Assembly: GCA_049325595.1 (NCBI GenBank)
Contig: JBMOLF010000001.1
Span: 64,001-128,000 of the forward strand
DNA length: 64,000 bases
Direction of reading: 5' to 3'
From: Candidatus Babelota bacterium
GTDB taxonomy: Bacteria; Babelota; Babeliae; Babelales; Vermiphilaceae
Within the stretch, counting starts at the first letter, position 1. Each line of letters opens with the position of its first letter. Shown piece after piece: positions 1 to 64,000 of this stretch. The position numbers and the translations under genes were made by a program. A model generated the notes under the pieces. It saw only the letters and a list, made by a program, of their open reading frames with translations, was not told the origin of the DNA and made no database searches.

Positions 1-441
1 ATCGATCCAAAGCAATTTATTCTTATTAAATTAGTAAATAAAGAATGGCGCGTAGGACTTGAGTTTTTCACAAGCAGCGAAATGCTAGCTCTTATTTCCT
101 ACATCAACCAACTTCAAGAATTACAAAACAATTGGAAGCTTCAAATCACTGATAAAGAACGCTTTATAGAAGGATCTGGAGTACTCGCATTGCTTAATGC
201 TATTCGTGCAATAAGCAAACCATACATGAGCATTCAACGATACAAAGGTCTTGGAGAAATGAACCCTGAGCAATTGGGGGAAACCGCTATGGATCCAGTA
301 ACTCGTTCATTATTGCAAGTAACTATTCAAGATGCGCTTGAAGCAGATTCATGGTTTACCACTTTAATGGGAGATGATGTTTCTGGTCGTCGTAATTATA
401 TTGAAGAATACGGTCACTTTGTTAAAAACCTTGATGTATAA
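1..441 (+). CDS. gyrB: DNA gyrase subunit B, C-terminal part (5' end outside window)
   Basis: Frame open from base 1; [41 protein letters not shown]...NLDV is the GyrB C-terminus. Confidence 0.96.
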
Positions 442-444
442 GCA

Positions 445-1413
445 ATGAACATTATTAATTTGGTAATTTCATACATTCAAAAACATATGTTAATCCCCTC
501 CGGCACTAGCGTGCTGGTGGGGCTTTCTGGTGGCCCTGATTCAGTTTTCTTACTGCATGTTTTGGTGTTATTGCGCAATCAAGGATTAATTACCGATTTT
601 ATGGCAGCACATCTTGATCATCAATGGCGTGAGGATTCAGCAAAAGATGCACAGTTTTGCAAAGACTTGTGCAAAAAATGGAAAGTACCACTTATTATCA
701 ATAAACTTTCTGATTTGGGCATTTCACAAAAATCCACAGGATCTAAAGAAGAACTTGGTCGCCGTGCTCGTAGACAATTTTTTGAACAAGTAAAACGAGA
801 TTATGAGCTTGATCGTATTGCACTTGCCCATCACGCGCAAGATCAACAAGAAACATTTTTTATTCGTCTCATTCGCGGTACCAGTTTAACTGGATTAACC
901 GGTATGCGCCCCCAATCAGGTGATTACATTAGACCTTTATTAGAGTTAAATAAAAATGATATTGTTGCTTATCTTGATAAGCATGCAATTCCTTATATTA
1001 TTGATCCGAGCAACCTTTCAGAAGAATATTTGCGCAATCGCATTCGCTTAAAAGTAATTCCCGCATTGCAAGCATGTGATACACGCTTTGATCAAAACTT
1101 TGCTCAAACACTTGCTCGTTTGCAAGAGACTGAAGATTATTTAGAAGAACATACCACTCAAGAATTTGCAAAAATTGCTACGCCAGATTATAAAACAATC
1201 ACGGTAAACAATTTGCTCTCGTATCCATCTTTAATGCGCTATCGATTGCTGATGCACTGGATGCAAGCAAATAATGTGCGCATTCCTCTAAGCCAATCAT
1301 TTTTAGATGAAATACTGAGATTTTTGAGTAGTCCACACGGCGGCGCTCACGATTTACATCATGAATGGCGTATTGAGAAAAAATCTGGCATGGCAACGAT
1401 CAGCAAAAATTAA
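445..1413 (+). CDS. tilS: tRNA(Ile)-lysidine synthetase
   Basis: SGGPDS PP-loop, AHH..DQ.ET, IRPLL, DPSN...Y.RN.IR motifs. Confidence 0.95.
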   Translation: MNIINLVISYIQKHMLIPSGTSVLVGLSGGPDSVFLLHVLVLLRNQGLITDFMAAHLDHQWREDSAKDAQFCKDLCKKWKVPLIINKLSDLGISQKSTGSKEELGRRARRQFFEQVKRDYELDRIALAHHAQDQQETFFIRLIRGTSLTGLTGMRPQSGDYIRPLLELNKNDIVAYLDKHAIPYIIDPSNLSEEYLRNRIRLKVIPALQACDTRFDQNFAQTLARLQETEDYLEEHTTQEFAKIATPDYKTITVNNLLSYPSLMRYRLLMHWMQANNVRIPLSQSFLDEILRFLSSPHGGAHDLHHEWRIEKKSGMATISKN

Positions 1414-1434
1414 TTTATATGTTGGGATGAAAAA

Positions 1435-1854
1435 ATGACCAATCAAATCAAATTTGCGTGTGAAATTTTTATTATTAATAACAATTCATTATTACTTGGC
1501 AAAAGAAAAAATTTTTACGGCGAAGGTATGTGGGCTTTACCAGGGGGGCATTTAGAATATGGTGAAACTCTTATTGATTGTGCAAAGCGAGAATTAAAAG
1601 AAGAACTTGGTATTGAAAATGCTCAACTACAACTTATTGCAATAACCGATGACATTAATCAAGAACGTCATTACCTTCATGCGTCATTTTTACTCAATAA
1701 TTATAATGGTCCGATTATGCTAATGGAACCAGACAAATGCTATGAATGGAAATATTTTAATCTCTATCAATTACCACAAGAATTTTTTGAACCACATACA
1801 AAAATATTAAAAACATTTTTCAATAACTCTATTTATTTATCGAGCAACACATAA
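1435..1854 (+). CDS. NUDIX hydrolase
   Basis: Nudix box GGHLEYGETLIDCAKRELKEELG; EPDKC..W motif. Confidence 0.92.
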   Translation: MTNQIKFACEIFIINNNSLLLGKRKNFYGEGMWALPGGHLEYGETLIDCAKRELKEELGIENAQLQLIAITDDINQERHYLHASFLLNNYNGPIMLMEPDKCYEWKYFNLYQLPQEFFEPHTKILKTFFNNSIYLSSNT

Positions 1855-1896
1855 TATCATGGGGAGAATAGTATTCCCCCCTTATTGGATTAGCAC

Positions 1897-2805
1897 TTAT
1901 AATTTTACTGCGCTTAACGTAGCAACAACTGGTAACCCGGTTATTAGACCACCATTATTTAAAAAGTCATTAGCGCTTAAGCGCAATACATCACCTTGAT
2001 TAAAAAAAGCAAGAAAGCTATATGATGCCGTTTTAGGATCGGTAGATTCTATGGTGGCAGCAACTTGGCTTTGGGGCAAAATAGCAATATTATTTACCGT
2101 CACCTGCACTAAAAAATATCCCGTTGTAATACCCGAAATAGCAGTAAGCGAATAAGAAACTCGATAAAGCCCAGTAGTTGGACAAATAAATGTGGTATTG
2201 GTAAGCGTCCAATTATTATTAAAATCGATATTATTAAAATTAATGGTTGTAGCAGGAGTAGTAAATTGCTGCAAAGTAGTTTTATTTACTTGAAACAAAT
2301 TGTCCTGCACAAATACTCCTGTTGGTCCTTGGGCACCTTGCGCACCAGTAGCTCCTTGACCTGCTGGTCCTGTATTGCCGGTAATTCCTGTTATGCCCGT
2401 AGCACCTGGGATTCCTCCAAAGAAATTATTCCCATTAATAGAATCCACGCTTAAATTAGTTATCTGTGCATCAATACCTATTAAATCGATAGTGTTTAGT
2501 TCACTAAACGTAGCGCTATTGGCAGTCGTTACACAAGAATTAATTAATGTGGCTATAAGTTGTGGCGTTATTAATCTCGTACTACGCAAAATATTTTTAA
2601 CACAGAGAGACTGACATATACAGACTATTTTAGAAATGGTAGTTCTAGGTATATAGAATGTTTCTTGCCCACTATCATCCAATATATGTTGAAATGTTAA
2701 TTGGTCTTGTTCACCACAGGTATTATCATCAGCTTGTAAAAATGGCTGAAGAGAAATGATTAGTATAAATAATCTAATAAACATCTTAAAATGAATATAA
2801 AACAT
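1897..2805 (-). CDS. Secreted collagen-like protein with C-terminal C1q/BclA-like domain
   Basis: Signal peptide; G-X-T/G-X-Q triplets (GATGITGITGNTGPAGQGATGAQ); C-terminal F.CP.TGLY.VSY...F..GD.L.L pattern. Confidence 0.8.
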   Translation of the reverse strand: MFYIHFKMFIRLFILIISLQPFLQADDNTCGEQDQLTFQHILDDSGQETFYIPRTTISKIVCICQSLCVKNILRSTRLITPQLIATLINSCVTTANSATFSELNTIDLIGIDAQITNLSVDSINGNNFFGGIPGATGITGITGNTGPAGQGATGAQGAQGPTGVFVQDNLFQVNKTTLQQFTTPATTINFNNIDFNNNWTLTNTTFICPTTGLYRVSYSLTAISGITTGYFLVQVTVNNIAILPQSQVAATIESTDPKTASYSFLAFFNQGDVLRLSANDFLNNGGLITGLPVVATLSAVKL

Positions 2806-2818
2806 GTAGGCAATCTCC

Positions 2819-3736
2819 TTAATTAATTTTATTTACACTTAAGGTGGCGATATTTGGAATATTTTCAAAGCTAATATTAGATTGCCCAATAAAACCAAGA
2901 CGAATCGCATTGCCTGCATTTAACGCAGTAATAAAGGTGTGAGTTGCTGACTCAATGTAGTTACTCGTATTTAAAAAAGCTCGATATTGAACGCTTGGAA
3001 ACAAAATGGCAAAGACACCATTTAACAATACAAATGTTTGAATGGATGCTGGTGGCGCACTGGTAGCAGTTCGGAAACTTATTACATAAGAAATTTCATA
3101 AATACCTGTTTCAGGGCAGATATATGCCGTATTTCCTATATTGGTCCACCCTTGAGCAAAATCAGTAGAATCAAAGGTAATAACTTGTGGGTCAGAGCTA
3201 TCAATTGGTGTAAAAGGAGTTGATAAACTTGCACGAAAATAACTAGTAGCTGCAGCTTTGGGTCCGGTATTGCCAGTAAATCCAGTCGCACCGGTATTAC
3301 CAGGAAGACCTTGGGGGCCCGTATTACCTTGAGGGCCTTGTGGACCAGTATTACCCGTTAAATTGCTCGTTATTAAACCGGTTCCATTAATAGTTTGAAC
3401 ACCGGTGAGAGAAGTAGCAATCAATGTATTGGCAATCAATGATGAAAACTGTACTGTTTGGGCATTAACGGTTGATGCATTGAGTATACATGTTGTTAGT
3501 TCGTTAGCATATAATTCATTACTACAACTATTTTCTCTAACTGATAGTGTATCTTCTACGCCCATCAAGTTAGCTATCACCGATGACTTAATTTTTTTCT
3601 TATCACTTTTGAAAATATTATTTTTAGACAAATCAGTAATTATCTCATTAACATCATTATAACAAACATTTGGAATCTTTATTTCTTGTGCACATAGCGA
3701 AGTAAATAATATAAATACAAGTAAAATGAAAGCCAT
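2819..3736 (-). CDS. Secreted collagen-like protein with C-terminal C1q/BclA-like domain
   Basis: Signal peptide; GNTGPQGPQGNTGPQGLPGNTG repeats; YICPETGIYEISY; paralog of both neighbours. Confidence 0.82.
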   Translation of the reverse strand: MAFILLVFILFTSLCAQEIKIPNVCYNDVNEIITDLSKNNIFKSDKKKIKSSVIANLMGVEDTLSVRENSCSNELYANELTTCILNASTVNAQTVQFSSLIANTLIATSLTGVQTINGTGLITSNLTGNTGPQGPQGNTGPQGLPGNTGATGFTGNTGPKAAATSYFRASLSTPFTPIDSSDPQVITFDSTDFAQGWTNIGNTAYICPETGIYEISYVISFRTATSAPPASIQTFVLLNGVFAILFPSVQYRAFLNTSNYIESATHTFITALNAGNAIRLGFIGQSNISFENIPNIATLSVNKIN

Positions 3737-3750
3737 ATTTTTCCTTTTTA

Positions 3751-4626
3751 TTAACCAACACGATTGATAGCTAATGTTGCACTGGTGCTAAATATACCGA
3801 GATTGAGTTGTATTGGGGGCTCGGCAATGAATGCAAGCCGTAATTGATCGCCTGCAGATAGTGATATTAAAAAAGTTTGAAATAATGATACAAGTTCACC
3901 GTTATTTCCTGTGTAATAACCTCCTGCATAACTAGCAGGAATAGCATTAGCAGTAGCTGTACCATTTAAAAGAATTACTCCTTGAATTGGGGCTGGAGAA
4001 TTATCTGTAGTGTTAAAGGTAAGTGAATATGAAATTTGATATATTGCCGTTTGTTGACAGGTAAAAATAGTATTGGTGCCATCAACAGTCCATCCAGAAA
4101 TAAAAAAAGGTATTACTGATGTAACCACTTGTGGATCAATACTAAATGCTTGTGCTTGTTGAATATCATCTTTTGTGGCCATTAAATAATTTTGTGGTGA
4201 TGTTGGTAATCCGGTGGGACCGGTTAATCCCCTTGGGCCTGTATTACCGGTTAACCCATTAGCGCCCGGTGCTCCTTCTGCTCCTTGAGCACCTGCAGCA
4301 CCCGTAGGGCCTGTTCCTCCAAGGCTTTCTATTGATTGACCATTAATTGTTTCAATACCAGTAATATTGGTAATAATTGCTTGTACCGCAGTAACGGTAT
4401 CAGTTGTTAATGTTGATACTCTCAAAACAGGATCTTGTAAATTTTGAGTTTGAATTGAATCAGCGCATACCACTTGCGTACAGACTTTTTTAGCGCATAA
4501 ATTATTTTTTACCATAGCGTTTTGAACGCATAGTCTATCGTAATTTTTCGATTTATTATTAGATCGTACGTGATCATACCCTCTTATGCACGTAGTAGCT
4601 ATTAAAAAAAACACACACAATCTCAT
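3751..4626 (-). CDS. Secreted collagen-like protein with C-terminal C1q/BclA-like domain
   Basis: Start moved to ATG 4626 (AAGGAG RBS upstream, signal peptide MRLCVFFLIATT); GPTGAAGAQGAEGAPG repeats; FTCQQTAIYQISY, L.AGDQLRL. Confidence 0.8.
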   Translation of the reverse strand: MRLCVFFLIATTCIRGYDHVRSNNKSKNYDRLCVQNAMVKNNLCAKKVCTQVVCADSIQTQNLQDPVLRVSTLTTDTVTAVQAIITNITGIETINGQSIESLGGTGPTGAAGAQGAEGAPGANGLTGNTGPRGLTGPTGLPTSPQNYLMATKDDIQQAQAFSIDPQVVTSVIPFFISGWTVDGTNTIFTCQQTAIYQISYSLTFNTTDNSPAPIQGVILLNGTATANAIPASYAGGYYTGNNGELVSLFQTFLISLSAGDQLRLAFIAEPPIQLNLGIFSTSATLAINRVG

Positions 4627-4738
4627 ACTTACTCCTTTTTTTGTAAAATAATAAATAATAAAAAAAGGGTAGAACAAGATTTACCATAAAAAAAATTGCG
4701 CTTGTAATTAGGTAAAAGCGCTTTCTATTGCTGTATTT

Positions 4739-5362
4739 TTATTTAGAAACCCATTTATTGTTAATCAGATGAAAACGCCATAATTTATCTTGCGCTTGAG
4801 AAATACCAATACGTTGAGTGGTAACAATTAAAGATGAATTATTTTTTTCCCCTTGCATGAGATATAGATTATTTTTTTTATCAAGAAGCTTACCCTTATG
4901 TTCTAAAGTAATTCCCATTGCTTGAGTAAGTTTACCCGGACCATTGGTGATAGTGATAGGACAAGAAATGCCTCGATTAGATTTCATTATTTCTATGCCT
5001 TCAACTGGTTCTAAAGCTCGTATTAATACTCCACCAGCAGGCATGTCATTCGTTCGAGCAACGGTGTTAAAACAATAATGAATACCATAGCTTATGTATA
5101 CATATGCATGTCCAACTGGACCAAACATAGGGGCATTGCGATCCGTTTTACCTTTATAAGCATGGCTAGCTGGATCTTGTAAGCCTAAATAAGCTTCTGT
5201 TTCAACAATTTTGCCAACAAGCTTGGTGCCATTTATTTCGTGTACTAAATAACAGCCAAGAAGTTCTTTGGCAACAGTGATTGTATCTCGAGCAAAAAAT
5301 GAGTGACCCAAAATAGACATGTTTTCAACCTGCATTTTATTCTTATAAGAATAGTTTAGCAT
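4739..5362 (-). CDS. mpg: 3-methyladenine DNA glycosylase (MPG/AAG family); true start probably 5335 or 5320
   Basis: IVETEAYLG..DPASH, YVY.SYG.HYC.N, VLIRALEP, NGPGKL.QA, RIGIS motifs. Confidence 0.94.
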   Translation of the reverse strand: MLNYSYKNKMQVENMSILGHSFFARDTITVAKELLGCYLVHEINGTKLVGKIVETEAYLGLQDPASHAYKGKTDRNAPMFGPVGHAYVYISYGIHYCFNTVARTNDMPAGGVLIRALEPVEGIEIMKSNRGISCPITITNGPGKLTQAMGITLEHKGKLLDKKNNLYLMQGEKNNSSLIVTTQRIGISQAQDKLWRFHLINNKWVSK

Positions 5363-5487
5363 TTTTTCGAAAATTATTAAGTCTCTTACAGAGCACTAAA
5401 AAATCGTCTGTTGTTGCCTTACCTAAAAAAAATCCCTAGGCTCAAAAAGATAGCCTTATTGAAGCAAAGGCCTAGAGGGAGTAGTAC

Positions 5488-6543
5488 ATGAAAGACAGAT
5501 CGCTAAAAACCATCATTATTATCTTTTTACTTGTTCTACTCCTTCACTTATTATTATTTTTAGCTCTTTTTTTTATGCAAATGCAGCATGAATTTTCAAT
5601 GCCCCCTGTTCGCATGGAAGATTTAATGCAAAAACCAGCACAAGCGCAATCTCAATCATCACCCGAATCTAAACAAGAACAAGAAAAACCTGAAGAAGAA
5701 AAAAAACAAGAATGGGCTTCATTACGTCCCCAAGCTTCGTCATTTGGCGCGCCGGTAATATTGTATGATGAGCCAGATGATGGTGATTTACCACAAATAG
5801 AAAGCGCACAAGAAGCAATTGAACCAGATTACCAAGGTCCAGCAACTAACGAACAACCGGCCGAGCAAGAATTAGCACAAGAAGAGGATCTTACTCCAGA
5901 AGAAAAAAAATCCGAACCTGAACAAACCCCATTAATTGAGCCATTAAGCAAATCAATCGAACAACTAATAGAAAAAATATCACCCGAGACCCTAAATGCC
6001 GTACAAGAGCAAACACCATCGGTCAAACCTGCTCGTCAAACAAATCGGACAAAAAGAACACGCCGCAGAAAACGAGCACAAAAAAGACAAGCCGGCAAAA
6101 ATATTACCCTAGCCGATATTACTCAAGGATTTTTAGAACAATGGAAAAATAAAGGCCCTAACTTAGTGCGCATGTATGGAAATGATAATGCTGCGCCAAC
6201 TGATGAGCAAATACGTTACGAGCGTTACGCGGCGCGAATTTTATGGTGCTTACAAAATGCATGGAAAATAAAACTTTCAGAGTTACCCCGTCATGCCGCA
6301 GTCGAAAGTGAATTACAAATTTGTATGGTAATTAACAAACAAGGAAAATTAGAAAACGTAACCGTAGTTCGCTCATGTGGACATTCAGAAATCGATCGCT
6401 TTATTGTGGGAACTATTCAGTATGCGGGTAGTTCATTTCCCCCATTGCCAGGTTTTATCAAAGAAGAACCTTTTTATATGCCATGGATAATCAAACTTCA
6501 TTTAGAAAAACAGGGCGGACCAGCACGATTTAGCATGTACTAA
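5488..6543 (+). CDS. TonB/TolA-like protein (N-terminal TM, acidic/Pro-rich linker, TonB-C-like domain)
   Basis: Hydrophobic N-terminus; C-terminal I.K.G.L....V.RS.G..E.D......I..A...FPPLP pattern. Confidence 0.7.
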   Translation: MKDRSLKTIIIIFLLVLLLHLLLFLALFFMQMQHEFSMPPVRMEDLMQKPAQAQSQSSPESKQEQEKPEEEKKQEWASLRPQASSFGAPVILYDEPDDGDLPQIESAQEAIEPDYQGPATNEQPAEQELAQEEDLTPEEKKSEPEQTPLIEPLSKSIEQLIEKISPETLNAVQEQTPSVKPARQTNRTKRTRRRKRAQKRQAGKNITLADITQGFLEQWKNKGPNLVRMYGNDNAAPTDEQIRYERYAARILWCLQNAWKIKLSELPRHAAVESELQICMVINKQGKLENVTVVRSCGHSEIDRFIVGTIQYAGSSFPPLPGFIKEEPFYMPWIIKLHLEKQGGPARFSMY

Positions 6544-6615
6544 AACTCTTGTTAGACATCATAAAATAGCGCTACAGTAATAGCTATACTCGATTTTTGT
6601 TTGGAGGGATAAGCT

Positions 6616-8319
6616 ATGAAAACAAAATTTTTTATCTTAATACTTATTAGCATCACTCCTATTTATACTATGGAAAAAGAAAGGATTGATTTTAACGCTA
6701 ATGATCATTTACCAAAAAAAAGACGTAATACCTCATATCAACGACAAAACACTCATCCTAACCTTTCTTTACAACAAGAAGCTGAGCTTGAAACTAATCG
6801 GATTAAATTAGCTGATGCCATTGAATATAGTAATTTAGCGGCAATAAAAAAAATAATTAACAATAATCCTACTATTATTACTTCTTCATTTAATAGTGAA
6901 GATAATGACTCGCTGTTGCATATTGCGGCACAAAAAAAATGCTCTACAGAAACTTTACAGCTTTTATTAAAATTAGTTGACCAAACAGAAAACAAAAATG
7001 AAATTTTACAATCTACTAATTCAGCTGGGCGAACCCCTTTAATTGAAGCTATTATGCATAATAATTTAATAGCTTGTCGGCATTTTGTAGAACACAACGC
7101 TTCATATTTAGAAGCTTGCACACAAGATGATAAAACTTGTTTACATCTAGCAGTTTTAAAAGAAAACGAATTACTTGTAGCCGAAATATTAAAATGGGCA
7201 GAAAAGAAAAGCACATTAACTCTTAAAAAAATTTTATCCAGTATTGATTATGCGGGAAGAACCCCACTTTCACTTGCAGCATCTCAAGATAATGTAGACA
7301 TATTATTAAAAGTGGCAGATGAAAATACAATCAATTTAGAAGACAAAAAAGGATGCACACCTCTTTATTGGGCTACCTATCGTCAAAAACCAATTAATGT
7401 AAAAAAAATTGTTGAACGGGGAGCTAAAAACTCACCTAATAACGATGGAGATTACCCCTTACATGTAGCATGTACCATTAACACCAGCAAAGCTTACCAA
7501 TGCCTTAAAATACTCAGAAAATTTTCGGGCACTACGGAATTACGTAATAGCCAAAAACAAACTGCATTAATGGTTGCCGCCAAAAATTTAAATAAAAAAG
7601 CATTTAAATATCTCAAAAGAAAACGAGCCAATTTATTTGCCCAAGCACAACATGGCGAAACTATTCTTCATCTTTTAGCGGCTACCCCCCATGCACAAGA
7701 TTTTATCGCATACTATTTAAAAAAGAAAAAAGTGGCAGCTAACAATATGCTTGAAACGCCCGACGCCCAAGGAAGAACTCCCTTGTTTTATGCATTAGAA
7801 AATTTTGATAACTTTAAGTTTTTAGTAGAAAATTATGGTGCAAATATTACCGCTATCGATTTTAAGCTTAATTCCTTGCTTCATGTTGCATGTTCCAAGA
7901 AAAATTACAGCCAAGAAGTTATTGCTTACATTTTAAAACATGCTGCTGCCTTAATTGATTGGACTAATAATAATAGTGAAACTGCTTTAATAATCTCAAC
8001 TCAGTTAGGTCATACTACATGTATGGAATTACTATTAAAGCATGGTGCTAATATTAAAAAAACTGATTCAACAGGATGGACACCCTATCAATGGGCTGCC
8101 ACCAATGAAGGACCTGAATCGCTACAGATACTGAATAATACCAATCAAATGAGCTCAGAGGAAGCAAAATCAGCTTTAGAAGTAGCAAAAAAATCAAATA
8201 ACCAAGCAGCTATATTTTATTTAAAATCTTTTGAAAAAAGTAGTACATCAGAACAAAAAAGCGAACAAACATCTGCATCCTCTGATGAGCCACAAACCTC
8301 TTCTTCATTGACATATTAA
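6616..8319 (+). CDS. Ankyrin-repeat protein, signal peptide, putative host effector
   Basis: Many G.TPL..A / LLH.A repeats (GRTPLIEA, GRTPLSLAA, GCTPLYWA, GWTPYQWA). Confidence 0.93.
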   Translation: MKTKFFILILISITPIYTMEKERIDFNANDHLPKKRRNTSYQRQNTHPNLSLQQEAELETNRIKLADAIEYSNLAAIKKIINNNPTIITSSFNSEDNDSLLHIAAQKKCSTETLQLLLKLVDQTENKNEILQSTNSAGRTPLIEAIMHNNLIACRHFVEHNASYLEACTQDDKTCLHLAVLKENELLVAEILKWAEKKSTLTLKKILSSIDYAGRTPLSLAASQDNVDILLKVADENTINLEDKKGCTPLYWATYRQKPINVKKIVERGAKNSPNNDGDYPLHVACTINTSKAYQCLKILRKFSGTTELRNSQKQTALMVAAKNLNKKAFKYLKRKRANLFAQAQHGETILHLLAATPHAQDFIAYYLKKKKVAANNMLETPDAQGRTPLFYALENFDNFKFLVENYGANITAIDFKLNSLLHVACSKKNYSQEVIAYILKHAAALIDWTNNNSETALIISTQLGHTTCMELLLKHGANIKKTDSTGWTPYQWAATNEGPESLQILNNTNQMSSEEAKSALEVAKKSNNQAAIFYLKSFEKSSTSEQKSEQTSASSDEPQTSSSLTY

Positions 8320-8397
8320 TAAAGAAGACCTAAAAACGAAAAAAGATTTTATTCAGCTCTTTCTCCATGTTAATCTGTAAGTGAGACAAAAAAGGAG

Positions 8398-8970
8398 ATG
8401 CGTATGATTTTACGCAGAACACGCCTCGTTATTCTCATATGTATTACTGTTCATGGACTCCATGCACAATTATGCACATTGCATACTCATGCTGAATGGG
8501 AAAATTTGGAAAAACGTATTGCTACTAGTGAACGCTTTGGAAGCAAACTTATTCTTATTGGCACTTTAATGTTTAAAAAACGAGCAAATGAACCCATTAT
8601 TCTTAATCATTTACAAATGCAATGGCATGGCACTTATATTGATCAATTAAGCGCATCCTTATATCACAAAAAAAACAATCTTCGGTTCATTCCCCTTGAA
8701 GACAATCTCATATGTGATGGAATCTGGAACAAACACAAGCAACGCATTACCTTTAAATTTAATAAACCCTATTCTTTATCAGCGCATACCCAATTTTATA
8801 TTGTGTTATCAATTCCCTCCGAACTTGAAAACACTATGAAACTGGGCTCTTTCACTATAGAAAAAAATAGCATGCCTGATTTGATACAGTGTTCTATTCC
8901 CGATAAAGCTTGCATATTACAGATGGCACAAGGTTCCACAGCTCCAAATTTAGCTAGTATAGGCAAATAA
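8398..8970 (+). CDS. Hypothetical secreted protein
   Basis: 190-aa ORF with AAGGAG RBS and signal peptide-like N-terminus. Confidence 0.7.
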   Translation: MRMILRRTRLVILICITVHGLHAQLCTLHTHAEWENLEKRIATSERFGSKLILIGTLMFKKRANEPIILNHLQMQWHGTYIDQLSASLYHKKNNLRFIPLEDNLICDGIWNKHKQRITFKFNKPYSLSAHTQFYIVLSIPSELENTMKLGSFTIEKNSMPDLIQCSIPDKACILQMAQGSTAPNLASIGK

Positions 8971-9075
8971 TAAAAAAAGGCTTAGAGGCTGATCATTTTC
9001 AAAATAGAATTTTTTGTTATACTAAAAAACGAGTATAAATAGATTTCCCCTACATTTTTATCTTACGAGAAAGCT

Positions 9076-10206
9076 ATGGAAAAAAAAGATTACTATAGCA
9101 TACTAGGCGTTGCTAAAACGGCAACTAATGAAGAAATTAAAGCCGCATATCGCAAACTAGCGCTTAAGTATCACCCTGACCGCAATCCTAATAATAAAGA
9201 AGCTGAAGAAAAATTTAAAGAAGCAGCTGAGGCATACGAAGTATTATCTGATGAGAAAAAACGACGCCAATATGACCAATTTGGACATGCTGGATTAGGC
9301 GGTGGCATGGGTGGTGGCCCAGGCCATGGCATGAATATGGATGATATTTTTGAAAGCTTTGGCGATATCTTTGGTGATATTTTTGGTGGTGGTCGTCGTA
9401 GCGCCCGTAAAAAAACAGGGCCCGAGCCACGCCGCGGACACGATTTATCAAAAGATGTAGAAATTAGCCTTAAAGAATCTTATTTAGGTACCAAACACGA
9501 AATTGGTTACTATCATTATGAGCAATGTGATACGTGTAAAGGCAAAGGCGCTCAACCAGGAACTAAACCACATATGTGTGAAACCTGTAAAGGAACTGGC
9601 CAGGTTAACTTTACGCAAGGTTTTTTCATGTATTCACAAAGCTGCAGCGAATGTGGTGGCCAAGGATTTAAAATTCCATCTCCCTGTTTGACCTGCAACG
9701 GTCAATCCCGTGTTCAAATTTATGATAAATTTAACATCAATATCCCTGCTGGGATTTATGATGGAGCTGAGTTGCGTATTGCTGGCAAAGGTGATGCGGG
9801 TGTATATGGTGGACCCTCAGGTGATTTATTTGTTCGCGTACACGTAATGCCAGATAAAAAATTTGAACGCGTTGAAGATGATTTGGTATGCACTGTCTTG
9901 TTAACCTATCCACAATTGGTATTTGGCAGCCAGGTTGAAATAGAAAATATTGATGGTACCAAGGAAACCATAAAAATTCCTAAGGGCTGCCCAGTTGGTG
10001 AAAAACTTATTATTGCTGGCAAAGGTTTTAGTAAAATTCGCGGCAATGTAAAGGGTAATTTAGTAGTGGTTACACAATGTGACATCCCTAAAAAATTATC
10101 TTCCTCAGCCAAAGAATTGTTAACGAAATACTCTGAAGAAATTGGTACCACTATTGAAAATAAAGATGGATTTATCTCCGGATTATTCAAAAAATTTTTG
10201 GGGTAA
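9076..10206 (+). CDS. dnaJ: Chaperone DnaJ
   Basis: J domain with HPD, G/F-rich region, four CxxCxGxG zinc-finger repeats. Confidence 0.97.
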
Positions 10207-10209
10207 GGA

Positions 10210-11340
10210 TTAAATTCCCATCCGTCTTTTTTTCATACTTTTTTGAGAAATGGTGATCTGGTGTTTATGCTCGATCGCCATTTTTGTTATTAAATGGTAA
10301 AAAAAATCGCGATCAGGGCCTTTTATTACCGCCTGTTCATGAGCCTCAGCTAATGCTACAGGATAGCCTCTTCCTTTTATTGATTGATCAACAATAATAC
10401 GTGAAATCATCTCAAGTAAATCTGACCGTTGTGCAACCCATGCAGGAACTTCAATACGAACAATTTCCGTGTCTACATCTAAGTAAAAAAAATGCGGAGC
10501 ATTATGAGGTGGATATAAATGAGTAATAGCTGCATTGTTTTTAAATATAATTGAGCGGGTAAAGCTATCTAAATACAATCGTGCGATAGTTGCATCAACC
10601 ACCGTATCAAGCTGAGCAAGTTCAGGATCTGCGCTTTGTGCATTGCCATTTGTTATACCAAGCTTTAATAAATTTACCAATTCTTTGCTCTTAGGCAAAC
10701 TAATGTACCCTGCTAATGGGATACCCGCTTGATAAAACTTATCAAGAGCAACTAAGTATTTATGTAAAAAGAAATCTTTAAGCACCGCATCTTTAGATTC
10801 TAAATGCCAAAAAATAAGTGAGCCATCAAACAAAAATAATAAAGGATCATCTGGATATTGCTTCTTTAAAGCTAAAGAGCGATCCAATCCGATAGAAAAT
10901 TCAAGCTCCTGTCTTCTACAATTAACAAGCTCATTTGAATCTGCACTCACTAACTCATCTTCAACCCCGGTGTATAAAAAGGGTTGGGAATCAAGTTTAA
11001 TAGCTTTGCCCTCAGTGCCATAACCAAGTTCAACAGTGCCAATATTAATTAAAAAACAGGAAGTACCTTGGTGACGATCTGGATATACTTGCGAACCGTC
11101 AACACCTAGCACCCGATAGTGTTCCATTGGGTGAGGAACCACAATAGCATCACCTAAAGGTTCTTGCCAGTGAGGAATAAGCCAGGCACTTGATGCGTGC
11201 CTTGCCTTATACATAAACAAAGGATCATTACATAACTGATTCCACCAGGCTCGAATAAAGTCTATGTTAAAAGTAGGAGCAACAAAAATATGCTCTTTTT
11301 GAGCTTGTAATTCCTGAAGTATACGTGCACGGTTTAACAT
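10210..11340 (-). CDS. nurA: NurA-family nuclease
   Basis: GVDGSQ, LFDGSL, GYP.AL.EAHEQA.I motifs typical of NurA. Confidence 0.85.
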   Translation of the reverse strand: MLNRARILQELQAQKEHIFVAPTFNIDFIRAWWNQLCNDPLFMYKARHASSAWLIPHWQEPLGDAIVVPHPMEHYRVLGVDGSQVYPDRHQGTSCFLINIGTVELGYGTEGKAIKLDSQPFLYTGVEDELVSADSNELVNCRRQELEFSIGLDRSLALKKQYPDDPLLFLFDGSLIFWHLESKDAVLKDFFLHKYLVALDKFYQAGIPLAGYISLPKSKELVNLLKLGITNGNAQSADPELAQLDTVVDATIARLYLDSFTRSIIFKNNAAITHLYPPHNAPHFFYLDVDTEIVRIEVPAWVAQRSDLLEMISRIIVDQSIKGRGYPVALAEAHEQAVIKGPDRDFFYHLITKMAIEHKHQITISQKSMKKRRMGI

Positions 11341-11342
11341 GG

Positions 11343-11717
11343 TTATTCTCGCGTTTTATAGGAAGTTGCTCCCTCTTGCAATGCAATAAGAGCAATTAAT
11401 GCACAGCGTAAGCGATTGGGGCCCAATGAAATACCAATTAAATTTAAAAGATCTTCAGTCGAAAAAGAGAAAATAGCTTCTATTGGCTTACCTATAAACT
11501 GCTCACATAGCAACGATGCAGTAGCTTGACTAATAACACATCCTGACCCTTGAAAAGCGAGATCAACCACAATCTCGTTTTCAATAATGCCTTCAAAAGA
11601 GACTCGATCTCCACATGAAGGATTATATTGCTCTGATACCAAATTGGGCTCTTTGAGCATTTTTCTATGCGGGGAGTGTTTATAATGATCAATAAGTGCT
11701 TGGTGATAGATATTCAC
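11343..11717 (-). CDS. sufU: SufU/IscU-like Fe-S scaffold or sulfur-transfer protein
   Basis: NPSCGD, G.GC.ISQA.AS, R.RCA motifs. Confidence 0.9.
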   Translation of the reverse strand: MNIYHQALIDHYKHSPHRKMLKEPNLVSEQYNPSCGDRVSFEGIIENEIVVDLAFQGSGCVISQATASLLCEQFIGKPIEAIFSFSTEDLLNLIGISLGPNRLRCALIALIALQEGATSYKTRE

Positions 11718-11801
11718 TCAGATTATCCTCCTATACCTTATCTAGTATAGCGTAGCTTGCGTTATTGAAAAACCCCCAAGCACTTATTTTATCGTATCGT
11801 C

Positions 11802-12590
11802 TTAGTTTTCCTCAGGTACAGGGTGCCCAAGATACTCACTTAATCGTCTAATATGGGCCATAAGAAGCTCAAGCTGGGACATATTGGTCGTCACCGCATT
11901 CTTAAGACGCTTTAAGCTTTGAGCTGATTCTTGTTCAATTTGTTTCCAATAATCTTTGACTACATTATTGTTCCTACCATAGTTATCAAGTAAATGCGCT
12001 ACTTGATCATCAATACGAGCACGTTCTTGTTGGTATTGTGAAATAACCTGAGCTAGGGCTTCTTTTAAATCAACAACAGCTAAAGTATATTGCTTAAGCT
12101 CTTGTTCGGACAATGCACGTTGTTCTAATGCATGAGCTGCGCGAGCAAATTCTTGCACTAATTTTTCCATATTACCAAACGCGCTACTTACTTGAGATAA
12201 AATCTCTAATAAACTGGCAAGCTCATTTTGTAATTTTTCTCGATCATACTGATCTTCATATTTGGCATTGATCACTCGATTGCGTGCAAACGTAAATTGG
12301 CGATCTAATTCAGCCATTGTGGTTGCAAGATTTTGAGCATGTTCTTGTGAAGATTGATTAATAAGCTGTTTAATTTCAGTTGCCGTAGTACGTGGTGGTT
12401 GACCAGCAATTTCATGCCATAATCCAACGATACCATCTTTTAAGGATGGATTATCAATATTAAGAATTGCATGCAATTTTTCTAGGGTAGTTGGCACTCG
12501 CTCCTGATCAGTTTGCGCTAAAAATGAAACAGGATAACCAATCACTAATACATACAACAACAATCGTTTCCCCTGCTTCATATGCACCAC
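11802..12590 (-). CDS. Hypothetical secreted coiled-coil protein
   Basis: 262-aa ORF, N-terminal hydrophobic segment, helical heptads. Confidence 0.7.
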   Translation of the reverse strand: MVHMKQGKRLLLYVLVIGYPVSFLAQTDQERVPTTLEKLHAILNIDNPSLKDGIVGLWHEIAGQPPRTTATEIKQLINQSSQEHAQNLATTMAELDRQFTFARNRVINAKYEDQYDREKLQNELASLLEILSQVSSAFGNMEKLVQEFARAAHALEQRALSEQELKQYTLAVVDLKEALAQVISQYQQERARIDDQVAHLLDNYGRNNNVVKDYWKQIEQESAQSLKRLKNAVTTNMSQLELLMAHIRRLSEYLGHPVPEEN

Positions 12591-12758
12591 TCCTTCTTTA
12601 CCAGTATTTTTTATTTCTAACGTTAATTAGTGTGTGCTGGATAAAATGAACAAGTCAAGCTATTGTTAAATTTAAATTATTAAAAAATATTCAATTTTGA
12701 TTTCTTCAAAAATTTAACTTATATTTTCATTATCTATCAATCAAAAAAACAACCATTA

Positions 12759-13586
12759 ATGCAAAAAGTTCTTATGAAAAAAATATTTTTTATTATAGCT
12801 ATCTTGAATTGTTTATCACTAATCAATGCTGCAGAGCATAATCCTACTCAAATTGCAAGCCAAAACCCTCCTACACAAACGGCATTATATTACGCTAGTA
12901 AATATTGTAAAAATCTTCCTGTAGCAGAAAAAAAGATGTGGTTTCTTTTCAATACACTAACTCCCATACAAGACATTGCAAAAGAATTAAAGTCAATTTC
13001 CTATACAGAAAAAGAATTAAGTGAAATAGATAAAGAAAATCAGAGGGTACATGAACAAATTTTATCTATTATAAAAACAAATATGACACTGCAACAAAAT
13101 GAGCAAATAACCGCTATAATAAAATCACTTGAAAACAAAAGAGAACAAAAATTAGCTTGGATCGATAGCTTATATCAAAAAACATGTAAGGTTATTTATG
13201 AGCTATATAAGATACTAGCAGAAAATTGTGATGTTACCCATAATCCTGCATTGCAGCAAAAAAAAGAATCTCCAGCAAAATATGACCATTCAACATTTTG
13301 TCAAGTACTAACTAATAGTACCAAACAACCTTTAAAAGGACTTTTACACAAAAAAAATAATCCTTTCAAATTTAATGGCAAAAATTCAGCGCAATCAAAG
13401 CTAAAAAATGTTTATGATGGATATCATTTTGATTCACAAACTCATACGAAAGATCCAATTAATTGTAATGTAAATCCAAAAAATATTTTTTCTGCATCTT
13501 TAAGAAATAAAGAAATTAAAGATAATTACGATTTATTTTCACCATACAAAGAATTAATCAATGAATCGGTGTGGTATAGAAAATAA
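12759..13586 (+). CDS. Hypothetical secreted protein
   Basis: MKKIFFIIAILNCLSLINA signal peptide. Confidence 0.7.
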   Translation: MQKVLMKKIFFIIAILNCLSLINAAEHNPTQIASQNPPTQTALYYASKYCKNLPVAEKKMWFLFNTLTPIQDIAKELKSISYTEKELSEIDKENQRVHEQILSIIKTNMTLQQNEQITAIIKSLENKREQKLAWIDSLYQKTCKVIYELYKILAENCDVTHNPALQQKKESPAKYDHSTFCQVLTNSTKQPLKGLLHKKNNPFKFNGKNSAQSKLKNVYDGYHFDSQTHTKDPINCNVNPKNIFSASLRNKEIKDNYDLFSPYKELINESVWYRK

Positions 13587-13684
13587 TTTTTTTATTATCA
13601 ATTTCAAAAACAATTTTTGATCTTTTGAACATGATTTGAGAAAATGTATACCATGCATTTAGAACATTCAATCAGGGAAAAATC

Positions 13685-14680
13685 ATGAAAAAATTATTAT
13701 TATTTTTTTGCACACTAATAGGAATTCATTACACAAATACCATGGAGAAGTGGGATAATGCATACAATCAAACGATGTCTATTAAACCTGGTATGTCTTA
13801 CGAAGAACAAGAACAAATTTTATCACAAGCTCACAATAATTTGTCTCAATTTAACACTCAATTACGCCAAAATCCAGTTGGTGTAATAGCAAATAATCAA
13901 AATAAACAAAGAGCAGAACAATGGGAATCAAAAAATAATTTGCCACAAAATTGCGATAATAATAACGATGCTCGGTCAAATGAACAAAATGAACTTAATG
14001 ACCATCTAGTTCGTGATTTTATAAGCTGGGCAGAAGACCATACCGCACGTCAAGAAAAACAACGTAAAGATTTTGATGCGCTTGCAAAGAAAGCGATTGA
14101 GGATGCAAAAAAAATGAATCCTCCTCTACTCAATCACAAAAAAGCTCTGTTATTAGCTGGGGCATCATGTACCGCATTAAGTGGATGGGTAGCTTATAAA
14201 AACAGAGAACGCATTGCAGAATATTACAACAGAATCGACCCTAAAAAACTAGCAAAAACATGCTTATATATTGGTTGTGGATCGGCAGTATTTATTGCAG
14301 GATTATATGGTTACAAAAAATTAACTACTTTGAACTGGAGCAGCAAAAACAAATTAGAAGAACCTGAAATAGTGATTATTCCTACAAGGGCAACCACATC
14401 TAAAAGAGAATATCAGGACCACGCACAAGAAATGAGAGAAAAATATAATATTCCTAAGCGTGAAAGAAATAACCACAATTCATCACGAAGAAATAATAAT
14501 AATTATTTTCAGGAAGCTAAAGAAGAAATACAGGCTGATTGGGAACATTTAAAAAAGACCACTAAAGATACTATAGAAGAGGCGCCAGAACTTTTAGAAG
14601 AAATCGGAGAAGATATTAAAAACAGTTTTAAACGTGGATGGCGCAAATTTAAAAAATTGGTTGAAAAATTAATCAATTAA
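13685..14680 (+). CDS. Hypothetical secreted/membrane protein
   Basis: Signal peptide, two internal hydrophobic segments, basic amphipathic C-terminus. Confidence 0.75.
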   Translation: MKKLLLFFCTLIGIHYTNTMEKWDNAYNQTMSIKPGMSYEEQEQILSQAHNNLSQFNTQLRQNPVGVIANNQNKQRAEQWESKNNLPQNCDNNNDARSNEQNELNDHLVRDFISWAEDHTARQEKQRKDFDALAKKAIEDAKKMNPPLLNHKKALLLAGASCTALSGWVAYKNRERIAEYYNRIDPKKLAKTCLYIGCGSAVFIAGLYGYKKLTTLNWSSKNKLEEPEIVIIPTRATTSKREYQDHAQEMREKYNIPKRERNNHNSSRRNNNNYFQEAKEEIQADWEHLKKTTKDTIEEAPELLEEIGEDIKNSFKRGWRKFKKLVEKLIN

Positions 14681-14682
14681 TC

Positions 14683-14724
14683 TAAGTAAAAAAGCGTTTT
14701 TAAGCTAAAACGCTTTTTTACTTA
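14683..14724. terminator. Intrinsic terminator (bidirectional-type hairpin)
   Basis: 18-bp perfect inverted repeat TAAGTAAAAAAGCGTTTT / AAAACGCTTTTTTACTTA with a 6-nt loop, directly after the stop at 14680. Confidence 0.85.
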
Positions 14725-14733
14725 ATTGTAGAT

Positions 14734-15081
14734 TTGCTAACAGGATTAAAAATGTATAGATACATAAACAAACAATATCTCATTCTATTATTGATTGTTA
14801 TAAAATATACAAATGTGCGCGCAATGGATAAATCTCAATCTGTCTTTGGTCTAGGGTATCACCCTACTATCAATACTCTTGCCAAAATACGGGATCAAAA
14901 ACCTCTTGAATGGTGTAGTTTACCGTACACTAGAATATTTAATAGAGGAATTAATCCGGTAAAAATCAAAATACCCAATATAGCACTGTTAAACACTACC
15001 AATGCAGAATGGCATAAAAAAACTCTTCAGGCATGGCTGCGAGCAAAAAATCATAAAAATAAATTTTTCTCAGCAAAATAA
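14734..15081 (+). CDS. Hypothetical secreted protein
   Basis: 115-aa ORF with signal-like N-terminus ending RAMD. Confidence 0.5.
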   Translation: MLTGLKMYRYINKQYLILLLIVIKYTNVRAMDKSQSVFGLGYHPTINTLAKIRDQKPLEWCSLPYTRIFNRGINPVKIKIPNIALLNTTNAEWHKKTLQAWLRAKNHKNKFFSAK

Positions 15082-15229
15082 ATCTGCTCTAGATAGTTTT
15101 TACTTAAAAGAGCAGTACAAACAGTCAACAATTATAAAAATTGCTTATTTATCGCTATTTTTTCGTTTATTGCGCTTTTCGCTCCTTGTGATAGCCTGAT
15201 AATAGGTTATCATTAAAAATTTCCTATAA

Positions 15230-16093
15230 ATGGGGGAAAATTACGTGATTATGAATAAAAAATCATTTTTATTTGTTTTTTTTATATTATTTGCCGGGCT
15301 TACCACTAAACCACTCAATGTCATCTTTGACATGGGAGGAGTACTTGCCGAAACTAATACACTTGGTTTTTTGTGGGAAGTAGGACCTTTAAAAATTATT
15401 CTAAATACTCTATTCACCCAAAAAAATCCTCGTACCGTACTTTATAAATTTTTAGATACTCTAATTGTTCGCAATGAGCACGAAACCAAGGCTCGTGATG
15501 ATAAAGGCAATTATGTACCTCAAATTATGTGTGAATGGCTCAAAGGGACCTTAACACCTCAAGAAATTTATGATCTGATAGCCAAATCGATTGATGAACA
15601 TCCAGAGTTTTTCATGAATGAAACTGATCAAGAAGTTATTAAATCAATTGCTCGTACTATGTTTAATCCCGAGACTTTTATAAAAACACGCGTACTTTTG
15701 CAAGAGAGTATCGATTTTGTAAAACGCTGCAAAGAACAAGGACATTCCGTTTATATTTTATCAAACTGGGATGCCATATCATTTCCACTTTTATTAGAAC
15801 AAAACCCTGAATTTGCACAACTCTTTAAAGATCACATAGTTGTTTCAGGAGCAATTGGCCTTATCAAACCCAATCCAGCAATTTATTACTATTTGCTCAA
15901 TACCTACAAGCTTAATCCTACCGATTGTGTTTTTATCGACGATCAGCTTGAAAATATCATCGCTGCTCGCGATGTTGGTATGCATGCAATTCATTGCACT
16001 AAAGTAAAAGGTTTAATTGGGAGCAGCCCTGATATTGCGTCAGTTCAAGAACAGTTTGATCAATTGTGTGCTCAAAAACTAACTACCGCTTAA
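15230..16093 (+). CDS. HAD-superfamily phosphatase with N-terminal signal/TM
   Basis: IFDMGGVL motif I, LSNW motif II, KP.P.IY and FIDD..EN motifs III/IV. Confidence 0.9.
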   Translation: MGENYVIMNKKSFLFVFFILFAGLTTKPLNVIFDMGGVLAETNTLGFLWEVGPLKIILNTLFTQKNPRTVLYKFLDTLIVRNEHETKARDDKGNYVPQIMCEWLKGTLTPQEIYDLIAKSIDEHPEFFMNETDQEVIKSIARTMFNPETFIKTRVLLQESIDFVKRCKEQGHSVYILSNWDAISFPLLLEQNPEFAQLFKDHIVVSGAIGLIKPNPAIYYYLLNTYKLNPTDCVFIDDQLENIIAARDVGMHAIHCTKVKGLIGSSPDIASVQEQFDQLCAQKLTTA

Positions 16094-16793
16094 GATTAAT
16101 TTTTGTTCCGTTATAAAATAGATGCAATTTACGCAAAATAGTAGGCACTGCCGCAAATAATCCCAGCATGACAAATGCTGCCAACACCTTGGGAGTAAAA
16201 ATATCATGCAATGAGTGTATTTGGGTAAGCTGTTTGCCCGTATATGCATAAATTAATGATGAGGGAATAATACCTAATGAGGTTGTCCATACAAACGTCC
16301 ATAAAGGAACTTTTGTTAATCCTGCCAAAATATTAATCACAAAAAAAGGTATCACAAAAATAAAACGTGTCATCATTAAATACCACCAACCTTTTTCATG
16401 AAATGCTTGGTTAAATGTAGCTAACTGACGCTCATATTTTTTTTGTAAAAAATGTCCAAACAAATAACGAACTGATAAAAAAGATATCGTAGCTCCGAGT
16501 GTTGCACCAATATTGGCATATAATGCACCGGGAATAACGCCAAATAAAAAGCCACCAAGTAACGTAAGTAATGCTGACAGTGGTAAAACGAGAATTACTT
16601 CAGTCATATAAGAAAGAATATACATTATAACTGATTTTATATAATGCGTTCGTACAAACAGCTCAAGATGTTTAATATTTTCTTGAATATTTTCGAGCGT
16701 TAATCGTTCTTTTAGACCATGTCGCCATAATAATGCAACACCAATTGCAGCTATGATAACAAAGATAAATCTATTACGGATTGTTGGATGCAT
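16083..16793 (-). CDS. TVP38/TMEM64 (VTT, DedA superfamily) membrane protein
   Basis: LTLLGGFLFG...G......GATLGA...F...RY, RF...PF..IN..AG, G..P motifs. Confidence 0.9.
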   Translation of the reverse strand: MHPTIRNRFIFVIIAAIGVALLWRHGLKERLTLENIQENIKHLELFVRTHYIKSVIMYILSYMTEVILVLPLSALLTLLGGFLFGVIPGALYANIGATLGATISFLSVRYLFGHFLQKKYERQLATFNQAFHEKGWWYLMMTRFIFVIPFFVINILAGLTKVPLWTFVWTTSLGIIPSSLIYAYTGKQLTQIHSLHDIFTPKVLAAFVMLGLFAAVPTILRKLHLFYNGTKINLKR

Positions 16794-17478
16794 GCTGTTT
16801 CCTGTTGCTAAATTTTTGAATCACAATAGGAATAATTGCAAGCAAGGCTAAAATTCCAAATAAAATCATAATTTCTTGAGAAAATATCTCTTTTACCGAT
16901 TCTATTTCGCCAAGTTTTTTACCCGCAAGCACACAAATAAAAATAAATGGCAATGAACCAATAGCCGTAATAATCAAAAATTTACCAAGTGTGATACCTG
17001 AGATAACAGCAAGCGTATTTACTACAAAAAAGGGAATTACTGAAAAAAAGAAAAGAACTAATAAATAGCTGGTTCCATACTTTGCAAAATTAGCTTTGAA
17101 TTTTTCTAATCGTGGGCCATGTTGCGCTTGCAACCAAGATTTAAATAATGTTTTAAGTAAGGTAAACGAACTGGCAGCTCCTATAACTGAACCAGCTTCC
17201 GAATAAGCAACTCCTTTAACTAATCCAAATAAATAACCTCCAAGCAGTGTAAGAGGTATTAATATAGGCAAGCCAAATGAAATAATAAGTGCGTAGAGCA
17301 AAATATAAATTGCCGCTGCGATGATTTGATTATTATCCACGGCAGCTTTTATAGCTACTTGCTTTGCTTGAATATTCTCAAGCGTTAACATTTTATATAC
17401 ACCAGTAGCGTAACCAATCAATAGTACTGAACTTAAAATACTAAGAACAATAAGAATTTTTTTTATATTGCCACTCAC
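16774..17478 (-). CDS. TVP38/TMEM64 (VTT, DedA superfamily) membrane protein, tandem paralog
   Basis: LTLENIQ, LTLLGGYLFG, PFFVVN motifs shared with neighbour. Confidence 0.88.
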   Translation of the reverse strand: MSGNIKKILIVLSILSSVLLIGYATGVYKMLTLENIQAKQVAIKAAVDNNQIIAAAIYILLYALIISFGLPILIPLTLLGGYLFGLVKGVAYSEAGSVIGAASSFTLLKTLFKSWLQAQHGPRLEKFKANFAKYGTSYLLVLFFFSVIPFFVVNTLAVISGITLGKFLIITAIGSLPFIFICVLAGKKLGEIESVKEIFSQEIMILFGILALLAIIPIVIQKFSNRKQHASNNP

Positions 17479-17556
17479 AATTCACCTTAAGCAGATAAAA
17501 GGGTTACCTGCTTAAGATGTCTTATTATTATTTCACAAATCAAGAATCTACTAAAT

Positions 17557-18846
17557 TCATTTTTTATAGGGTAATGCTGCCTGTTGCAAATTAGTACTAG
17601 AGTAGGCAAATGGTTTAGTTAGAAATTGATTAGGAAGTCCATGAAAAACTTGATTTTTTTGTTGCTCATCTGTTGATGTAGCATATTTTTTTGATGTATC
17701 AACTATAGTAAGAATTTGAGAAACACCTTTTCTCAATTCAGCTGTATGCACCGATTGATTTGATGCAAAATTCTCTAATGAATCTAATTGTTTTTTTTGA
17801 GATTTTTGTCCTTGCTCGATAGTATCCAACCGAGACATAACATTATCTAATATACCCTTAGTCTCTTTTACTTCTTGCTTAAGCAAAGTTATCTCTTGTC
17901 CATTTTCTAGTGTTAATTTGAGCAAACCATCTTGTTGTTTTTGCAAAAACTCATAATTTAATTGCGATTGAAATCTGAGCAATTGCTTATTGTTCATTTG
18001 ACTTATTTTTTTCCCTTTTTGTTCTGCAATATATTCTTCTGCTTCTGCATAACTACATTGGTAATACTGGCTTGCAATTAGCGTAATCTCACCAAGAAGC
18101 TGCTCTTTTTCAGAACTTATAGCTAATTCTTTTGCCTCTTTATCTTCATCAATTTCTTTTTTAAGCATTTGAAGATTGCTTGAAATGAGCTTTAATGATG
18201 TTTTAGTTTCTACATCAGCTAGTTTAAAATCTAATTTTAATGAATCAAGTCCTTTATCAATATCCTTTTTAAATTCGGCAAATTGCTTTTCTGTATCTGT
18301 TTTAATAGCATTAAGCGCTAAGGCAATATTTTGCTCTAATGTTTTGCGGGTTTGATCTTGTGAAATTTCGGTAGTTTTTTTAATTTCATCAAGGGCTAAT
18401 TCAAGTTGGTGTGTAAAATGTTCTTTTAATTCACCTATAACCTTTTGATCACCTTGAACCATTAATGCTTTTATTTCTTCATGGTTTTCTTCAATTGTTT
18501 TTCTTAGCTCATCAATTTTTTTACTTAATTTTTGAAATCCATACGCCACCGGACTCGTGAGTGTTCCTAACAATGCCGCTGCTGCATATGATTTGAGTAA
18601 CAGAAAAGCTAAAAAACCGCCGCCGCAGCCGCAGCCTACTGAAAAAGTAATAATACCTGCTGTCGCTATTTTATGATTACAGTCATATAAAAAATCTTTG
18701 GTCTTTTTATAACTACTTTTTAATGAATTATATGTTTTAAAAAATTCAAAACCATTATTCACTTCCATCGGCATAATTGATGAGGTAGAAAATAGTATCA
18801 AGATTATGGAAAGCAAAAAATTTTTTGATTGAACAAAAGAATGCAT
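17557..18846 (-). CDS. Hypothetical secreted protein with hydrophobic hairpin and long coiled coil
   Basis: Signal peptide, Gly/Ala-rich bilobed hydrophobic region, ~300-aa heptad-rich region. Confidence 0.75.
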   Translation of the reverse strand: MHSFVQSKNFLLSIILILFSTSSIMPMEVNNGFEFFKTYNSLKSSYKKTKDFLYDCNHKIATAGIITFSVGCGCGGGFLAFLLLKSYAAAALLGTLTSPVAYGFQKLSKKIDELRKTIEENHEEIKALMVQGDQKVIGELKEHFTHQLELALDEIKKTTEISQDQTRKTLEQNIALALNAIKTDTEKQFAEFKKDIDKGLDSLKLDFKLADVETKTSLKLISSNLQMLKKEIDEDKEAKELAISSEKEQLLGEITLIASQYYQCSYAEAEEYIAEQKGKKISQMNNKQLLRFQSQLNYEFLQKQQDGLLKLTLENGQEITLLKQEVKETKGILDNVMSRLDTIEQGQKSQKKQLDSLENFASNQSVHTAELRKGVSQILTIVDTSKKYATSTDEQQKNQVFHGLPNQFLTKPFAYSSTNLQQAALPYKK

Positions 18847-18912
18847 GTAAAACCCCTGGATGTATGTGCAAAGATAATCAAAAAATAGTTATTAACTTAT
18901 ATAACTTACTTT

Positions 18913-20133
18913 TTAAAAGTATTTTGAGCTACAAAGCTTTTCAATGAGTATAATTAACTGGTCTATTTCTTCAAGCAAATTGTAACAATAGAAACTTGCT
19001 CTCACTGATGCATCAAGCCCTAAACGCTGTGCTAACGGCTGCGCACAATAATGGCCAGCACGCATATAAACACCGTTATTACCTAAATATGTAGCAACAT
19101 CATGAGCATGTATACCATCGATGGTAAAACTTACTAAATGCCCGTGTTGCTTAAGTTGCTCAATAGGCCCGAGAACTTTTACGCGAGAAATTGTTTGTAA
19201 TCCCTCAATTAATCGAGAACACAATGCAGCTTCATGAATGCGCAACGTGTCAAAAGGAACATTTTTTTCAAGATAAGAAATTGCAGCACTAAGACCAATT
19301 GCTTGGGCTATAGGAGGGGTTCCTGCTTCAAATTTTTGCGGTGATTTTAACCACGTAGCCGTATATTTTTCAACATTAAATACCATGCCACCACCAAATT
19401 GATATGGCTGCATTTTGTCGTGCAAATGAGCAGCAATATATAATATACCAATTCCCGTAGGTGCTAACATTTTGTGTCCACCAAAGACCAGAAAATCTGG
19501 TTGTAGTAGTTGTATATCTATAAGTTGGTGCGGCGCAGACTGAGCAGCATCGATTAAACACAATGCTCTTACTGCATGCGCTCGTTCAATGATAGGCTTA
19601 ATATCAATATGAGTTCCTAGTGCATTTGAAACGTGAGTAATTGCAACCAATTTTGTTCTGGTGTTTATTATTGATTCTAAGTCTTGCGTATTAAGCAAGC
19701 CATTATTATAAATGGGAATAAACTTTAATTTCGCACCAGTCGCTTTACATACTTGTTGCCAAGGAACTAAGTTTGAATGATGTTCAAGTTCCGTAACTAA
19801 AATCTCGTCGCCTTCTTTTAGGTTGTGTAGTGCCCATGCCGTTGCAACAGCATTAATGCCTTCGGTAGTTCCTTTGGTAAAAATTATTTCGTTTGGATTT
19901 GCATTAATAAACTGAGCAACATGCGCACGTGCTTGTTCATAAAGTTCTGTAACTTTTTCTGCTGCGGCATACACACTACGGTGAATTGGGGCATTATCGT
20001 AGGTATAAAAATGAGAAATTGCATCTATTACGGCTAAGGGCTTTTGAGTCGTTGCAGCATTATCAAAATAAATAATCGGTTTATCATTAACACGTTGTTG
20101 TAAAAAAGGAAAGTCGCTTTGCAAATGTTTCAT
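18913..20133 (-). CDS. sufS: Cysteine desulfurase SufS
   Basis: YFDNAATTQKP, EHHSN..PW, DAAQ, GHKM (PLP Lys), RAGHYCAQP. Confidence 0.96.
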   Translation of the reverse strand: MKHLQSDFPFLQQRVNDKPIIYFDNAATTQKPLAVIDAISHFYTYDNAPIHRSVYAAAEKVTELYEQARAHVAQFINANPNEIIFTKGTTEGINAVATAWALHNLKEGDEILVTELEHHSNLVPWQQVCKATGAKLKFIPIYNNGLLNTQDLESIINTRTKLVAITHVSNALGTHIDIKPIIERAHAVRALCLIDAAQSAPHQLIDIQLLQPDFLVFGGHKMLAPTGIGILYIAAHLHDKMQPYQFGGGMVFNVEKYTATWLKSPQKFEAGTPPIAQAIGLSAAISYLEKNVPFDTLRIHEAALCSRLIEGLQTISRVKVLGPIEQLKQHGHLVSFTIDGIHAHDVATYLGNNGVYMRAGHYCAQPLAQRLGLDASVRASFYCYNLLEEIDQLIILIEKLCSSKYF

Positions 20134-20140
20134 GATTTCC

Positions 20141-21289
20141 TTATGGTAATACGGTTAAAATAAATGCCATAAATGATTCTCTCATTTCTTGATCAAGATC
20201 TTGCAAAATTTCTTGACTAAATGCTTGCAGCAATAATCGTTGCGCTTGTTTTTGGCTCATGCCACGCGCTTGTAAATACAATAATTGATCATAATCAAAA
20301 TAACCTGTTGCACTTCCATGTGAACATTGCACATCATTGGTTAATGCTTCAAGACTTGGTATCGATCGTGCTTGAGCAAACTCAGAAAACAACATATTTT
20401 TATTTTCTTGATGAGCATTGGTATTATGCGCAGTAGAACTTATATGCACAAGACCGGCATAATCAAATAATGCATGATCAGCAAGCAACCCTTTAACCAG
20501 CAAATTACTGGTTGCATTACTTGCTTGGTGATGCTGATGCGTGCGCAACATAAGCTTTTGATGATTATGCAACACACTCAGCTCTTTAGCTGTTAATAAA
20601 CTGTTTTTACCCACCAGTTGAGCATGCCATTCGTGCAGGGTATTATGCGCGTAACGTGCTACCGAATAGTAGTTTAATTGCGCATGATCGTGTAAAACAA
20701 AATCAGTAAATCGCAACGCTGCTTGAACTTTTTCTTGATTGCTAATCTCGATCCAACGCAGTATCGCATGGCGATGAATAACGGTAGTTGTTGCAGTTAT
20801 TGAATGCACATGCGTATAAGCCCGATCATTAACAATGGTAATATTTGAATTTTCATCTGCAATGATAAGCAACTTTTCACAGGAAGCTGATCCAAAATAA
20901 TCATATATCTGCGAGAGTAAAATATGATGATTCTCATAAGGCGCACAATACAACACAATATAGTGTTTGCAAATCGCGTTTACCAGCTCTCGTATCGGTG
21001 ATGACGTATCGGAAATTGATTTGTTTATCTTATCAGATATAAGAAAAAAAATGTCATCATAATGCCCAGCAAATGAATTAATCGAAAAATAAAGCGGTTT
21101 TTTTTGTTTTTGATGTTGTACTAATGGTTCAATATGCCAATCAATAACAGGCATCAAAGAAATTTTAGCCTTTGGTAATTTTTCTAATAATTCTTCATAT
21201 TTTTGTAAATGATGTAATCGAACGTTATTTTCTACGTTGTTAGTAAGCCATTGCTTTGCTCGATCAATTGAAGGATAAAAGGTATTCAT
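20141..21289 (-). CDS. sufD: Fe-S assembly protein SufD (divergent N-terminus)
   Basis: P.LE...[12 protein letters not shown]...QL.YLQARG motif; located between sufB and sufS. Confidence 0.9.
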
Positions 21290-22656
21290 CCAATAGATCC
21301 TTCCATTTCATGTTCAATAAGTCGATTAATTTCTATGGCATATTCCATTGGCAATTGTTGAACAAATGCATCAATAAATCCATTTACAATAAATGCTCGT
21401 GCTGCTGCCTCAGACAACCCACGGCTGGTAAGATAAAAAATTTGATCATCACTAATTTTGCTTACCGAAGCTTCATGACCAATATCAACTTTTTGTTGTG
21501 CTACATCCACTGTCGGATAGGTATCTGAACGAGAATGCTCATCAAGTAACAATGCATCACATTGCACGCGAGATTTTGCGTTGGCAGCTTTTTTTGAAAC
21601 TTTTAAAAGACCACGGTAACTTGTTCTGCCACCATCTTTACTTATCGATTTAGAAACAATATTAGATGTTGTATTTTCCGCCAGATGAATTACTTTAGCA
21701 CCAGCATCTTGATGTTGACCTTTTTTGGCCACCGCAATTGAAATAATCTGAGCTTTTGCGCCAGCTTCTTTTAAAACAACACAGGGATATTTCATGGTAA
21801 CTTTACTACCAAAATTGCCATCTATCCATTCTACGGTAGCATTTTTGTGAGCTATTGCCCTCTTTGTTACCAGATTATATACATTATTCGACCAGTTCTG
21901 GATTGTGGTATAGCGAATATGGCTTTCTGAAAGTGCTACCAATTCAACAACAGCGCTATGCAACGAACTCTTACGATACAATGGCGCGCTGCATCCTTCA
22001 ACATAATGCACGAAACTTCCTGGTTCGGCAATTATTAAGGTACGTTCAAATTGCCCCATTTGAGCCGCATTAATTCTAAAATAGGCTTGCAATGGTTGAT
22101 CAATCTGCACACCTGAAGGTACATATACAAAACTGCCACCACTCCAAACTGCACTGTTAAGTGCTGCGAACTTATTATCACGTACCGGTATTACTGTCGC
22201 AAAATATTTTTTGAACAAATCAGGATAATTAACCAATGCAGTGTTCATATCACAAAATATAACACCTTGTTCTTCCCATTTTTTTTGTAATTTTTTATAC
22301 ACAACTTCTGATTCGTATTGAGCGCCTACCCCTGCTAAGAATCGTTGTTCAGCTTGTGGAATACCTAAGGCATCAAACGTATTTTTAATAGAATCTGGGA
22401 CGGTATCCCAACTTGTTTTTTGATCTTCAAGTGGCTTTAAGTAATAGTAGATATCATCAAGTTGCAATTCACTCAAATCAGCACCCCACAAAGGCATTGG
22501 TATTTTTTCAAATACTTCTAATGCCTGGAGTCTAAAATCGGTCATCCAACCGGGTTCATTTTTTTGTTCAGAAATTTGAGTAACAATATCTCTTGTGAGC
22601 CCTTTTTTTGTTTTAAAAACATAAGAGCTCGAGAATGGATCACGAGAAGACATCAT
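21286..22656 (-). CDS. sufB: Fe-S assembly protein SufB
   Basis: [37 protein letters not shown] motifs. Confidence 0.97.
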
Positions 22657-23371
22657 ATCCTTTTATTTCTACTTCTTGGGCAAGCGCGATAGTACCACTC
22701 AAGCTAATGGTGCCATTTTTTAAAATATGAACATGATCAACCGGCATATGGTGCAAAAGACGGTTATAGTGGGTAATACAAAGTACAGCAAATTGATTAT
22801 TTTCTTTACGCAACTGTTCAATTACCCGCGCAACAAGCTTTAGCGCATCTACATCTAGCCCTGAATCTATTTCATCGAGTATTACTAACTTGGGCTTTAA
22901 AATAAGCATCTGTAACAACTCTAAGCGCTTTTTTTCGCCACCTGAAAACGACTCATTCAATGCCCTGTGAGCAAACGCATAATCCATATGCAAAAATTCA
23001 AGAGCTTGCGTAAGAAGATTCATAAAATCTTTAGCTGATATTGATGTTTTAAAAGTTGCCTGATAGGCCTCTTTTAAAAAATTAGAAACCGTAACACCAG
23101 GGATTTCAATTGGTTGTTGAAAAGCTAAAAATAACCCCTGTTGCGCTCGTTTATCAGGCGAAAGTGCTAAAAGATCCGATCCATTGTAATCAATTTGGCC
23201 TTGTAAAACCTGATAAGCAGGATGACCCATGAGCGTGTAAGCCAAGGTACTTTTACCCGATCCATTTGGCCCCATTATGGCATGAGTGGAGCCAGGTTCA
23301 ACATGCAATGAACATTCAGAAAGAATAACTTTTTGATCACGGCTAACCGTGACATTTTTTATATGAAGCAT
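22640..23371 (-). CDS. sufC: Fe-S assembly ATPase SufC
   Basis: [26 protein letters not shown]. Confidence 0.96.
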
Positions 23372-23452
23372 TATATATAAATCGATTAGAATTATTTTTA
23401 TTATAGTATATCACAATGATAACTCATGTACTAATACAATAAGGAGAGCCCG

Positions 23453-24058
23453 ATGTTTTTTATTGTAATGCTTATTGCTTTTTGCCACTCAAGCGCATTA
23501 GGAATGGAATTAAAAATAGAATCCTATAAAGAATGTAAAGCCGCTCAGGAAAAAGTATGCGCTGCTGCTAAAAATGGAATTTTCCTTCAGGCATTGGTAC
23601 ACACCGAATCCATTCTTTCAAAAATAGATTCCAAAAAGCTTAATTCCTGGACTCATTTTACTCTTCAAGCCGGCGCTTTTGCTTATCTAAGCCATCAAAT
23701 TTTTAGATCTAAAGAACACCTTGAGGCACTCTACTCAAAACAATTTGATCCTTCATCTCATTTAGAATTTAAAAAAGTAAAAGCAGGTTATTATTTAGCG
23801 CAAATAGCTCTTGATGCAAATAATCTCCATCAAGCATTTGAATATTTGAGCGCTGCTTCACAAATCAGCTTGATAAGCAAGAAACGCAAAGAGTTTTATA
23901 TTACTGTTATGAATGATCTAGCAGAATTGTATAAACTTAGAAACGATTTATTAAATGCATGTTCCTGCTATGAAAATATAACGAGACTCGCTGAGGAATT
24001 TCCCCATGATGCGGCAGGCGCACAAATAGATTTAAAGCGATTAGAAAACATCTTATAA
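23453..24058 (+). CDS. Hypothetical secreted helical (TPR-like) protein
   Basis: AAGGAG RBS; signal peptide; YYLAQ..L.....QA..YL helical repeat pattern. Confidence 0.65.
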   Translation: MFFIVMLIAFCHSSALGMELKIESYKECKAAQEKVCAAAKNGIFLQALVHTESILSKIDSKKLNSWTHFTLQAGAFAYLSHQIFRSKEHLEALYSKQFDPSSHLEFKKVKAGYYLAQIALDANNLHQAFEYLSAASQISLISKKRKEFYITVMNDLAELYKLRNDLLNACSCYENITRLAEEFPHDAAGAQIDLKRLENIL

Positions 24059-24060
24059 AC

Positions 24061-24576
24061 TTATTTCAACAGCTGCACATATGCACTATCTAAATAGGTG
24101 TTTATTTCAAAAAAATAATCACATTGCCAAGATTGGGTTTCTAATGCTTGTTTGCTGCTCACCGTATCCCAAGGAGGATAAACACGCATAGCTCGTTTGC
24201 CACCTTTTTCATTTTTTGATAAAAAGCCTTTTTTATGTAGTATTTCTTTGGGAAATATAAAATGCCCCAAGCAATCAGCCTTATGAACACTGACTATCAA
24301 TAATTCAAATGAATCATTTAAATCTAATGGTATTATTGTACCCCTATCATTTCGTTTCCATAAAGTAACAAATTGACCTATTTTTGTAGGAGTTATTTTA
24401 GCAACTCTAAATTTAACTGATTTACCATTTAATTCATAACAACTTGCGCTGTATTCTTTGCTCTCAGCTTCAATAAAAAGATTTGCAATCAAGAAACCAG
24501 CAGCCTCATACAGCTTCAATGCCTTGTGTAAATCAGGATGTAAAATTAAATTTTGAATAGTGATGGAGTTTTTCAT
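24061..24576 (-). CDS. mepB: MepB family protein
   Basis: FRVAKITPTKIGQFVTLWKR, GKRAMRVYPPW, TQ.WQ..YF. Confidence 0.9.
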   Translation of the reverse strand: MKNSITIQNLILHPDLHKALKLYEAAGFLIANLFIEAESKEYSASCYELNGKSVKFRVAKITPTKIGQFVTLWKRNDRGTIIPLDLNDSFELLIVSVHKADCLGHFIFPKEILHKKGFLSKNEKGGKRAMRVYPPWDTVSSKQALETQSWQCDYFFEINTYLDSAYVQLLK

Positions 24577-24581
24577 AGAAA

Positions 24582-25754
24582 TTATAATACCCGAATTACT
24601 TCTTCAAAGGAAGTAAGTCCTTGCGAGAGTTTTGCAAAAGCATCTGCAGCCAACGTCTTCATTCCCTCTTCTTGTGCAATTTGTTCAATATCAGTTAATT
24701 TAGGTTGCTGCACAATAACTGAACGCAACTGATTGCTCATGATAAGCAATTGAAATATACCAATTCTACCCTTATAACCAGTGCCTAGGCATTCAGTACA
24801 ACCAACTGACTCATATAATTTCTCAATGGTGCAACTTAACTTAGTCATTATAGATTGTTGATCAGCAGTAGGTAACTTAACCACCTTACAAGCGTTACAT
24901 AATCGTCGTACCAATCGTTGCGCCAATACACCCGTAAGTGCGGCATTAATTAAGAATGGCTCAATACCCATATCAAGCAGTCGCATGATCACGCTTGGTG
25001 CATCACCCGCGTGAATAGTGCTTAACACAATGTGCCCCGTTAGTGCTGCTTCAATAGCAATATGTGCTGTTTGTTTATCGCGCATTTCTCCAACCATTAT
25101 AATGTCAGGATCTTGTCTAAGCAAAGCGCGCATACCTTTTTCAAAGGTAAATCCTGCTTCAGGATGTATTTGAGCTTGGCTAATGCCAGGAATATTGTAT
25201 TCAATAGGATCTTCAAGAGTGATTATATGTTGCCGTCGATTATTGAGCGCAGAAAGCGCTGCATACAGCGTTGTCGTTTTGCCCGATCCAGTAGGCCCTG
25301 CTGCTAAGAAAAAACCAAATGAACCGGAAAGCAGCTGTTGCGATTGAGCCAACATAGTTGGTTCAAATCCTAGTTGTGGCATTGATATTTTTAATCGTTC
25401 TTGATCAAGCAAACGCAATACAATTTTTTCGCCAAACGAACAAGGAAATGTAGAAAGTCGTACATCGATGATACGATTTTTAAAATTAAAACTAAATTTA
25501 CCATCTTGCGGAATCCGATGCTCAGCCACATTGATATGAGCAAGTATTTTAAGTCGAGCCATTACCGAAGATATGGTATCTATAATACAAGTCGCCGCAT
25601 CATATAAAACGCCATCAATACGCACTCTGATAACCAACCCTTCTGATGATGGTTCAAAATGAATATCAGATGCATTATAAAGCGTTGCCTGCTTTAATAC
25701 CGTATCAACCAAAGAAACGGCAGATAGCTGTTGATCAGCAGGTATACGAAGCAT
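24582..25754 (-). CDS. PilB/GspE-family secretion/pilus ATPase lacking the N1 domain
   Basis: ASDIHFEP, PQDG, GPTGSGKTTTLY, EDPIEY, LRQDPD...GEMRD, C..C zinc motif, GYKGRIG. Confidence 0.93.
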   Translation of the reverse strand: MLRIPADQQLSAVSLVDTVLKQATLYNASDIHFEPSSEGLVIRVRIDGVLYDAATCIIDTISSVMARLKILAHINVAEHRIPQDGKFSFNFKNRIIDVRLSTFPCSFGEKIVLRLLDQERLKISMPQLGFEPTMLAQSQQLLSGSFGFFLAAGPTGSGKTTTLYAALSALNNRRQHIITLEDPIEYNIPGISQAQIHPEAGFTFEKGMRALLRQDPDIIMVGEMRDKQTAHIAIEAALTGHIVLSTIHAGDAPSVIMRLLDMGIEPFLINAALTGVLAQRLVRRLCNACKVVKLPTADQQSIMTKLSCTIEKLYESVGCTECLGTGYKGRIGIFQLLIMSNQLRSVIVQQPKLTDIEQIAQEEGMKTLAADAFAKLSQGLTSFEEVIRVL

Positions 25755-25757
25755 ACT

Positions 25758-26348
25758 TTATTCTCCTAGATCTTCATCTTCATTAGCAGATGGATCATGG
25801 ATTTTAGGACTTTCATCTTCCTCTAAGAGCAATTCATTGTGCAACTCTAATTCAATTTCATTTTCATTCATTACTTTGTCGTAATCATAACCTTGAGTGA
25901 GGGAATCTTCATAATATTCTTTTACTGCATCTTCAATATCACGCCCAAGTCCTACATAAAACTGAATATCATATGAAACATATTCACCTATTTCTGGTAA
26001 CAATTCAGAATCATTTGGGTTACTTGCAACCATGATCAAAATATTTTCATCGACTTGCAAAGGAATAATACGCTTACGCAATAAAAAGTCTTTAGGAAAT
26101 TTATGTAATAAAAAAGTTTCAAAAAAATATCCCACCACATCAATGGCAGGAACTTCATAAAGATCACTGAGCGCTTTTAATAAGGGCGCTTCTTCTACCA
26201 ATCCCTCTTCTAGCAGAAAATCATCAAACGATTCTTTAGAAGAATTTTTAAATGCACGCTGCATTGCTCGTGCTTCTTCTGGTTTTACTACTTTATTTTT
26301 TACTAAAATATCGCATAATGCTTGGGCAAATGTCTCTCTCTTTTCCAT
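25758..26348 (-). CDS. Stand-alone GspE/PilB N-terminal (T2SSE_N-like) domain
   Basis: L.D.L....V, L.E.GLV.E..L..ALS, FP..FL....IIPL......L..VA..P pattern; directly upstream of the ATPase. Confidence 0.78.
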   Translation of the reverse strand: MEKRETFAQALCDILVKNKVVKPEEARAMQRAFKNSSKESFDDFLLEEGLVEEAPLLKALSDLYEVPAIDVVGYFFETFLLHKFPKDFLLRKRIIPLQVDENILIMVASNPNDSELLPEIGEYVSYDIQFYVGLGRDIEDAVKEYYEDSLTQGYDYDKVMNENEIELELHNELLLEEDESPKIHDPSANEDEDLGE

Positions 26349-26362
26349 GCTTCATTTCCTTT

Positions 26363-26752
26363 TTAACCAACGCGTATGCCAAATGCACAACCACCAGCAA
26401 AACTTAATGCGATGAGAACATTATTTTTTATCCATGTCCATAATAGTTGAATAATATCTCCTTCAGTTGCACCATATTCGATGCCAAAAAAAGAACGTAA
26501 TTTATCTTGATTTAAAGAAATCTGGATGATTTCAAACTGATTAAGAATTACTAATCCAATAATGACGCTAATAATAATTGCAAGAATATGTGCATAGCGC
26601 TTTAGTAAATAACCAATTACAAAGCCTAATCCAAATCCGACAAGCATACCCGTTAAAGTACCACGCATGTCCCAAAATTTTTGTTTAATATTCTCAACAT
26701 GTAATGAATCTTTTACTGAGTCAACCCAATTAGTCGCACTATTTTGTGCCAT
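26363..26752 (-). CDS. FUN14-like small membrane protein
   Basis: G...GF..GY.LK...........G...L.....I.....DK ... F.GG...G pattern. Confidence 0.6.
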   Translation of the reverse strand: MAQNSATNWVDSVKDSLHVENIKQKFWDMRGTLTGMLVGFGLGFVIGYLLKRYAHILAIIISVIIGLVILNQFEIIQISLNQDKLRSFFGIEYGATEGDIIQLLWTWIKNNVLIALSFAGGCAFGIRVG

Positions 26753-26828
26753 ACGAAATCTCCAGTTTTTTGATAAAAAATTTTGCTCTCTGATTTAGAT
26801 CTTAACGTACTGAAAAAATTTTTTCCAT

Positions 26829-26863
26829 AAAAAAAGGAGAGACATCAATTTGATGTCTCTCCT
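26829..26863 (-). terminator. Intrinsic terminator of hup
   Basis: AGGAGAGACATCA / TGATGTCTCTCCT stem followed by a T-run on the minus strand. Confidence 0.88.
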
Positions 26864-26887
26864 GCAATTTTTAGCTTTTTTCGTTAA

Positions 26888-27166
26888 TTACGCTTTGGTA
26901 ACTAAAGATTTAAGAGCTTTTCCTGGTCTGAATTTAGGAACTTTCTTAGCAGGAATTTGCATTTTTTTACCAGTAGCTGGATTTACACCAACTCTGCTTT
27001 TTCTTTTCATTACAGTAAATGTACCAAAACCGGTTAATACAACTGGTTTACCTTGTTTAAGTGCAGTACTGACAGCAGAAATGAAAGCTTCGAGGCTTTC
27101 CTTGCAAGTTGCTTTAGAAAGCTTGGTCTGCTTTGCCATGCTTTCAACTAATTTAGCTTTGTTCAT
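26888..27166 (-). CDS. hup: HU DNA-binding protein
   Basis: MNKAKLV...GFGTF....R..R.G.NP.TG....IPA..VPKF.PGKALK. Confidence 0.96.
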   Translation of the reverse strand: MNKAKLVESMAKQTKLSKATCKESLEAFISAVSTALKQGKPVVLTGFGTFTVMKRKSRVGVNPATGKKMQIPAKKVPKFRPGKALKSLVTKA

Positions 27167-27226
27167 GAAATATCCTTCAATTGTTTGTTCTCAATTTTTG
27201 AGCAAACAAAACTAGTACTACAATGT

Positions 27227-27255
27227 ACACTATTTGTCGTCTAAATTTTTGTCAA
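27227..27255 (-). promoter_or_regulatory. Putative sigma70 promoter of hup
   Basis: TTGACA-17 nt-TAGTGT on the minus strand. Confidence 0.6.
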
Positions 27256-27275
27256 GAATAATTTGGATTTTTTGA

Positions 27276-27362
27276 TGGTGCCGAGAGCCGGACTCGAACC
27301 GGCACAGACTTACGTCCGAAGGATTTTAAGTCCTTTGCGTCTACCAATTTCGCCATCTCGGC
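27276..27362 (-). tRNA. tRNA-Leu (anticodon TAA)
   Basis: GCCGAGATGGCGAAATTGGTAGACGC..AAGGA CTTAAAA TCCTT..long variable arm..GGTTCGAGTCC..CACCA. Confidence 0.96.
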
Positions 27363-27400
27363 ATGTATTTCAATATATTGTACCACAAAATTATGATTTG

Positions 27401-27474
27401 TGGAGGCGGCACCCGGATTCGAACCGGGGGTCAGGGTTTTGCAGACCCATGCCTTACCACTTGGCTATGCCGCC
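27401..27474 (-). tRNA. tRNA-Cys (anticodon GCA)
   Basis: GGCGGCATAGCCAAGTGGTAAGGC..GGGT CTGCAAA ACCC..GGTTCGAATCC..CTCCA. Confidence 0.96.
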
Positions 27475-27483
27475 TTGAAATCT

Positions 27484-28077
27484 TTATTTACCTATTATAC
27501 CAGCTGCTACCATTTTTTCATACAACTCTTGTGTTGTGATTACTTTAACAGTATCAGAAGCTTCTTCACTAAGCATATCGTCTTCAGCAGGTTTTTCAAT
27601 TTTTGATTTCAAGTATGCACTAGCACAAGCGCCTTTAACTGGTAACCCTTGCTGGTACCATTCAGCCATACCTGCTTCGTATGCCCATACATGCTCAAAT
27701 CCAAGATTCTTGAAAATCTTGTACGCTTCGCCACTGGCAGCACACATATAGTTACTGCAATATATTACTACTTCAGCATTTTTTGGCAATGTTTTTGCAT
27801 ATTCCGCGACTTTTTCAAAAGGAACATTAATAGAACCTATAATGCTGCAATCGTCAAACTCTTTAGCGCCCAATACATTAATGACATACAATGATTGAGT
27901 AGCTAATTCCTCTTTAGGCTTTTGAAAGCATGAAGGAAGAATTGTCAAAGAACATAACCCCAAAATTAGTAAAAATAATCTTGAAAAAGAAGCTGTCATA
28001 AGGTCTCCTGATTTATTATTACCAATCTTGCTTGCGTCTACTGTACCAAAAAATAAGTATTGTGCAATATTTTTCAT
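27484..28077 (-). CDS. Rhodanese-domain protein, possibly a lipoprotein
   Basis: I.GSINVP, VVIYCSNYMCAAS, AYEAGMAEW; LPSC lipobox-like motif. Confidence 0.85.
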   Translation of the reverse strand: MKNIAQYLFFGTVDASKIGNNKSGDLMTASFSRLFLLILGLCSLTILPSCFQKPKEELATQSLYVINVLGAKEFDDCSIIGSINVPFEKVAEYAKTLPKNAEVVIYCSNYMCAASGEAYKIFKNLGFEHVWAYEAGMAEWYQQGLPVKGACASAYLKSKIEKPAEDDMLSEEASDTVKVITTQELYEKMVAAGIIGK

Positions 28078-28086
28078 ACAAATCCT

Positions 28087-28482
28087 TTAAATTTTCATTA
28101 ATTTTCGCAATTCTGCTGCGCCAATAGTACGTATCTCTTCTGTTCCTTGTTCTGGAACTGCTGGTTTAGAAGTTGGTTTTGATAAATATTCCAACTTACA
28201 TTCACCCTGCACCGGAAAACCCATTTGAAACCATTCTACAACACCACCTTCGTATGCCCACACATTTTTAAAACCCATTCTATTAAGTTTTTGCCATGCC
28301 AGACGGCTCATCGGACATAAATAATTAGCACAATATACTACAACTGGTTTTTTTCGGTCCCATTCTTTAACTTCTTGTTCTAATTGATCAAGATGAATAT
28401 TAATGGAATTTTGTATATGGCAATCTATATAGGTTTTATTATCGAGCACATTGATAACAGCTAGATTAGTATCGGGAAGCAT
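28087..28482 (-). CDS. Rhodanese-domain protein (tandem paralog)
   Basis: HI.NSINI, VVVYCANYLCPMS, AYEGGVVEW. Confidence 0.87.
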   Translation of the reverse strand: MLPDTNLAVINVLDNKTYIDCHIQNSINIHLDQLEQEVKEWDRKKPVVVYCANYLCPMSRLAWQKLNRMGFKNVWAYEGGVVEWFQMGFPVQGECKLEYLSKPTSKPAVPEQGTEEIRTIGAAELRKLMKI

Positions 28483-28506
28483 TCTACTCTCCTTTTTTTT
28501 TAAGAG

Positions 28507-29496
28507 TTATTTAACAATTTGTAAGAATCTATTCCAACGTACCCGTTTCCAAAAATCTATTGGATGTTTTATAAGATCAACAATCCACCAATCTTCGTTG
28601 CTATCAACTGACCAAATTCTGAACAAAATACGCGCATGGATATATTTACCATCAATAGGTCCAAAATAGCGACAATCTTGACTGCCACGACGATTATCTC
28701 CCATACACCAATATTGATTTTTACCTAATTCTATATAAAAATCATCAGTTCCATTCCAATAATTTTTGCTTCCCGGTTGCGGTGGACGCACACATTGTGG
28801 TTTAGTCTCTGCAACAAATGGTTCAATTAAAATTGGCTTGCCATCACGATATACAATACGATCAGGAGTTATGCGATAAAATGGTTGATCTTCATATGAT
28901 ACTGAAGGATCATATGAACGACGCACTTGATATTCATAACGCAATTGCGTAGCAACAAAGTCATTAAATTGTGATGAGTGTAAATAACCGTGAGAAATCC
29001 ATTTTAAAGCTTCTTGCTCAACGTTTTTTTGTGCAATCGCGGGATCAACCTTCCATAAATCAATTAAGGGATATTTATTAATATAAGGTTCATTAAGTTT
29101 TACATCATTAAGATATATTACTGGTTTGCCATCTTCAATTACCCCACGAATTTTATCACCCGGAATACCTATTACTCGTTTAGTCCAATTTGAAGGTCCC
29201 CATACATATTGCTGGAAAAGATAGGTGAGTGGATTTGATGAATAATTAAAAAGCGGGTCGTTAAAAGCAATTATTTCGCCACGTTGTGGAGCTCTAAATA
29301 GATAGGTAAATTTATCTGCAAAAAAACGTTCTCCAACTAACATAGTTGTTTCCATCGAACCAGTTGGTACTTGATAAAGACCAAATCCAATAGTTCTAAT
29401 TAAAAACACCACCGATAATAAAAAAATCATTTGTCCTAATGATTCCAAAAAACTTTTTGGTGGTTTATTAGTTTTATTTTTTGAAAATATTTGCAT
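28507..29496 (-). CDS. lepB: Signal peptidase I
   Basis: GSMETT (catalytic Ser), KRVIGIPGD (Lys), GDNR..S.D.RYFG. Confidence 0.95.
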   Translation of the reverse strand: MQIFSKNKTNKPPKSFLESLGQMIFLLSVVFLIRTIGFGLYQVPTGSMETTMLVGERFFADKFTYLFRAPQRGEIIAFNDPLFNYSSNPLTYLFQQYVWGPSNWTKRVIGIPGDKIRGVIEDGKPVIYLNDVKLNEPYINKYPLIDLWKVDPAIAQKNVEQEALKWISHGYLHSSQFNDFVATQLRYEYQVRRSYDPSVSYEDQPFYRITPDRIVYRDGKPILIEPFVAETKPQCVRPPQPGSKNYWNGTDDFYIELGKNQYWCMGDNRRGSQDCRYFGPIDGKYIHARILFRIWSVDSNEDWWIVDLIKHPIDFWKRVRWNRFLQIVK

Positions 29497-29538
29497 ATTA
29501 TTTCCCTTACAAAAAATTAAACAACTTTGTGGCGCTTA

Positions 29539-30186
29539 TTATACCAAAAAATACAAGGGATCAACTTGTCTGCCAAACATATGCACTTCAAAATGCAAGT
29601 GTGAGGCATCTTTCCCCTTTTTATGCACATGACCTGTTGACCCTACTTCACCAATCAAGGTTCCTTTTTGTACTTTAGTGCCAACTGGTGCATGTATTTT
29701 GTGTAAATGAGCATAACGAGTTCTATATTTATTGTTATGAACAATTTCTACCATATTCCCGTAACCAGAATAATAGCCGGATCGTATTACCACACCAGTT
29801 TCAGCTGCTTTTACGGGTGTACCTTGGGAAGCAGCCATGTCTATCCCCGTGTGAAATCCACGTGGTTTTTTTCTTGGACCAAAAAATGAACTCAACCAAA
29901 ACTGAGCCCGCTCAATTGGCCATGCAAGACTAATATCATGCTGTAAATTAGCTGGGCGGCTTGAATAAATTTTCTTCAATCGCCCGGAAGACACGATTGG
30001 TCGTGGCCGTTTAGGAATCACTTTGCGTTTGCGTTCTGGTACTTTTGGTTTAGTAGCGTCAAGCACCTGATCACTATAATCACGCCATTCATCAAGATCT
30101 AAATGGTTTAACAAATTATCTAGTTTTTCTGCTTTTAAATAATCAATCATTGATTGACGCAAATAACCAAGTTCGCGATTTACCAC
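29539..30186 (-). CDS. M23-family metallopeptidase (frame is open upstream to 30330; probably the C-terminal part of a frameshifted gene)
   Basis: HTGID (HxxxD), YAHL, HLHFEV (HxH) motifs. Confidence 0.92.
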   Translation of the reverse strand: MVNRELGYLRQSMIDYLKAEKLDNLLNHLDLDEWRDYSDQVLDATKPKVPERKRKVIPKRPRPIVSSGRLKKIYSSRPANLQHDISLAWPIERAQFWLSSFFGPRKKPRGFHTGIDMAASQGTPVKAAETGVVIRSGYYSGYGNMVEIVHNNKYRTRYAHLHKIHAPVGTKVQKGTLIGEVGSTGHVHKKGKDASHLHFEVHMFGRQVDPLYFLV

Positions 30187-30233
30187 GACAAAATTAGTTT
30201 CTTTGGCTTCATTTTCTGCTGATTGATTTTTTT

Positions 30234-30316
30234 GCGAGCGATCAACTGCACGAGCGACTTTAACAGCAAGGTGTGAATATCGCTCGCCAGCTACTTTCCC
30301 AGATTGTCGATCTCCT
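30234..30316 (-). promoter_or_regulatory. Putative -1 programmed ribosomal frameshift signal
   Basis: AGGAG (30316-30312), 11 nt, G_GGA_AAG (30300-30294), TAG, then GCGAGCGAT stem with complementary partners at 30258-30250 and 30242-30234. Confidence 0.65.
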
Positions 30317-30554
30317 GGGCAGCTAACGTATTATAGTCATGTAATACTTTTTTGAGCGCAACAATATATGATTGATATTCTTGCTTGAGCTCTAACATTT
30401 TATCAGCTTGTCGCACAAAAAAGCGGTATTCAGCATACAATAAAATACTTAAGCCACTGGCAACAAGGGTGAAAAATAAAAAAAAATATTTACTTAATTG
30501 ATTGATACATAGCTTAATGGTACTTCCCTATCCTGTAAGACGCATATTACTCAT
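30291..30554 (-). CDS. Unannotated N-terminal membrane-anchor/coiled-coil ORF of the M23 peptidase; start uncertain, in-frame TAG at 30530-30528
   Basis: Reads MSNMRLTG*GSTIKLCINQLSKYFFLFFTLVASGLSILLYAEYRFFVRQADKMLELKQEYQSYIVALKKVLHDYNTLAAQEIDNLGK*; ATG 30554 overlaps the upstream stop (TAATG). Confidence 0.6.
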
Positions 30555-31264
30555 TAGACCATTGATAATGCTTCATTATTATGCTCTATCCATCCTATTA
30601 CAGATCCTTGTTTAACTTTGCACCAAGTCTGTTGTTGTTCTTTTATTATAACCTCGGAGCCTTTTTTTAATGTCCCAACTATTGGATATTGCACTTGTGG
30701 CCCCGCATGTAAACAAATCTGATCAGTACAAATAGCAGTAACTGTTTGTGCTTGATAATATTTTGTATATAAAATAGTACCAACACAAAGCATATTCAGA
30801 CCAGCTAAGAGTACCAGTGTCTTCTTTTTTCGACAATAGGTATACCATATAATAAGACTAAAAAACAAAACCCAACTTATTAAAAAAATCAGTTGAAGCA
30901 TCCCTAGTGAAGTTTGACTCCATGTTTGGATTGCTATTTTTTTTTCTTGATCTTGTACACCAAGAAGCAAAGCAACATTATTAATTTGCTGTTGGGCTTT
31001 TTGATATATTGATGAAGTTGAATTTGTCTTTTGTGCTTTACGCCATGCCCATAATGCCTGTGGATAATTTTTTAAACAGTAATAACAATTACCAATGTTA
31101 TACCAAACTGCACTACTCTTTTGTTTAATTTCTTGATAAGTAGTCAATGCTTGTTCAAATTGTTTTTGTTTATACAAATGGTTACCACGCAAAAAAGTTT
31201 CTTGTGTTGTTGCACTCAAACAGATGCTTACCGCGAGCAATAGACTAAAGATCAGTCGTTTCAT
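30554..31264 (-). CDS. batE: BatE-like TPR + SH3 protein
   Basis: F..GN.LY, WYNIGN.YY TPR, TM helices, C-terminal SH3b-like W.KV....IGWI; start set at ATG 31264 with GGAGG RBS. Confidence 0.78.
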   Translation of the reverse strand: MKRLIFSLLLAVSICLSATTQETFLRGNHLYKQKQFEQALTTYQEIKQKSSAVWYNIGNCYYCLKNYPQALWAWRKAQKTNSTSSIYQKAQQQINNVALLLGVQDQEKKIAIQTWSQTSLGMLQLIFLISWVLFFSLIIWYTYCRKKKTLVLLAGLNMLCVGTILYTKYYQAQTVTAICTDQICLHAGPQVQYPIVGTLKKGSEVIIKEQQQTWCKVKQGSVIGWIEHNNEALSMV

Positions 31265-32988
31265 ACCAGCTCCTCCCAAAAAACTACCCATTTATGCGCA
31301 CGATCAAACAAATCAGCAAATTGATTTTTGTCTTTAAACAACCCAAAACGGGCTTCAGATAATTGTTTCCAAAAATCTTCCCATTGATGTTGTATTTGGC
31401 TAGGAACTGCACGATATTTAAATACTGATGCTATTTGATTTTCAAAATCTGCTTCTTGATCGATTGCCGTTTTTTGTATCACAAAAGATCTAACTTCTTG
31501 ATACAGCAATTGATAGTTCATTGTTTTTTGTGCTTTGCTAATGCTTTTCTGAACCTTTTTTAAGGCAAAAACATGAGATGACATGAATGGTAAACTTCCT
31601 TGTTGAAGCATGCGAAAAATAATTAATCCTCCCGAGGCTCCGGCAATGAGTATGCAAAGCATTATAAAAAAATTCCAGGGAATAATTTTTTCAGTTGTGG
31701 CATTCCATGGCCCCTCTGCTAATGCAGGTATTGCACTATCATCTTCTTTTTTTTCAGTTAACTCTTCTGGTCCTAATTGGTTTTCCTGAATCGGTTGATT
31801 ATTTTTTTGGTTATTAACCGCAATCACATGTATTGTTAAAGGAGAAGTAGTAAGAGTACGGTATGCTCTTTTTTGTGTGTCAAAATAGATAAATTTTTGT
31901 GCAGGAATTTCCCAATCACCTGCTTGTGTTGCTTGAATTATATACTCAAAAACTTTCTTTTGTTGATTATTATCTTGCTGAATTACCTGTTTTTTTGATT
32001 CGTACCATTTTAACGTGGGTGTCATGCCTTGCAAAGGTAAAATATCTAATCGATCAAAATCGCTATCGCCAATAAGCTCTAAAGTAAGAACCGTTCCTTC
32101 TCCTTGTTTAATAGCATGTGATTCTACCGATGCTTTAAAAGATTGGAACGTACCAACTGCTTGCGCGTGATGTTGTGTTTGCGGTAACTCGTTAACGCGT
32201 AATCGAACACCATTAGAATACACGCGTTTTTGCTCATTCATAGTTGCAAATACGGAAGTAAACATAGCAAAAAGATCATCTTTTTTACTTGGCATACTAT
32301 AATCAGCATAATAAGCAGGAATCAAGCAATTACCTGCAGATTGGGGATAAAGTTCCCAAGACCATTCAAAATATTCATAACTGGTCCCATCAATATCTTC
32401 AACGCCAGAAAAAGGACCTTGTTTTTTTTGAACAGTAAACGGACATTGATTTAATTCAGGCTCACCAACATGTCGCAGTTGTATCCGTTTATGACTTGTA
32501 TAAAATCGCAAAGTACATCGTATTTTTTCACCAACAACAACTTCAGTCTTATCACATGACAATCGCATAAATGCTTTTGCTTCTTTTGCTTTTTTTCCAG
32601 AATCAATATCAGCAACAACTTTGACGGTAACTTGATTAGAAACCAATGATTGATTGTTTGTTGTCAGTCGAGCAGGACCTAGAACAAACATGCCTTCTGC
32701 ATCTGCATAAACACGATAGTTAAAAGTAATGTGAGAAGCACCATTTATTGTTTGCATTTGAAATCCTGCAGGACGTATATGCATATGCTCATTACCAGAT
32801 AATTCAGGTTGCACATGAGTACTGGTAGCAGGAGCTATAGTTACTTGTGCTAAAAATGGTTGACCAACTAATGCCTGATTAAGCTGATCACCATCAGTAG
32901 TGGCAACATCTAAGCTAATTTCTTGCGCTGATAAGGTTATTGATAACACAAGAAACAGATAATATATATTACCAAGAATATTCTTCAT
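31261..32988 (-). CDS. batD: BatD-like protein
   Basis: Signal peptide, Ig-like repeats, V..LP....AVG.F, F.YFD....Y..L, C-terminal TM. Confidence 0.82.
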   Translation of the reverse strand: MKNILGNIYYLFLVLSITLSAQEISLDVATTDGDQLNQALVGQPFLAQVTIAPATSTHVQPELSGNEHMHIRPAGFQMQTINGASHITFNYRVYADAEGMFVLGPARLTTNNQSLVSNQVTVKVVADIDSGKKAKEAKAFMRLSCDKTEVVVGEKIRCTLRFYTSHKRIQLRHVGEPELNQCPFTVQKKQGPFSGVEDIDGTSYEYFEWSWELYPQSAGNCLIPAYYADYSMPSKKDDLFAMFTSVFATMNEQKRVYSNGVRLRVNELPQTQHHAQAVGTFQSFKASVESHAIKQGEGTVLTLELIGDSDFDRLDILPLQGMTPTLKWYESKKQVIQQDNNQQKKVFEYIIQATQAGDWEIPAQKFIYFDTQKRAYRTLTTSPLTIHVIAVNNQKNNQPIQENQLGPEELTEKKEDDSAIPALAEGPWNATTEKIIPWNFFIMLCILIAGASGGLIIFRMLQQGSLPFMSSHVFALKKVQKSISKAQKTMNYQLLYQEVRSFVIQKTAIDQEADFENQIASVFKYRAVPSQIQHQWEDFWKQLSEARFGLFKDKNQFADLFDRAHKWVVFWEELV

Positions 32989-34084
32989 GCGATGCTCCTT
33001 TATCTTGCTGATCAACTGCTGATTGAATTAATAGTTTATTAAGTTTTTCATCAGCTTTCTCTTGTTGTTCAAGAAGTTGATTAATCCATTGCATCTGCTT
33101 ATCTATTTTTTGAGTTTTACTAAAATCAGCCTGTTGTTGCTGGCTCTGTTCATTATTTTGAGATGCTGATGATTGCTCATCTTTTTTTGTACCCTTATTG
33201 CTCTGCGTATTAGAAGCTTGCTTTTGTTGGGCGTCATTCTTTTTACCATTTTGTTGAGAATTATGATGTTTAACAGATTGATCAGACTGAGATTTTTCTG
33301 ATCGTGATTGTTCACTCATGCTTTGCTGAGAAGAATTTTCTTGTTGCTGAGACTGTTCATTATTATCACCTTTCTCTTGCGACTGTTGCTGCTCACGCTC
33401 AGTGTCACCTTTGTTTTTATGTTCAGCAAATGGTGATGAATTTTTCTCTTTTTTTGGAGATTCTTGTTTTCTCTGAGAAGGTGATTGATTCTGTTTTTGT
33501 TCTTGCTGTTGCTGTTTTTGATCTTTATTCTTTTGAGCATTCTGTTGATCTTGTTTTTCTCGGTCCTGAGATGACGCATCAGATTGATCTTCTTGTGGAT
33601 CTTTCTCGTTTTCTTTTTTGTTATTTTCCTGATCAGATTGATTATTATTGCTCTCTTGTTTTTGCTCTTCTTGGTGCTTCATTTTTTTTGCGTATTCAAG
33701 ATTATGCTTCGCGCGTTCATTAGCATTATTAAGCTCTAATACCTTTTGATAAGACTCAATAGCTTGGTCCCATTCTTTGCGCTTTAAGCGTGCATTGCCG
33801 GTATTAAAATATGCTTGCTCTTTTAAAAGAGATTGTCTATCTGAAGCATGGTGTGCTGCAACAGAAAAAAATTTAACTGCCGATTCATAATCTTCTGTTT
33901 GATAGGCTGCTACACCCGCATCATATGCTAACTGGGCCGAGGTAGGAGCATTGGCAACTAATTGCTTTAAATCTTCGCTTGCTCCCTTACAATCACCTTT
34001 TTGAGCTTTGCTGATTGCTTTATCATAATCAAAAAATGAATAGCTCGTGTGAATAACACAAAGCAGTACCAGTATTAATTTCAT
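32969..34084 (-). CDS. batC: BatC-like TPR protein with Q/N/K-rich linker
   Basis: AYFNTGNA, AI.SY..VL..N.....A.HNLE, low-complexity linker, terminal W. Confidence 0.82.
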   Translation of the reverse strand: MKLILVLLCVIHTSYSFFDYDKAISKAQKGDCKGASEDLKQLVANAPTSAQLAYDAGVAAYQTEDYESAVKFFSVAAHHASDRQSLLKEQAYFNTGNARLKRKEWDQAIESYQKVLELNNANERAKHNLEYAKKMKHQEEQKQESNNNQSDQENNKKENEKDPQEDQSDASSQDREKQDQQNAQKNKDQKQQQQEQKQNQSPSQRKQESPKKEKNSSPFAEHKNKGDTEREQQQSQEKGDNNEQSQQQENSSQQSMSEQSRSEKSQSDQSVKHHNSQQNGKKNDAQQKQASNTQSNKGTKKDEQSSASQNNEQSQQQQADFSKTQKIDKQMQWINQLLEQQEKADEKLNKLLIQSAVDQQDKGASHEEYSW

Positions 34085-35085
34085 AAGATCCATTCAAGCG
34101 CAAAACAGATAAAACTAATTAACAAAAACCAATGATATTGTTCTTGATAATGATCAATTTTTTTATCGTCTATTTTTTCTTTTTCAAATCGATTAACTAA
34201 TGAAACTAATTCTTGTATGTCAGCATCATTAGTAGTTGCCTTAATATATTTACCACCTACTTGCTCAGATAATTCTTGTAATAATGGTTCATTAAGACGC
34301 GATATTACAATAGCACCATTTTTATCTTTTTGATGACCGGTTTGAACTCCATGATGGTCAATAAGCGGAACTGGTGCTCCCGTTTCGGTGCCAATTCCCA
34401 CGGTAAAAATGTGCAAGTTTTGTTGTTGAGCTTGTTGTTTAATAACAGTTAAATCATGTGAAAAATCTTCCCCGTCGGTAACTATTACCAGCAATTTATT
34501 TTTTCGATCTGCCATATCTTTAAACACACGTAGAGCCTGAATAATTGCTTGGTCAATTGCCGTACCACCTGTTGATACCGTTGAATAATCAAGCGCATTT
34601 AAAAACATAAAAAATGCTTGTGAATCTGTTGTTAAAGGGCATTGCACAAATGCTGATCCAGCAAATAAAATAAGACCAACTCGTTCAGAATTAAGCGAGG
34701 CTACTAACTGTTTAATTTTTTGCTTTGCAAATTCAAGTCGATTAGGCTCAATATCTTTTGCAAGCATACTTTTTGAGATATCAATAGCGATAAATAAATC
34801 ACGGCCTTCTTGCTGCACTACCTCTTCTTTTTTATCCCATTGAGGTCGTAGTAATGATACAAATAAGGTTGAACTTGCCACAATTAACAAAAAAGTTTTA
34901 AACAAAACTTTTAAGGGTGAATAATGCAGTAATCTTCCTTTTTTGCCTGAGCCAGCAAGAACGTGTGCATAGGTAATTGTTAAATAACTTTTATATACAA
35001 TAAGCCCTATAATAACTAATAACAGTGGCAACCACTTGATATGTGACCAAGCGCCCCACTCTATACCAAACCATGTTGTATTCAT
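34081..35085 (-). CDS. batB: BatB-like vWA membrane protein
   Basis: RPQW, DISKSM (MIDAS), PNRL..AK, PLT.D, TDGED. Confidence 0.88.
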   Translation of the reverse strand: MNTTWFGIEWGAWSHIKWLPLLLVIIGLIVYKSYLTITYAHVLAGSGKKGRLLHYSPLKVLFKTFLLIVASSTLFVSLLRPQWDKKEEVVQQEGRDLFIAIDISKSMLAKDIEPNRLEFAKQKIKQLVASLNSERVGLILFAGSAFVQCPLTTDSQAFFMFLNALDYSTVSTGGTAIDQAIIQALRVFKDMADRKNKLLVIVTDGEDFSHDLTVIKQQAQQQNLHIFTVGIGTETGAPVPLIDHHGVQTGHQKDKNGAIVISRLNEPLLQELSEQVGGKYIKATTNDADIQELVSLVNRFEKEKIDDKKIDHYQEQYHWFLLISFICFALEWIL

Positions 35086-36074
35086 AAACCATACCAAATT
35101 AATGTTGATGCAATTAGTTCAGCACCACATAAGGCTAATACACCCCATGCAAATGGCATAAAAATATCATAATATTTTTGATAAATTGGTGCTTCATATT
35201 CTTTTTTTTCTAGTCTATCAATCGTATCGTAAATTGCACGCATATCAGCTGCATTACGCGCTTGGAAAAAAGTTCCTCCTGTTTTTTGAGCAAAATAGGT
35301 TAATAATTCTTTATTTATTTTTGGTCTGCCAATAGGACCAAAAAACGAATGCATAATAACTTCATCTTTATCACTTCCTATACCAATAGTATAAATTTTG
35401 ATTCCTAATTTTTGAGCAACTTCAAGCGCTACTGTTGGATTCATATCTTTTTCACTTGGTTGGCCATCAGTTAACAATACAATCACTTTACTTGCCGCTT
35501 GCGAGTGTTTTAATCGATTACATGCAGTGACAATTGCCGTTGCCAACAATGTTCCATCAGGATTAATCATACCAAGCTCAATATCACGCACCATATCACG
35601 AATCATTTTTTTATCATGGGTAATAGGACAACGCGATAGAGTGTCGTTTGCAAATAATACCAACCCTATGGCATCGTTAGTTCGCTTTTGAATAAAATGA
35701 ATAGCCTCATCTTTTGCGATTTCTAATCGCGAACGTTTATCATCTTGGTAATCTTGATGTTGCATGCTACCAGAAACATCTAAGGCTAAAACGATATCGA
35801 TACCCTCAGCTTTGATTAATGATTTATTATCAGCTCGTTGTGGTTTGGCAACTAAAAAAGCAAGAAGTAATAACGTAATTAATCGTAACCAAGAAATTAT
35901 TTTTCTGGCATAGAAAGATCCAGTAAATGAACGATAACTGTGTAATACGTGCACCAACGAATAGCGATACATAATAGGCTTGTACCACCACAACCGCAAT
36001 GCAAGAATAGTAATCAAAAATGGAATAATGCCATATAATGCTTGTGCATTACCAAGGTGCCAAATCCATGCCAC
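35082..36074 (-). CDS. batA: BatA-like vWA membrane protein
   Basis: GIDIVLALDVSGSM, R.ND.IGLV.F, LLTDG, IYTIGIG, ID.LEK. Confidence 0.9.
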   Translation of the reverse strand: MAWIWHLGNAQALYGIIPFLITILALRLWWYKPIMYRYSLVHVLHSYRSFTGSFYARKIISWLRLITLLLLAFLVAKPQRADNKSLIKAEGIDIVLALDVSGSMQHQDYQDDKRSRLEIAKDEAIHFIQKRTNDAIGLVLFANDTLSRCPITHDKKMIRDMVRDIELGMINPDGTLLATAIVTACNRLKHSQAASKVIVLLTDGQPSEKDMNPTVALEVAQKLGIKIYTIGIGSDKDEVIMHSFFGPIGRPKINKELLTYFAQKTGGTFFQARNAADMRAIYDTIDRLEKKEYEAPIYQKYYDIFMPFAWGVLALCGAELIASTLIWYGL

Positions 36075-36077
36075 AGT

Positions 36078-36797
36078 TTATTCCTTAGTTTGTATAAACC
36101 AATCAAACACTCGATTTTTAAACGCCTCGTCAGTTTCATGTTCACCAATATACATGCGCTCTCCAATAACAACGGTAATCGGTGCATAATTGGCAAGCCA
36201 AGTATTTGGTGGATATACCTTATTTGCATTAAAAATGCGAATCGGTACTACCGGACGCCCCGTTTTTCTGGCCAGTATAACAAACCCACCAAAAAAATCA
36301 TGTACTTTGCCATCGGTATATCTGCCACCTTCTGGAAATATGATTACATGCATCTTTTGATTATTTATTACTTTAATTGCTTCAATTAAACTCCGCATAC
36401 CTTTCATGGGAGAAGACATATCAACCAACACCGAAGTTTTAGGTAACAACACACGCAAGTGCGGCGATTTAAGCAATTCAGCCATTGCCATCCATACATG
36501 ACTATAGCCATTCATAGCATTGCCAACTAAAGGAATATCAAGTGACGATTGGTGGTTGGCTACAATAACGGCTGGCTCAGAGGGTACATACCGATGTCCC
36601 TTATAACGGATAGGAACAAGAATACATTTAAGCGCTAAGTAATAAAAAGCACGTTGCACCCATAATACCCACCGACTGCCCAATACCATCTTACGTGGCA
36701 ATAGTACGATTATCAAAATGGGAATAGCAAAAACTATCCCTAAGAGAATAACCAGCGTGTATGAAATAAGAGTGTGAATAATTCTTCCAATAATCAT
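36078..36797 (-). CDS. plsC: 1-acyl-sn-glycerol-3-phosphate acyltransferase
   Basis: NHQSSLD (HX4D) and FPEGGR motifs. Confidence 0.9.
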   Translation of the reverse strand: MIIGRIIHTLISYTLVILLGIVFAIPILIIVLLPRKMVLGSRWVLWVQRAFYYLALKCILVPIRYKGHRYVPSEPAVIVANHQSSLDIPLVGNAMNGYSHVWMAMAELLKSPHLRVLLPKTSVLVDMSSPMKGMRSLIEAIKVINNQKMHVIIFPEGGRYTDGKVHDFFGGFVILARKTGRPVVPIRIFNANKVYPPNTWLANYAPITVVIGERMYIGEHETDEAFKNRVFDWFIQTKE

Positions 36798-36802
36798 AGT
36801 TA

Positions 36803-37621
36803 TTACTCAATTAATTTGATAGGAAAATAAAGATCAAACTGCTCATGCACTTTTTTACTATAAAAAATTGAAAAAACCGATAAAACAATGGGTGCAAATC
36901 CTATAATAATAAATATACTCACCAATTTGCAGGGAATAATATAACAAAGAAACAATAATATTTGTGCACCAACAGCAGCAAACAATGAAAGTAAAAAAAC
37001 AAAAGGCAAATTATAAAAAATCATCAAAAAAGCATTTTTAAAAGCTGTCAAAAAAGATGTTATGGTAATTGATGCATCAAGCCAAAATAACGTAAAAAAA
37101 GAGATAAATGCAGCATAACTAAATCCTACAAACCAGACCAAACTCGGAATCTTAGTAATGGATAAAACATGAAAGTTAAAAGGAAATAAAACCAAAACAG
37201 TTTTGGTTAAAAACCAATTGTTTGTTTTAAACACATGCGCATATAAAAAGTTAATGCCCATAGCTATTATGATAGTTGCACAAAGAAAACCAATTGCATA
37301 CAAGATATACCGACCATAATATGAATAGGTTTTTCGCAAAACACTCGGACGTATGAGTAAAAACAATATAAAAATATATAAAAAACTACCTAATAAAGCA
37401 GTAACCTTATAGATTTCAAAAGCAAAAGACTCAATACTGTTATTACCCATCAAAACTATTAAGGCACCCACTATACCAAGCAAAAACCACCATTGTGAAA
37501 ATAAGGTTGCATAACTATTTTTAATTTTCTTGTAAATTGCACTTCCAAGAACGCGTCCATTTTTTGACGTAAGTGCCACCACCTCACGCCAAGAATCTTT
37601 CCATGCTCTAAGTACTGACAT
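36803..37621 (-). CDS. Hypothetical polytopic membrane protein
   Basis: About six hydrophobic segments; RBS AGGAG. Confidence 0.75.
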   Translation of the reverse strand: MSVLRAWKDSWREVVALTSKNGRVLGSAIYKKIKNSYATLFSQWWFLLGIVGALIVLMGNNSIESFAFEIYKVTALLGSFLYIFILFLLIRPSVLRKTYSYYGRYILYAIGFLCATIIIAMGINFLYAHVFKTNNWFLTKTVLVLFPFNFHVLSITKIPSLVWFVGFSYAAFISFFTLFWLDASITITSFLTAFKNAFLMIFYNLPFVFLLSLFAAVGAQILLFLCYIIPCKLVSIFIIIGFAPIVLSVFSIFYSKKVHEQFDLYFPIKLIE

Positions 37622-37656
37622 TCTCTCTCCTAGAGATTAATTACTTAAAAAAGTTT

Positions 37657-38322
37657 TTATTTCATTTCTTCTAAGCGATCTATTCCATTAAAAATACGTA
37701 ATGCTTTTTGTGTGTCTGGATATTTAAAAAGACCGGTACCAATGGCAAAATCATCTACCCCTTTTTTAAGCAACATCTCATAATTCTGCACCGTAACGCC
37801 CCCATCTACAGCAATTCTAAATTTAAGATTGCGGGTTTGACGATAACCAAGAAGAGGATCAATCTTAGACAATGTATCGGTTAACATTGGTTGTCCTGCA
37901 AAACCAGGTTTTACCGTCATAATAAGAACTTGATGAAGTTTGTCTAAAAATGGAAATACATCTTGCACCGGTGTTTCAGGCGAAATTGCCAAGCTTGGTA
38001 ACCAATTTTTTTGTTTTATTTTTTTTATCATTACCAGTACGCCACCTTTAGATTCCAAATGAAAGGTAAATATGCTTCCACCGGGTAATGGTAAACGCTC
38101 TAAATAATCTTTTGGCCGTTCAACCATTAAATGGGCCCATAATTGTTTTGCTGTAATGCGCGTAATGGGCTCAATAAACATAGGACCAACCGTTATATTA
38201 GACGTAAAATAAGGATCCATAATATCAATATGATAACCATGTACATATTGTTCGGTCTCTTCAATATCTTTTTTTAAATTCATTACATCAGCAGCTATTA
38301 ATGATGGATAAATTCCTGGCAT
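37657..38322 (-). CDS. rpe: Ribulose-phosphate 3-epimerase
   Basis: PSLIAAD, HIDIMD, HLMV, MTVKPGF.GQ, VDGGV; start set at ATG 38322 with AAGGAG RBS. Confidence 0.92.
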   Translation of the reverse strand: MPGIYPSLIAADVMNLKKDIEETEQYVHGYHIDIMDPYFTSNITVGPMFIEPITRITAKQLWAHLMVERPKDYLERLPLPGGSIFTFHLESKGGVLVMIKKIKQKNWLPSLAISPETPVQDVFPFLDKLHQVLIMTVKPGFAGQPMLTDTLSKIDPLLGYRQTRNLKFRIAVDGGVTVQNYEMLLKKGVDDFAIGTGLFKYPDTQKALRIFNGIDRLEEMK

Positions 38323-38498
38323 ACGATCTCCTTTATTAGATGTCATGTAAGTCTATTTACACGGTACTTAATCACGCATGATAATTGCAAGTCCTTGCTA
38401 CTGCTCAGCAATGGGATTTTTCATTTTAAAATAAGGTTTATTTACATTCAAAGAGCCTCTATTTTATACTCGAAAAAATGTAAAAGGAGATCGCTAAA

Positions 38499-39923
38499 AT
38501 GAATAAAACACAAAAAATTATCAGCTTATGCAGTCTGGCATTTATGCTTACTGGTTTTACCATATGGAAACGCGGTGCAGCACATAAACCAGATCTTACC
38601 GCTATAAAAGATTCAACTAATATAATACCCGTACTCATAGTTGGTTCAGGTCCAACAGGATTAAGTGCTGCTTTGTTTACTGCGCGAGCAGGTTTTAAAA
38701 CGGTAGTACTTGCTGGCTCTCAACCAGGTGGTCATTTAAATGAAATTTCAACCATCGAAAATTGGCCAGGTTCTCCTAAAATGAAAGGCACTGAACTGGG
38801 ACAAGAATTAGAAAAACAAGCAACACAGTTTGGGGCACATATTATAAAAGATAATGCAAAAGAAATTGATTTAGGACAATGGCCATTTAAAGTTGAAACC
38901 ACAGATGGTCGTATTTTGCATGCTCTAACGGTTATTGCAGCAACTGGTGGTGAACCAAAGCGCCTAGATATTCCTGGTCTAGATACGTATTGGGGTAAGG
39001 GAGTTGGCGTATGTACTATTTGTGATGCACCGCTTAATAAAGGACAAACAGTAATAGTGGTCGGTGGATCAGATACTGCAGCAGAGCGCGCTATGCAGCT
39101 TGCTCCTTTTGCAAAAAAAGTGATTATGGTAGTTCGTGAACCCCAATTGCAAGCAACGGCACAAGTTCAAAAATACCTCAAAGAATATGATACTATTTCT
39201 ACCATGCTTAACAGCCAAATTATGCGCATAGACGGCGATGGCAATAGAATAAATACGGTTACCGCAAAACATAACACAACTAATCAAACAGAAGCTATCC
39301 CTGCTCATGCAGTATACCTTTCTGTTGGTTTTACACCACGTACCGATTTATTTAAAAAACAAGTAAAATTAGATGCAAATGGCTACATCGCAATTAATCG
39401 TCCAACTCATCAAACTTCGGTTCCCGGTGTTTTTGCTGCTGGTATTGTAACTGATGGCATTTACAACAAGGCAAGTATTTCATCGGGCATGGGAGTACAA
39501 GCTGCTATCGATGCTATTAATTTCTTGCAAGAGATTGGCTATACGCCCGCATTTGAAGAACAAATTGAACAACAACTTTTTAAAGAAAACAATACTAATT
39601 CAGCGAATAACTTGCAAATCATACGCACTCAACAAGAACTTGATACCTTATTAAATAAACCACTGGTAGTTATTCAAACAATGCATCCATTATGTTCATT
39701 ATGCCAAGCAACCCACAAAACATTCAAAAAGCTTGCGCAGCAATATAAAGATAAAATAGCTTTTGCACAGCTTGATATTAGCAAAACAGCACATCTTGCA
39801 AAACAATTAGGAGCAACGCAGGCATCAACACTAATTGCACTAAAAAATGGTAAGGTCATTACTACTAAACAGACTTTTGATGGCAAGCAAATCGAAGAAT
39901 TTGTAAACAACCTAATACGTTAA
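38499..39923 (+). CDS. trxB: Thioredoxin reductase fused to a C-terminal thioredoxin domain, with N-terminal signal/TM
   Basis: GSGPTG FAD motif, IENWPG, CTICD active site, TSVPGVFAAG; C-terminal CSLC thioredoxin fold. Confidence 0.88.
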   Translation: MNKTQKIISLCSLAFMLTGFTIWKRGAAHKPDLTAIKDSTNIIPVLIVGSGPTGLSAALFTARAGFKTVVLAGSQPGGHLNEISTIENWPGSPKMKGTELGQELEKQATQFGAHIIKDNAKEIDLGQWPFKVETTDGRILHALTVIAATGGEPKRLDIPGLDTYWGKGVGVCTICDAPLNKGQTVIVVGGSDTAAERAMQLAPFAKKVIMVVREPQLQATAQVQKYLKEYDTISTMLNSQIMRIDGDGNRINTVTAKHNTTNQTEAIPAHAVYLSVGFTPRTDLFKKQVKLDANGYIAINRPTHQTSVPGVFAAGIVTDGIYNKASISSGMGVQAAIDAINFLQEIGYTPAFEEQIEQQLFKENNTNSANNLQIIRTQQELDTLLNKPLVVIQTMHPLCSLCQATHKTFKKLAQQYKDKIAFAQLDISKTAHLAKQLGATQASTLIALKNGKVITTKQTFDGKQIEEFVNNLIR

Positions 39924-40573
39924 TTTTTATTTTTCTTGAAAATTTTATCAAAGCCTTTTTTGAGTTCATGAGGTAAAGACTCGAAAAAGGCTTTGATTTT
40001 TTCTTGTTGCTTTTTTTCTTTTTCTTTTCTTTTTAACTTTTTTTCTAATTTATTGCGATGCTGAGCGCCACGTTCTTTACCTTCTTCACGAATAGCAATA
40101 GCAAGTTCATTTTCGATTTGTTTTAACTCTTTTTCTTCTTGGATTATCATATTTTCTAATTCTTTTAACTTTTTTTCAGATATAGGTTTTTCTCTATCTT
40201 CCTTTGAAATAGAATCTTTTAATCCTTCTTTTACTTTCACCACATTTTTGGCTATTACTGCTACCGATTCAGGTGTATGTTTTTTATTGTCTATACTCGC
40301 AATACTTTCCTCTAAATTGTCGGGTTGACTCACCAATTCTTTTACTATTTTTTTTGCAAGAACACCTCGTACTAAAGTCTTGTATTCTTGCGCTATTCCT
40401 TTTCTTTGTCCTTCTAATTCCTCAATATGTAATTTAGGACTGCTTTTAGGACTTTGACTTCTACTTCGGGATTTTTCCATAGAAATGGATGAAAAGGTGA
40501 CTTTTAAACAAAGCATTAATAAACATTTTTTATTCATTTCCATCCTTGAAAATAACCGTAGGCATAAGATCAA
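39920..40573 (-). CDS. Hypothetical Lys/Glu-rich secreted protein
   Basis: Signal-like N-terminus, SPKSSPK, coiled coil; paralog of 40628-41359. Confidence 0.7.
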   Translation of the reverse strand: MILCLRLFSRMEMNKKCLLMLCLKVTFSSISMEKSRSRSQSPKSSPKLHIEELEGQRKGIAQEYKTLVRGVLAKKIVKELVSQPDNLEESIASIDNKKHTPESVAVIAKNVVKVKEGLKDSISKEDREKPISEKKLKELENMIIQEEKELKQIENELAIAIREEGKERGAQHRNKLEKKLKRKEKEKKQQEKIKAFFESLPHELKKGFDKIFKKNKN

Positions 40574-40627
40574 GGGCAGTGTACTGATAAAAAAACAAAG
40601 AAGTTAACAATGTAATACAAATAATTA

Positions 40628-41359
40628 TTATTCTTCATTGGTATACTTCTTTTTTGGTGATCTTTTGAAGAATTTTTTAATTTTCTTATTTAATGCCTTC
40701 TGACTCATTTTCCATTTTTCCAATCGCTCTTTGCGTTTTTGTTTTTTTAGCGCTTCTTTTTGTTGTAATTCAATTTTTTTTAGCTGTTTTTTAGTCTGTC
40801 TTTCAGCACGTATCTTTGCTGCTTCTCGAACAATTGGAATTATTTTTTGTTGCAATGTAGTATCAATTTCTTTTTCTTTTTGCTTTATATCCTCTTCTAT
40901 TTTATTTATTTCTTCAACATCCTTTTCCTTTAATTTTTCTACGGTAGCTTTTGTTCTTTGTGTTATACGAGTTATTGAAGCAGGACTATGTTGAGAATAT
41001 CCCTCAGATTCTTCTAATTCATCTTTTATTTTCTGCTCTAAATCATCAGATGGAAAGTTGGTATTAGATTTAATAGTTTCTAGCGCAACTTTTTTTATAA
41101 CATAATCACTATTGCTCTTACGATGTTCATTTAAAATTTTTTCTTTTTCTCTTTCAAGTCTCCTTAAAGTTGTAGCACTAACTTTTCGAATCAATTTATT
41201 AGGACTTCCTTTAGGACTCAGTGAAGGGCTATTTTTTTTAGAACTTTTAGGAGTTATTGCAATCTCAGAAAGAGAAGATGTAGATGTTATTGCTGAATCA
41301 CGCTCTGAAGCTTGGGTTATTCCAGTACATACAATAATAAAAAAAACATAGCTCAACAT
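40628..41359 (-). CDS. Hypothetical Lys/Glu-rich secreted protein
   Basis: Signal peptide, S/T-P-K repeats, coiled coil, basic tail. Confidence 0.72.
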   Translation of the reverse strand: MLSYVFFIIVCTGITQASERDSAITSTSSLSEIAITPKSSKKNSPSLSPKGSPNKLIRKVSATTLRRLEREKEKILNEHRKSNSDYVIKKVALETIKSNTNFPSDDLEQKIKDELEESEGYSQHSPASITRITQRTKATVEKLKEKDVEEINKIEEDIKQKEKEIDTTLQQKIIPIVREAAKIRAERQTKKQLKKIELQQKEALKKQKRKERLEKWKMSQKALNKKIKKFFKRSPKKKYTNEE

Positions 41360-41400
41360 AACTATCCTTCCTTGTTTTTACCCGATGTTTTTTTATTACC

Positions 41401-41436
41401 ATAAAAAAAAGGTCCCTAGAGAAGGAACCTTTTTAT
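41401..41436. terminator. Putative intrinsic terminator hairpin
   Basis: AAAAAGGTCCCT..AGGAACCTTTTT imperfect inverted repeat flanked by A/T runs. Confidence 0.6.
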
Positions 41437-41465
41437 AACATAAGAAAAAAAACAAATTAACATTA

Positions 41466-41915
41466 CTAGCTTATTGATAGCGCATAAAGTTCAGCAAGCA
41501 GAGCTTCATCTAATGCTATACGTTCTTTAGTAAGACCTTGTTCATCCAATGTATTTTGACAAATATACACACCCAATAAGGTTTTAATCGCAGCAAATAA
41601 TGATAGCCCCAAAGAGTTATAGCGTGAATGTAAAACAAAATAAATATGTTTTAATCCAGCAACAGTTAGATAGCCACCAACTACGAGCTTGGCCACATAA
41701 GCTAATTTTTTATTTAAGCTTTTTTGTGAAAACCGCAAATCATTTTTTACTAGCTTGGTATAGAGAGAAAGATGATTTTTTATGTTTGGGATTTTTTTAA
41801 TTGATTGATGCTCTTTATATTGTGCTACAAGCCAATTATAGGTAAATTCTTTTGGTTCTTGCGCTTGTAAGCTTATACCTATTAATATGGCACAAAAAAA
41901 CGTAAATAATTTCAT
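41466..41915 (-). CDS. Hypothetical protein (signal peptide plus 2 TM)
   Basis: ORF architecture only. Confidence 0.65.
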   Translation of the reverse strand: MKLFTFFCAILIGISLQAQEPKEFTYNWLVAQYKEHQSIKKIPNIKNHLSLYTKLVKNDLRFSQKSLNKKLAYVAKLVVGGYLTVAGLKHIYFVLHSRYNSLGLSLFAAIKTLLGVYICQNTLDEQGLTKERIALDEALLAELYALSIS

Positions 41916-41932
41916 AAGTTTTCTTTCATTAG

Positions 41933-42373
41933 CTATTTTGATGGATCAATAATATTTGTTTCATACACTAATGCTTTGTGAATTAAATACCCGCCAAAAG
42001 TCACAAAGATCATTGATGCAAACTTATGAAGCCCTCTAAGCGGACTAACAAGATCTTGCAATACCGCTCTTACATTATCGGTATGGGCATAAGTATCCCA
42101 TTTGGTAATGCCACTTTTATCTTTTGCAAACAAACTTGAACAATGCAAATTAACTAATTTTTTCAGACCTGCTTCAGTTTTATCGCTCTGATAAGCAAGA
42201 TGATAAGATTTGCAACCCAAAGCCACAAGCACCGCGCCCGTTACTATAAGCAATACTCGATCAGCTGGCTTTATCTGACGACTTTTTTGCTCACGTTGAT
42301 CTTTTTTACAAGATTCTGCTTGAATGGTAACAAATGGTTGGAGAATAAGTAGAGTAAGTAATATTTTTTTCAT
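41933..42373 (-). CDS. Hypothetical protein (signal peptide plus 2 TM)
   Basis: ORF architecture only. Confidence 0.65.
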   Translation of the reverse strand: MKKILLTLLILQPFVTIQAESCKKDQREQKSRQIKPADRVLLIVTGAVLVALGCKSYHLAYQSDKTEAGLKKLVNLHCSSLFAKDKSGITKWDTYAHTDNVRAVLQDLVSPLRGLHKFASMIFVTFGGYLIHKALVYETNIIDPSK

Positions 42374-42393
42374 GGTGGGTTTCTTTAAAAAAG

Positions 42394-42810
42394 TTATTGA
42401 TTTTCAGATAATTTAACACGTGCTTTACACATACCTTTATAAATGCTGATCTGTTTAGAAAACTCATCCATCCCATAGAGACGTATAAACTTTATAGTAA
42501 ATTCAGCGCATGCAACAGGCACCTTCAGCTGGCTAAGTTCTTGCCCAATATTTGTCTCAAAACAGTCTTGTAAAACTTTTTCTATTTTAATTTTTTCTCT
42601 TCTGACATGGGCTTGCTCATTTTTTTCTGCTTCTGCTTCACTTGTCATCTCTTTTATATTTTTTATGGTACTTGTTGTATACGAAGCTGCTTCAGCAATT
42701 TTTAAGGTTACTTCTAACACAAAGAGTAAATCCATAGAGAGAGCAGCATTTGTAAAAAAAATAGAAAATAGTAAAGTTGTTTTTTTTATTTTTATAATGT
42801 TTATAAGCAT
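42394..42810 (-). CDS. Small secreted protein, C-x17-C family
   Basis: Signal peptide; CFETNIGQELSQLKVPVACAEFTIKFIRLYG. Confidence 0.7.
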   Translation of the reverse strand: MLINIIKIKKTTLLFSIFFTNAALSMDLLFVLEVTLKIAEAASYTTSTIKNIKEMTSEAEAEKNEQAHVRREKIKIEKVLQDCFETNIGQELSQLKVPVACAEFTIKFIRLYGMDEFSKQISIYKGMCKARVKLSENQ

Positions 42811-42893
42811 AAGAAATTATATCGGCATTTATATATAACAAAATAAGATTGAACAATTCTCAATTTATGAATGTCAGCTTAAATTAAAAATAT

Positions 42894-43232
42894 CTATGTA
42901 AAATTCTCATATTCTTTCCATTTTTCTTCTGGAATTAGCTTATTGTAAGATTGAACAACATTTAAAATTAATTCATCGACATCCTCAAGAATTTCAGCAA
43001 GTGTCATTAACAGGAATCTCATATAGATTAAAATTAAAATCGCTTCAAAGCCATGTGTGCCTGGCAATGAATTTAACCTTTTACTAAGCAAATCCAGATA
43101 ATCTTTTATAACTTCAAATTCTTGGAGACTTTTTTTTGTATTTTCTATCATCTCTATTTGAATTGATTTTATTGGATTTAATTTATAAAGGTGCTCAATT
43201 TTTTGTAAAATTATTTTAGTTTCTTCAATCAT
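42894..43232 (-). CDS. Hypothetical protein, possible immunity protein
   Basis: 112-aa helical ORF overlapping the upstream gene by 4 nt (ATGA). Confidence 0.55.
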   Translation of the reverse strand: MIEETKIILQKIEHLYKLNPIKSIQIEMIENTKKSLQEFEVIKDYLDLLSKRLNSLPGTHGFEAILILIYMRFLLMTLAEILEDVDELILNVVQSYNKLIPEEKWKEYENFT

Positions 43233-43807
43233 GACAATTTGCTCAAAGCTGCTTTAGTGTTTTTTATATCACATCCGCCGTCTACTTTTAGAATGATTTT
43301 TATTTCATTGTGTTTATTAAATACTTCAATTTTTCTTTCATCAATTTTTACATAATCATTTTTTCTCAAGTAAATGTTTACTGATTGTTTTAATTGTAAC
43401 TTTTTAGGATATTTACTTTTTATTAACAAATTATTTGATACAAGCTGATTAATAAATTGAGATGAAATAACATCACAAAATAGTAATTCTTTTATATCAT
43501 CTTTATGTTCAAAATTAACTTTTGGGAACTTAAGAACTATAGTATCAATGTAATTTGCGATATTACTTAATGTTGCTGCCATTGAACCATTAAGCGAATA
43601 AAATCTTACAAGTTCTAATATAATTGCCGGTAAATCATTTTTTATTAAGAATCGATCAATTTTTTCATGACTTTCTTTAATCGCATCTTCTAAAATGGAA
43701 ATTTCATTAGAATCAATTTCTTCAGTTATAGTTTTAGGAGAAATATTTAACTTAAATGTCTTGTTAAGTTGCTCGACTGCTCGAGATAAATTATTAATGA
43801 CGCACAT
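43229..43807 (-). CDS. Putative immunity protein of the orphan toxin tip
   Basis: Starts 4 nt after the toxin-like ORF; no signal peptide. Confidence 0.5.
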   Translation of the reverse strand: MCVINNLSRAVEQLNKTFKLNISPKTITEEIDSNEISILEDAIKESHEKIDRFLIKNDLPAIILELVRFYSLNGSMAATLSNIANYIDTIVLKFPKVNFEHKDDIKELLFCDVISSQFINQLVSNNLLIKSKYPKKLQLKQSVNIYLRKNDYVKIDERKIEVFNKHNEIKIILKVDGGCDIKNTKAALSKLS

Positions 43808-43811
43808 TAAA

Positions 43812-44087
43812 TCATACCTTTATTGTTCGGCCCATCGCATTTTTTGCTTTTATGTAATTAACTGTCCCATCCAGGTTTAAAACTGTTCTTGCAAAACCTC
43901 GCTTATCATAAACCTCAATGTGATCAAAATGAGTTTTATCGATATAATAATGAAAACCTTTTTTTAGATCAGGATGTCCGAAATCTTTTTTTATTTTATA
44001 TACGATTGATTCCTTAACAATAAGATGAGTTTTTTGGGAAAAGTCTTTTAACTTATTGCCGAAATCAGTTTTAAAAAGTTCCTTCAT
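43812..44087 (-). CDS. Orphan polymorphic-toxin C-terminal domain, colicin E3/CdiA-CT-like RNase
   Basis: YYIDKTHFDHIEVYDKRG...VLNLDG resembles the D-x2-H-x2/3-E-x-Y catalytic pattern of colicin-E3-type RNases; no N-terminal delivery region. Confidence 0.6.
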   Translation of the reverse strand: MKELFKTDFGNKLKDFSQKTHLIVKESIVYKIKKDFGHPDLKKGFHYYIDKTHFDHIEVYDKRGFARTVLNLDGTVNYIKAKNAMGRTIKV

Positions 44088-44235
44088 ATTTAGAACTTTG
44101 CTGTAACAAGTATTGCGTTATTTCCAGCATTCACTTATATAGTGCTTCCTGAATAATTATCGAATGGGATAACCAAATACTTTGATTTATGACTTTTTTA
44201 ATTTCGAATTTAATTTTAATTTAAAATAGACTCTT

Positions 44236-44273
44236 TATAACACATACCCTTATCTTAAGGCGTATGTGTTATA
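44236..44273. repeat. Inverted repeat: 17-bp stem with one bulged C
   Basis: TATAACACATAC-CCTTA-tct-TAAGG-c-GTATGTGTTATA. Confidence 0.8.
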
Positions 44274-44300
44274 TGGGTATACTTTGTTGTTCTTTTAGTT

Positions 44301-44633
44301 TTATTCTTGGTTTGATAGATCAGCTTTCTGCATTTCTTGATATGAGCGCATTTTTTTTAAAAGCTCAGTAGTTCCGTGTAATAAAATAAAATCTTTAACA
44401 AATTCTGCACATTTTATAGGCAAATCTAACTGACTTAGCTCACTGCCCAAATTAATCTTTAAACATTCATTAAGACTTTTTTCGATTTTTCTTTTTTCAA
44501 TGTTTAGTTGTGCTTGTTGGTATGCATCTTCTTGAATAACACTATTTGTAGCATAAGATATTTTTGAATAGAACAATGCGTTGGTTGAATTTAGTAAAAT
44601 AAATAAGAAATCGATAATGTTAATTTTTTTCAT
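44301..44633 (-). CDS. Small secreted protein, C-x17-C family
   Basis: Signal peptide; CLKINLGSELSQLDLPIKCAEFVKDFILLHG; close paralog of 42394-42810. Confidence 0.72.
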   Translation of the reverse strand: MKKINIIDFLFILLNSTNALFYSKISYATNSVIQEDAYQQAQLNIEKRKIEKSLNECLKINLGSELSQLDLPIKCAEFVKDFILLHGTTELLKKMRSYQEMQKADLSNQE

Positions 44634-44680
44634 AATGAAATCCCTTTATATGGAGTTAAAATCTTTTTTGATCTACAAGA

Positions 44681-45436
44681 TTAGCTATATTTTTTCTGAA
44701 CACGTTCAGTTAAAGAACCTTTTTCACGAGCTTCTCGTTTTAGTTCAATTAATTCACATTCGTAATCTGAAAGGAATTCAGATTCTTTTAAAGGTTCAAT
44801 TGAAGAAGTATTAACTTTATCTGCAATCTTCGCTACATGAATTATCTTATCCGTTGTAGGAAGATTTTTAAAATCATTGATATATTGTGTAGTAGCATCA
44901 CGTGCAATATCAGCTGCTGACTTAGCGACTGTTATAATTGCAGGGGCTGCACCAGGAATCATTACTATGGCAACTCCTGTAGCGGCAACAGCGAACACAC
45001 AACCTGATATTATTAGTGCCTTTTGAGATGATGACAGTTCACCACTAGCTGTCTCTTTTTCTTTTATTGTTTTAATTACATCTTTATATTCTTGAATAAG
45101 TTCATTTGCTTTTTGCGCACCTCCAGCAAGTTTAAATGCATTCAAACATTCTGAACATTTACCTGGAATATCGTCAATTGAGTCCCTTTTAGCATGAGTT
45201 ACTAAACAATCAATAAAATTTTTTTCTAATTTGAGTAAGCGCGCTTGTTTTTTTAATTCTGCAATGTCATCTTTATTATTAACCTGGATGACTTTGCCTC
45301 CAATTGCAAAAACATTACAAGTTGTGGCAGCTAATTTTCCTATTGCCTCTACTAATTTGAGTTTGTCCCAAAGTGAATCATTGGGACTTGTAGTTTGATG
45401 AATAATTATAAAAATAGCTAAGAACGTCTTTTTCAT
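44681..45436 (-). CDS. Secreted C-x16-C family protein with TM segment
   Basis: CLVTHAKRDSIDDIPGKCSECLNAFKLAGG; hydrophobic ALIISGCVFAVAATGVAIVMIPG. Confidence 0.72.
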   Translation of the reverse strand: MKKTFLAIFIIIHQTTSPNDSLWDKLKLVEAIGKLAATTCNVFAIGGKVIQVNNKDDIAELKKQARLLKLEKNFIDCLVTHAKRDSIDDIPGKCSECLNAFKLAGGAQKANELIQEYKDVIKTIKEKETASGELSSSQKALIISGCVFAVAATGVAIVMIPGAAPAIITVAKSAADIARDATTQYINDFKNLPTTDKIIHVAKIADKVNTSSIEPLKESEFLSDYECELIELKREAREKGSLTERVQKKYS

Positions 45437-45972
45437 TTTGGTCTAACTAGATAAAAATCTGCACTTTTTTTCATACATTCTTTATTGCCAAGATAAAATG
45501 TAAATTGATCAATTAAATCTTTACAGGCTATGGGCATTTGAGTTGTTTCATCAAGCTCATCTGACTTATGCTGCAATAAACATTTATCCAGTAATACCTC
45601 AATTTCATATCCTCTAAGTCGTTTTTTTGCAAGCTCATTTCTTTCTTTTTGTTCTGGAGAGGGTCTTAACCAATTAATAAAACTTCCAATTGTAGCTCCA
45701 ACCACTGAAAAATTTCTACCAATATTTGAGATACTTTCAACTGTTCCTACAACACCTTTTTGAACTGCATTAGCTATTTTTTCATTGCTATCAGCCGTTC
45801 GTTCTTGTGGCGTTTTTTCTGAGTTAGTATCGTGTGCTTGATTTTTTTGATTTTCAACAATGTTTACATCATTCAAGTTAACTGTCTCAGAGGCTATTGA
45901 AATTTCATATGAAAGGCCGCTCAAAATAGCTATTAAAACCAGAAAAGTAATATTATTTTTCATCAAGAACAT
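45433..45972 (-). CDS. Secreted C-x18-C family protein
   Basis: Signal peptide; CLLQHKSDELDETTQMPIACKDLIDQFTFYLG. Confidence 0.72.
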   Translation of the reverse strand: MFLMKNNITFLVLIAILSGLSYEISIASETVNLNDVNIVENQKNQAHDTNSEKTPQERTADSNEKIANAVQKGVVGTVESISNIGRNFSVVGATIGSFINWLRPSPEQKERNELAKKRLRGYEIEVLLDKCLLQHKSDELDETTQMPIACKDLIDQFTFYLGNKECMKKSADFYLVRPK

Positions 45973-45980
45973 CCTTTATT

Positions 45981-46481
45981 TTATTGTTTATTAAATGATT
46001 TGATCTCATTAACACAACTATCCCACTTAGCTAAAAATATACTTAGCAAATTTAGTTCATATCCTGTTCTAATAAATTGATAAATTAATAACTGCTTATC
46101 AAAGTCATCTAAATATTTAACTTCAACAAATTCGGTTATTAGCCTACACGTAAAAATGCTTTGTTTTTCATTCACAAAATTATTCCATACTTTTTGAAGA
46201 CAATCTTCAAAATCTTCCGCATATTGATCTGCTAATTTACTATTTGTCTCTTTACCAATAGCTACTAAAATTCTTTTTATTAATTTATCCCGTAGAAATT
46301 CATATTCTTTTCTAGCATCAGAAACAACTTTCTTTTGCTCAGTTATTTTTTTTCCTAAAGCTGATAATTCTTGGTATTTCTGTATTAACTGATCTGATGC
46401 GTTATCATTGCCGGAAAGAATAGAAGAAAAAATTAAAGAATAGACGATAAACCATTTCTTCATAAGAAGTGATTCCCCCAA
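45981..46481 (-). CDS. Secreted helical protein
   Basis: MKKWFIVYSLIFSSILSG signal peptide; coiled coil; a C-x17-C spacing is present. Confidence 0.68.
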   Translation of the reverse strand: MGESLLMKKWFIVYSLIFSSILSGNDNASDQLIQKYQELSALGKKITEQKKVVSDARKEYEFLRDKLIKRILVAIGKETNSKLADQYAEDFEDCLQKVWNNFVNEKQSIFTCRLITEFVEVKYLDDFDKQLLIYQFIRTGYELNLLSIFLAKWDSCVNEIKSFNKQ

Positions 46482-46515
46482 GGTGTATGGCTAAATAAAT
46501 TACTGCTGATGCGGA

Positions 46516-46544
46516 ATTATAAAAAAAATTTAATTAAATGTCTA
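46516..46544 (-). promoter_or_regulatory. Putative sigma70 promoter for the small secreted-protein cluster
   Basis: TAGACA-17 nt-TATAAT on the minus strand. Confidence 0.65.
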
Positions 46545-46607
46545 ACAAATAGATAAAATTTTCTCTTGTGAAATTTTTGAGCTAGGTAAGTGAATTTAAT
46601 GTTTCAT

Positions 46608-47069
46608 TTATACAAAAACTGGCTTTAACCAGAGGGCTTGTAATTCGTTTTTTTCAATTACCGCAACAACATTAGTGATAAATTCAACCGCTTGATTATT
46701 CTTAGTTGGATCGCCTACGCAAACCCAGCCTGACTGCTGATTATAATAAACTGGCCAATGAATGTTGTTTAATCTATAAGAAAACCCTGGTTCATAACTT
46801 TTTAAAACCTTTAATTGTCCCACCTCATAATTTGGCACAGGCAAATCTGTTAAAATCCATTCGTGATTAGGGCAAAATCCATCAACTTGTACCACTAAAT
46901 TATTTACCACCGTTAAATTTAAATAGTTTATAACTAAAACAAAATCAATTCTTGCAGTAAATGGTCTAATATTAAAAGAAAATTCATCAAATAAGTAAAA
47001 TAATTTTCTTTGCTTTGCCTGTACAAATTCATCTTTAATTATGAATTCCATAAAATCTTTATTGATCAC
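46608..47069 (-). CDS. Hypothetical protein, possible immunity protein
   Basis: Beta-rich cytoplasmic ORF ending GWVCVGD...AVEF....VAV......ALWLKP; coupled to the upstream immunity array. Confidence 0.6.
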   Translation of the reverse strand: MINKDFMEFIIKDEFVQAKQRKLFYLFDEFSFNIRPFTARIDFVLVINYLNLTVVNNLVVQVDGFCPNHEWILTDLPVPNYEVGQLKVLKSYEPGFSYRLNNIHWPVYYNQQSGWVCVGDPTKNNQAVEFITNVVAVIEKNELQALWLKPVFV

Positions 47070-47869
47070 CTAGGATCCAGTGAAAGCTCAACAAAATCTA
47101 GTCCTTGGCATATTGAGGCTAATAAATCTAGATAGCGCCAATAATCAAAAACTACATCAGGACCACTAAATATACGCTCTTGCTTCCAAGGAAAAAAAGC
47201 ATTTGATATCTGCATGATTAATTCTTTATTCTCTGTATTAACGCAAATACCCATAAAAAAATAGGTGCCCTCACATTTGACATACAAATTATTACTCATC
47301 CGCTTTTCAATTTTTTCTATGATTTCTTGAACTGATAACAAGTAAGAATCACCGTACCATTCGTCATTTTGATATTCAAAAAAATAACATTCTTGAACTT
47401 GAGCGTTAGAAACAATACTGTGTACAGTTTTTGTTAAATCTGCGTAATTAAACTTAAGAGAAATAGAATGAGTATTATCAGAATCAGAATTAAAAAAACT
47501 TTTAGAACTAATGCGTTTAACAGGCCCTATATAAAACTGCTCAATTTCAAAGTTAATAGCTAATAGTAGCGCGTAAGAAAACATTAAATCTGTATTACAA
47601 ATAAAATTACTTGGAATAAAACTCAATACAAGATGTTGCTTAATCAACTGCATTGATAAATTAAAAAAAATATTGTTATGCGAAAGAATCAAAGTGGTAC
47701 TTAAATCAGTTTTTATGATTTGTATAAGTTCATTTTTCCCCAAAAATATTATTTCTTTGTTTTCGTTATAAAATAAAAATTGATTCAGTAATAAATTTGC
47801 ATGCAACCCATTTATAGATTCGCCAAAATCATCACGTACTTTTAATTTCATAAAAGCTGCATTAGTCAT
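47066..47869 (-). CDS. Putative immunity protein (two tandem repeat units)
   Basis: C-terminal DYWRYLDLLASICQGL matches the motif in the two neighbouring ORFs; N-terminal half is a degenerate copy. Confidence 0.6.
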   Translation of the reverse strand: MTNAAFMKLKVRDDFGESINGLHANLLLNQFLFYNENKEIIFLGKNELIQIIKTDLSTTLILSHNNIFFNLSMQLIKQHLVLSFIPSNFICNTDLMFSYALLLAINFEIEQFYIGPVKRISSKSFFNSDSDNTHSISLKFNYADLTKTVHSIVSNAQVQECYFFEYQNDEWYGDSYLLSVQEIIEKIEKRMSNNLYVKCEGTYFFMGICVNTENKELIMQISNAFFPWKQERIFSGPDVVFDYWRYLDLLASICQGLDFVELSLDPR

Positions 47870-47877
47870 AACAATCC

Positions 47878-48264
47878 TTATTCATATGTTGGTAATGAAT
47901 AATAGGGTTCTGTAAAAAATTCTTTTAAGAAAAAATTTTCGCATATAGCAAGTACACATTTTATGTATAAAGATAAATCATTTTGCTGTTCTTTAAACTT
48001 TGGAATAGCACTAATAATTGTTTTAGATGTTTGATATTCAATACTAATGTCTAGAAAAACTGTTTTATATTTAATTGCTAATTTTATTAATCTGTTACTA
48101 AAAAAAAGATCGCAAAATTCAGTTGCTGAAATCTGAACAGCATGGTTAAAGCTAGGATCATAAAAAGTTATTTTATTCATTAACATATTACCATACAAAG
48201 CTAGAGCAGCACTTTTTAAGTCATTAGCATCAACATAAGAATATATTTTATATTCGTTATTCAT
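47878..48264 (-). CDS. Putative immunity protein
   Basis: DLSLYIKCVLAICENF motif; paralog of 48261-48713. Confidence 0.6.
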   Translation of the reverse strand: MNNEYKIYSYVDANDLKSAALALYGNMLMNKITFYDPSFNHAVQISATEFCDLFFSNRLIKLAIKYKTVFLDISIEYQTSKTIISAIPKFKEQQNDLSLYIKCVLAICENFFLKEFFTEPYYSLPTYE

Positions 48265-48713
48265 GATATGCTCTCTTTCATAATTCCAATTACAGCAAAA
48301 TCATTACATAACTTAAGCATAATATTGATATAACGAGCAAAATCTAAACCATATGTGGGCAATCTTAAAAGAGGAATTAGACCGCTGTGAACAAACTCTA
48401 CTTCCCAATTAATAAAATCGCTAAAAGTTATCTCGCACAAACCAGCATCAGTTTTGTTGATCCAGAATTTAAAAGCTGTATCTTTATAGCGAGTAAAAAT
48501 TCCATAATATTCTATGTTACTATTTTCATCAAAGTTAATTATTCTTTCTGCAATCTCATCGGGACCAATTAATTTTGCAGCCTCATAACCTTCATTCCAA
48601 ATATAATTATAATAAATAAAGCCAATTTTTAATCCCGACTCTGAAATTTTCTTAATGTATTCCTGGTTATAAGAAAGATTAATCGTTGCACTAACTACAT
48701 GCAATAAACTCAT
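48261..48713 (-). CDS. Putative cognate immunity protein
   Basis: Starts 1 nt after the toxin stop; DFARYINIMLKLCNDF motif. Confidence 0.65.
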   Translation of the reverse strand: MSLLHVVSATINLSYNQEYIKKISESGLKIGFIYYNYIWNEGYEAAKLIGPDEIAERIINFDENSNIEYYGIFTRYKDTAFKFWINKTDAGLCEITFSDFINWEVEFVHSGLIPLLRLPTYGLDFARYINIMLKLCNDFAVIGIMKESIS

Positions 48714-48714
48714 T

Positions 48715-51700
48715 TTATCCCTCTATGAAAGATATACCATTGTCATAAAACCATTTTTGCCAATGTTCTGGAATAGGCTGCTTGGAATGCACCTCAAACG
48801 TCTTTCCATAAGCACTCGCATTTTTTTTCTGCTCAATAAATCTACTTTTCATAGTCTGCATTTTTTTTGCAGTTATATTTTGCCAGTATCTATCTTTGCA
48901 TTCTATTAACTTGGATAAAGTTTCTATATCAAATTCGCAAGTCTTATTCCCAGGAAGTTTTCTTCCAAAATAAACAACTTTTTCACCTTTTGATTCTAAG
49001 TTAAGAGCTTTTTCAAGTTCATAAATAGCACCCCTAGCGGTATTTAAATCATTACCATCTAAAGTCTTGGTTGCCGTCTTTAAAATTTTATATAGGGGTC
49101 CATCTTTATTCCAAAAACTATTCACCTCTTTAAATAACCTTGCCCCATCAGTTACCTTCTCAACATTAATTATTGATTCCATCTCGAAATTTGTTAAATA
49201 TTCTGAAACTGTTTTTAAATTTTTAAGAACAGCATTTATATGCTCTTCTAGCTGCTGATTAGTGACAACTAATTTACCTATGCTATTAGTTATCCTCTCA
49301 GCTTCCATGAACTGTGCTGGAATTTTACTTTCTACTGCAAATCCTTCAGCAGTTTGGGCTACCGCATTTACTTCTTTTAATTCGCGTAAAATATTTTCTG
49401 CTCGTGCAAGAGCCACTTGTATTGCAGGAGACGTTGCATTAAAAATTACTCCCAATCCCTGATCGATCAATAATCCTTCAGTAACCATTCTGCCTATTAA
49501 CTTTGCTTTTTCTTGTACGGGTAGTTCGGCTAATGCAATCATAGTTTTGGCAAGATTGATTCCATCTGTACCAACTCTATTGCAAAGACTATTTAATTTT
49601 GCAGCACATTTTTCTAAATCATCCTGCAACACTATGTCAGCCAAATCCAATAAAATATCTGCGGTATATACAAAAGGTTTTATAAATCCTTCAGTTGCAT
49701 TGAGCACAAACTGTTCTGGATTTTTTGCAATCTCGCTACCTAACTCTGAACCTTCTCTCACCGCCAACCACGCACATTCAGCCGCCAGTTTTTCATTGTT
49801 ATACAATTCAGTTATAAAAGTGCTTGGAATCTCAGATAAAAGACGATTAAGACAATCGTCAATAAGCACATTTTTATTGTGCACCTTTAAATCTTGGTAA
49901 GAAGCTTTTGATTCATAATCACTGAGTATTTGAATTGTTTGCTTTAATGTATGGGCAATTGATGAGCCTAATGGATTAATAACACGCGCTGTATCAGAAA
50001 AAACAATATTTTCAGTAACTACATAAAGCTTGTGGGCCACATTTTGCGCAGAATAAGCAACTTGATTAAAACAATGTTCTAATGAATGTCCTACATATTT
50101 TGATACTGTTTGGCCATATTCAAACAAAGACCAGCAAAAATCCGCTAAACTAAGTGCTTTAGAGGCATGCCCTTCTAAATTTACTTTTGCGGTATGCAAT
50201 AAATAATCAGCAATCTTACTATGCAGCGTTTTATCATAATCTGAGGCTGTCTTTTTAAATGATAATTCTGAAACCTTATTAAAGAGTTCAACAACCTCAG
50301 TATGTACAACTTGCTGAATTGCGTTACCAATACAATATTCTAAAACTCTTTGATTTTCTTTTTTTTGATTAAGCAACCATTTTGATTCTAAGCTAAGTTC
50401 ATAATTTTGTTCGTAAACAATAGAACCATGCTCTTTAATAAAATTTAATGCTTCTTCTCGGCGGGTTACAATAAACTCCGCTTGCTTGTTATTTTCAGAT
50501 AAGACAAGTGGTGCTACTTGTTCATACTTATCTAGTTGCGCCTTGCAGTCATTAAAATTTTGTTCTATTAAGTTAGTTATCTCATTTCTTAAAGAAGAAT
50601 CTATATGGTAATTATATTTTTTTTGATGCTTACTTAAATTAACAAATCTGGCGATAACCGGCGCATTATAGGAATAATCCCATTGAGGAATTTTATTATC
50701 AGATTCCTCTATTTTAGGTAATCCATTAATAGTCAATTCATTTTTCACCAAATTTTGTTCAGCAATTGTAGCCTGTGGCGATGAAGCTTGAGCAATCAAA
50801 CTATCTTGGTCATTAACTGCAATTGCCTGCTTAGCATTTAAGTTGTTCTCTGATGCTAAAGATTCAGTTTTATTTTTTTTCAACCCTGAAATTATACGAT
50901 TGTAAGGCAACAGACTTTCGCTATTTTTTAGATAGTCGGCAGCTTCATTTGATTTATTATTTTCTGCTAATTTTATGAGATGGCCAAGTTTTTGATTTAC
51001 CTCATTAGCTTGTACTTTTTTTAAAAAGGTTTTGGGAGTACAACCACGTTGTAAATTTTTTATACCATTTATAATCTGTTGCGAACTGCTTTTTGCACAC
51101 TGGTAGGCCTGTCCAATCCCACCTTCGGTTTTTATTGTATTTAAAATACTGGTACGTGAATTAATATCATTTACTATAGTCGATTTAAAATTATCAGTAT
51201 TGATCGATAACAAAGTGTCATACCACTCTGCTGGACTTCCTGAAATTGTCTTGCAAAAATCGGCACAAATTTGCGTTATTAATTGTCTGTCATTGCTAGA
51301 AAGATCTACCTTAATTGTTGCATCCGGAGCGCATGCGACTAAACTAAGCTTTTCTTTTATTGGTATCCATTGCTGATTATAGCTGGTATTATTTATGGAG
51401 CTATGCAATAACTCATGAATAGCTTTTACCGTTGAAAAACTATTATTACTTTCAAGCAAAGTTTTAAAGTTTGTTTTAATAGATTCAATAGCATTGAGTG
51501 TGGCAACATCACAAAGATTTTTTTGAATCGGAACATTAACTAATAATTGAACAGGATTATCAGATAAATAAGGATTTAATTCTGATGCGAGTTTCTTTTC
51601 AGAACTATAAAGATATAACGATTGTCCCTCATTCCAATGCTGATTAAGAATAGGATTATTTCGATAGAGTGGAATAACATCTAATGCTTTTCCATTACCC

Positions 51701-51936
51701 CACTCTATTTCATGATATTGCTTATATGCGCTATAGTTTTCCATACGATTAAAACTACTATTAAGAGATTTTGATCGTTGATCATAAACAATATCATTTT
51801 GTTTAGAGGCAATTTCTACATAGGGTTTGGAAGTAGTACATTTTTGTACATTACTAAAGTGCGCAATAGGCACTGGAACATCTTTATATGAACCCCAGAT
51901 TGGCAACGTTATGCATAATACTATTAAAAAAAACAT
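48715..51936 (-). CDS. Large secreted polymorphic toxin-like protein with C-terminal PD-(D/E)XK (REase-fold) nuclease
   Basis: Signal peptide; long helical body; C-terminal GAIYE...EFDIE....IECK...Q motif; followed by small coupled genes. Confidence 0.75.
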   Translation of the reverse strand: MFFLIVLCITLPIWGSYKDVPVPIAHFSNVQKCTTSKPYVEIASKQNDIVYDQRSKSLNSSFNRMENYSAYKQYHEIEWGNGKALDVIPLYRNNPILNQHWNEGQSLYLYSSEKKLASELNPYLSDNPVQLLVNVPIQKNLCDVATLNAIESIKTNFKTLLESNNSFSTVKAIHELLHSSINNTSYNQQWIPIKEKLSLVACAPDATIKVDLSSNDRQLITQICADFCKTISGSPAEWYDTLLSINTDNFKSTIVNDINSRTSILNTIKTEGGIGQAYQCAKSSSQQIINGIKNLQRGCTPKTFLKKVQANEVNQKLGHLIKLAENNKSNEAADYLKNSESLLPYNRIISGLKKNKTESLASENNLNAKQAIAVNDQDSLIAQASSPQATIAEQNLVKNELTINGLPKIEESDNKIPQWDYSYNAPVIARFVNLSKHQKKYNYHIDSSLRNEITNLIEQNFNDCKAQLDKYEQVAPLVLSENNKQAEFIVTRREEALNFIKEHGSIVYEQNYELSLESKWLLNQKKENQRVLEYCIGNAIQQVVHTEVVELFNKVSELSFKKTASDYDKTLHSKIADYLLHTAKVNLEGHASKALSLADFCWSLFEYGQTVSKYVGHSLEHCFNQVAYSAQNVAHKLYVVTENIVFSDTARVINPLGSSIAHTLKQTIQILSDYESKASYQDLKVHNKNVLIDDCLNRLLSEIPSTFITELYNNEKLAAECAWLAVREGSELGSEIAKNPEQFVLNATEGFIKPFVYTADILLDLADIVLQDDLEKCAAKLNSLCNRVGTDGINLAKTMIALAELPVQEKAKLIGRMVTEGLLIDQGLGVIFNATSPAIQVALARAENILRELKEVNAVAQTAEGFAVESKIPAQFMEAERITNSIGKLVVTNQQLEEHINAVLKNLKTVSEYLTNFEMESIINVEKVTDGARLFKEVNSFWNKDGPLYKILKTATKTLDGNDLNTARGAIYELEKALNLESKGEKVVYFGRKLPGNKTCEFDIETLSKLIECKDRYWQNITAKKMQTMKSRFIEQKKNASAYGKTFEVHSKQPIPEHWQKWFYDNGISFIEG

Positions 51937-51954
51937 AGCTAACTTATTCCACTC

Positions 51955-53280
51955 TTAAATTTTCTCTTTTTTTAAATCCTGTAAATAATTTATGGTCTTT
52001 GTATCGCTCTTAATCAATGATTTATTGTCCTGCCAAGCCAATACTTTGTCTTTCAATTTTTCATCACTGTATATCTGCAAATTATTATGAAAATTCGATT
52101 GTTCGAGCTGATGATTAAAGCTTTGTTGTTGCAAATTTAATTGAGTATCAAACTGATTTGATTGAGTTCTTAACTGTATATAAAAGTTGCGTTGATTTAA
52201 ATATAAGTTAAGAATCGATATTACTGTTGGTAATCCCTGAGTAATAAATATTCTCATACCTGGTTTTATTTTTTGGTATAAGTTACCAAACCAGTCATTC
52301 CATGTGTTCCAATTTTTGATGAGACGCTCAAAATCTTGCTCTTGAATAACAATATCTGTTTTGTTTCTAATCTTGGCGTTACGTGCAGCTTGCTTAACTA
52401 AACGATCTAGCATTCTTAAAGGTTTACCCTTAGTTCGGTGGGCTATGTAATCTATATATTTATCATTGATTTTATACGGAATACTAAGAGCAGCTAGGTG
52501 ATACCTTATCGCCTCTTTACGCGAATTATAACTTGACTGACCTAATGTGATAATATCAAAATCAATAAAACGTGTTTTTATAGGTGATGGCAAATCTTGA
52601 AAAGCTTTGTTAGAAGTACCAATAAAAAACACATTTCCATATTTATTACAATCATCAAGCATTGTCCAAAATTTAGCAACCGCAGCTTTATCTTGTTTAT
52701 TATCAGCTTCAGCCAAATCGGTAATCTCAGTAAATTCATCCAAAATCAAAACACAATCTGTTTGAGTCTTAAACAAAGTATGAAATAAATGGTTTATATT
52801 TTCAGCTCCAGAATGTTTGTACTTATCAAGTAAATCAGGAGCTCTTTCTAGTCTATACCTTCTTTTTGTTACTTTTGCTATAGCCATAGCCAAGCTAGTC
52901 TTACCCATTCCAGGTTCTCCTAAAAGCAACATTCTATCGGGCAATAAATCTCTGGAAATTGGATCTATTAAACTATCAACAATGTCCTCAACCTCAGCAG
53001 GAGCCGAATCTATTAATTTTTTAGCAAAATCATCACTTATAGAGTGAATATCATCATTGAATATATTATTTTGGTTAAATTTTAAAGAATATGTCTTAGT
53101 GCTCTCTTCAGTATCTTCATCAATATAAATAATTGGTTTTTTTGTAATAACCCTGTCAACAAGATCATTTACTCGTATAGATGTGCGCGTATTGTTGATA
53201 GTTTCCTGGCAATAGAGGTTACTTGATAAGCTTATGCTGATAAATATATTAAAAAGAATTACACTTATATTATTCTTCAT
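51955..53280 (-). CDS. AAA+ ATPase (classic clade) with signal peptide-like N-terminus and C-terminal hydrophobic helix
   Basis: GEPGMGKT, LILDE, IGTSN, LPSPIKTRF. Confidence 0.88.
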   Translation of the reverse strand: MKNNISVILFNIFISISLSSNLYCQETINNTRTSIRVNDLVDRVITKKPIIYIDEDTEESTKTYSLKFNQNNIFNDDIHSISDDFAKKLIDSAPAEVEDIVDSLIDPISRDLLPDRMLLLGEPGMGKTSLAMAIAKVTKRRYRLERAPDLLDKYKHSGAENINHLFHTLFKTQTDCVLILDEFTEITDLAEADNKQDKAAVAKFWTMLDDCNKYGNVFFIGTSNKAFQDLPSPIKTRFIDFDIITLGQSSYNSRKEAIRYHLAALSIPYKINDKYIDYIAHRTKGKPLRMLDRLVKQAARNAKIRNKTDIVIQEQDFERLIKNWNTWNDWFGNLYQKIKPGMRIFITQGLPTVISILNLYLNQRNFYIQLRTQSNQFDTQLNLQQQSFNHQLEQSNFHNNLQIYSDEKLKDKVLAWQDNKSLIKSDTKTINYLQDLKKEKI

Positions 53281-53301
53281 GTTGCAGCACCCTTTGATGT
53301 C

Positions 53302-54351
53302 TCATGCGTGATCATTCATCCAGCGCTCATATCTTCTATCGGCTTTAATGGTGTAGTACAAATTAATCATTGAAAATAAGATGGGTGGACCATATATAAG
53401 CACATCTCTTATAGTAAATTTATTTTTATTAATAAATTCTTTTAACGAAAATGATTTTTTACTTTCATGCAAGGCACGTAAAAAGTCATTTTTTGTAATT
53501 ATGCTTCGTGGATTTTTATAATGCGCATACTGCGCCGCTCGTATAATTACGGATTCAATTTCACGAATAGACATTCCCGCAGTTTTTGTTGCAAGCCACC
53601 GACATTCCGATCGCGTCCAATCTTTAGTAATTTGACCTAAATAAAATGCGATTATTTCTACCCTATTGTCATAGTCAGGTAGATTTATGGGAACAATAAA
53701 ACCTTCAAATCTACTTTTTAAAGGTCCAGGAATATCGTTAAGATCATTAGCAGTTGCAATAAAAAAGATATTTGGATTTTGAGCGCATCGATCGAGCAAC
53801 AACCACAGCGCCTCAAGTAACCCTGGATCAATATCCTGTCCCTCTTTTTTATTTTTGAAAAATACATTGATTTCATCGATAATAATGGTCATTTTTTGAT
53901 TTGATTCTAAAATTTCACCAAATATTTTTAATAAATTTTGAGGACCGGAATGTTTATATTCATTGGCAACAAAAGGTGCTTCTATCACTATATAATCTGC
54001 CTCAAGCATATGTCCTATCGCTTTTGCTAATGTTGTTTTCCCACATCCAGGAGGACCAACCAATAAAAGCCTTTTAGGTTTTGCCTTTGCATATATTAAT
54101 GGATAACGAAGATTATAAATAATTTGTTTAAGTCGTTCAGACATTTGCTTTTGAACTAGAGAAAGCAACAAACTATCTTCTTGCTGATCACTACAATACG
54201 CACTATCCTCAATAGGAATTTTTTTGATATTTTTATCGACTAATTCAGCTACAGATTTTGGTTTTTCTTCTGAATTAGGTACAATATTATTAAAATAGAA
54301 AGACAACAGAATAATTATTAAGTAGCAAACATTAAAATGGACTTTTCTCAT
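53302..54351 (-). CDS. AAA+ ATPase (classic clade) with signal peptide-like N-terminus and C-terminal hydrophobic helix
   Basis: GPPGCGKT, IIIDE, IATAN, IPGPLKSRF, LPD...R..I, T.GMS.REIE. Confidence 0.9.
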   Translation of the reverse strand: MRKVHFNVCYLIIILLSFYFNNIVPNSEEKPKSVAELVDKNIKKIPIEDSAYCSDQQEDSLLLSLVQKQMSERLKQIIYNLRYPLIYAKAKPKRLLLVGPPGCGKTTLAKAIGHMLEADYIVIEAPFVANEYKHSGPQNLLKIFGEILESNQKMTIIIDEINVFFKNKKEGQDIDPGLLEALWLLLDRCAQNPNIFFIATANDLNDIPGPLKSRFEGFIVPINLPDYDNRVEIIAFYLGQITKDWTRSECRWLATKTAGMSIREIESVIIRAAQYAHYKNPRSIITKNDFLRALHESKKSFSLKEFINKNKFTIRDVLIYGPPILFSMINLYYTIKADRRYERWMNDHA

Positions 54352-54393
54352 AAATTCTCATAAAAATAGCTCGAAACTTTTTTTTGACCGCTA

Positions 54394-54422
54394 AAACTAA
54401 CATAAAATTATGGGAATCTCAA
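54394..54422 (-). promoter_or_regulatory. Possible sigma70 promoter of the AAA-toxin operon
   Basis: TTGAGA-17 nt-TAGTTT with TG extended -10. Confidence 0.35.
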
Positions 54423-54585
54423 TCTAAAATTTGCCATATTTGACTTTTTGAAAATATTTTGCTTATCCTAAAATGTAGTAATAGACAAAATTTATAAGAA
54501 TGATACAACATTATTCATTACTTTTAACAATTAATAGACGGCTCGAGTTTATAACAACTGGTTGAAGAGATCGAAAGTAGTAGCC

Positions 54586-56841
54586 ATGAAAAAATTGCTG
54601 ATAGTAGAGTCACCAGCAAAAATTAAAACGATATCCAAGTTTTTGGGCAAAGATTTTAAAATTATGTCCACTATGGGACATGTTAAGGATCTGCCTGCCA
54701 AAAAAGTTGGTGTTACACTTTCTGATGATGCTATCGATATTGAATATGTTGCTATTCCTGATAAAGAAAAGACCATTGCAGAAATTTGCAAAGCGGCCTC
54801 TTCTGCTGACGAAATTTATTTAGCGCCCGACCCTGACCGTGAGGGTGAAATTATCGCATGGCATATTGAGCAAGAAATAAAAAAAGTTGCCAAGAAAAAA
54901 GCGAAAATTCATCGTATTACCTTTAACGAAATTACCAAATCAGCCGTTACTGAGGCAATTGAAAATCCTTTTGAGGTGGATTTACAAAAAGTAGCTGCTC
55001 AACAAGCACGCCGTGTGCTTGATCGTTGGGTGGGTTATGAAGTTTCACCTATTTTATGGACTAAACTAGCACCGGGTCTTTCTGCTGGTCGTGTGCAATC
55101 AGTTGCTTTGCGCTTAATTTGCGACCGTGAAGAAGCAATTCGTAGCTTTAAACCAGAAGAATATTGGACCATTGCAGGAATTTTTTCCGGTGATCATGGC
55201 AAAATAGAAGCAGCATTAACTCATATTGGTAAAGAAAAGGCCGAAATTAGCAGTAAACAACAAGCTGATGAATTAGTAAAAAAATTAAAAGCTGCCTCAT
55301 ATGAAATAGAAAGTATTACTGATAAAGAGCGTCTTAAAAATCCGTACGCTCCTTTTATGACCAGTACTTTACAGCAAGCGGCATTTAACCAGCTTGGTTT
55401 TTCGGTTAAAAAAACTATGCAACTTGCCCAACAATTGTATGAGGGTATTCCGCTCGATGATCCAAAAAGCCCGATCGCGCTCATTACTTATATGCGTACC
55501 GACTCACTACGTTTATCAGACACCGCTATTAAGCAAGCACGAGATTTTATTAGCGATCATTTTGCCAAAGATTACCTGCCAAAAACGGCTATGGTATATG
55601 AAAAATCAAAAGGTAAAGCAAAAACCCAAGATGCGCACGAAGCAATCAGGCCTATTGATGCCAACATTACTCCTGAACGTGCTGGTCGTTATTTACCAAA
55701 AGATCTTGCCAAATTATATGAACTTATTTGGAAACGTTATATTGCCTGCCAGATGAAGCCGGCAGTATATGCTCAGCGCCAAGTAGTTATTAAAGGTGAT
55801 AAATATCTTTTTAAAGTTACTGGTTCTACCTTAATTTTTGATGGGTTCTTAAAAGTATATTCTGGTGATGAGGAAGAAGAAAAAGAACAAAAAGTAGTTA
55901 TTCCTCATGGCATAAAAGCAAAAGATCCTTTAGATCTTGAAAAAATTAATCCAAAACAACATTTTACCCAACCGCCTCCAAAATATACCGAAGCTTCGTT
56001 AGTAAAAGAAATGGAAAAAGAAGGTATTGGACGCCCAAGTACGTATGCTACCATTATGAATACCATACGGGCACGTGCTTATACCACGCTTGATTCAAAA
56101 AAACGTTTTACCCCAACTGAACTTGGTATGACGGTAACCAAACTCTTAACAGAAAATCTTCCGCATATCATGAATATTAAATTCACCGCATTAATGGAAG
56201 AAGATCTTGATAAAATAGCGCAGGGCGAGTTCCAACGCGATGAATTGTTGCGTGAATTTTATAAAAATTTCCAAGAAGATATTGCCCTTTTTAAAGGAAA
56301 AGATGGTAAACGTATTGCTGAGCCTACCGATATTACCTGTCCTAAATGCAATGAAGGTAAACTGGCTATTCGTTTTGGTAAAACAGGCGAATTTTTAGGA
56401 TGCATGCGTTACCCCGATTGCGATTTTACTTCTAATTTTAAGCGAAATGAACAAGGTATTATTGAATTAGTTAAAGCTGAACCATTAGTAGTATTGGATG
56501 AGCCCTGTCCATTATGTGGTAAACCATTACGCCAGGTAAATGGCAAATTTGGCCCATTTATTGCCTGCTCTGGTTACCCTGAATGCAAATATATCCATCA
56601 AGTTAAAGCTAGTTTCCCCTGCCCGGTTGACGGCGGTGAAGTAGTGCAACGGCGTTGGCGCGGTGGTACCTTCTGGGGTTGTGGCAATTATCCAAAATGT
56701 AAGTTTGCCGTATTTGGTGATATTGAAGAAATACCATGCCCAAATTGTTCTTTGCCATTTTTAGTAAAAAAAGTTGATAAAGAAGGTAAAGTTACCCTCT
56801 TTTGCTCAGACAAAAAATGTGGCTATACCAAAGAAGAATAA
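54586..56841 (+). CDS. topA: DNA topoisomerase I
   Basis: IVESPAK, DPDREGE, SAGRVQS, ITYMRTDS (catalytic Tyr), C-terminal zinc ribbons. Confidence 0.97.
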   Translation: MKKLLIVESPAKIKTISKFLGKDFKIMSTMGHVKDLPAKKVGVTLSDDAIDIEYVAIPDKEKTIAEICKAASSADEIYLAPDPDREGEIIAWHIEQEIKKVAKKKAKIHRITFNEITKSAVTEAIENPFEVDLQKVAAQQARRVLDRWVGYEVSPILWTKLAPGLSAGRVQSVALRLICDREEAIRSFKPEEYWTIAGIFSGDHGKIEAALTHIGKEKAEISSKQQADELVKKLKAASYEIESITDKERLKNPYAPFMTSTLQQAAFNQLGFSVKKTMQLAQQLYEGIPLDDPKSPIALITYMRTDSLRLSDTAIKQARDFISDHFAKDYLPKTAMVYEKSKGKAKTQDAHEAIRPIDANITPERAGRYLPKDLAKLYELIWKRYIACQMKPAVYAQRQVVIKGDKYLFKVTGSTLIFDGFLKVYSGDEEEEKEQKVVIPHGIKAKDPLDLEKINPKQHFTQPPPKYTEASLVKEMEKEGIGRPSTYATIMNTIRARAYTTLDSKKRFTPTELGMTVTKLLTENLPHIMNIKFTALMEEDLDKIAQGEFQRDELLREFYKNFQEDIALFKGKDGKRIAEPTDITCPKCNEGKLAIRFGKTGEFLGCMRYPDCDFTSNFKRNEQGIIELVKAEPLVVLDEPCPLCGKPLRQVNGKFGPFIACSGYPECKYIHQVKASFPCPVDGGEVVQRRWRGGTFWGCGNYPKCKFAVFGDIEEIPCPNCSLPFLVKKVDKEGKVTLFCSDKKCGYTKEE

Positions 56842-56844
56842 ACT

Positions 56845-57522
56845 TTAGAACTCCATGGTATCTAAGAAAAATTCATTAATTTCTTTATCAACATATTGAG
56901 AGAATTTCTCGCTCAATATTTGTTGAAAGTCTTGTATTGTTTGTTTTTCAAACTGCCCCTGTATGCGCTTAACACAGGGAGCGGGATGAATCTCAAGCCG
57001 CGTATCAAAGCTTAATCCCTTATCTTTGCTAAGATACACAGATAAACCACAATTCCCCATGCGCATTAACCAATTGAAGGGTAAATATTTAATTGGCAAG
57101 GCATCTACGGTTGATTTATTTTTGTTGTTCAAATAATTGTATTCACAAGTCTGAATACCATTATGAGCATATGACTTGTAATACACAAATACCGGAACCA
57201 TGTAATCATTAATTAGATTATTATTATCACAATCATCAATTTTAATAGTGGTAGATAATTTTTCATTCTCTTGAAAATTTTTAAATGGGTACCATTGGCT
57301 ATCTCTCACTAAGACATAGGCTTGTAATTCTTGTGCTCGTTTTCTTATTTTATGTTCCGGGCCCATTTCATGATAATAATCATCATGCGTTCTTTTCTTG
57401 CCTGAAAAACAATGACTCCGAATAAGTTGTTTCTTGTTTTCTTCAATACAACAATAATCTATATCCATAGTTAACAAGGGAACATTGTTGAACGCGAAAA
57501 GAAATATCAAATATTTTTTCAT
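56845..57522 (-). CDS. Hypothetical secreted protein with NLS-like motif
   Basis: Signal-like N-terminus; distant paralog of 57982-58830. Confidence 0.68.
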   Translation of the reverse strand: MKKYLIFLFAFNNVPLLTMDIDYCCIEENKKQLIRSHCFSGKKRTHDDYYHEMGPEHKIRKRAQELQAYVLVRDSQWYPFKNFQENEKLSTTIKIDDCDNNNLINDYMVPVFVYYKSYAHNGIQTCEYNYLNNKNKSTVDALPIKYLPFNWLMRMGNCGLSVYLSKDKGLSFDTRLEIHPAPCVKRIQGQFEKQTIQDFQQILSEKFSQYVDKEINEFFLDTMEF

Positions 57523-58007
57523 AGATTAGATTTTTTAAAAATTAATATCCATTGATTTCCATACAATCCTGAACCAATGCCCACTGGTTCAAAGCCTGCT
57601 TTGAGCAATGCCTTATAGCTTCGCGGATTTTCGCAATATACGCGTGCGGTAAATTCTGTTAACCCCGTTTCATTAAAGTAAATAGTAGCAGTTTTTTTTA
57701 TGGCTTCTTGAAGGTATCCTTTACCCCAATATTGCTTGTTGATCCAGCAATAGAGTTGGCCTGGGTTTTCATCGGGAAGTCGTATTTGTATCGCACCAAC
57801 ATATGCATTTTCTTTTGGTGCATAAATCAAATAAAAAAAAGTTGGAATACCACGTTCTTTTCGGGTTAAACAAAGCTCAAGATATGCTTCTTCATCTTCC
57901 CAACAAGCAACCTGCAAATAAGGCCACAAGTTGGGTTCAAAAAGTTTTTTATAAATAGCAATATGCGAATAATCAAGATCTTTAAGTTCTACCATGTGCT
58001 TCATCAA
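57519..58007 (-). CDS. GNAT (RimJ/RimL-like) acetyltransferase
   Basis: WI...YWGKGY, N..S...L.KAGF motifs. Confidence 0.85.
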   Translation of the reverse strand: MMKHMVELKDLDYSHIAIYKKLFEPNLWPYLQVACWEDEEAYLELCLTRKERGIPTFFYLIYAPKENAYVGAIQIRLPDENPGQLYCWINKQYWGKGYLQEAIKKTATIYFNETGLTEFTARVYCENPRSYKALLKAGFEPVGIGSGLYGNQWILIFKKSNL

Positions 58008-58830
58008 CCCTAGGAGAAGAAAGAGAAATAACCGAAAGATCGGGCAAATATTCTTCTGCGCCCTCCATCATCATACTCATATCTTCTTGATTTGCATTGT
58101 TGGTTTTGACCTTATATACGTGTTCAAAAATATGCTGGGAAAATCCTAATTTTTTTTGCGCCGGGATCAACCATAATGGTATGTCTTTACGTTCAACACT
58201 TGCAGGCAAGAAAATCTCAAACGGCTCATCTTCCCGTAATAAAGACACAAAGCTTTCTGGTAAATAGGTTATTTTCAAGGGGTGGTGTTTACCATCTTCT
58301 GGTGAAAAACCAAAATAATTTAAATTGATCTTTTTGCCACAAAACATCTTTGAAAGTGCTGATAGGCAAACAGGTACCATTACCGTATCTCCCGACAATA
58401 AGGCACCAAGAGCACAAACCAATTCCTCTTTATTTTCAAGTTCTTTTAAAAGACAAATTGGTTTATCTTCTTTTATCGCTATATAAGCTTCAAGATGCGC
58501 ACAGTTATTATGTTTTCCCCAAGGCAGAATACCTTCATGAACAATTTTGCGTTTTTTAGTTGGTCCACCTAATTCGTTTGATGCAGCTCTTTTAAAACCA
58601 GTATGCTTTTCTAATTTTACTTTTTTTTGAGCAGCAAATGCGTGGTCATCGGTCACTTTTCTTTTAACACCTTGTTTTTTTGATTGAGTAGCAACAAAAA
58701 ATACCGGAGCGCTTTTACGAGCTTGCGCAATGCATAATGGTATTCCCTGGTGCTCATCAACCATTTCAATGTCCATAGCTAGTGCCGATGTTATAGAAAA
58801 AAGAATGAGAAAAGCAAAAAGCATCATCAA
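57982..58830 (-). CDS. Hypothetical secreted protein with two bipartite NLS-like motifs
   Basis: Signal peptide ending ALA-MD; KR-x11-KKVK and KR-x10-KKRK. Confidence 0.72.
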   Translation of the reverse strand: MMMLFAFLILFSITSALAMDIEMVDEHQGIPLCIAQARKSAPVFFVATQSKKQGVKRKVTDDHAFAAQKKVKLEKHTGFKRAASNELGGPTKKRKIVHEGILPWGKHNNCAHLEAYIAIKEDKPICLLKELENKEELVCALGALLSGDTVMVPVCLSALSKMFCGKKINLNYFGFSPEDGKHHPLKITYLPESFVSLLREDEPFEIFLPASVERKDIPLWLIPAQKKLGFSQHIFEHVYKVKTNNANQEDMSMMMEGAEEYLPDLSVISLSSPRVDEAHGRT

Positions 58831-58838
58831 AAAAATCC

Positions 58839-60770
58839 TTAACTTAATTGCGACCCGGAAATCACTGGTTGCTCGGGCATCATAAGTTTAAGATTACCAG
58901 CTTCATCTTTTGCAAAAAGCATCATACCCTGTGATTCTAAGCCTAAAATCTTTCTTGGCTTAAGATTTACTACAAACAAAGCTTGTTTGCCAATCAATTG
59001 TTCAGGTTGATAATATTTACGAATGCCAGACAATACTTGTCGCATACCATCAGCACCAAAATCAACTTGTAGCTTAAGCAATTTATCTGATTGATCTACA
59101 AAAGTGCATTCTTTAATAGTACCTACTTTGAGTTGAACTTTGGCAAAATCTTCTATGCCAATATAGGTTGGTTCTTCAATTTTTGGTTGTTCAATTTTTT
59201 CTGGTGCAGCAGTTTCTCGCTCACTCATTGGTTTTGCAAATAAGGCATCAATTTTGTGTAACATAAATCGTTCTTTCCATATACCAAGCTTAAGTAAATC
59301 AACTATATTGGTCTCATGAGCTATTGTTTTGCCCAAACTTTTAAGCAATTGCTCCATTTTTTCAGGCATTACCGGCCATAATAATAATCCAACGGTGTAC
59401 AACCCATGAGCAGCAGCACTTATTACCTGCTCAAACTCTGCTCGATTATTTTTTACTAATTTCCATGGTTCTTGTGAATGAAAATAAGCATTTACCTGAT
59501 TAATAAATTTCCACAGCTTTGCCAATGCCATGTGAAATTGAAATTCATCCATGCTCAGTTCATATTCTTGAACAGCATTTAAGCATTGGTCTCGTAATTC
59601 AATAGCAGCGACTGACCATACGGCTTTTGGTGCTACATCATAAAAATCATACTTATGAGCCAATGTTACTAATCGGTTAAGTAAATTACCCAAATCATTG
59701 GCTAAATCAGATTCAATCTTTTGCTCAAGATCTGCAATGCTAAATTCACTATCATGAGTAATAGCAAGAGCACGTAATAAGTAATAACGAACTGGATCAG
59801 CACCATAGGCTTCTTTTAATGCGATAGGGTCAATAACATTGCCCAATGATTTGGACATCTTCTGCGCACCAACTTTAATCCATCCATGCACCAATAAATG
59901 TTTTGGTAATGCCAGACCACTTGCCATTAAAAATGCTGGCCAATACACCGCATGGAACCGCACAATATCTTTGCCCATAATGTGCACATCGGCCGGCCAC
60001 CAGAAATTAAATTCCTGTTCTTTGCCTGGTTGATCATAACCTACGCCAGTAATGTAATTGTTAAGTGCATCAGCCCACACATAGGTTACATGTTTATTAT
60101 CGCCCGGAAATGGAATACCCCACGTAATGGTAGTTCGAGAAATACTCAAATCTTTTAAACCCGATTTTACAAAACTGATAACTTCGGCAAAACGCTCTTT
60201 TGGTACAATAAAATCAGGGTTTTCTTCATAAAATTTTAATAAACGCTCTTGATAGGCAGACAATCTAAAAAAATAAGTTTCTTCTGACACCCAATGGGTC
60301 GCTCTGCCACATGAAGGGCACGGCGGCATTTCTTGCTCATGAGCTTCATGCTCAGTAACAAATGTTTCACACGAAGTACAATACCAGCCTTTATAAAATG
60401 CTTTATAAATATCGCCCTGCGCTAACAATTGAGAAAGCCAATCTTGTACTGCTTTTACATGATAATCATCAGTAGTGCGAATAAATTTGGTATATTCAAT
60501 TTCATAATCAGACCAAGCCTTTTTATACGCATCTATAAAGCTATCAACAAACTCTTTGGGCTTTTTGCCCGCTTGCTCAGCCGCTTGGGCTATTTTTTGG
60601 CCATGCTCATCGGTACCCGTTAAGAAAAACACCTTTTTACCTTTAATCTTATTCCATCGCGCACTCACATCGGCAAGCACGGTAGAATATAACGACCCTA
60701 AATGTGGTCGTGCGGTAACATAGTAAATAGGAGTAGTAACATACCATTTATTCTTAGGGATTGATGACAT
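58839..60770 (-). CDS. metG: Methionyl-tRNA synthetase with C-terminal tRNA-binding domain
   Basis: TTPIYY, HLGS (HIGH), GTDEHG, KMSKS, NLKPRK..G.ESQGM. Confidence 0.97.
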   Translation of the reverse strand: MSSIPKNKWYVTTPIYYVTARPHLGSLYSTVLADVSARWNKIKGKKVFFLTGTDEHGQKIAQAAEQAGKKPKEFVDSFIDAYKKAWSDYEIEYTKFIRTTDDYHVKAVQDWLSQLLAQGDIYKAFYKGWYCTSCETFVTEHEAHEQEMPPCPSCGRATHWVSEETYFFRLSAYQERLLKFYEENPDFIVPKERFAEVISFVKSGLKDLSISRTTITWGIPFPGDNKHVTYVWADALNNYITGVGYDQPGKEQEFNFWWPADVHIMGKDIVRFHAVYWPAFLMASGLALPKHLLVHGWIKVGAQKMSKSLGNVIDPIALKEAYGADPVRYYLLRALAITHDSEFSIADLEQKIESDLANDLGNLLNRLVTLAHKYDFYDVAPKAVWSVAAIELRDQCLNAVQEYELSMDEFQFHMALAKLWKFINQVNAYFHSQEPWKLVKNNRAEFEQVISAAAHGLYTVGLLLWPVMPEKMEQLLKSLGKTIAHETNIVDLLKLGIWKERFMLHKIDALFAKPMSERETAAPEKIEQPKIEEPTYIGIEDFAKVQLKVGTIKECTFVDQSDKLLKLQVDFGADGMRQVLSGIRKYYQPEQLIGKQALFVVNLKPRKILGLESQGMMLFAKDEAGNLKLMMPEQPVISGSQLS

Positions 60771-60979
60771 GTGGTAATTCCTTTGCAATAATAAAGAGCA
60801 TTTTATTGCTTTTTAGAATAACCGAAATTATGACAAACATAAAGTTTGATGGCCCTGCCAGAAAATGTGCCATTAACCAACTCTTTCTAGTATAATCGCA
60901 GTATATTAAAGCCATCGCAGCTCAAGCACAAAAATTACAAGAAAAGCACAAAAAAGAAAAAATGGATTCACATTAAGAT

Positions 60980-61005
60980 TAAGGCGCAACATATGTTGCG
61001 CCTTA
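60980..61005. terminator. Perfect 26-bp palindrome, probable terminator hairpin
   Basis: TAAGGCGCAACATATGTTGCGCCTTA, 12 nt downstream of the stop at 61018. Confidence 0.65.
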
Positions 61006-61017
61006 TAAATATTCTAT

Positions 61018-61782
61018 TTACGAAATATAGTCATCTGCTCTTAATTGCTTGTACACCGTTTTAAGCCAGGTAATTAAACTTAATTGCGCTTGGTCTATGG
61101 CAATAACACTATCAAGATCATCAGCATTAGCCGATTCATCGGTAGTACTGCCTATAGTACTAGCCAAATCTTGATAGGCATCAGCAAGAACCATTACTTT
61201 TTGCTCGACGCTGAGCAAAACTGATTCAAGATACGCAACGCGCATTTCGATATTCTCAAGCATCTGACCAGAATTAGTTATACCATCTTGATTTGCCTGA
61301 ATATCATTTTTAATAATACTCAATTCTTCAACTAGTTCTTTTTTTACTTTATCTAGGGCAGTTTTTAATCCACGTAAATCTTTAGTGTGAATCAAATCTA
61401 CTAATGCTTTTAGTTCTTTACTACGTTTAAGTAATTTTGCTAATGCTTTTGCATGCAAAGATTGCACATCTGGCGAAACAATTTGATTATTTTCATTTAT
61501 TGAAACTGATAAGCGATCACATAATTCATGTATTGCTGCGTTGTCGGTAAAATCAGATTGCATAGTAAGCGATTCTTTTAGGTTTTTACACTCAGTAACC
61601 AATTCTTCAACTGTTTTTAATAATTGTGAAAAATAAAGTTCTTTGGTAACTGGCTTTTCGTGTTTTTCGCATGAAACAGGATCAATCAGCGACGCAGAAT
61701 AAGTAGTTTGATCGTCATGTGCAATTACCGAACAGCAAAGCATTAAGCATAAAACTGCCATTGCATGTTTTGTACAATTCAT
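61018..61782 (-). CDS. Hypothetical secreted coiled-coil protein
   Basis: AAGGAG RBS, signal peptide, heptads. Confidence 0.72.
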   Translation of the reverse strand: MNCTKHAMAVLCLMLCCSVIAHDDQTTYSASLIDPVSCEKHEKPVTKELYFSQLLKTVEELVTECKNLKESLTMQSDFTDNAAIHELCDRLSVSINENNQIVSPDVQSLHAKALAKLLKRSKELKALVDLIHTKDLRGLKTALDKVKKELVEELSIIKNDIQANQDGITNSGQMLENIEMRVAYLESVLLSVEQKVMVLADAYQDLASTIGSTTDESANADDLDSVIAIDQAQLSLITWLKTVYKQLRADDYIS

Positions 61783-61853
61783 GGTTCTCCTTTTTTAATA
61801 GTGCTCTTACTCTCATCAAGATCAATTTTTTTAACAATACATGTCAATGATCA

Positions 61854-62915
61854 TTACGCAAAGACATCAATCCACAATTGGTTAATTTCTTGATCAGGAA
61901 TTATATTACGCAGAAAATCATAACGATTAATATTTTCAATTAAATTAGTGCACCATTCTTTGTCTAGCGCCGCAACATCGGTGCGAGCCGGGCAATAGCC
62001 ATATAACGCTGCATTGTGCTCAATTACGTCTGGCCGTAGTAAAAAGTTAAGCAAGGCATATACTAATTCATCTTTTTGTGTAGCAGCAGGAATAGCAAAT
62101 GCATCAATCACCGCTAAACTTCCTGACGATGGTATAACAAAACCTAAATTGGGAGTATGAGCTTTATATCGCATATATTCTGATGAAAGAACCAAGGCCA
62201 ATTGACAACTTTTTGTTTTTAATAAACTTGCTGCACGTTCAATACTGTAAGTTTCTATATGCTTTTTTTGTTGCTGAAGTACCTGCTTAATTTCAGCTAA
62301 TTTTTCTTTGTTAGTTAAGGCATTAATCGAGCCAAAACGGTGCAACGCTGCAAGCATTACCGCTTCACGTGCTTCATCGGTCATGCATACGGTGTATTTA
62401 CCTGGACTAAAAAGAATATCCCATCTATCAAGGGGAATGCCCTGCGGAAAATCATCAGTGCTATAGCCAATACCATAAACTCCCAAATAATAAGGAACTG
62501 CATATTCGTTAGTTTTATCAAAATAATGTCCCATTAATTGTGGAAAAATCAAAGACCATGCAGCAATCTTATCGGGTTGAATTTTTTTGAGTAACCCTTC
62601 TTGTTTTAACAATTCTATCGAATGGTCATCAGGCATAATCAAATCGTAATCTTTGCCACCAGTAGTGCGCATTTTGCTCAACAATGATTGGCTATCTTCA
62701 TAGTAAGCAACATGTAATGCTATACCAGATTCTTTTTCAAACTTTTTAAAAGTCTGCTCATCAAACATAGCAGGCGGCACTAAAATTGTTAAACTCAAGC
62801 GAGCCGTTACCAATTTTTGGTGTATTTTAGGAATCATCAAAAATAAAAAGATAATGCTCAACCACCCTGCAACAATTATCGGATACCAAAAAAAAGAGAA
62901 CGATCTGCTGTTCAT
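61854..62915 (-). CDS. potD: Spermidine/putrescine ABC transporter substrate-binding protein
   Basis: FEKE.GI, YDLI.P, FD..N.YAVPY..G..GI.Y, D.FAIP, LNFLL.P. Confidence 0.85.
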   Translation of the reverse strand: MNSRSFSFFWYPIIVAGWLSIIFLFLMIPKIHQKLVTARLSLTILVPPAMFDEQTFKKFEKESGIALHVAYYEDSQSLLSKMRTTGGKDYDLIMPDDHSIELLKQEGLLKKIQPDKIAAWSLIFPQLMGHYFDKTNEYAVPYYLGVYGIGYSTDDFPQGIPLDRWDILFSPGKYTVCMTDEAREAVMLAALHRFGSINALTNKEKLAEIKQVLQQQKKHIETYSIERAASLLKTKSCQLALVLSSEYMRYKAHTPNLGFVIPSSGSLAVIDAFAIPAATQKDELVYALLNFLLRPDVIEHNAALYGYCPARTDVAALDKEWCTNLIENINRYDFLRNIIPDQEINQLWIDVFA

Positions 62916-63706
62916 TGGAGAAAATCCATCTTTTTAATTTTCAATGAAGAGAACAATAACACTAAAGCACTACTTATAAGCAATAACAATGTCGAAAGAG
63001 CGTTTATCACTGGCGTAGCGCCACTTCTAATTAAAGCAAAAATATGTATGGGCAACGTTTGCGTTGCTGATCCCGCACAAAAAAATGAAATAATAAAATC
63101 ATCCAACGATACGACAAACACTAACAATGATGCTGCTGCCAACGCTGGTGCAAGTAAAGGAATATATACTTTTCTAAAGGTTTGTCCTTGTGTTGCACCT
63201 AAATCCATAGAAGCTTCCATATAACGTTTATCAAGTTCATCAAAGCGAGATTTGACAATAGGCACCACATAGCCAAGTCCAATCAAAGTATGGCCAGCAA
63301 TTAACGTTGTCAGTCCAAGAGGTACGCTCAGAATAATAAATAAATTGAGTAATCCAACTGCTAAAACAATTTCTGGCATTGCAAGACTTGCATAAAAAAG
63401 TACCACCAAATTTGCTACGTAATTTTTACTGCTATATAGCACAAAAAGAGTTCCTAAAGTGAGGCTTAATAACACCGTAGCACCTGCTACGATTAATGAA
63501 TTTTTAAGAGCAATCCAAATAGCAGCACTTTGCCACAATTCTTGATACCAACGAAGCGAAAATCCTTCCCACTCAAATGGTGTTGCGCCATGGTTAAAGG
63601 AAAATAAAACCAGTACTATAATGGGCAAATACATAAAAAGATAGGTTACTAATCCCACCACCGGCCAAAAGGAAGAAGTTGATATTTTAAATCGAGAAGT
63701 GGCCAT
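62912..63706 (-). CDS. potC: Spermidine/putrescine ABC transporter permease
   Basis: FMYLPI.....FSFN, FSLRWY, EASMDLGA, SLDDF..SFF, TLP. Confidence 0.92.
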   Translation of the reverse strand: MATSRFKISTSSFWPVVGLVTYLFMYLPIIVLVLFSFNHGATPFEWEGFSLRWYQELWQSAAIWIALKNSLIVAGATVLLSLTLGTLFVLYSSKNYVANLVVLFYASLAMPEIVLAVGLLNLFIILSVPLGLTTLIAGHTLIGLGYVVPIVKSRFDELDKRYMEASMDLGATQGQTFRKVYIPLLAPALAAASLLVFVVSLDDFIISFFCAGSATQTLPIHIFALIRSGATPVINALSTLLLLISSALVLLFSSLKIKKMDFLQ

Positions 63707-63708
63707 AA

Positions 63709-64000
63709 TTATTTCCTTTGTACGCGAGGATTAATAAACCATTTAAATACACGCATTATTGCCCATGCACTTAGAGCAAGAACAACTCCACTCAATATCG
63801 TAAACGCAGATCCTCTACCAATATCGCGCGCTGAAAGGAAAAATTGTGAAATAAGTGGACCAACAAATAAATAACGTCCGCCACCTAAGAGTACGGGAAT
63901 TACTAATTCACCAAAGGCTGGTACAAACACCAAAAAAAAGCCCGTTCTAATGCCTGGTAGAGATAAAGGCAATGTAACATGTTTAAAGGTATTCCATGCA
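63709..64000 (-). CDS. potB: Spermidine/putrescine ABC transporter permease, 3' part (truncated by window end)
   Basis: PLSLPGI..G..LVF.PA.G..VIP.LLGG motif upstream of potC. Confidence 0.88.
   Translation of the reverse strand, partial: AWNTFKHVTLPLSLPGIRTGFFLVFVPAFGELVIPVLLGGGRYLFVGPLISQFFLSARDIGRGSAFTILSGVVLALSAWAIMRVFKWFINPRVQRK

Follow-up and report, generated by a model that had tools for sequence, protein, structure and literature searches.

In textbook bacterial cell biology the periplasm holds no ATP, so that the machines at work there draw their energy from the cytoplasm or from the proton gradient. In Plasmodium, HSP101 of PTEX has been described as an AAA+ translocation motor that is itself secreted (PMC8693896, PMC6550532). 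In Babela massiliensis, a family combining an AAA ATPase with an Ulp1-like peptidase is reported to carry atypical signal peptides and is predicted to be secreted, type II secretion being the only system reported from the one Dependentiae isolate analysed (PMC4378268). For Chromulinavorax, signal peptides are given for 44% of coding sequences and vesicles were seen (PMC6561590), and leader-bearing proteins of eukaryotic type have been taken, in published readings of Dependentiae, to be secreted into the host. Here we describe a locus in a 64,000-nucleotide stretch of Babelota DNA (hereafter the window) in which a pair of AAA+ proteins with signal-peptide-like N termini heads a toxin-immunity operon. 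It is this context, together with the enrichment of such ATPases next to toxins, that is new; the literature that we searched yielded no description of the arrangement, and neither 'periplasmic AAA' nor 'extracytoplasmic AAA' occurs in it as a phrase.

All genes and protein features described below lie on the reverse strand. The gene for AAA-2 (53302..54351, 349 residues) is followed after 21 nt by that for AAA-1 (51955..53280, 441 residues) and, after a further 18 nt, by that for a 1073-residue polymorphic-type toxin bearing a putative signal peptide (48715..51936), beyond which come paralogous, immunity-like small genes that overlap. AAA-2 opens with a putative signal peptide and a linker of about 35 residues predicted to be disordered, which are followed by one classic-fold AAA+ module and a C-terminal hydrophobic helix. 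AAA-1 likewise starts with a putative signal peptide and a linker, then has an AAA+ module and a hydrophobic helix, and ends in a 79-residue Q/N-rich tail. Both match PF00004 (E 1.6e-21 for AAA-2 and 1.2e-20 for AAA-1) and they are 28% identical over 247 residues (E 9e-31), which makes them diverged paralogs, as an earlier note on this DNA had proposed. That note had also read the catalytic regions of both as intact, and this holds, with a single SRH arginine in each: Walker A reads GPPGCGKT or GEPGMGKT, and both proteins have the DE of Walker B, the sensor-1 asparagine and an SRH arginine (KSRF / KTRF). The Walker A pattern GxxGxGK[ST] and Walker B pattern hhhhDE of the classic AAA+ clade occur in both proteins and in 29 of 29 aligned family rows, across which G99, G102, G104, K105, D159, E160, T200, N202 and R214 (AAA-2 numbering) are invariant. 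Where p97 has its second SRH arginine (RFGRFD), the family has E, G or N, while the sensor-1 residue N202 and R214 are retained; a K or R two residues N-terminal of R214 is common, but does not align with this second arginine.

The classic clade is defined by a short helix between strand 2 and helix 2, ahead of pore loop 1, and by a lid that lacks a sensor-2 arginine and has Ala in G-A-D. The AF2 model of AAA-2 (pLDDT 79; helix 2-21, low confidence 22-58, AAA 59-300, helix 311-348) places just such a short helix (125-129) between a strand (119-124) and YKHSG (132-136), and its best Foldseek matches are Rpt, p97, Vps4, PAN and FtsH. However, R263 is invariant (29/29 rows) and aligns to the Ala of 'SGAD' in p97 D2, which we take to be the sensor-2 position, so that the family is best called classic-like. 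Alignment to p97 D1/D2 and to the family bears out the earlier note's view of the pore loop as unusual: in YKHSG of AAA-2 (53944..53958) the aromatic residue is retained and K and H replace the hydrophobic-Gly, the family consensus at this position being Y-K-N-S-G. The two proteins also have in common, as had been noticed, the 14-residue motif V.[ED]LVD..I.K.PI, which a motif scan and reading of the DNA placed at residues 34-47 of AAA-2 (54211..54252) and 37-50 of AAA-1 (53131..53172). The motif is private to the pair: there was no third occurrence among the 2174 ORFs of this genome and of the loci compared with it, the AAA-2 orthologs P0001 and P0002 alone showed a looser form, and a shuffled control gave 0 matches in twenty shuffles.

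The leader of AAA-2 (approximately residues 1-24, 54280..54351; h-region 4-24) consists of MRK, an uncharged hydrophobic run and an acidic flank (n-flank +2, c-flank -2), and that of AAA-1 (approximately residues 1-24, 53209..53280; h-region 5-18) has a 14-residue h-region and an n-flank of +1. P0002, a 78% ortholog of AAA-2, retains a hydrophobic leader of different sequence. Leaders are present in 68 of 78 family members, and most of the other 10 reveal one after an over-long ORF start; because the leaders are conserved and signal-peptide-like, the true starts are unlikely to lie downstream of them, a possibility that the earlier note had raised against its own description of basic-then-hydrophobic N termini. 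Family-wide, the h-region has a median of 15 residues (range 8-21), the mean charge is +1.9 in the n-flank and -1.1 in the c-flank (n > c in 60/68), and many members have A-x-A-type sites, although AAA-2 shows no clean one. Judged from sequence, this geometry and charge bias fit a Sec (type I) signal peptide, for which a basic n-region, an h-region of 7-15 residues and a polar c-region with small residues at -1 and -3 are typical. The Lon, ClpB, RuvB and RarA-like housekeeping ORFs of the same genome are without leaders, and leader-like N termini are frequent in it overall (688 of 1322 ORFs, or 52%, by a crude heuristic).

A different topology would follow if the leader stayed uncleaved and anchored a cytoplasmic AAA+ module to the inner membrane, on whose inner side it would feed or extract proteins. 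FtsH and Msp1 are precedents for membrane-anchored classic AAA+ proteins, ATP would be at hand in this location without special assumption, and AF2 renders the leader as a helix. We nonetheless consider such an arrangement very unlikely: the h-regions are short for it, A-x-A-type cleavage contexts occur in many members, and the basic-before, acidic-after bias of the leaders would, by the positive-inside rule, orient the passenger outwards. The toxin moreover bears a Sec leader of its own, so that no cytoplasmic pusher is needed.

The AAA family is named only from Dependentiae/Babeliales sources. In the phylogeny that the earlier note had called for, it forms a clade of its own with an SH-aLRT of 99, outside which the reference rows (PAN, Cdc48-like, FtsH and fungal) fall. 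Matches at E<=1e-30 were found in 127 of 261 genomes with six candidates scored per genome, a count that is an upper bound, and one of 40 sampled best family matches (L080) is FtsH itself (E 2e-44). In a different tandem pair, A/B, each partner forms a clade of nine rows (support 99 for both), and each of nine genomes has one A and one B, a co-inheritance that fits hetero-oligomers; the A partner has a hydrophobic tail and the B partner none. The AAA pair of a further genome (G193) falls outside the 51-row family clade. In one relative (L050) a signal peptide, ankyrin repeats and an AAA module are fused. Fusions of AAA to toxin were not found, the long AAA-containing ORFs matching only FtsH-type AAA regions.

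The C-terminal hydrophobic helix of AAA-2, VLIYGPPILFSMINLYYTI (residues 316-334, 53350..53406), is followed by KADRRYERW, ends 14 residues before the C terminus and lies within the AF2 helix 311-348 (block pLDDT 84-94), while that of AAA-1, IFITQGLPTVISILNLYLN (residues 344-362, 52195..52251), is followed by 79 residues. Each holds the motif G.P....[IM].NLY. The Kyte-Doolittle 19-mer means are 1.36 (moment 0.22) for AAA-2 and 1.27 for AAA-1, which is marginally hydrophobic and weaker than a typical membrane span; we take this to correspond to about +6 kcal/mol on the translocon scale, and at such marginal hydrophobicity the helices may not stop transfer. Of the earlier description of membrane-type helices, then, helix and motif stand, but the membrane character is only marginal in these two proteins. 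An amphipathic pore role for the helices was ruled out (mean hydrophobic moment 0.18). Elsewhere in the family, 25 of 77 tails are TM-grade, several with short basic ends such as KAGKKS, in sequence terms the pattern of a stop-transfer anchor; 19 of 77 members are without a hydrophobic tail.

The tails also bear on the main rival reading, that of host-directed effectors. The ATPases would be exported by Sec and released into the host by type II secretion or in vesicles, where a tail-anchor-like helix would insert into organelle or vacuole membranes and host proteins would be remodelled or extracted with host ATP, the toxin being a co-secreted effector or a mere sharer of the same variable island. 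Among the hydrophobic tails, 38 of 58 lie within 30 residues of the C terminus, and many are of moderate hydrophobicity with basic flanks, a combination that matches eukaryotic tail anchors. A tail-anchored protein of the eukaryotic type has one hydrophobic segment, no farther than about 30 residues from the C terminus, and no N-terminal signal; the position of the AAA-2 helix fits, but both proteins carry a leader and AAA-1 has its 79-residue tail. The host-directed reading also draws on the published view that leader-bearing Dependentiae proteins of eukaryotic type are secreted, on the AAA-Ulp1-like family with type II secretion only (PMC4378268), on the abundant signal peptides and the vesicles of Chromulinavorax (PMC6561590), on the secretins and T2SS/T4P ATPases encoded in this 1.29-Mb genome, and on the ankyrin-AAA fusion, which suits action on host proteins. 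Against this, proteins with TM-grade anchors should, once translocated by Sec, stay behind in the inner membrane of the bacterium, and a co-inherited A/B pair with a tail on one partner only is left unexplained.

The adjacent toxin that the earlier note had named is borne out as a nuclease toxin of polymorphic type. The protein belongs to a single-linkage cluster of 28 AAA-adjacent large proteins, among which its relatives end in EndoU or Ntox35. Its central region (residues 498-841), found in 32 of 261 genomes, is common to G246, G232, L063 and L064, and its C-terminal domain instead to G193, the combination of a conserved N-terminal/central part with exchanged C-terminal toxin domains that characterises polymorphic toxins. 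Homologs, AF2 and Foldseek point to a PD-(D/E)xK nuclease fold for the C-terminal domain (residues 921-1073, 48718..49176). A word-based search returned only 3 proteins for this module, and an exhaustive search at E<=0.001 found it in 274 representative clusters; of the 150 proteins listed from these (77-1625 residues), nearly all have it at or within a few residues of the C terminus. E84, D114, K125 and a W are invariant, and E123 of the ExK and a C nearly so. The model (pLDDT 92.5) has the predicted alpha-beta-beta-beta-alpha-beta core with E...D...(D/E)xK, and Foldseek matched it to Card1, Can2, Cdn1, AF1548, arenavirus endonuclease and CdiA-CT 4g6v. Pfam and NCBIfam gave nothing usable for the toxin or its small neighbours, Pfam on 25 proteins with the same module gave only ankyrin repeats, in one of them, and the protein atlas gave sub-threshold leads only (MafB, EndoU, PT-TG). 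The large toxins are highly diverged, with 14% mean column identity and no invariant column in an alignment of 28; no common N-terminal tag was seen on the AAA-adjacent ones, and VP(V/I)AHFSN after the leader occurs only in the two toxins of this genome.

Adjoining the toxin stop is the first immunity-like gene (48261..48713, 150 residues, no leader), whose counterpart in another genus (L039 4572-5036, E 1e-14) likewise accompanies this toxin C-terminal domain. Paralog 2 (47878..48264, 128 residues) is related to paralog 3 (47066..47869; E 2e-5) and to L039 4150 (E 7e-4), and paralog 3 (267 residues) comprises two units, the N half resembling paralog 2 and the C half L039 4572 (E 1.3e-6). The last small ORF of the putative operon (46608..47069, 153 residues) has no family found, and its 3' end contains the only terminator-like site, a hairpin at 46632-46619. 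An immunity-like gene travels with the toxin C-terminal domain both in the window and in G193, with paralog arrays after it. A predicted complex of the toxin C-terminal domain with the first small protein scored 0.21 against a mark of 0.32, which supports neither outcome.

Evidence for a connection between ATPase and toxin also comes from other genomes. At 15 loci chosen only for tandem AAA genes, a toxin-family gene adjoins an AAA gene in 13 and lies directly downstream in 10. A second set took one locus, chosen by its best family match, from each of 40 further genomes; here a leader-bearing protein of at least 550 residues lies directly downstream of 22 of 50 AAA genes (21 of 50 once a downstream protein that is itself an AAA gene is removed), as against 24 of 537 other genes; the odds ratio of 16.8 (p 4e-14, raw 22/50) is inflated by kinship among the genomes. 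One BLAST cluster takes in 28 of 33 AAA-adjacent large proteins, and among 29 large proteins scanned EndoU (5), Ntox21 (1) and Ntox35 (1) scored above the Pfam cut-off. Several AAA lineages have a toxin link, among them the pair of the window, A/B, the pair of G193 and a leader-bearing FtsH-like AAA (L075). Toxins next to an AAA gene are also the longer ones, with a median of 954 residues (n=28) as against 634 (n=17) in toxin-only arrays.

The link is not obligatory in either direction. At 19 of 39 sampled family loci the script rule saw no large leader-bearing protein directly downstream, although by eye 9 of 40 loci have a large neighbour in the other orientation or without a flagged leader, and the own-genome AAA paralog on contig C11 has no toxin nearby. 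The toxin superfamily also occurs in arrays with no family AAA gene nearby: at 8 toxin-centred loci none of 17 toxins of at least 450 residues was adjoined by a family AAA, and in family f17, of which one genome (G121) has seven toxin-family copies, neither of two genomes gave an AAA-family match at E<=1e-30. The earlier note had held that orthologs lacking leaders and occurring independently of toxins would count against it; the leaders are kept, and toxin adjacency is not universal. The AAA genes and toxins that stand apart from each other suit the view that there is no functional link, AAA+ genes and toxin cassettes being abundant, fast-evolving and lineage-specific and accumulating in the same variable islands, and the AAA proteins serving an unrelated role, for instance in the quality control of envelope proteins. 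In this genome alone about 11 AAA ORFs and 59 large ORFs carry a leader, and synteny is rearranged even within the genus. Chance accumulation is, we think, rather improbable given the enrichment directly downstream, the 18-21 nt gaps at the window locus and the recurrence of the arrangement where the AAA genes are phylogenetically distinct and the toxins end differently. The host-directed reading, too, leaves unexplained why AAA genes of several lineages are placed so tightly, repeatedly and co-directionally right before cassettes of toxin and immunity genes, and we regard it as possible yet somewhat doubtful.

The earlier note had left the site of action open between inner-membrane motors and effectors in host or target cytosol, and had suggested a hetero-hexamer that threads the neighbouring toxin; the conserved leaders, the nature of the toxin, the enrichment and the A/B couple support it in part. 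We tentatively propose, with a probability of roughly 0.4, that AAA-2 and AAA-1 form a toxin-dedicated accessory motor, membrane-tethered, acting outside the cytoplasm and supplied with ATP by the host; within this reading we infer that the proteins are exported, how they are oriented, where the ATP comes from, what the ring consists of and that it acts on the toxin. Each ATPase, like the toxin, would be synthesised with a Sec signal peptide and exported from the cytoplasm. A C-terminal helix would then keep each ATPase tethered, with the AAA+ ring turned towards the periplasm or the outside of the cell. This ring, perhaps a hexamer in which AAA-1 and AAA-2 are mixed, would grip the large toxin through the conserved pore-loop tyrosine and unfold or thread it, either for passage across a further membrane or so as to keep it export-competent. 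The host would supply the ATP, imported through ATP/ADP translocases (TLC), of which this genome has two genes, and this ATP would have to cross the periplasm during host residence. The leaderless small downstream proteins could neutralise toxin that remains in or enters the bacterial cytoplasm. A point against the toxin motor is that secretins and T2SS/T4P ATPases could export folded proteins without an unfoldase. A bolder proposition seems to us possible but somewhat doubtful: that energy-parasitic Babeliales equip the inner membrane, on its outer face, with AAA+ unfoldase rings of a kind that ordinary bacteria could not power, driven by host ATP flooding the periplasm during infection and dedicated to Sec-exported polymorphic toxins as an undescribed translocation motor and bacterial counterpart of PTEX; if true, the roughly 11 leader-bearing AAA genes would make up an extracytoplasmic, ATP-driven proteostasis or export layer.

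A conserved family of signal-peptide-bearing AAA+ proteins in bacteria that import host ATP would either challenge the rule of an ATP-free periplasm or represent a new class of ATP-driven effectors, and its shared operons with polymorphic nuclease toxins point to a concrete substrate that can be put to the test. The link would add a mode of trafficking or processing to polymorphic toxin biology and offer a handle on how large proteins reach their targets in Dependentiae, with type II secretion alone found in the one analysed isolate. That the gene arrangement recurs in a protist-parasitic bacterial group hints at protein-pulling motors outside the bacterial cytoplasm.

Compared with known systems, the pair is closest in sequence and fold to p97/Cdc48 D1, Rpt/PAN, Vps4/CdvC and FtsH. 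It has the Walker A/B motifs, sensor-1 Asn, SRH arginine, aromatic pore loop 1 and short helix of these unfoldases and differs in its putative Sec-type signal peptide, lack of an N-domain and C-terminal hydrophobic helix; the family as a whole differs in the one invariant SRH arginine (R214), the invariant R263 and the pore loop Y-K-N/H-S-G. In having a single AAA+ module per chain it resembles the membrane-anchored, single-ring extractases and translocases Msp1/ATAD1, Bcs1, Pex1/Pex6 and Ycf2-FtsHi, which combine one such module with membrane tethering. Pex1/6 and chloroplast Ycf2-FtsHi form rings of paralogous subunits, and Msp1 and Bcs1 have an N-terminal anchor and face the cytosol or matrix; none among them is known to have a cleavable bacterial signal peptide.

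With polymorphic toxin systems as described in PMC3482391 the locus shares a large leader-bearing protein with a swappable C-terminal nuclease, downstream immunity genes, an accessory gene immediately before the toxin and, in relatives, orphan cassettes. As AAA+ partners that account names ClpV, of type VI, and a Cdc48-like ATPase, of PVC, each of which belongs to a phage-tail-like injection system; unlike these, AAA-1 and AAA-2 themselves carry putative signal peptides, and no tail-like genes were noticed among the part of the neighbours of AAA-toxin loci that was scanned. The Babela AAA-Ulp1-like family (PMC4378268), compared by description, comes from the same phylum and likewise combines an AAA ATPase with a signal peptide, an atypical one, and predicted secretion; its proteins carry a permuted Ulp1-like peptidase and were called unique to Babela. 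Our pair differs from it in having no peptidase, a C-terminal hydrophobic helix and a toxin neighbour. HSP101 works with EXP2 and PTEX150, and the PTEX motor is coupled to a membrane pore. It is a ClpB-type, double-ring eukaryotic protein whose homology with the AAA pair is limited to the AAA+ fold, so that the likeness is one of analogy only; the analogy is functional, in that a secreted AAA+ protein is reported to drive the export of parasite proteins across a host-facing membrane.

On the minus strand, the AAA+ genes AAA-2 (53302-54351, 349 aa) and AAA-1 (51955-53280, 441 aa) lie 21 nt apart and are followed, after a gap of 18 nt, by a 1073-aa ORF (48715-51936, minus), beyond which four small ORFs of the same strand extend to 46608. 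Two junctions in this run overlap by 4 nt, and the spacing from AAA-2 to the last small ORF fits a seven-gene operon; a consensus scan, which is weak evidence, places a terminator-like hairpin at 46632-46619 and, just past it, the region's top promoter-like site (11/12) at 46544-46516. The bacterial genome measures 1.29 Mb (~35% G+C), and the source names on homologues assign the AAA family to Candidatus Dependentiae/Babeliales.

AAA-1 and AAA-2 both match PF00004 and are paralogues (28% identity, E 9e-31), with p97/Cdc48, Afg2, Rix7, PAN and NSF as the closest solved sequences. In superposition, the AF2 model of AAA-2 (pLDDT 79) comes closest to proteasomal Rpt, p97, Vps4, PAN and FtsH. Walker A, Walker B, sensor-1 and one SRH arginine do not vary across a 29-row family alignment, and pore loop 1, Y-K-H/N-S-G, retains its aromatic residue. 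The family differs from the classic-clade definition in lacking the second SRH arginine and in having an invariant Arg (R263) at the lid position that holds the Ala of G-A-D in p97 D2. The motifs that the earlier note described as common to the two proteins were all confirmed, including the 14-residue V.[ED]LVD..I.K.PI directly after the leader, which among 2174 ORFs searched is restricted to the window pair and the AAA-2 orthologues. Its presence in proteins of such low identity is odd and suggests gene conversion or a docking partner common to both.

The large neighbour of AAA-1 is a toxin of the polymorphic type. Over its central part (aa 498-841) it resembles large leader-bearing proteins that adjoin AAA genes, both in the sister genome and in genomes of other genera, while its C-terminal 170 aa match instead a 701-aa protein of a different genus (39% identity), at whose locus the first small gene downstream of the toxin is also matched. 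This C-terminal module hit 274 representative clusters, and among the 150 proteins listed (77-1625 aa) the match nearly always extends to within a few residues of the C terminus. E, D, K and W are invariant and in E-C-K the first two residues nearly so; the model (pLDDT 92.5) adopts a PD-(D/E)xK nuclease fold, with Foldseek matches to Card1, Can2, Cdn1, AF1548, the arenavirus cap-snatching endonuclease and the CdiA-CT of 4g6v. Three ORFs downstream of the toxin are paralogues of one immunity-like family.

The same PD-(D/E)xK module is joined to ankyrin repeats in a 1351-aa homologue (P0215), which hints that some versions of the nuclease may be aimed at host targets. On contig C12 of the genome that holds the window (1640-8953), a 1167-aa toxin with an EndoU end precedes seven paralogous immunity-like ORFs of 144-149 aa and EndoU fragments broken by stops; this is a textbook orphan-cassette array. 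Judged by eye, window 42894-44087 (minus), where a 91-aa ORF with no Pfam match precedes ORFs of 192 and 112 aa, could be another orphan toxin-end/immunity remnant.

The arrangement recurs. In 13 of 15 loci selected solely for tandem AAA genes, an AAA gene is adjoined by a large leader-bearing protein from one of three BLAST families, in 10 of the 13 as the next gene downstream in the same orientation; small leaderless ORFs come after it, and some loci hold repeated cassettes of toxin fragment and small gene. The second sample took the best family match from each of 40 further genomes (40 loci, one of them FtsH). Here a leader-bearing protein of at least 550 aa follows 22/50 AAA genes (21 without one AAA-AAA case) versus 24/537 other genes, giving on the raw 22/50 an odds ratio of 16.8 and a p-value of 4e-14 that is inflated by kinship. 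Once more sequences were added, 28 of the 33 large AAA-following proteins fell into one BLAST cluster. Pfam scans of 29 large proteins placed a C-terminal EndoU above cut-off in five, Ntox21 in one and Ntox35 in one; two were Sel1 or ankyrin proteins rather than toxins.

Separate AAA lineages share the link: the window pair, a pair in genome G193 that falls outside the 51-row family clade, an AAA of FtsH-like type with a leader (locus L075), and a pair of A and B types. The latter form two 9-row clades (99 SH-aLRT each), and the same nine genomes contribute one member to each; type A carries a hydrophobic tail and the upstream type B has none, a pattern that would be expected of a hetero-oligomer, and one genome has both modules fused into a single ORF. 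Fusion variants of the family include a leader joined to ankyrin repeats and AAA (L050 6363-9047, genome G111), a 705-aa ORF holding two AAA modules (L042 6605-8722, G105), and a 1506-aa protein whose N-terminal 900 aa are uncharacterised (L067 6845-11365, G024).

Three syntenic small ORFs, two flagged with a leader, occur at window 44681-46481 and at L031 12065-13919 in the sister genome, where they sit on the opposite flank of the AAA pair; the module has thus been rearranged within the genus. Ten small leader-bearing proteins of one family (175-219 aa) flank AAA paralogues on three contigs of the genome that holds the window (C11:276-830, C12:8981-12845, C23:17855-19498), with a weak member at window 41466-41915. 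One relative was found outside this genome, adjoining an AAA gene in locus L077, and the family may be a further component of the AAA-toxin system.

The association has limits. By the script rule, 19/39 family loci have no large leader-bearing protein directly downstream, although by eye 9/40 loci still have a large neighbour in another orientation or with its leader not flagged, and no toxin lies near this genome's AAA paralogue on contig C11. The same toxin superfamily also occurs in toxin-immunity arrays that have no family AAA close by, as seen for 17 toxins of at least 450 aa at 8 toxin-centred loci. Median toxin length is 634 aa in these arrays versus 954 aa when AAA-linked, in two samples chosen differently, and AAA-linked toxins may carry an extra N-terminal part.

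Leaders were surveyed in 78 non-identical AAA relatives (E<1e-35; one is FtsH). Strict criteria detect one in 68, most of the other 10 show one behind an over-extended ORF start, and only one is clearly without. With a median of 15 residues, the h-regions have the size of those in signal peptides; 60/68 have basic residues ahead of the leader and acidic ones behind it, and A-x-A contexts are seen in many. The 78% orthologue of AAA-2 (P0002) keeps a hydrophobic leader of different sequence, and the region is therefore translated. For the near-identical orthologue P0001 (97%) the public gene call starts 20 codons later, inside the leader, so automatic annotation can hide these putative signal peptides. 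Lon, ClpB, RuvB and RarA-like ORFs bear no such leaders. Leaders are common in this genome (688/1322 ORFs by a liberal heuristic), and a published relative has signal peptides on 44% of CDS (PMC6561590). About 11 AAA ORFs of the genome under study carry a leader, among them a second subfamily whose pore loops are canonical. Besides four family members, some seven further AAA-domain ORFs have Sec-type leaders, making leader-bearing AAA+ proteins a genome-wide theme; three of them stand in tandem and combine canonical pore loops with R-x-G-R motifs, and their locations, outside the window, are C12:12799-16050, C9:20029-21072, C10:22242-23195, C15:99487-100143 and C15:204786-207572. C-terminal hydrophobic segments are frequent but graded, being TM-grade in 25/77 members, marginal in 33/77 (both window proteins included) and absent from 19/77; they lie at most 30 aa from the C-terminal end in 38/58 tailed members and have a low helical moment.

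By default, a leader, an AAA module and a C-terminal anchor with a short basic end would be read as a type I membrane protein with its AAA ring facing the periplasm. The periplasm is normally without ATP, so an AAA ring there would normally be absurd. Yet this genome encodes two ATP/ADP translocases and relatives are described as host-ATP-dependent (PMC6561590); ATP must therefore cross the periplasm during infection, which favours an extracytoplasmic, toxin-dedicated unfoldase or translocation motor, a role we give the AAA pair with a probability of roughly 0.4. The main rival has the ATPases secreted into the host, where they would act as tail-anchored remodellers; we rate it only somewhat less probable. 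It accords with how the literature reads Dependentiae proteins that carry leaders, among them the Babela AAA-peptidase family (PMC4378268), with the existence of an ankyrin-AAA fusion, with the marginal hydrophobicity of the window tails, and with the presence of secretins (two genes on contig C9) and T2SS-type ATPases (a T2SS/T4P-type gene at window 24591-25721, minus; PF00437, E 3e-125). What separates the two readings is mainly where the ATPases act, and either fits with a functional tie to the toxin.

Targeted searches of the main texts of papers free of subscription yielded no description of leader-bearing AAA+ genes beside polymorphic toxins, nor the phrases 'periplasmic AAA' or 'extracytoplasmic AAA'. 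The 2012 polymorphic toxin survey names as AAA+ partners ClpV and a Cdc48-like ATPase, both of which are part of phage-tail-like injection systems (PMC3482391). We file the present locus as a polymorphic toxin cassette with a new AAA+ accessory, predicted to be exported; for the favoured extracytoplasmic motor, HSP101 of the Plasmodium PTEX provides a functional precedent.
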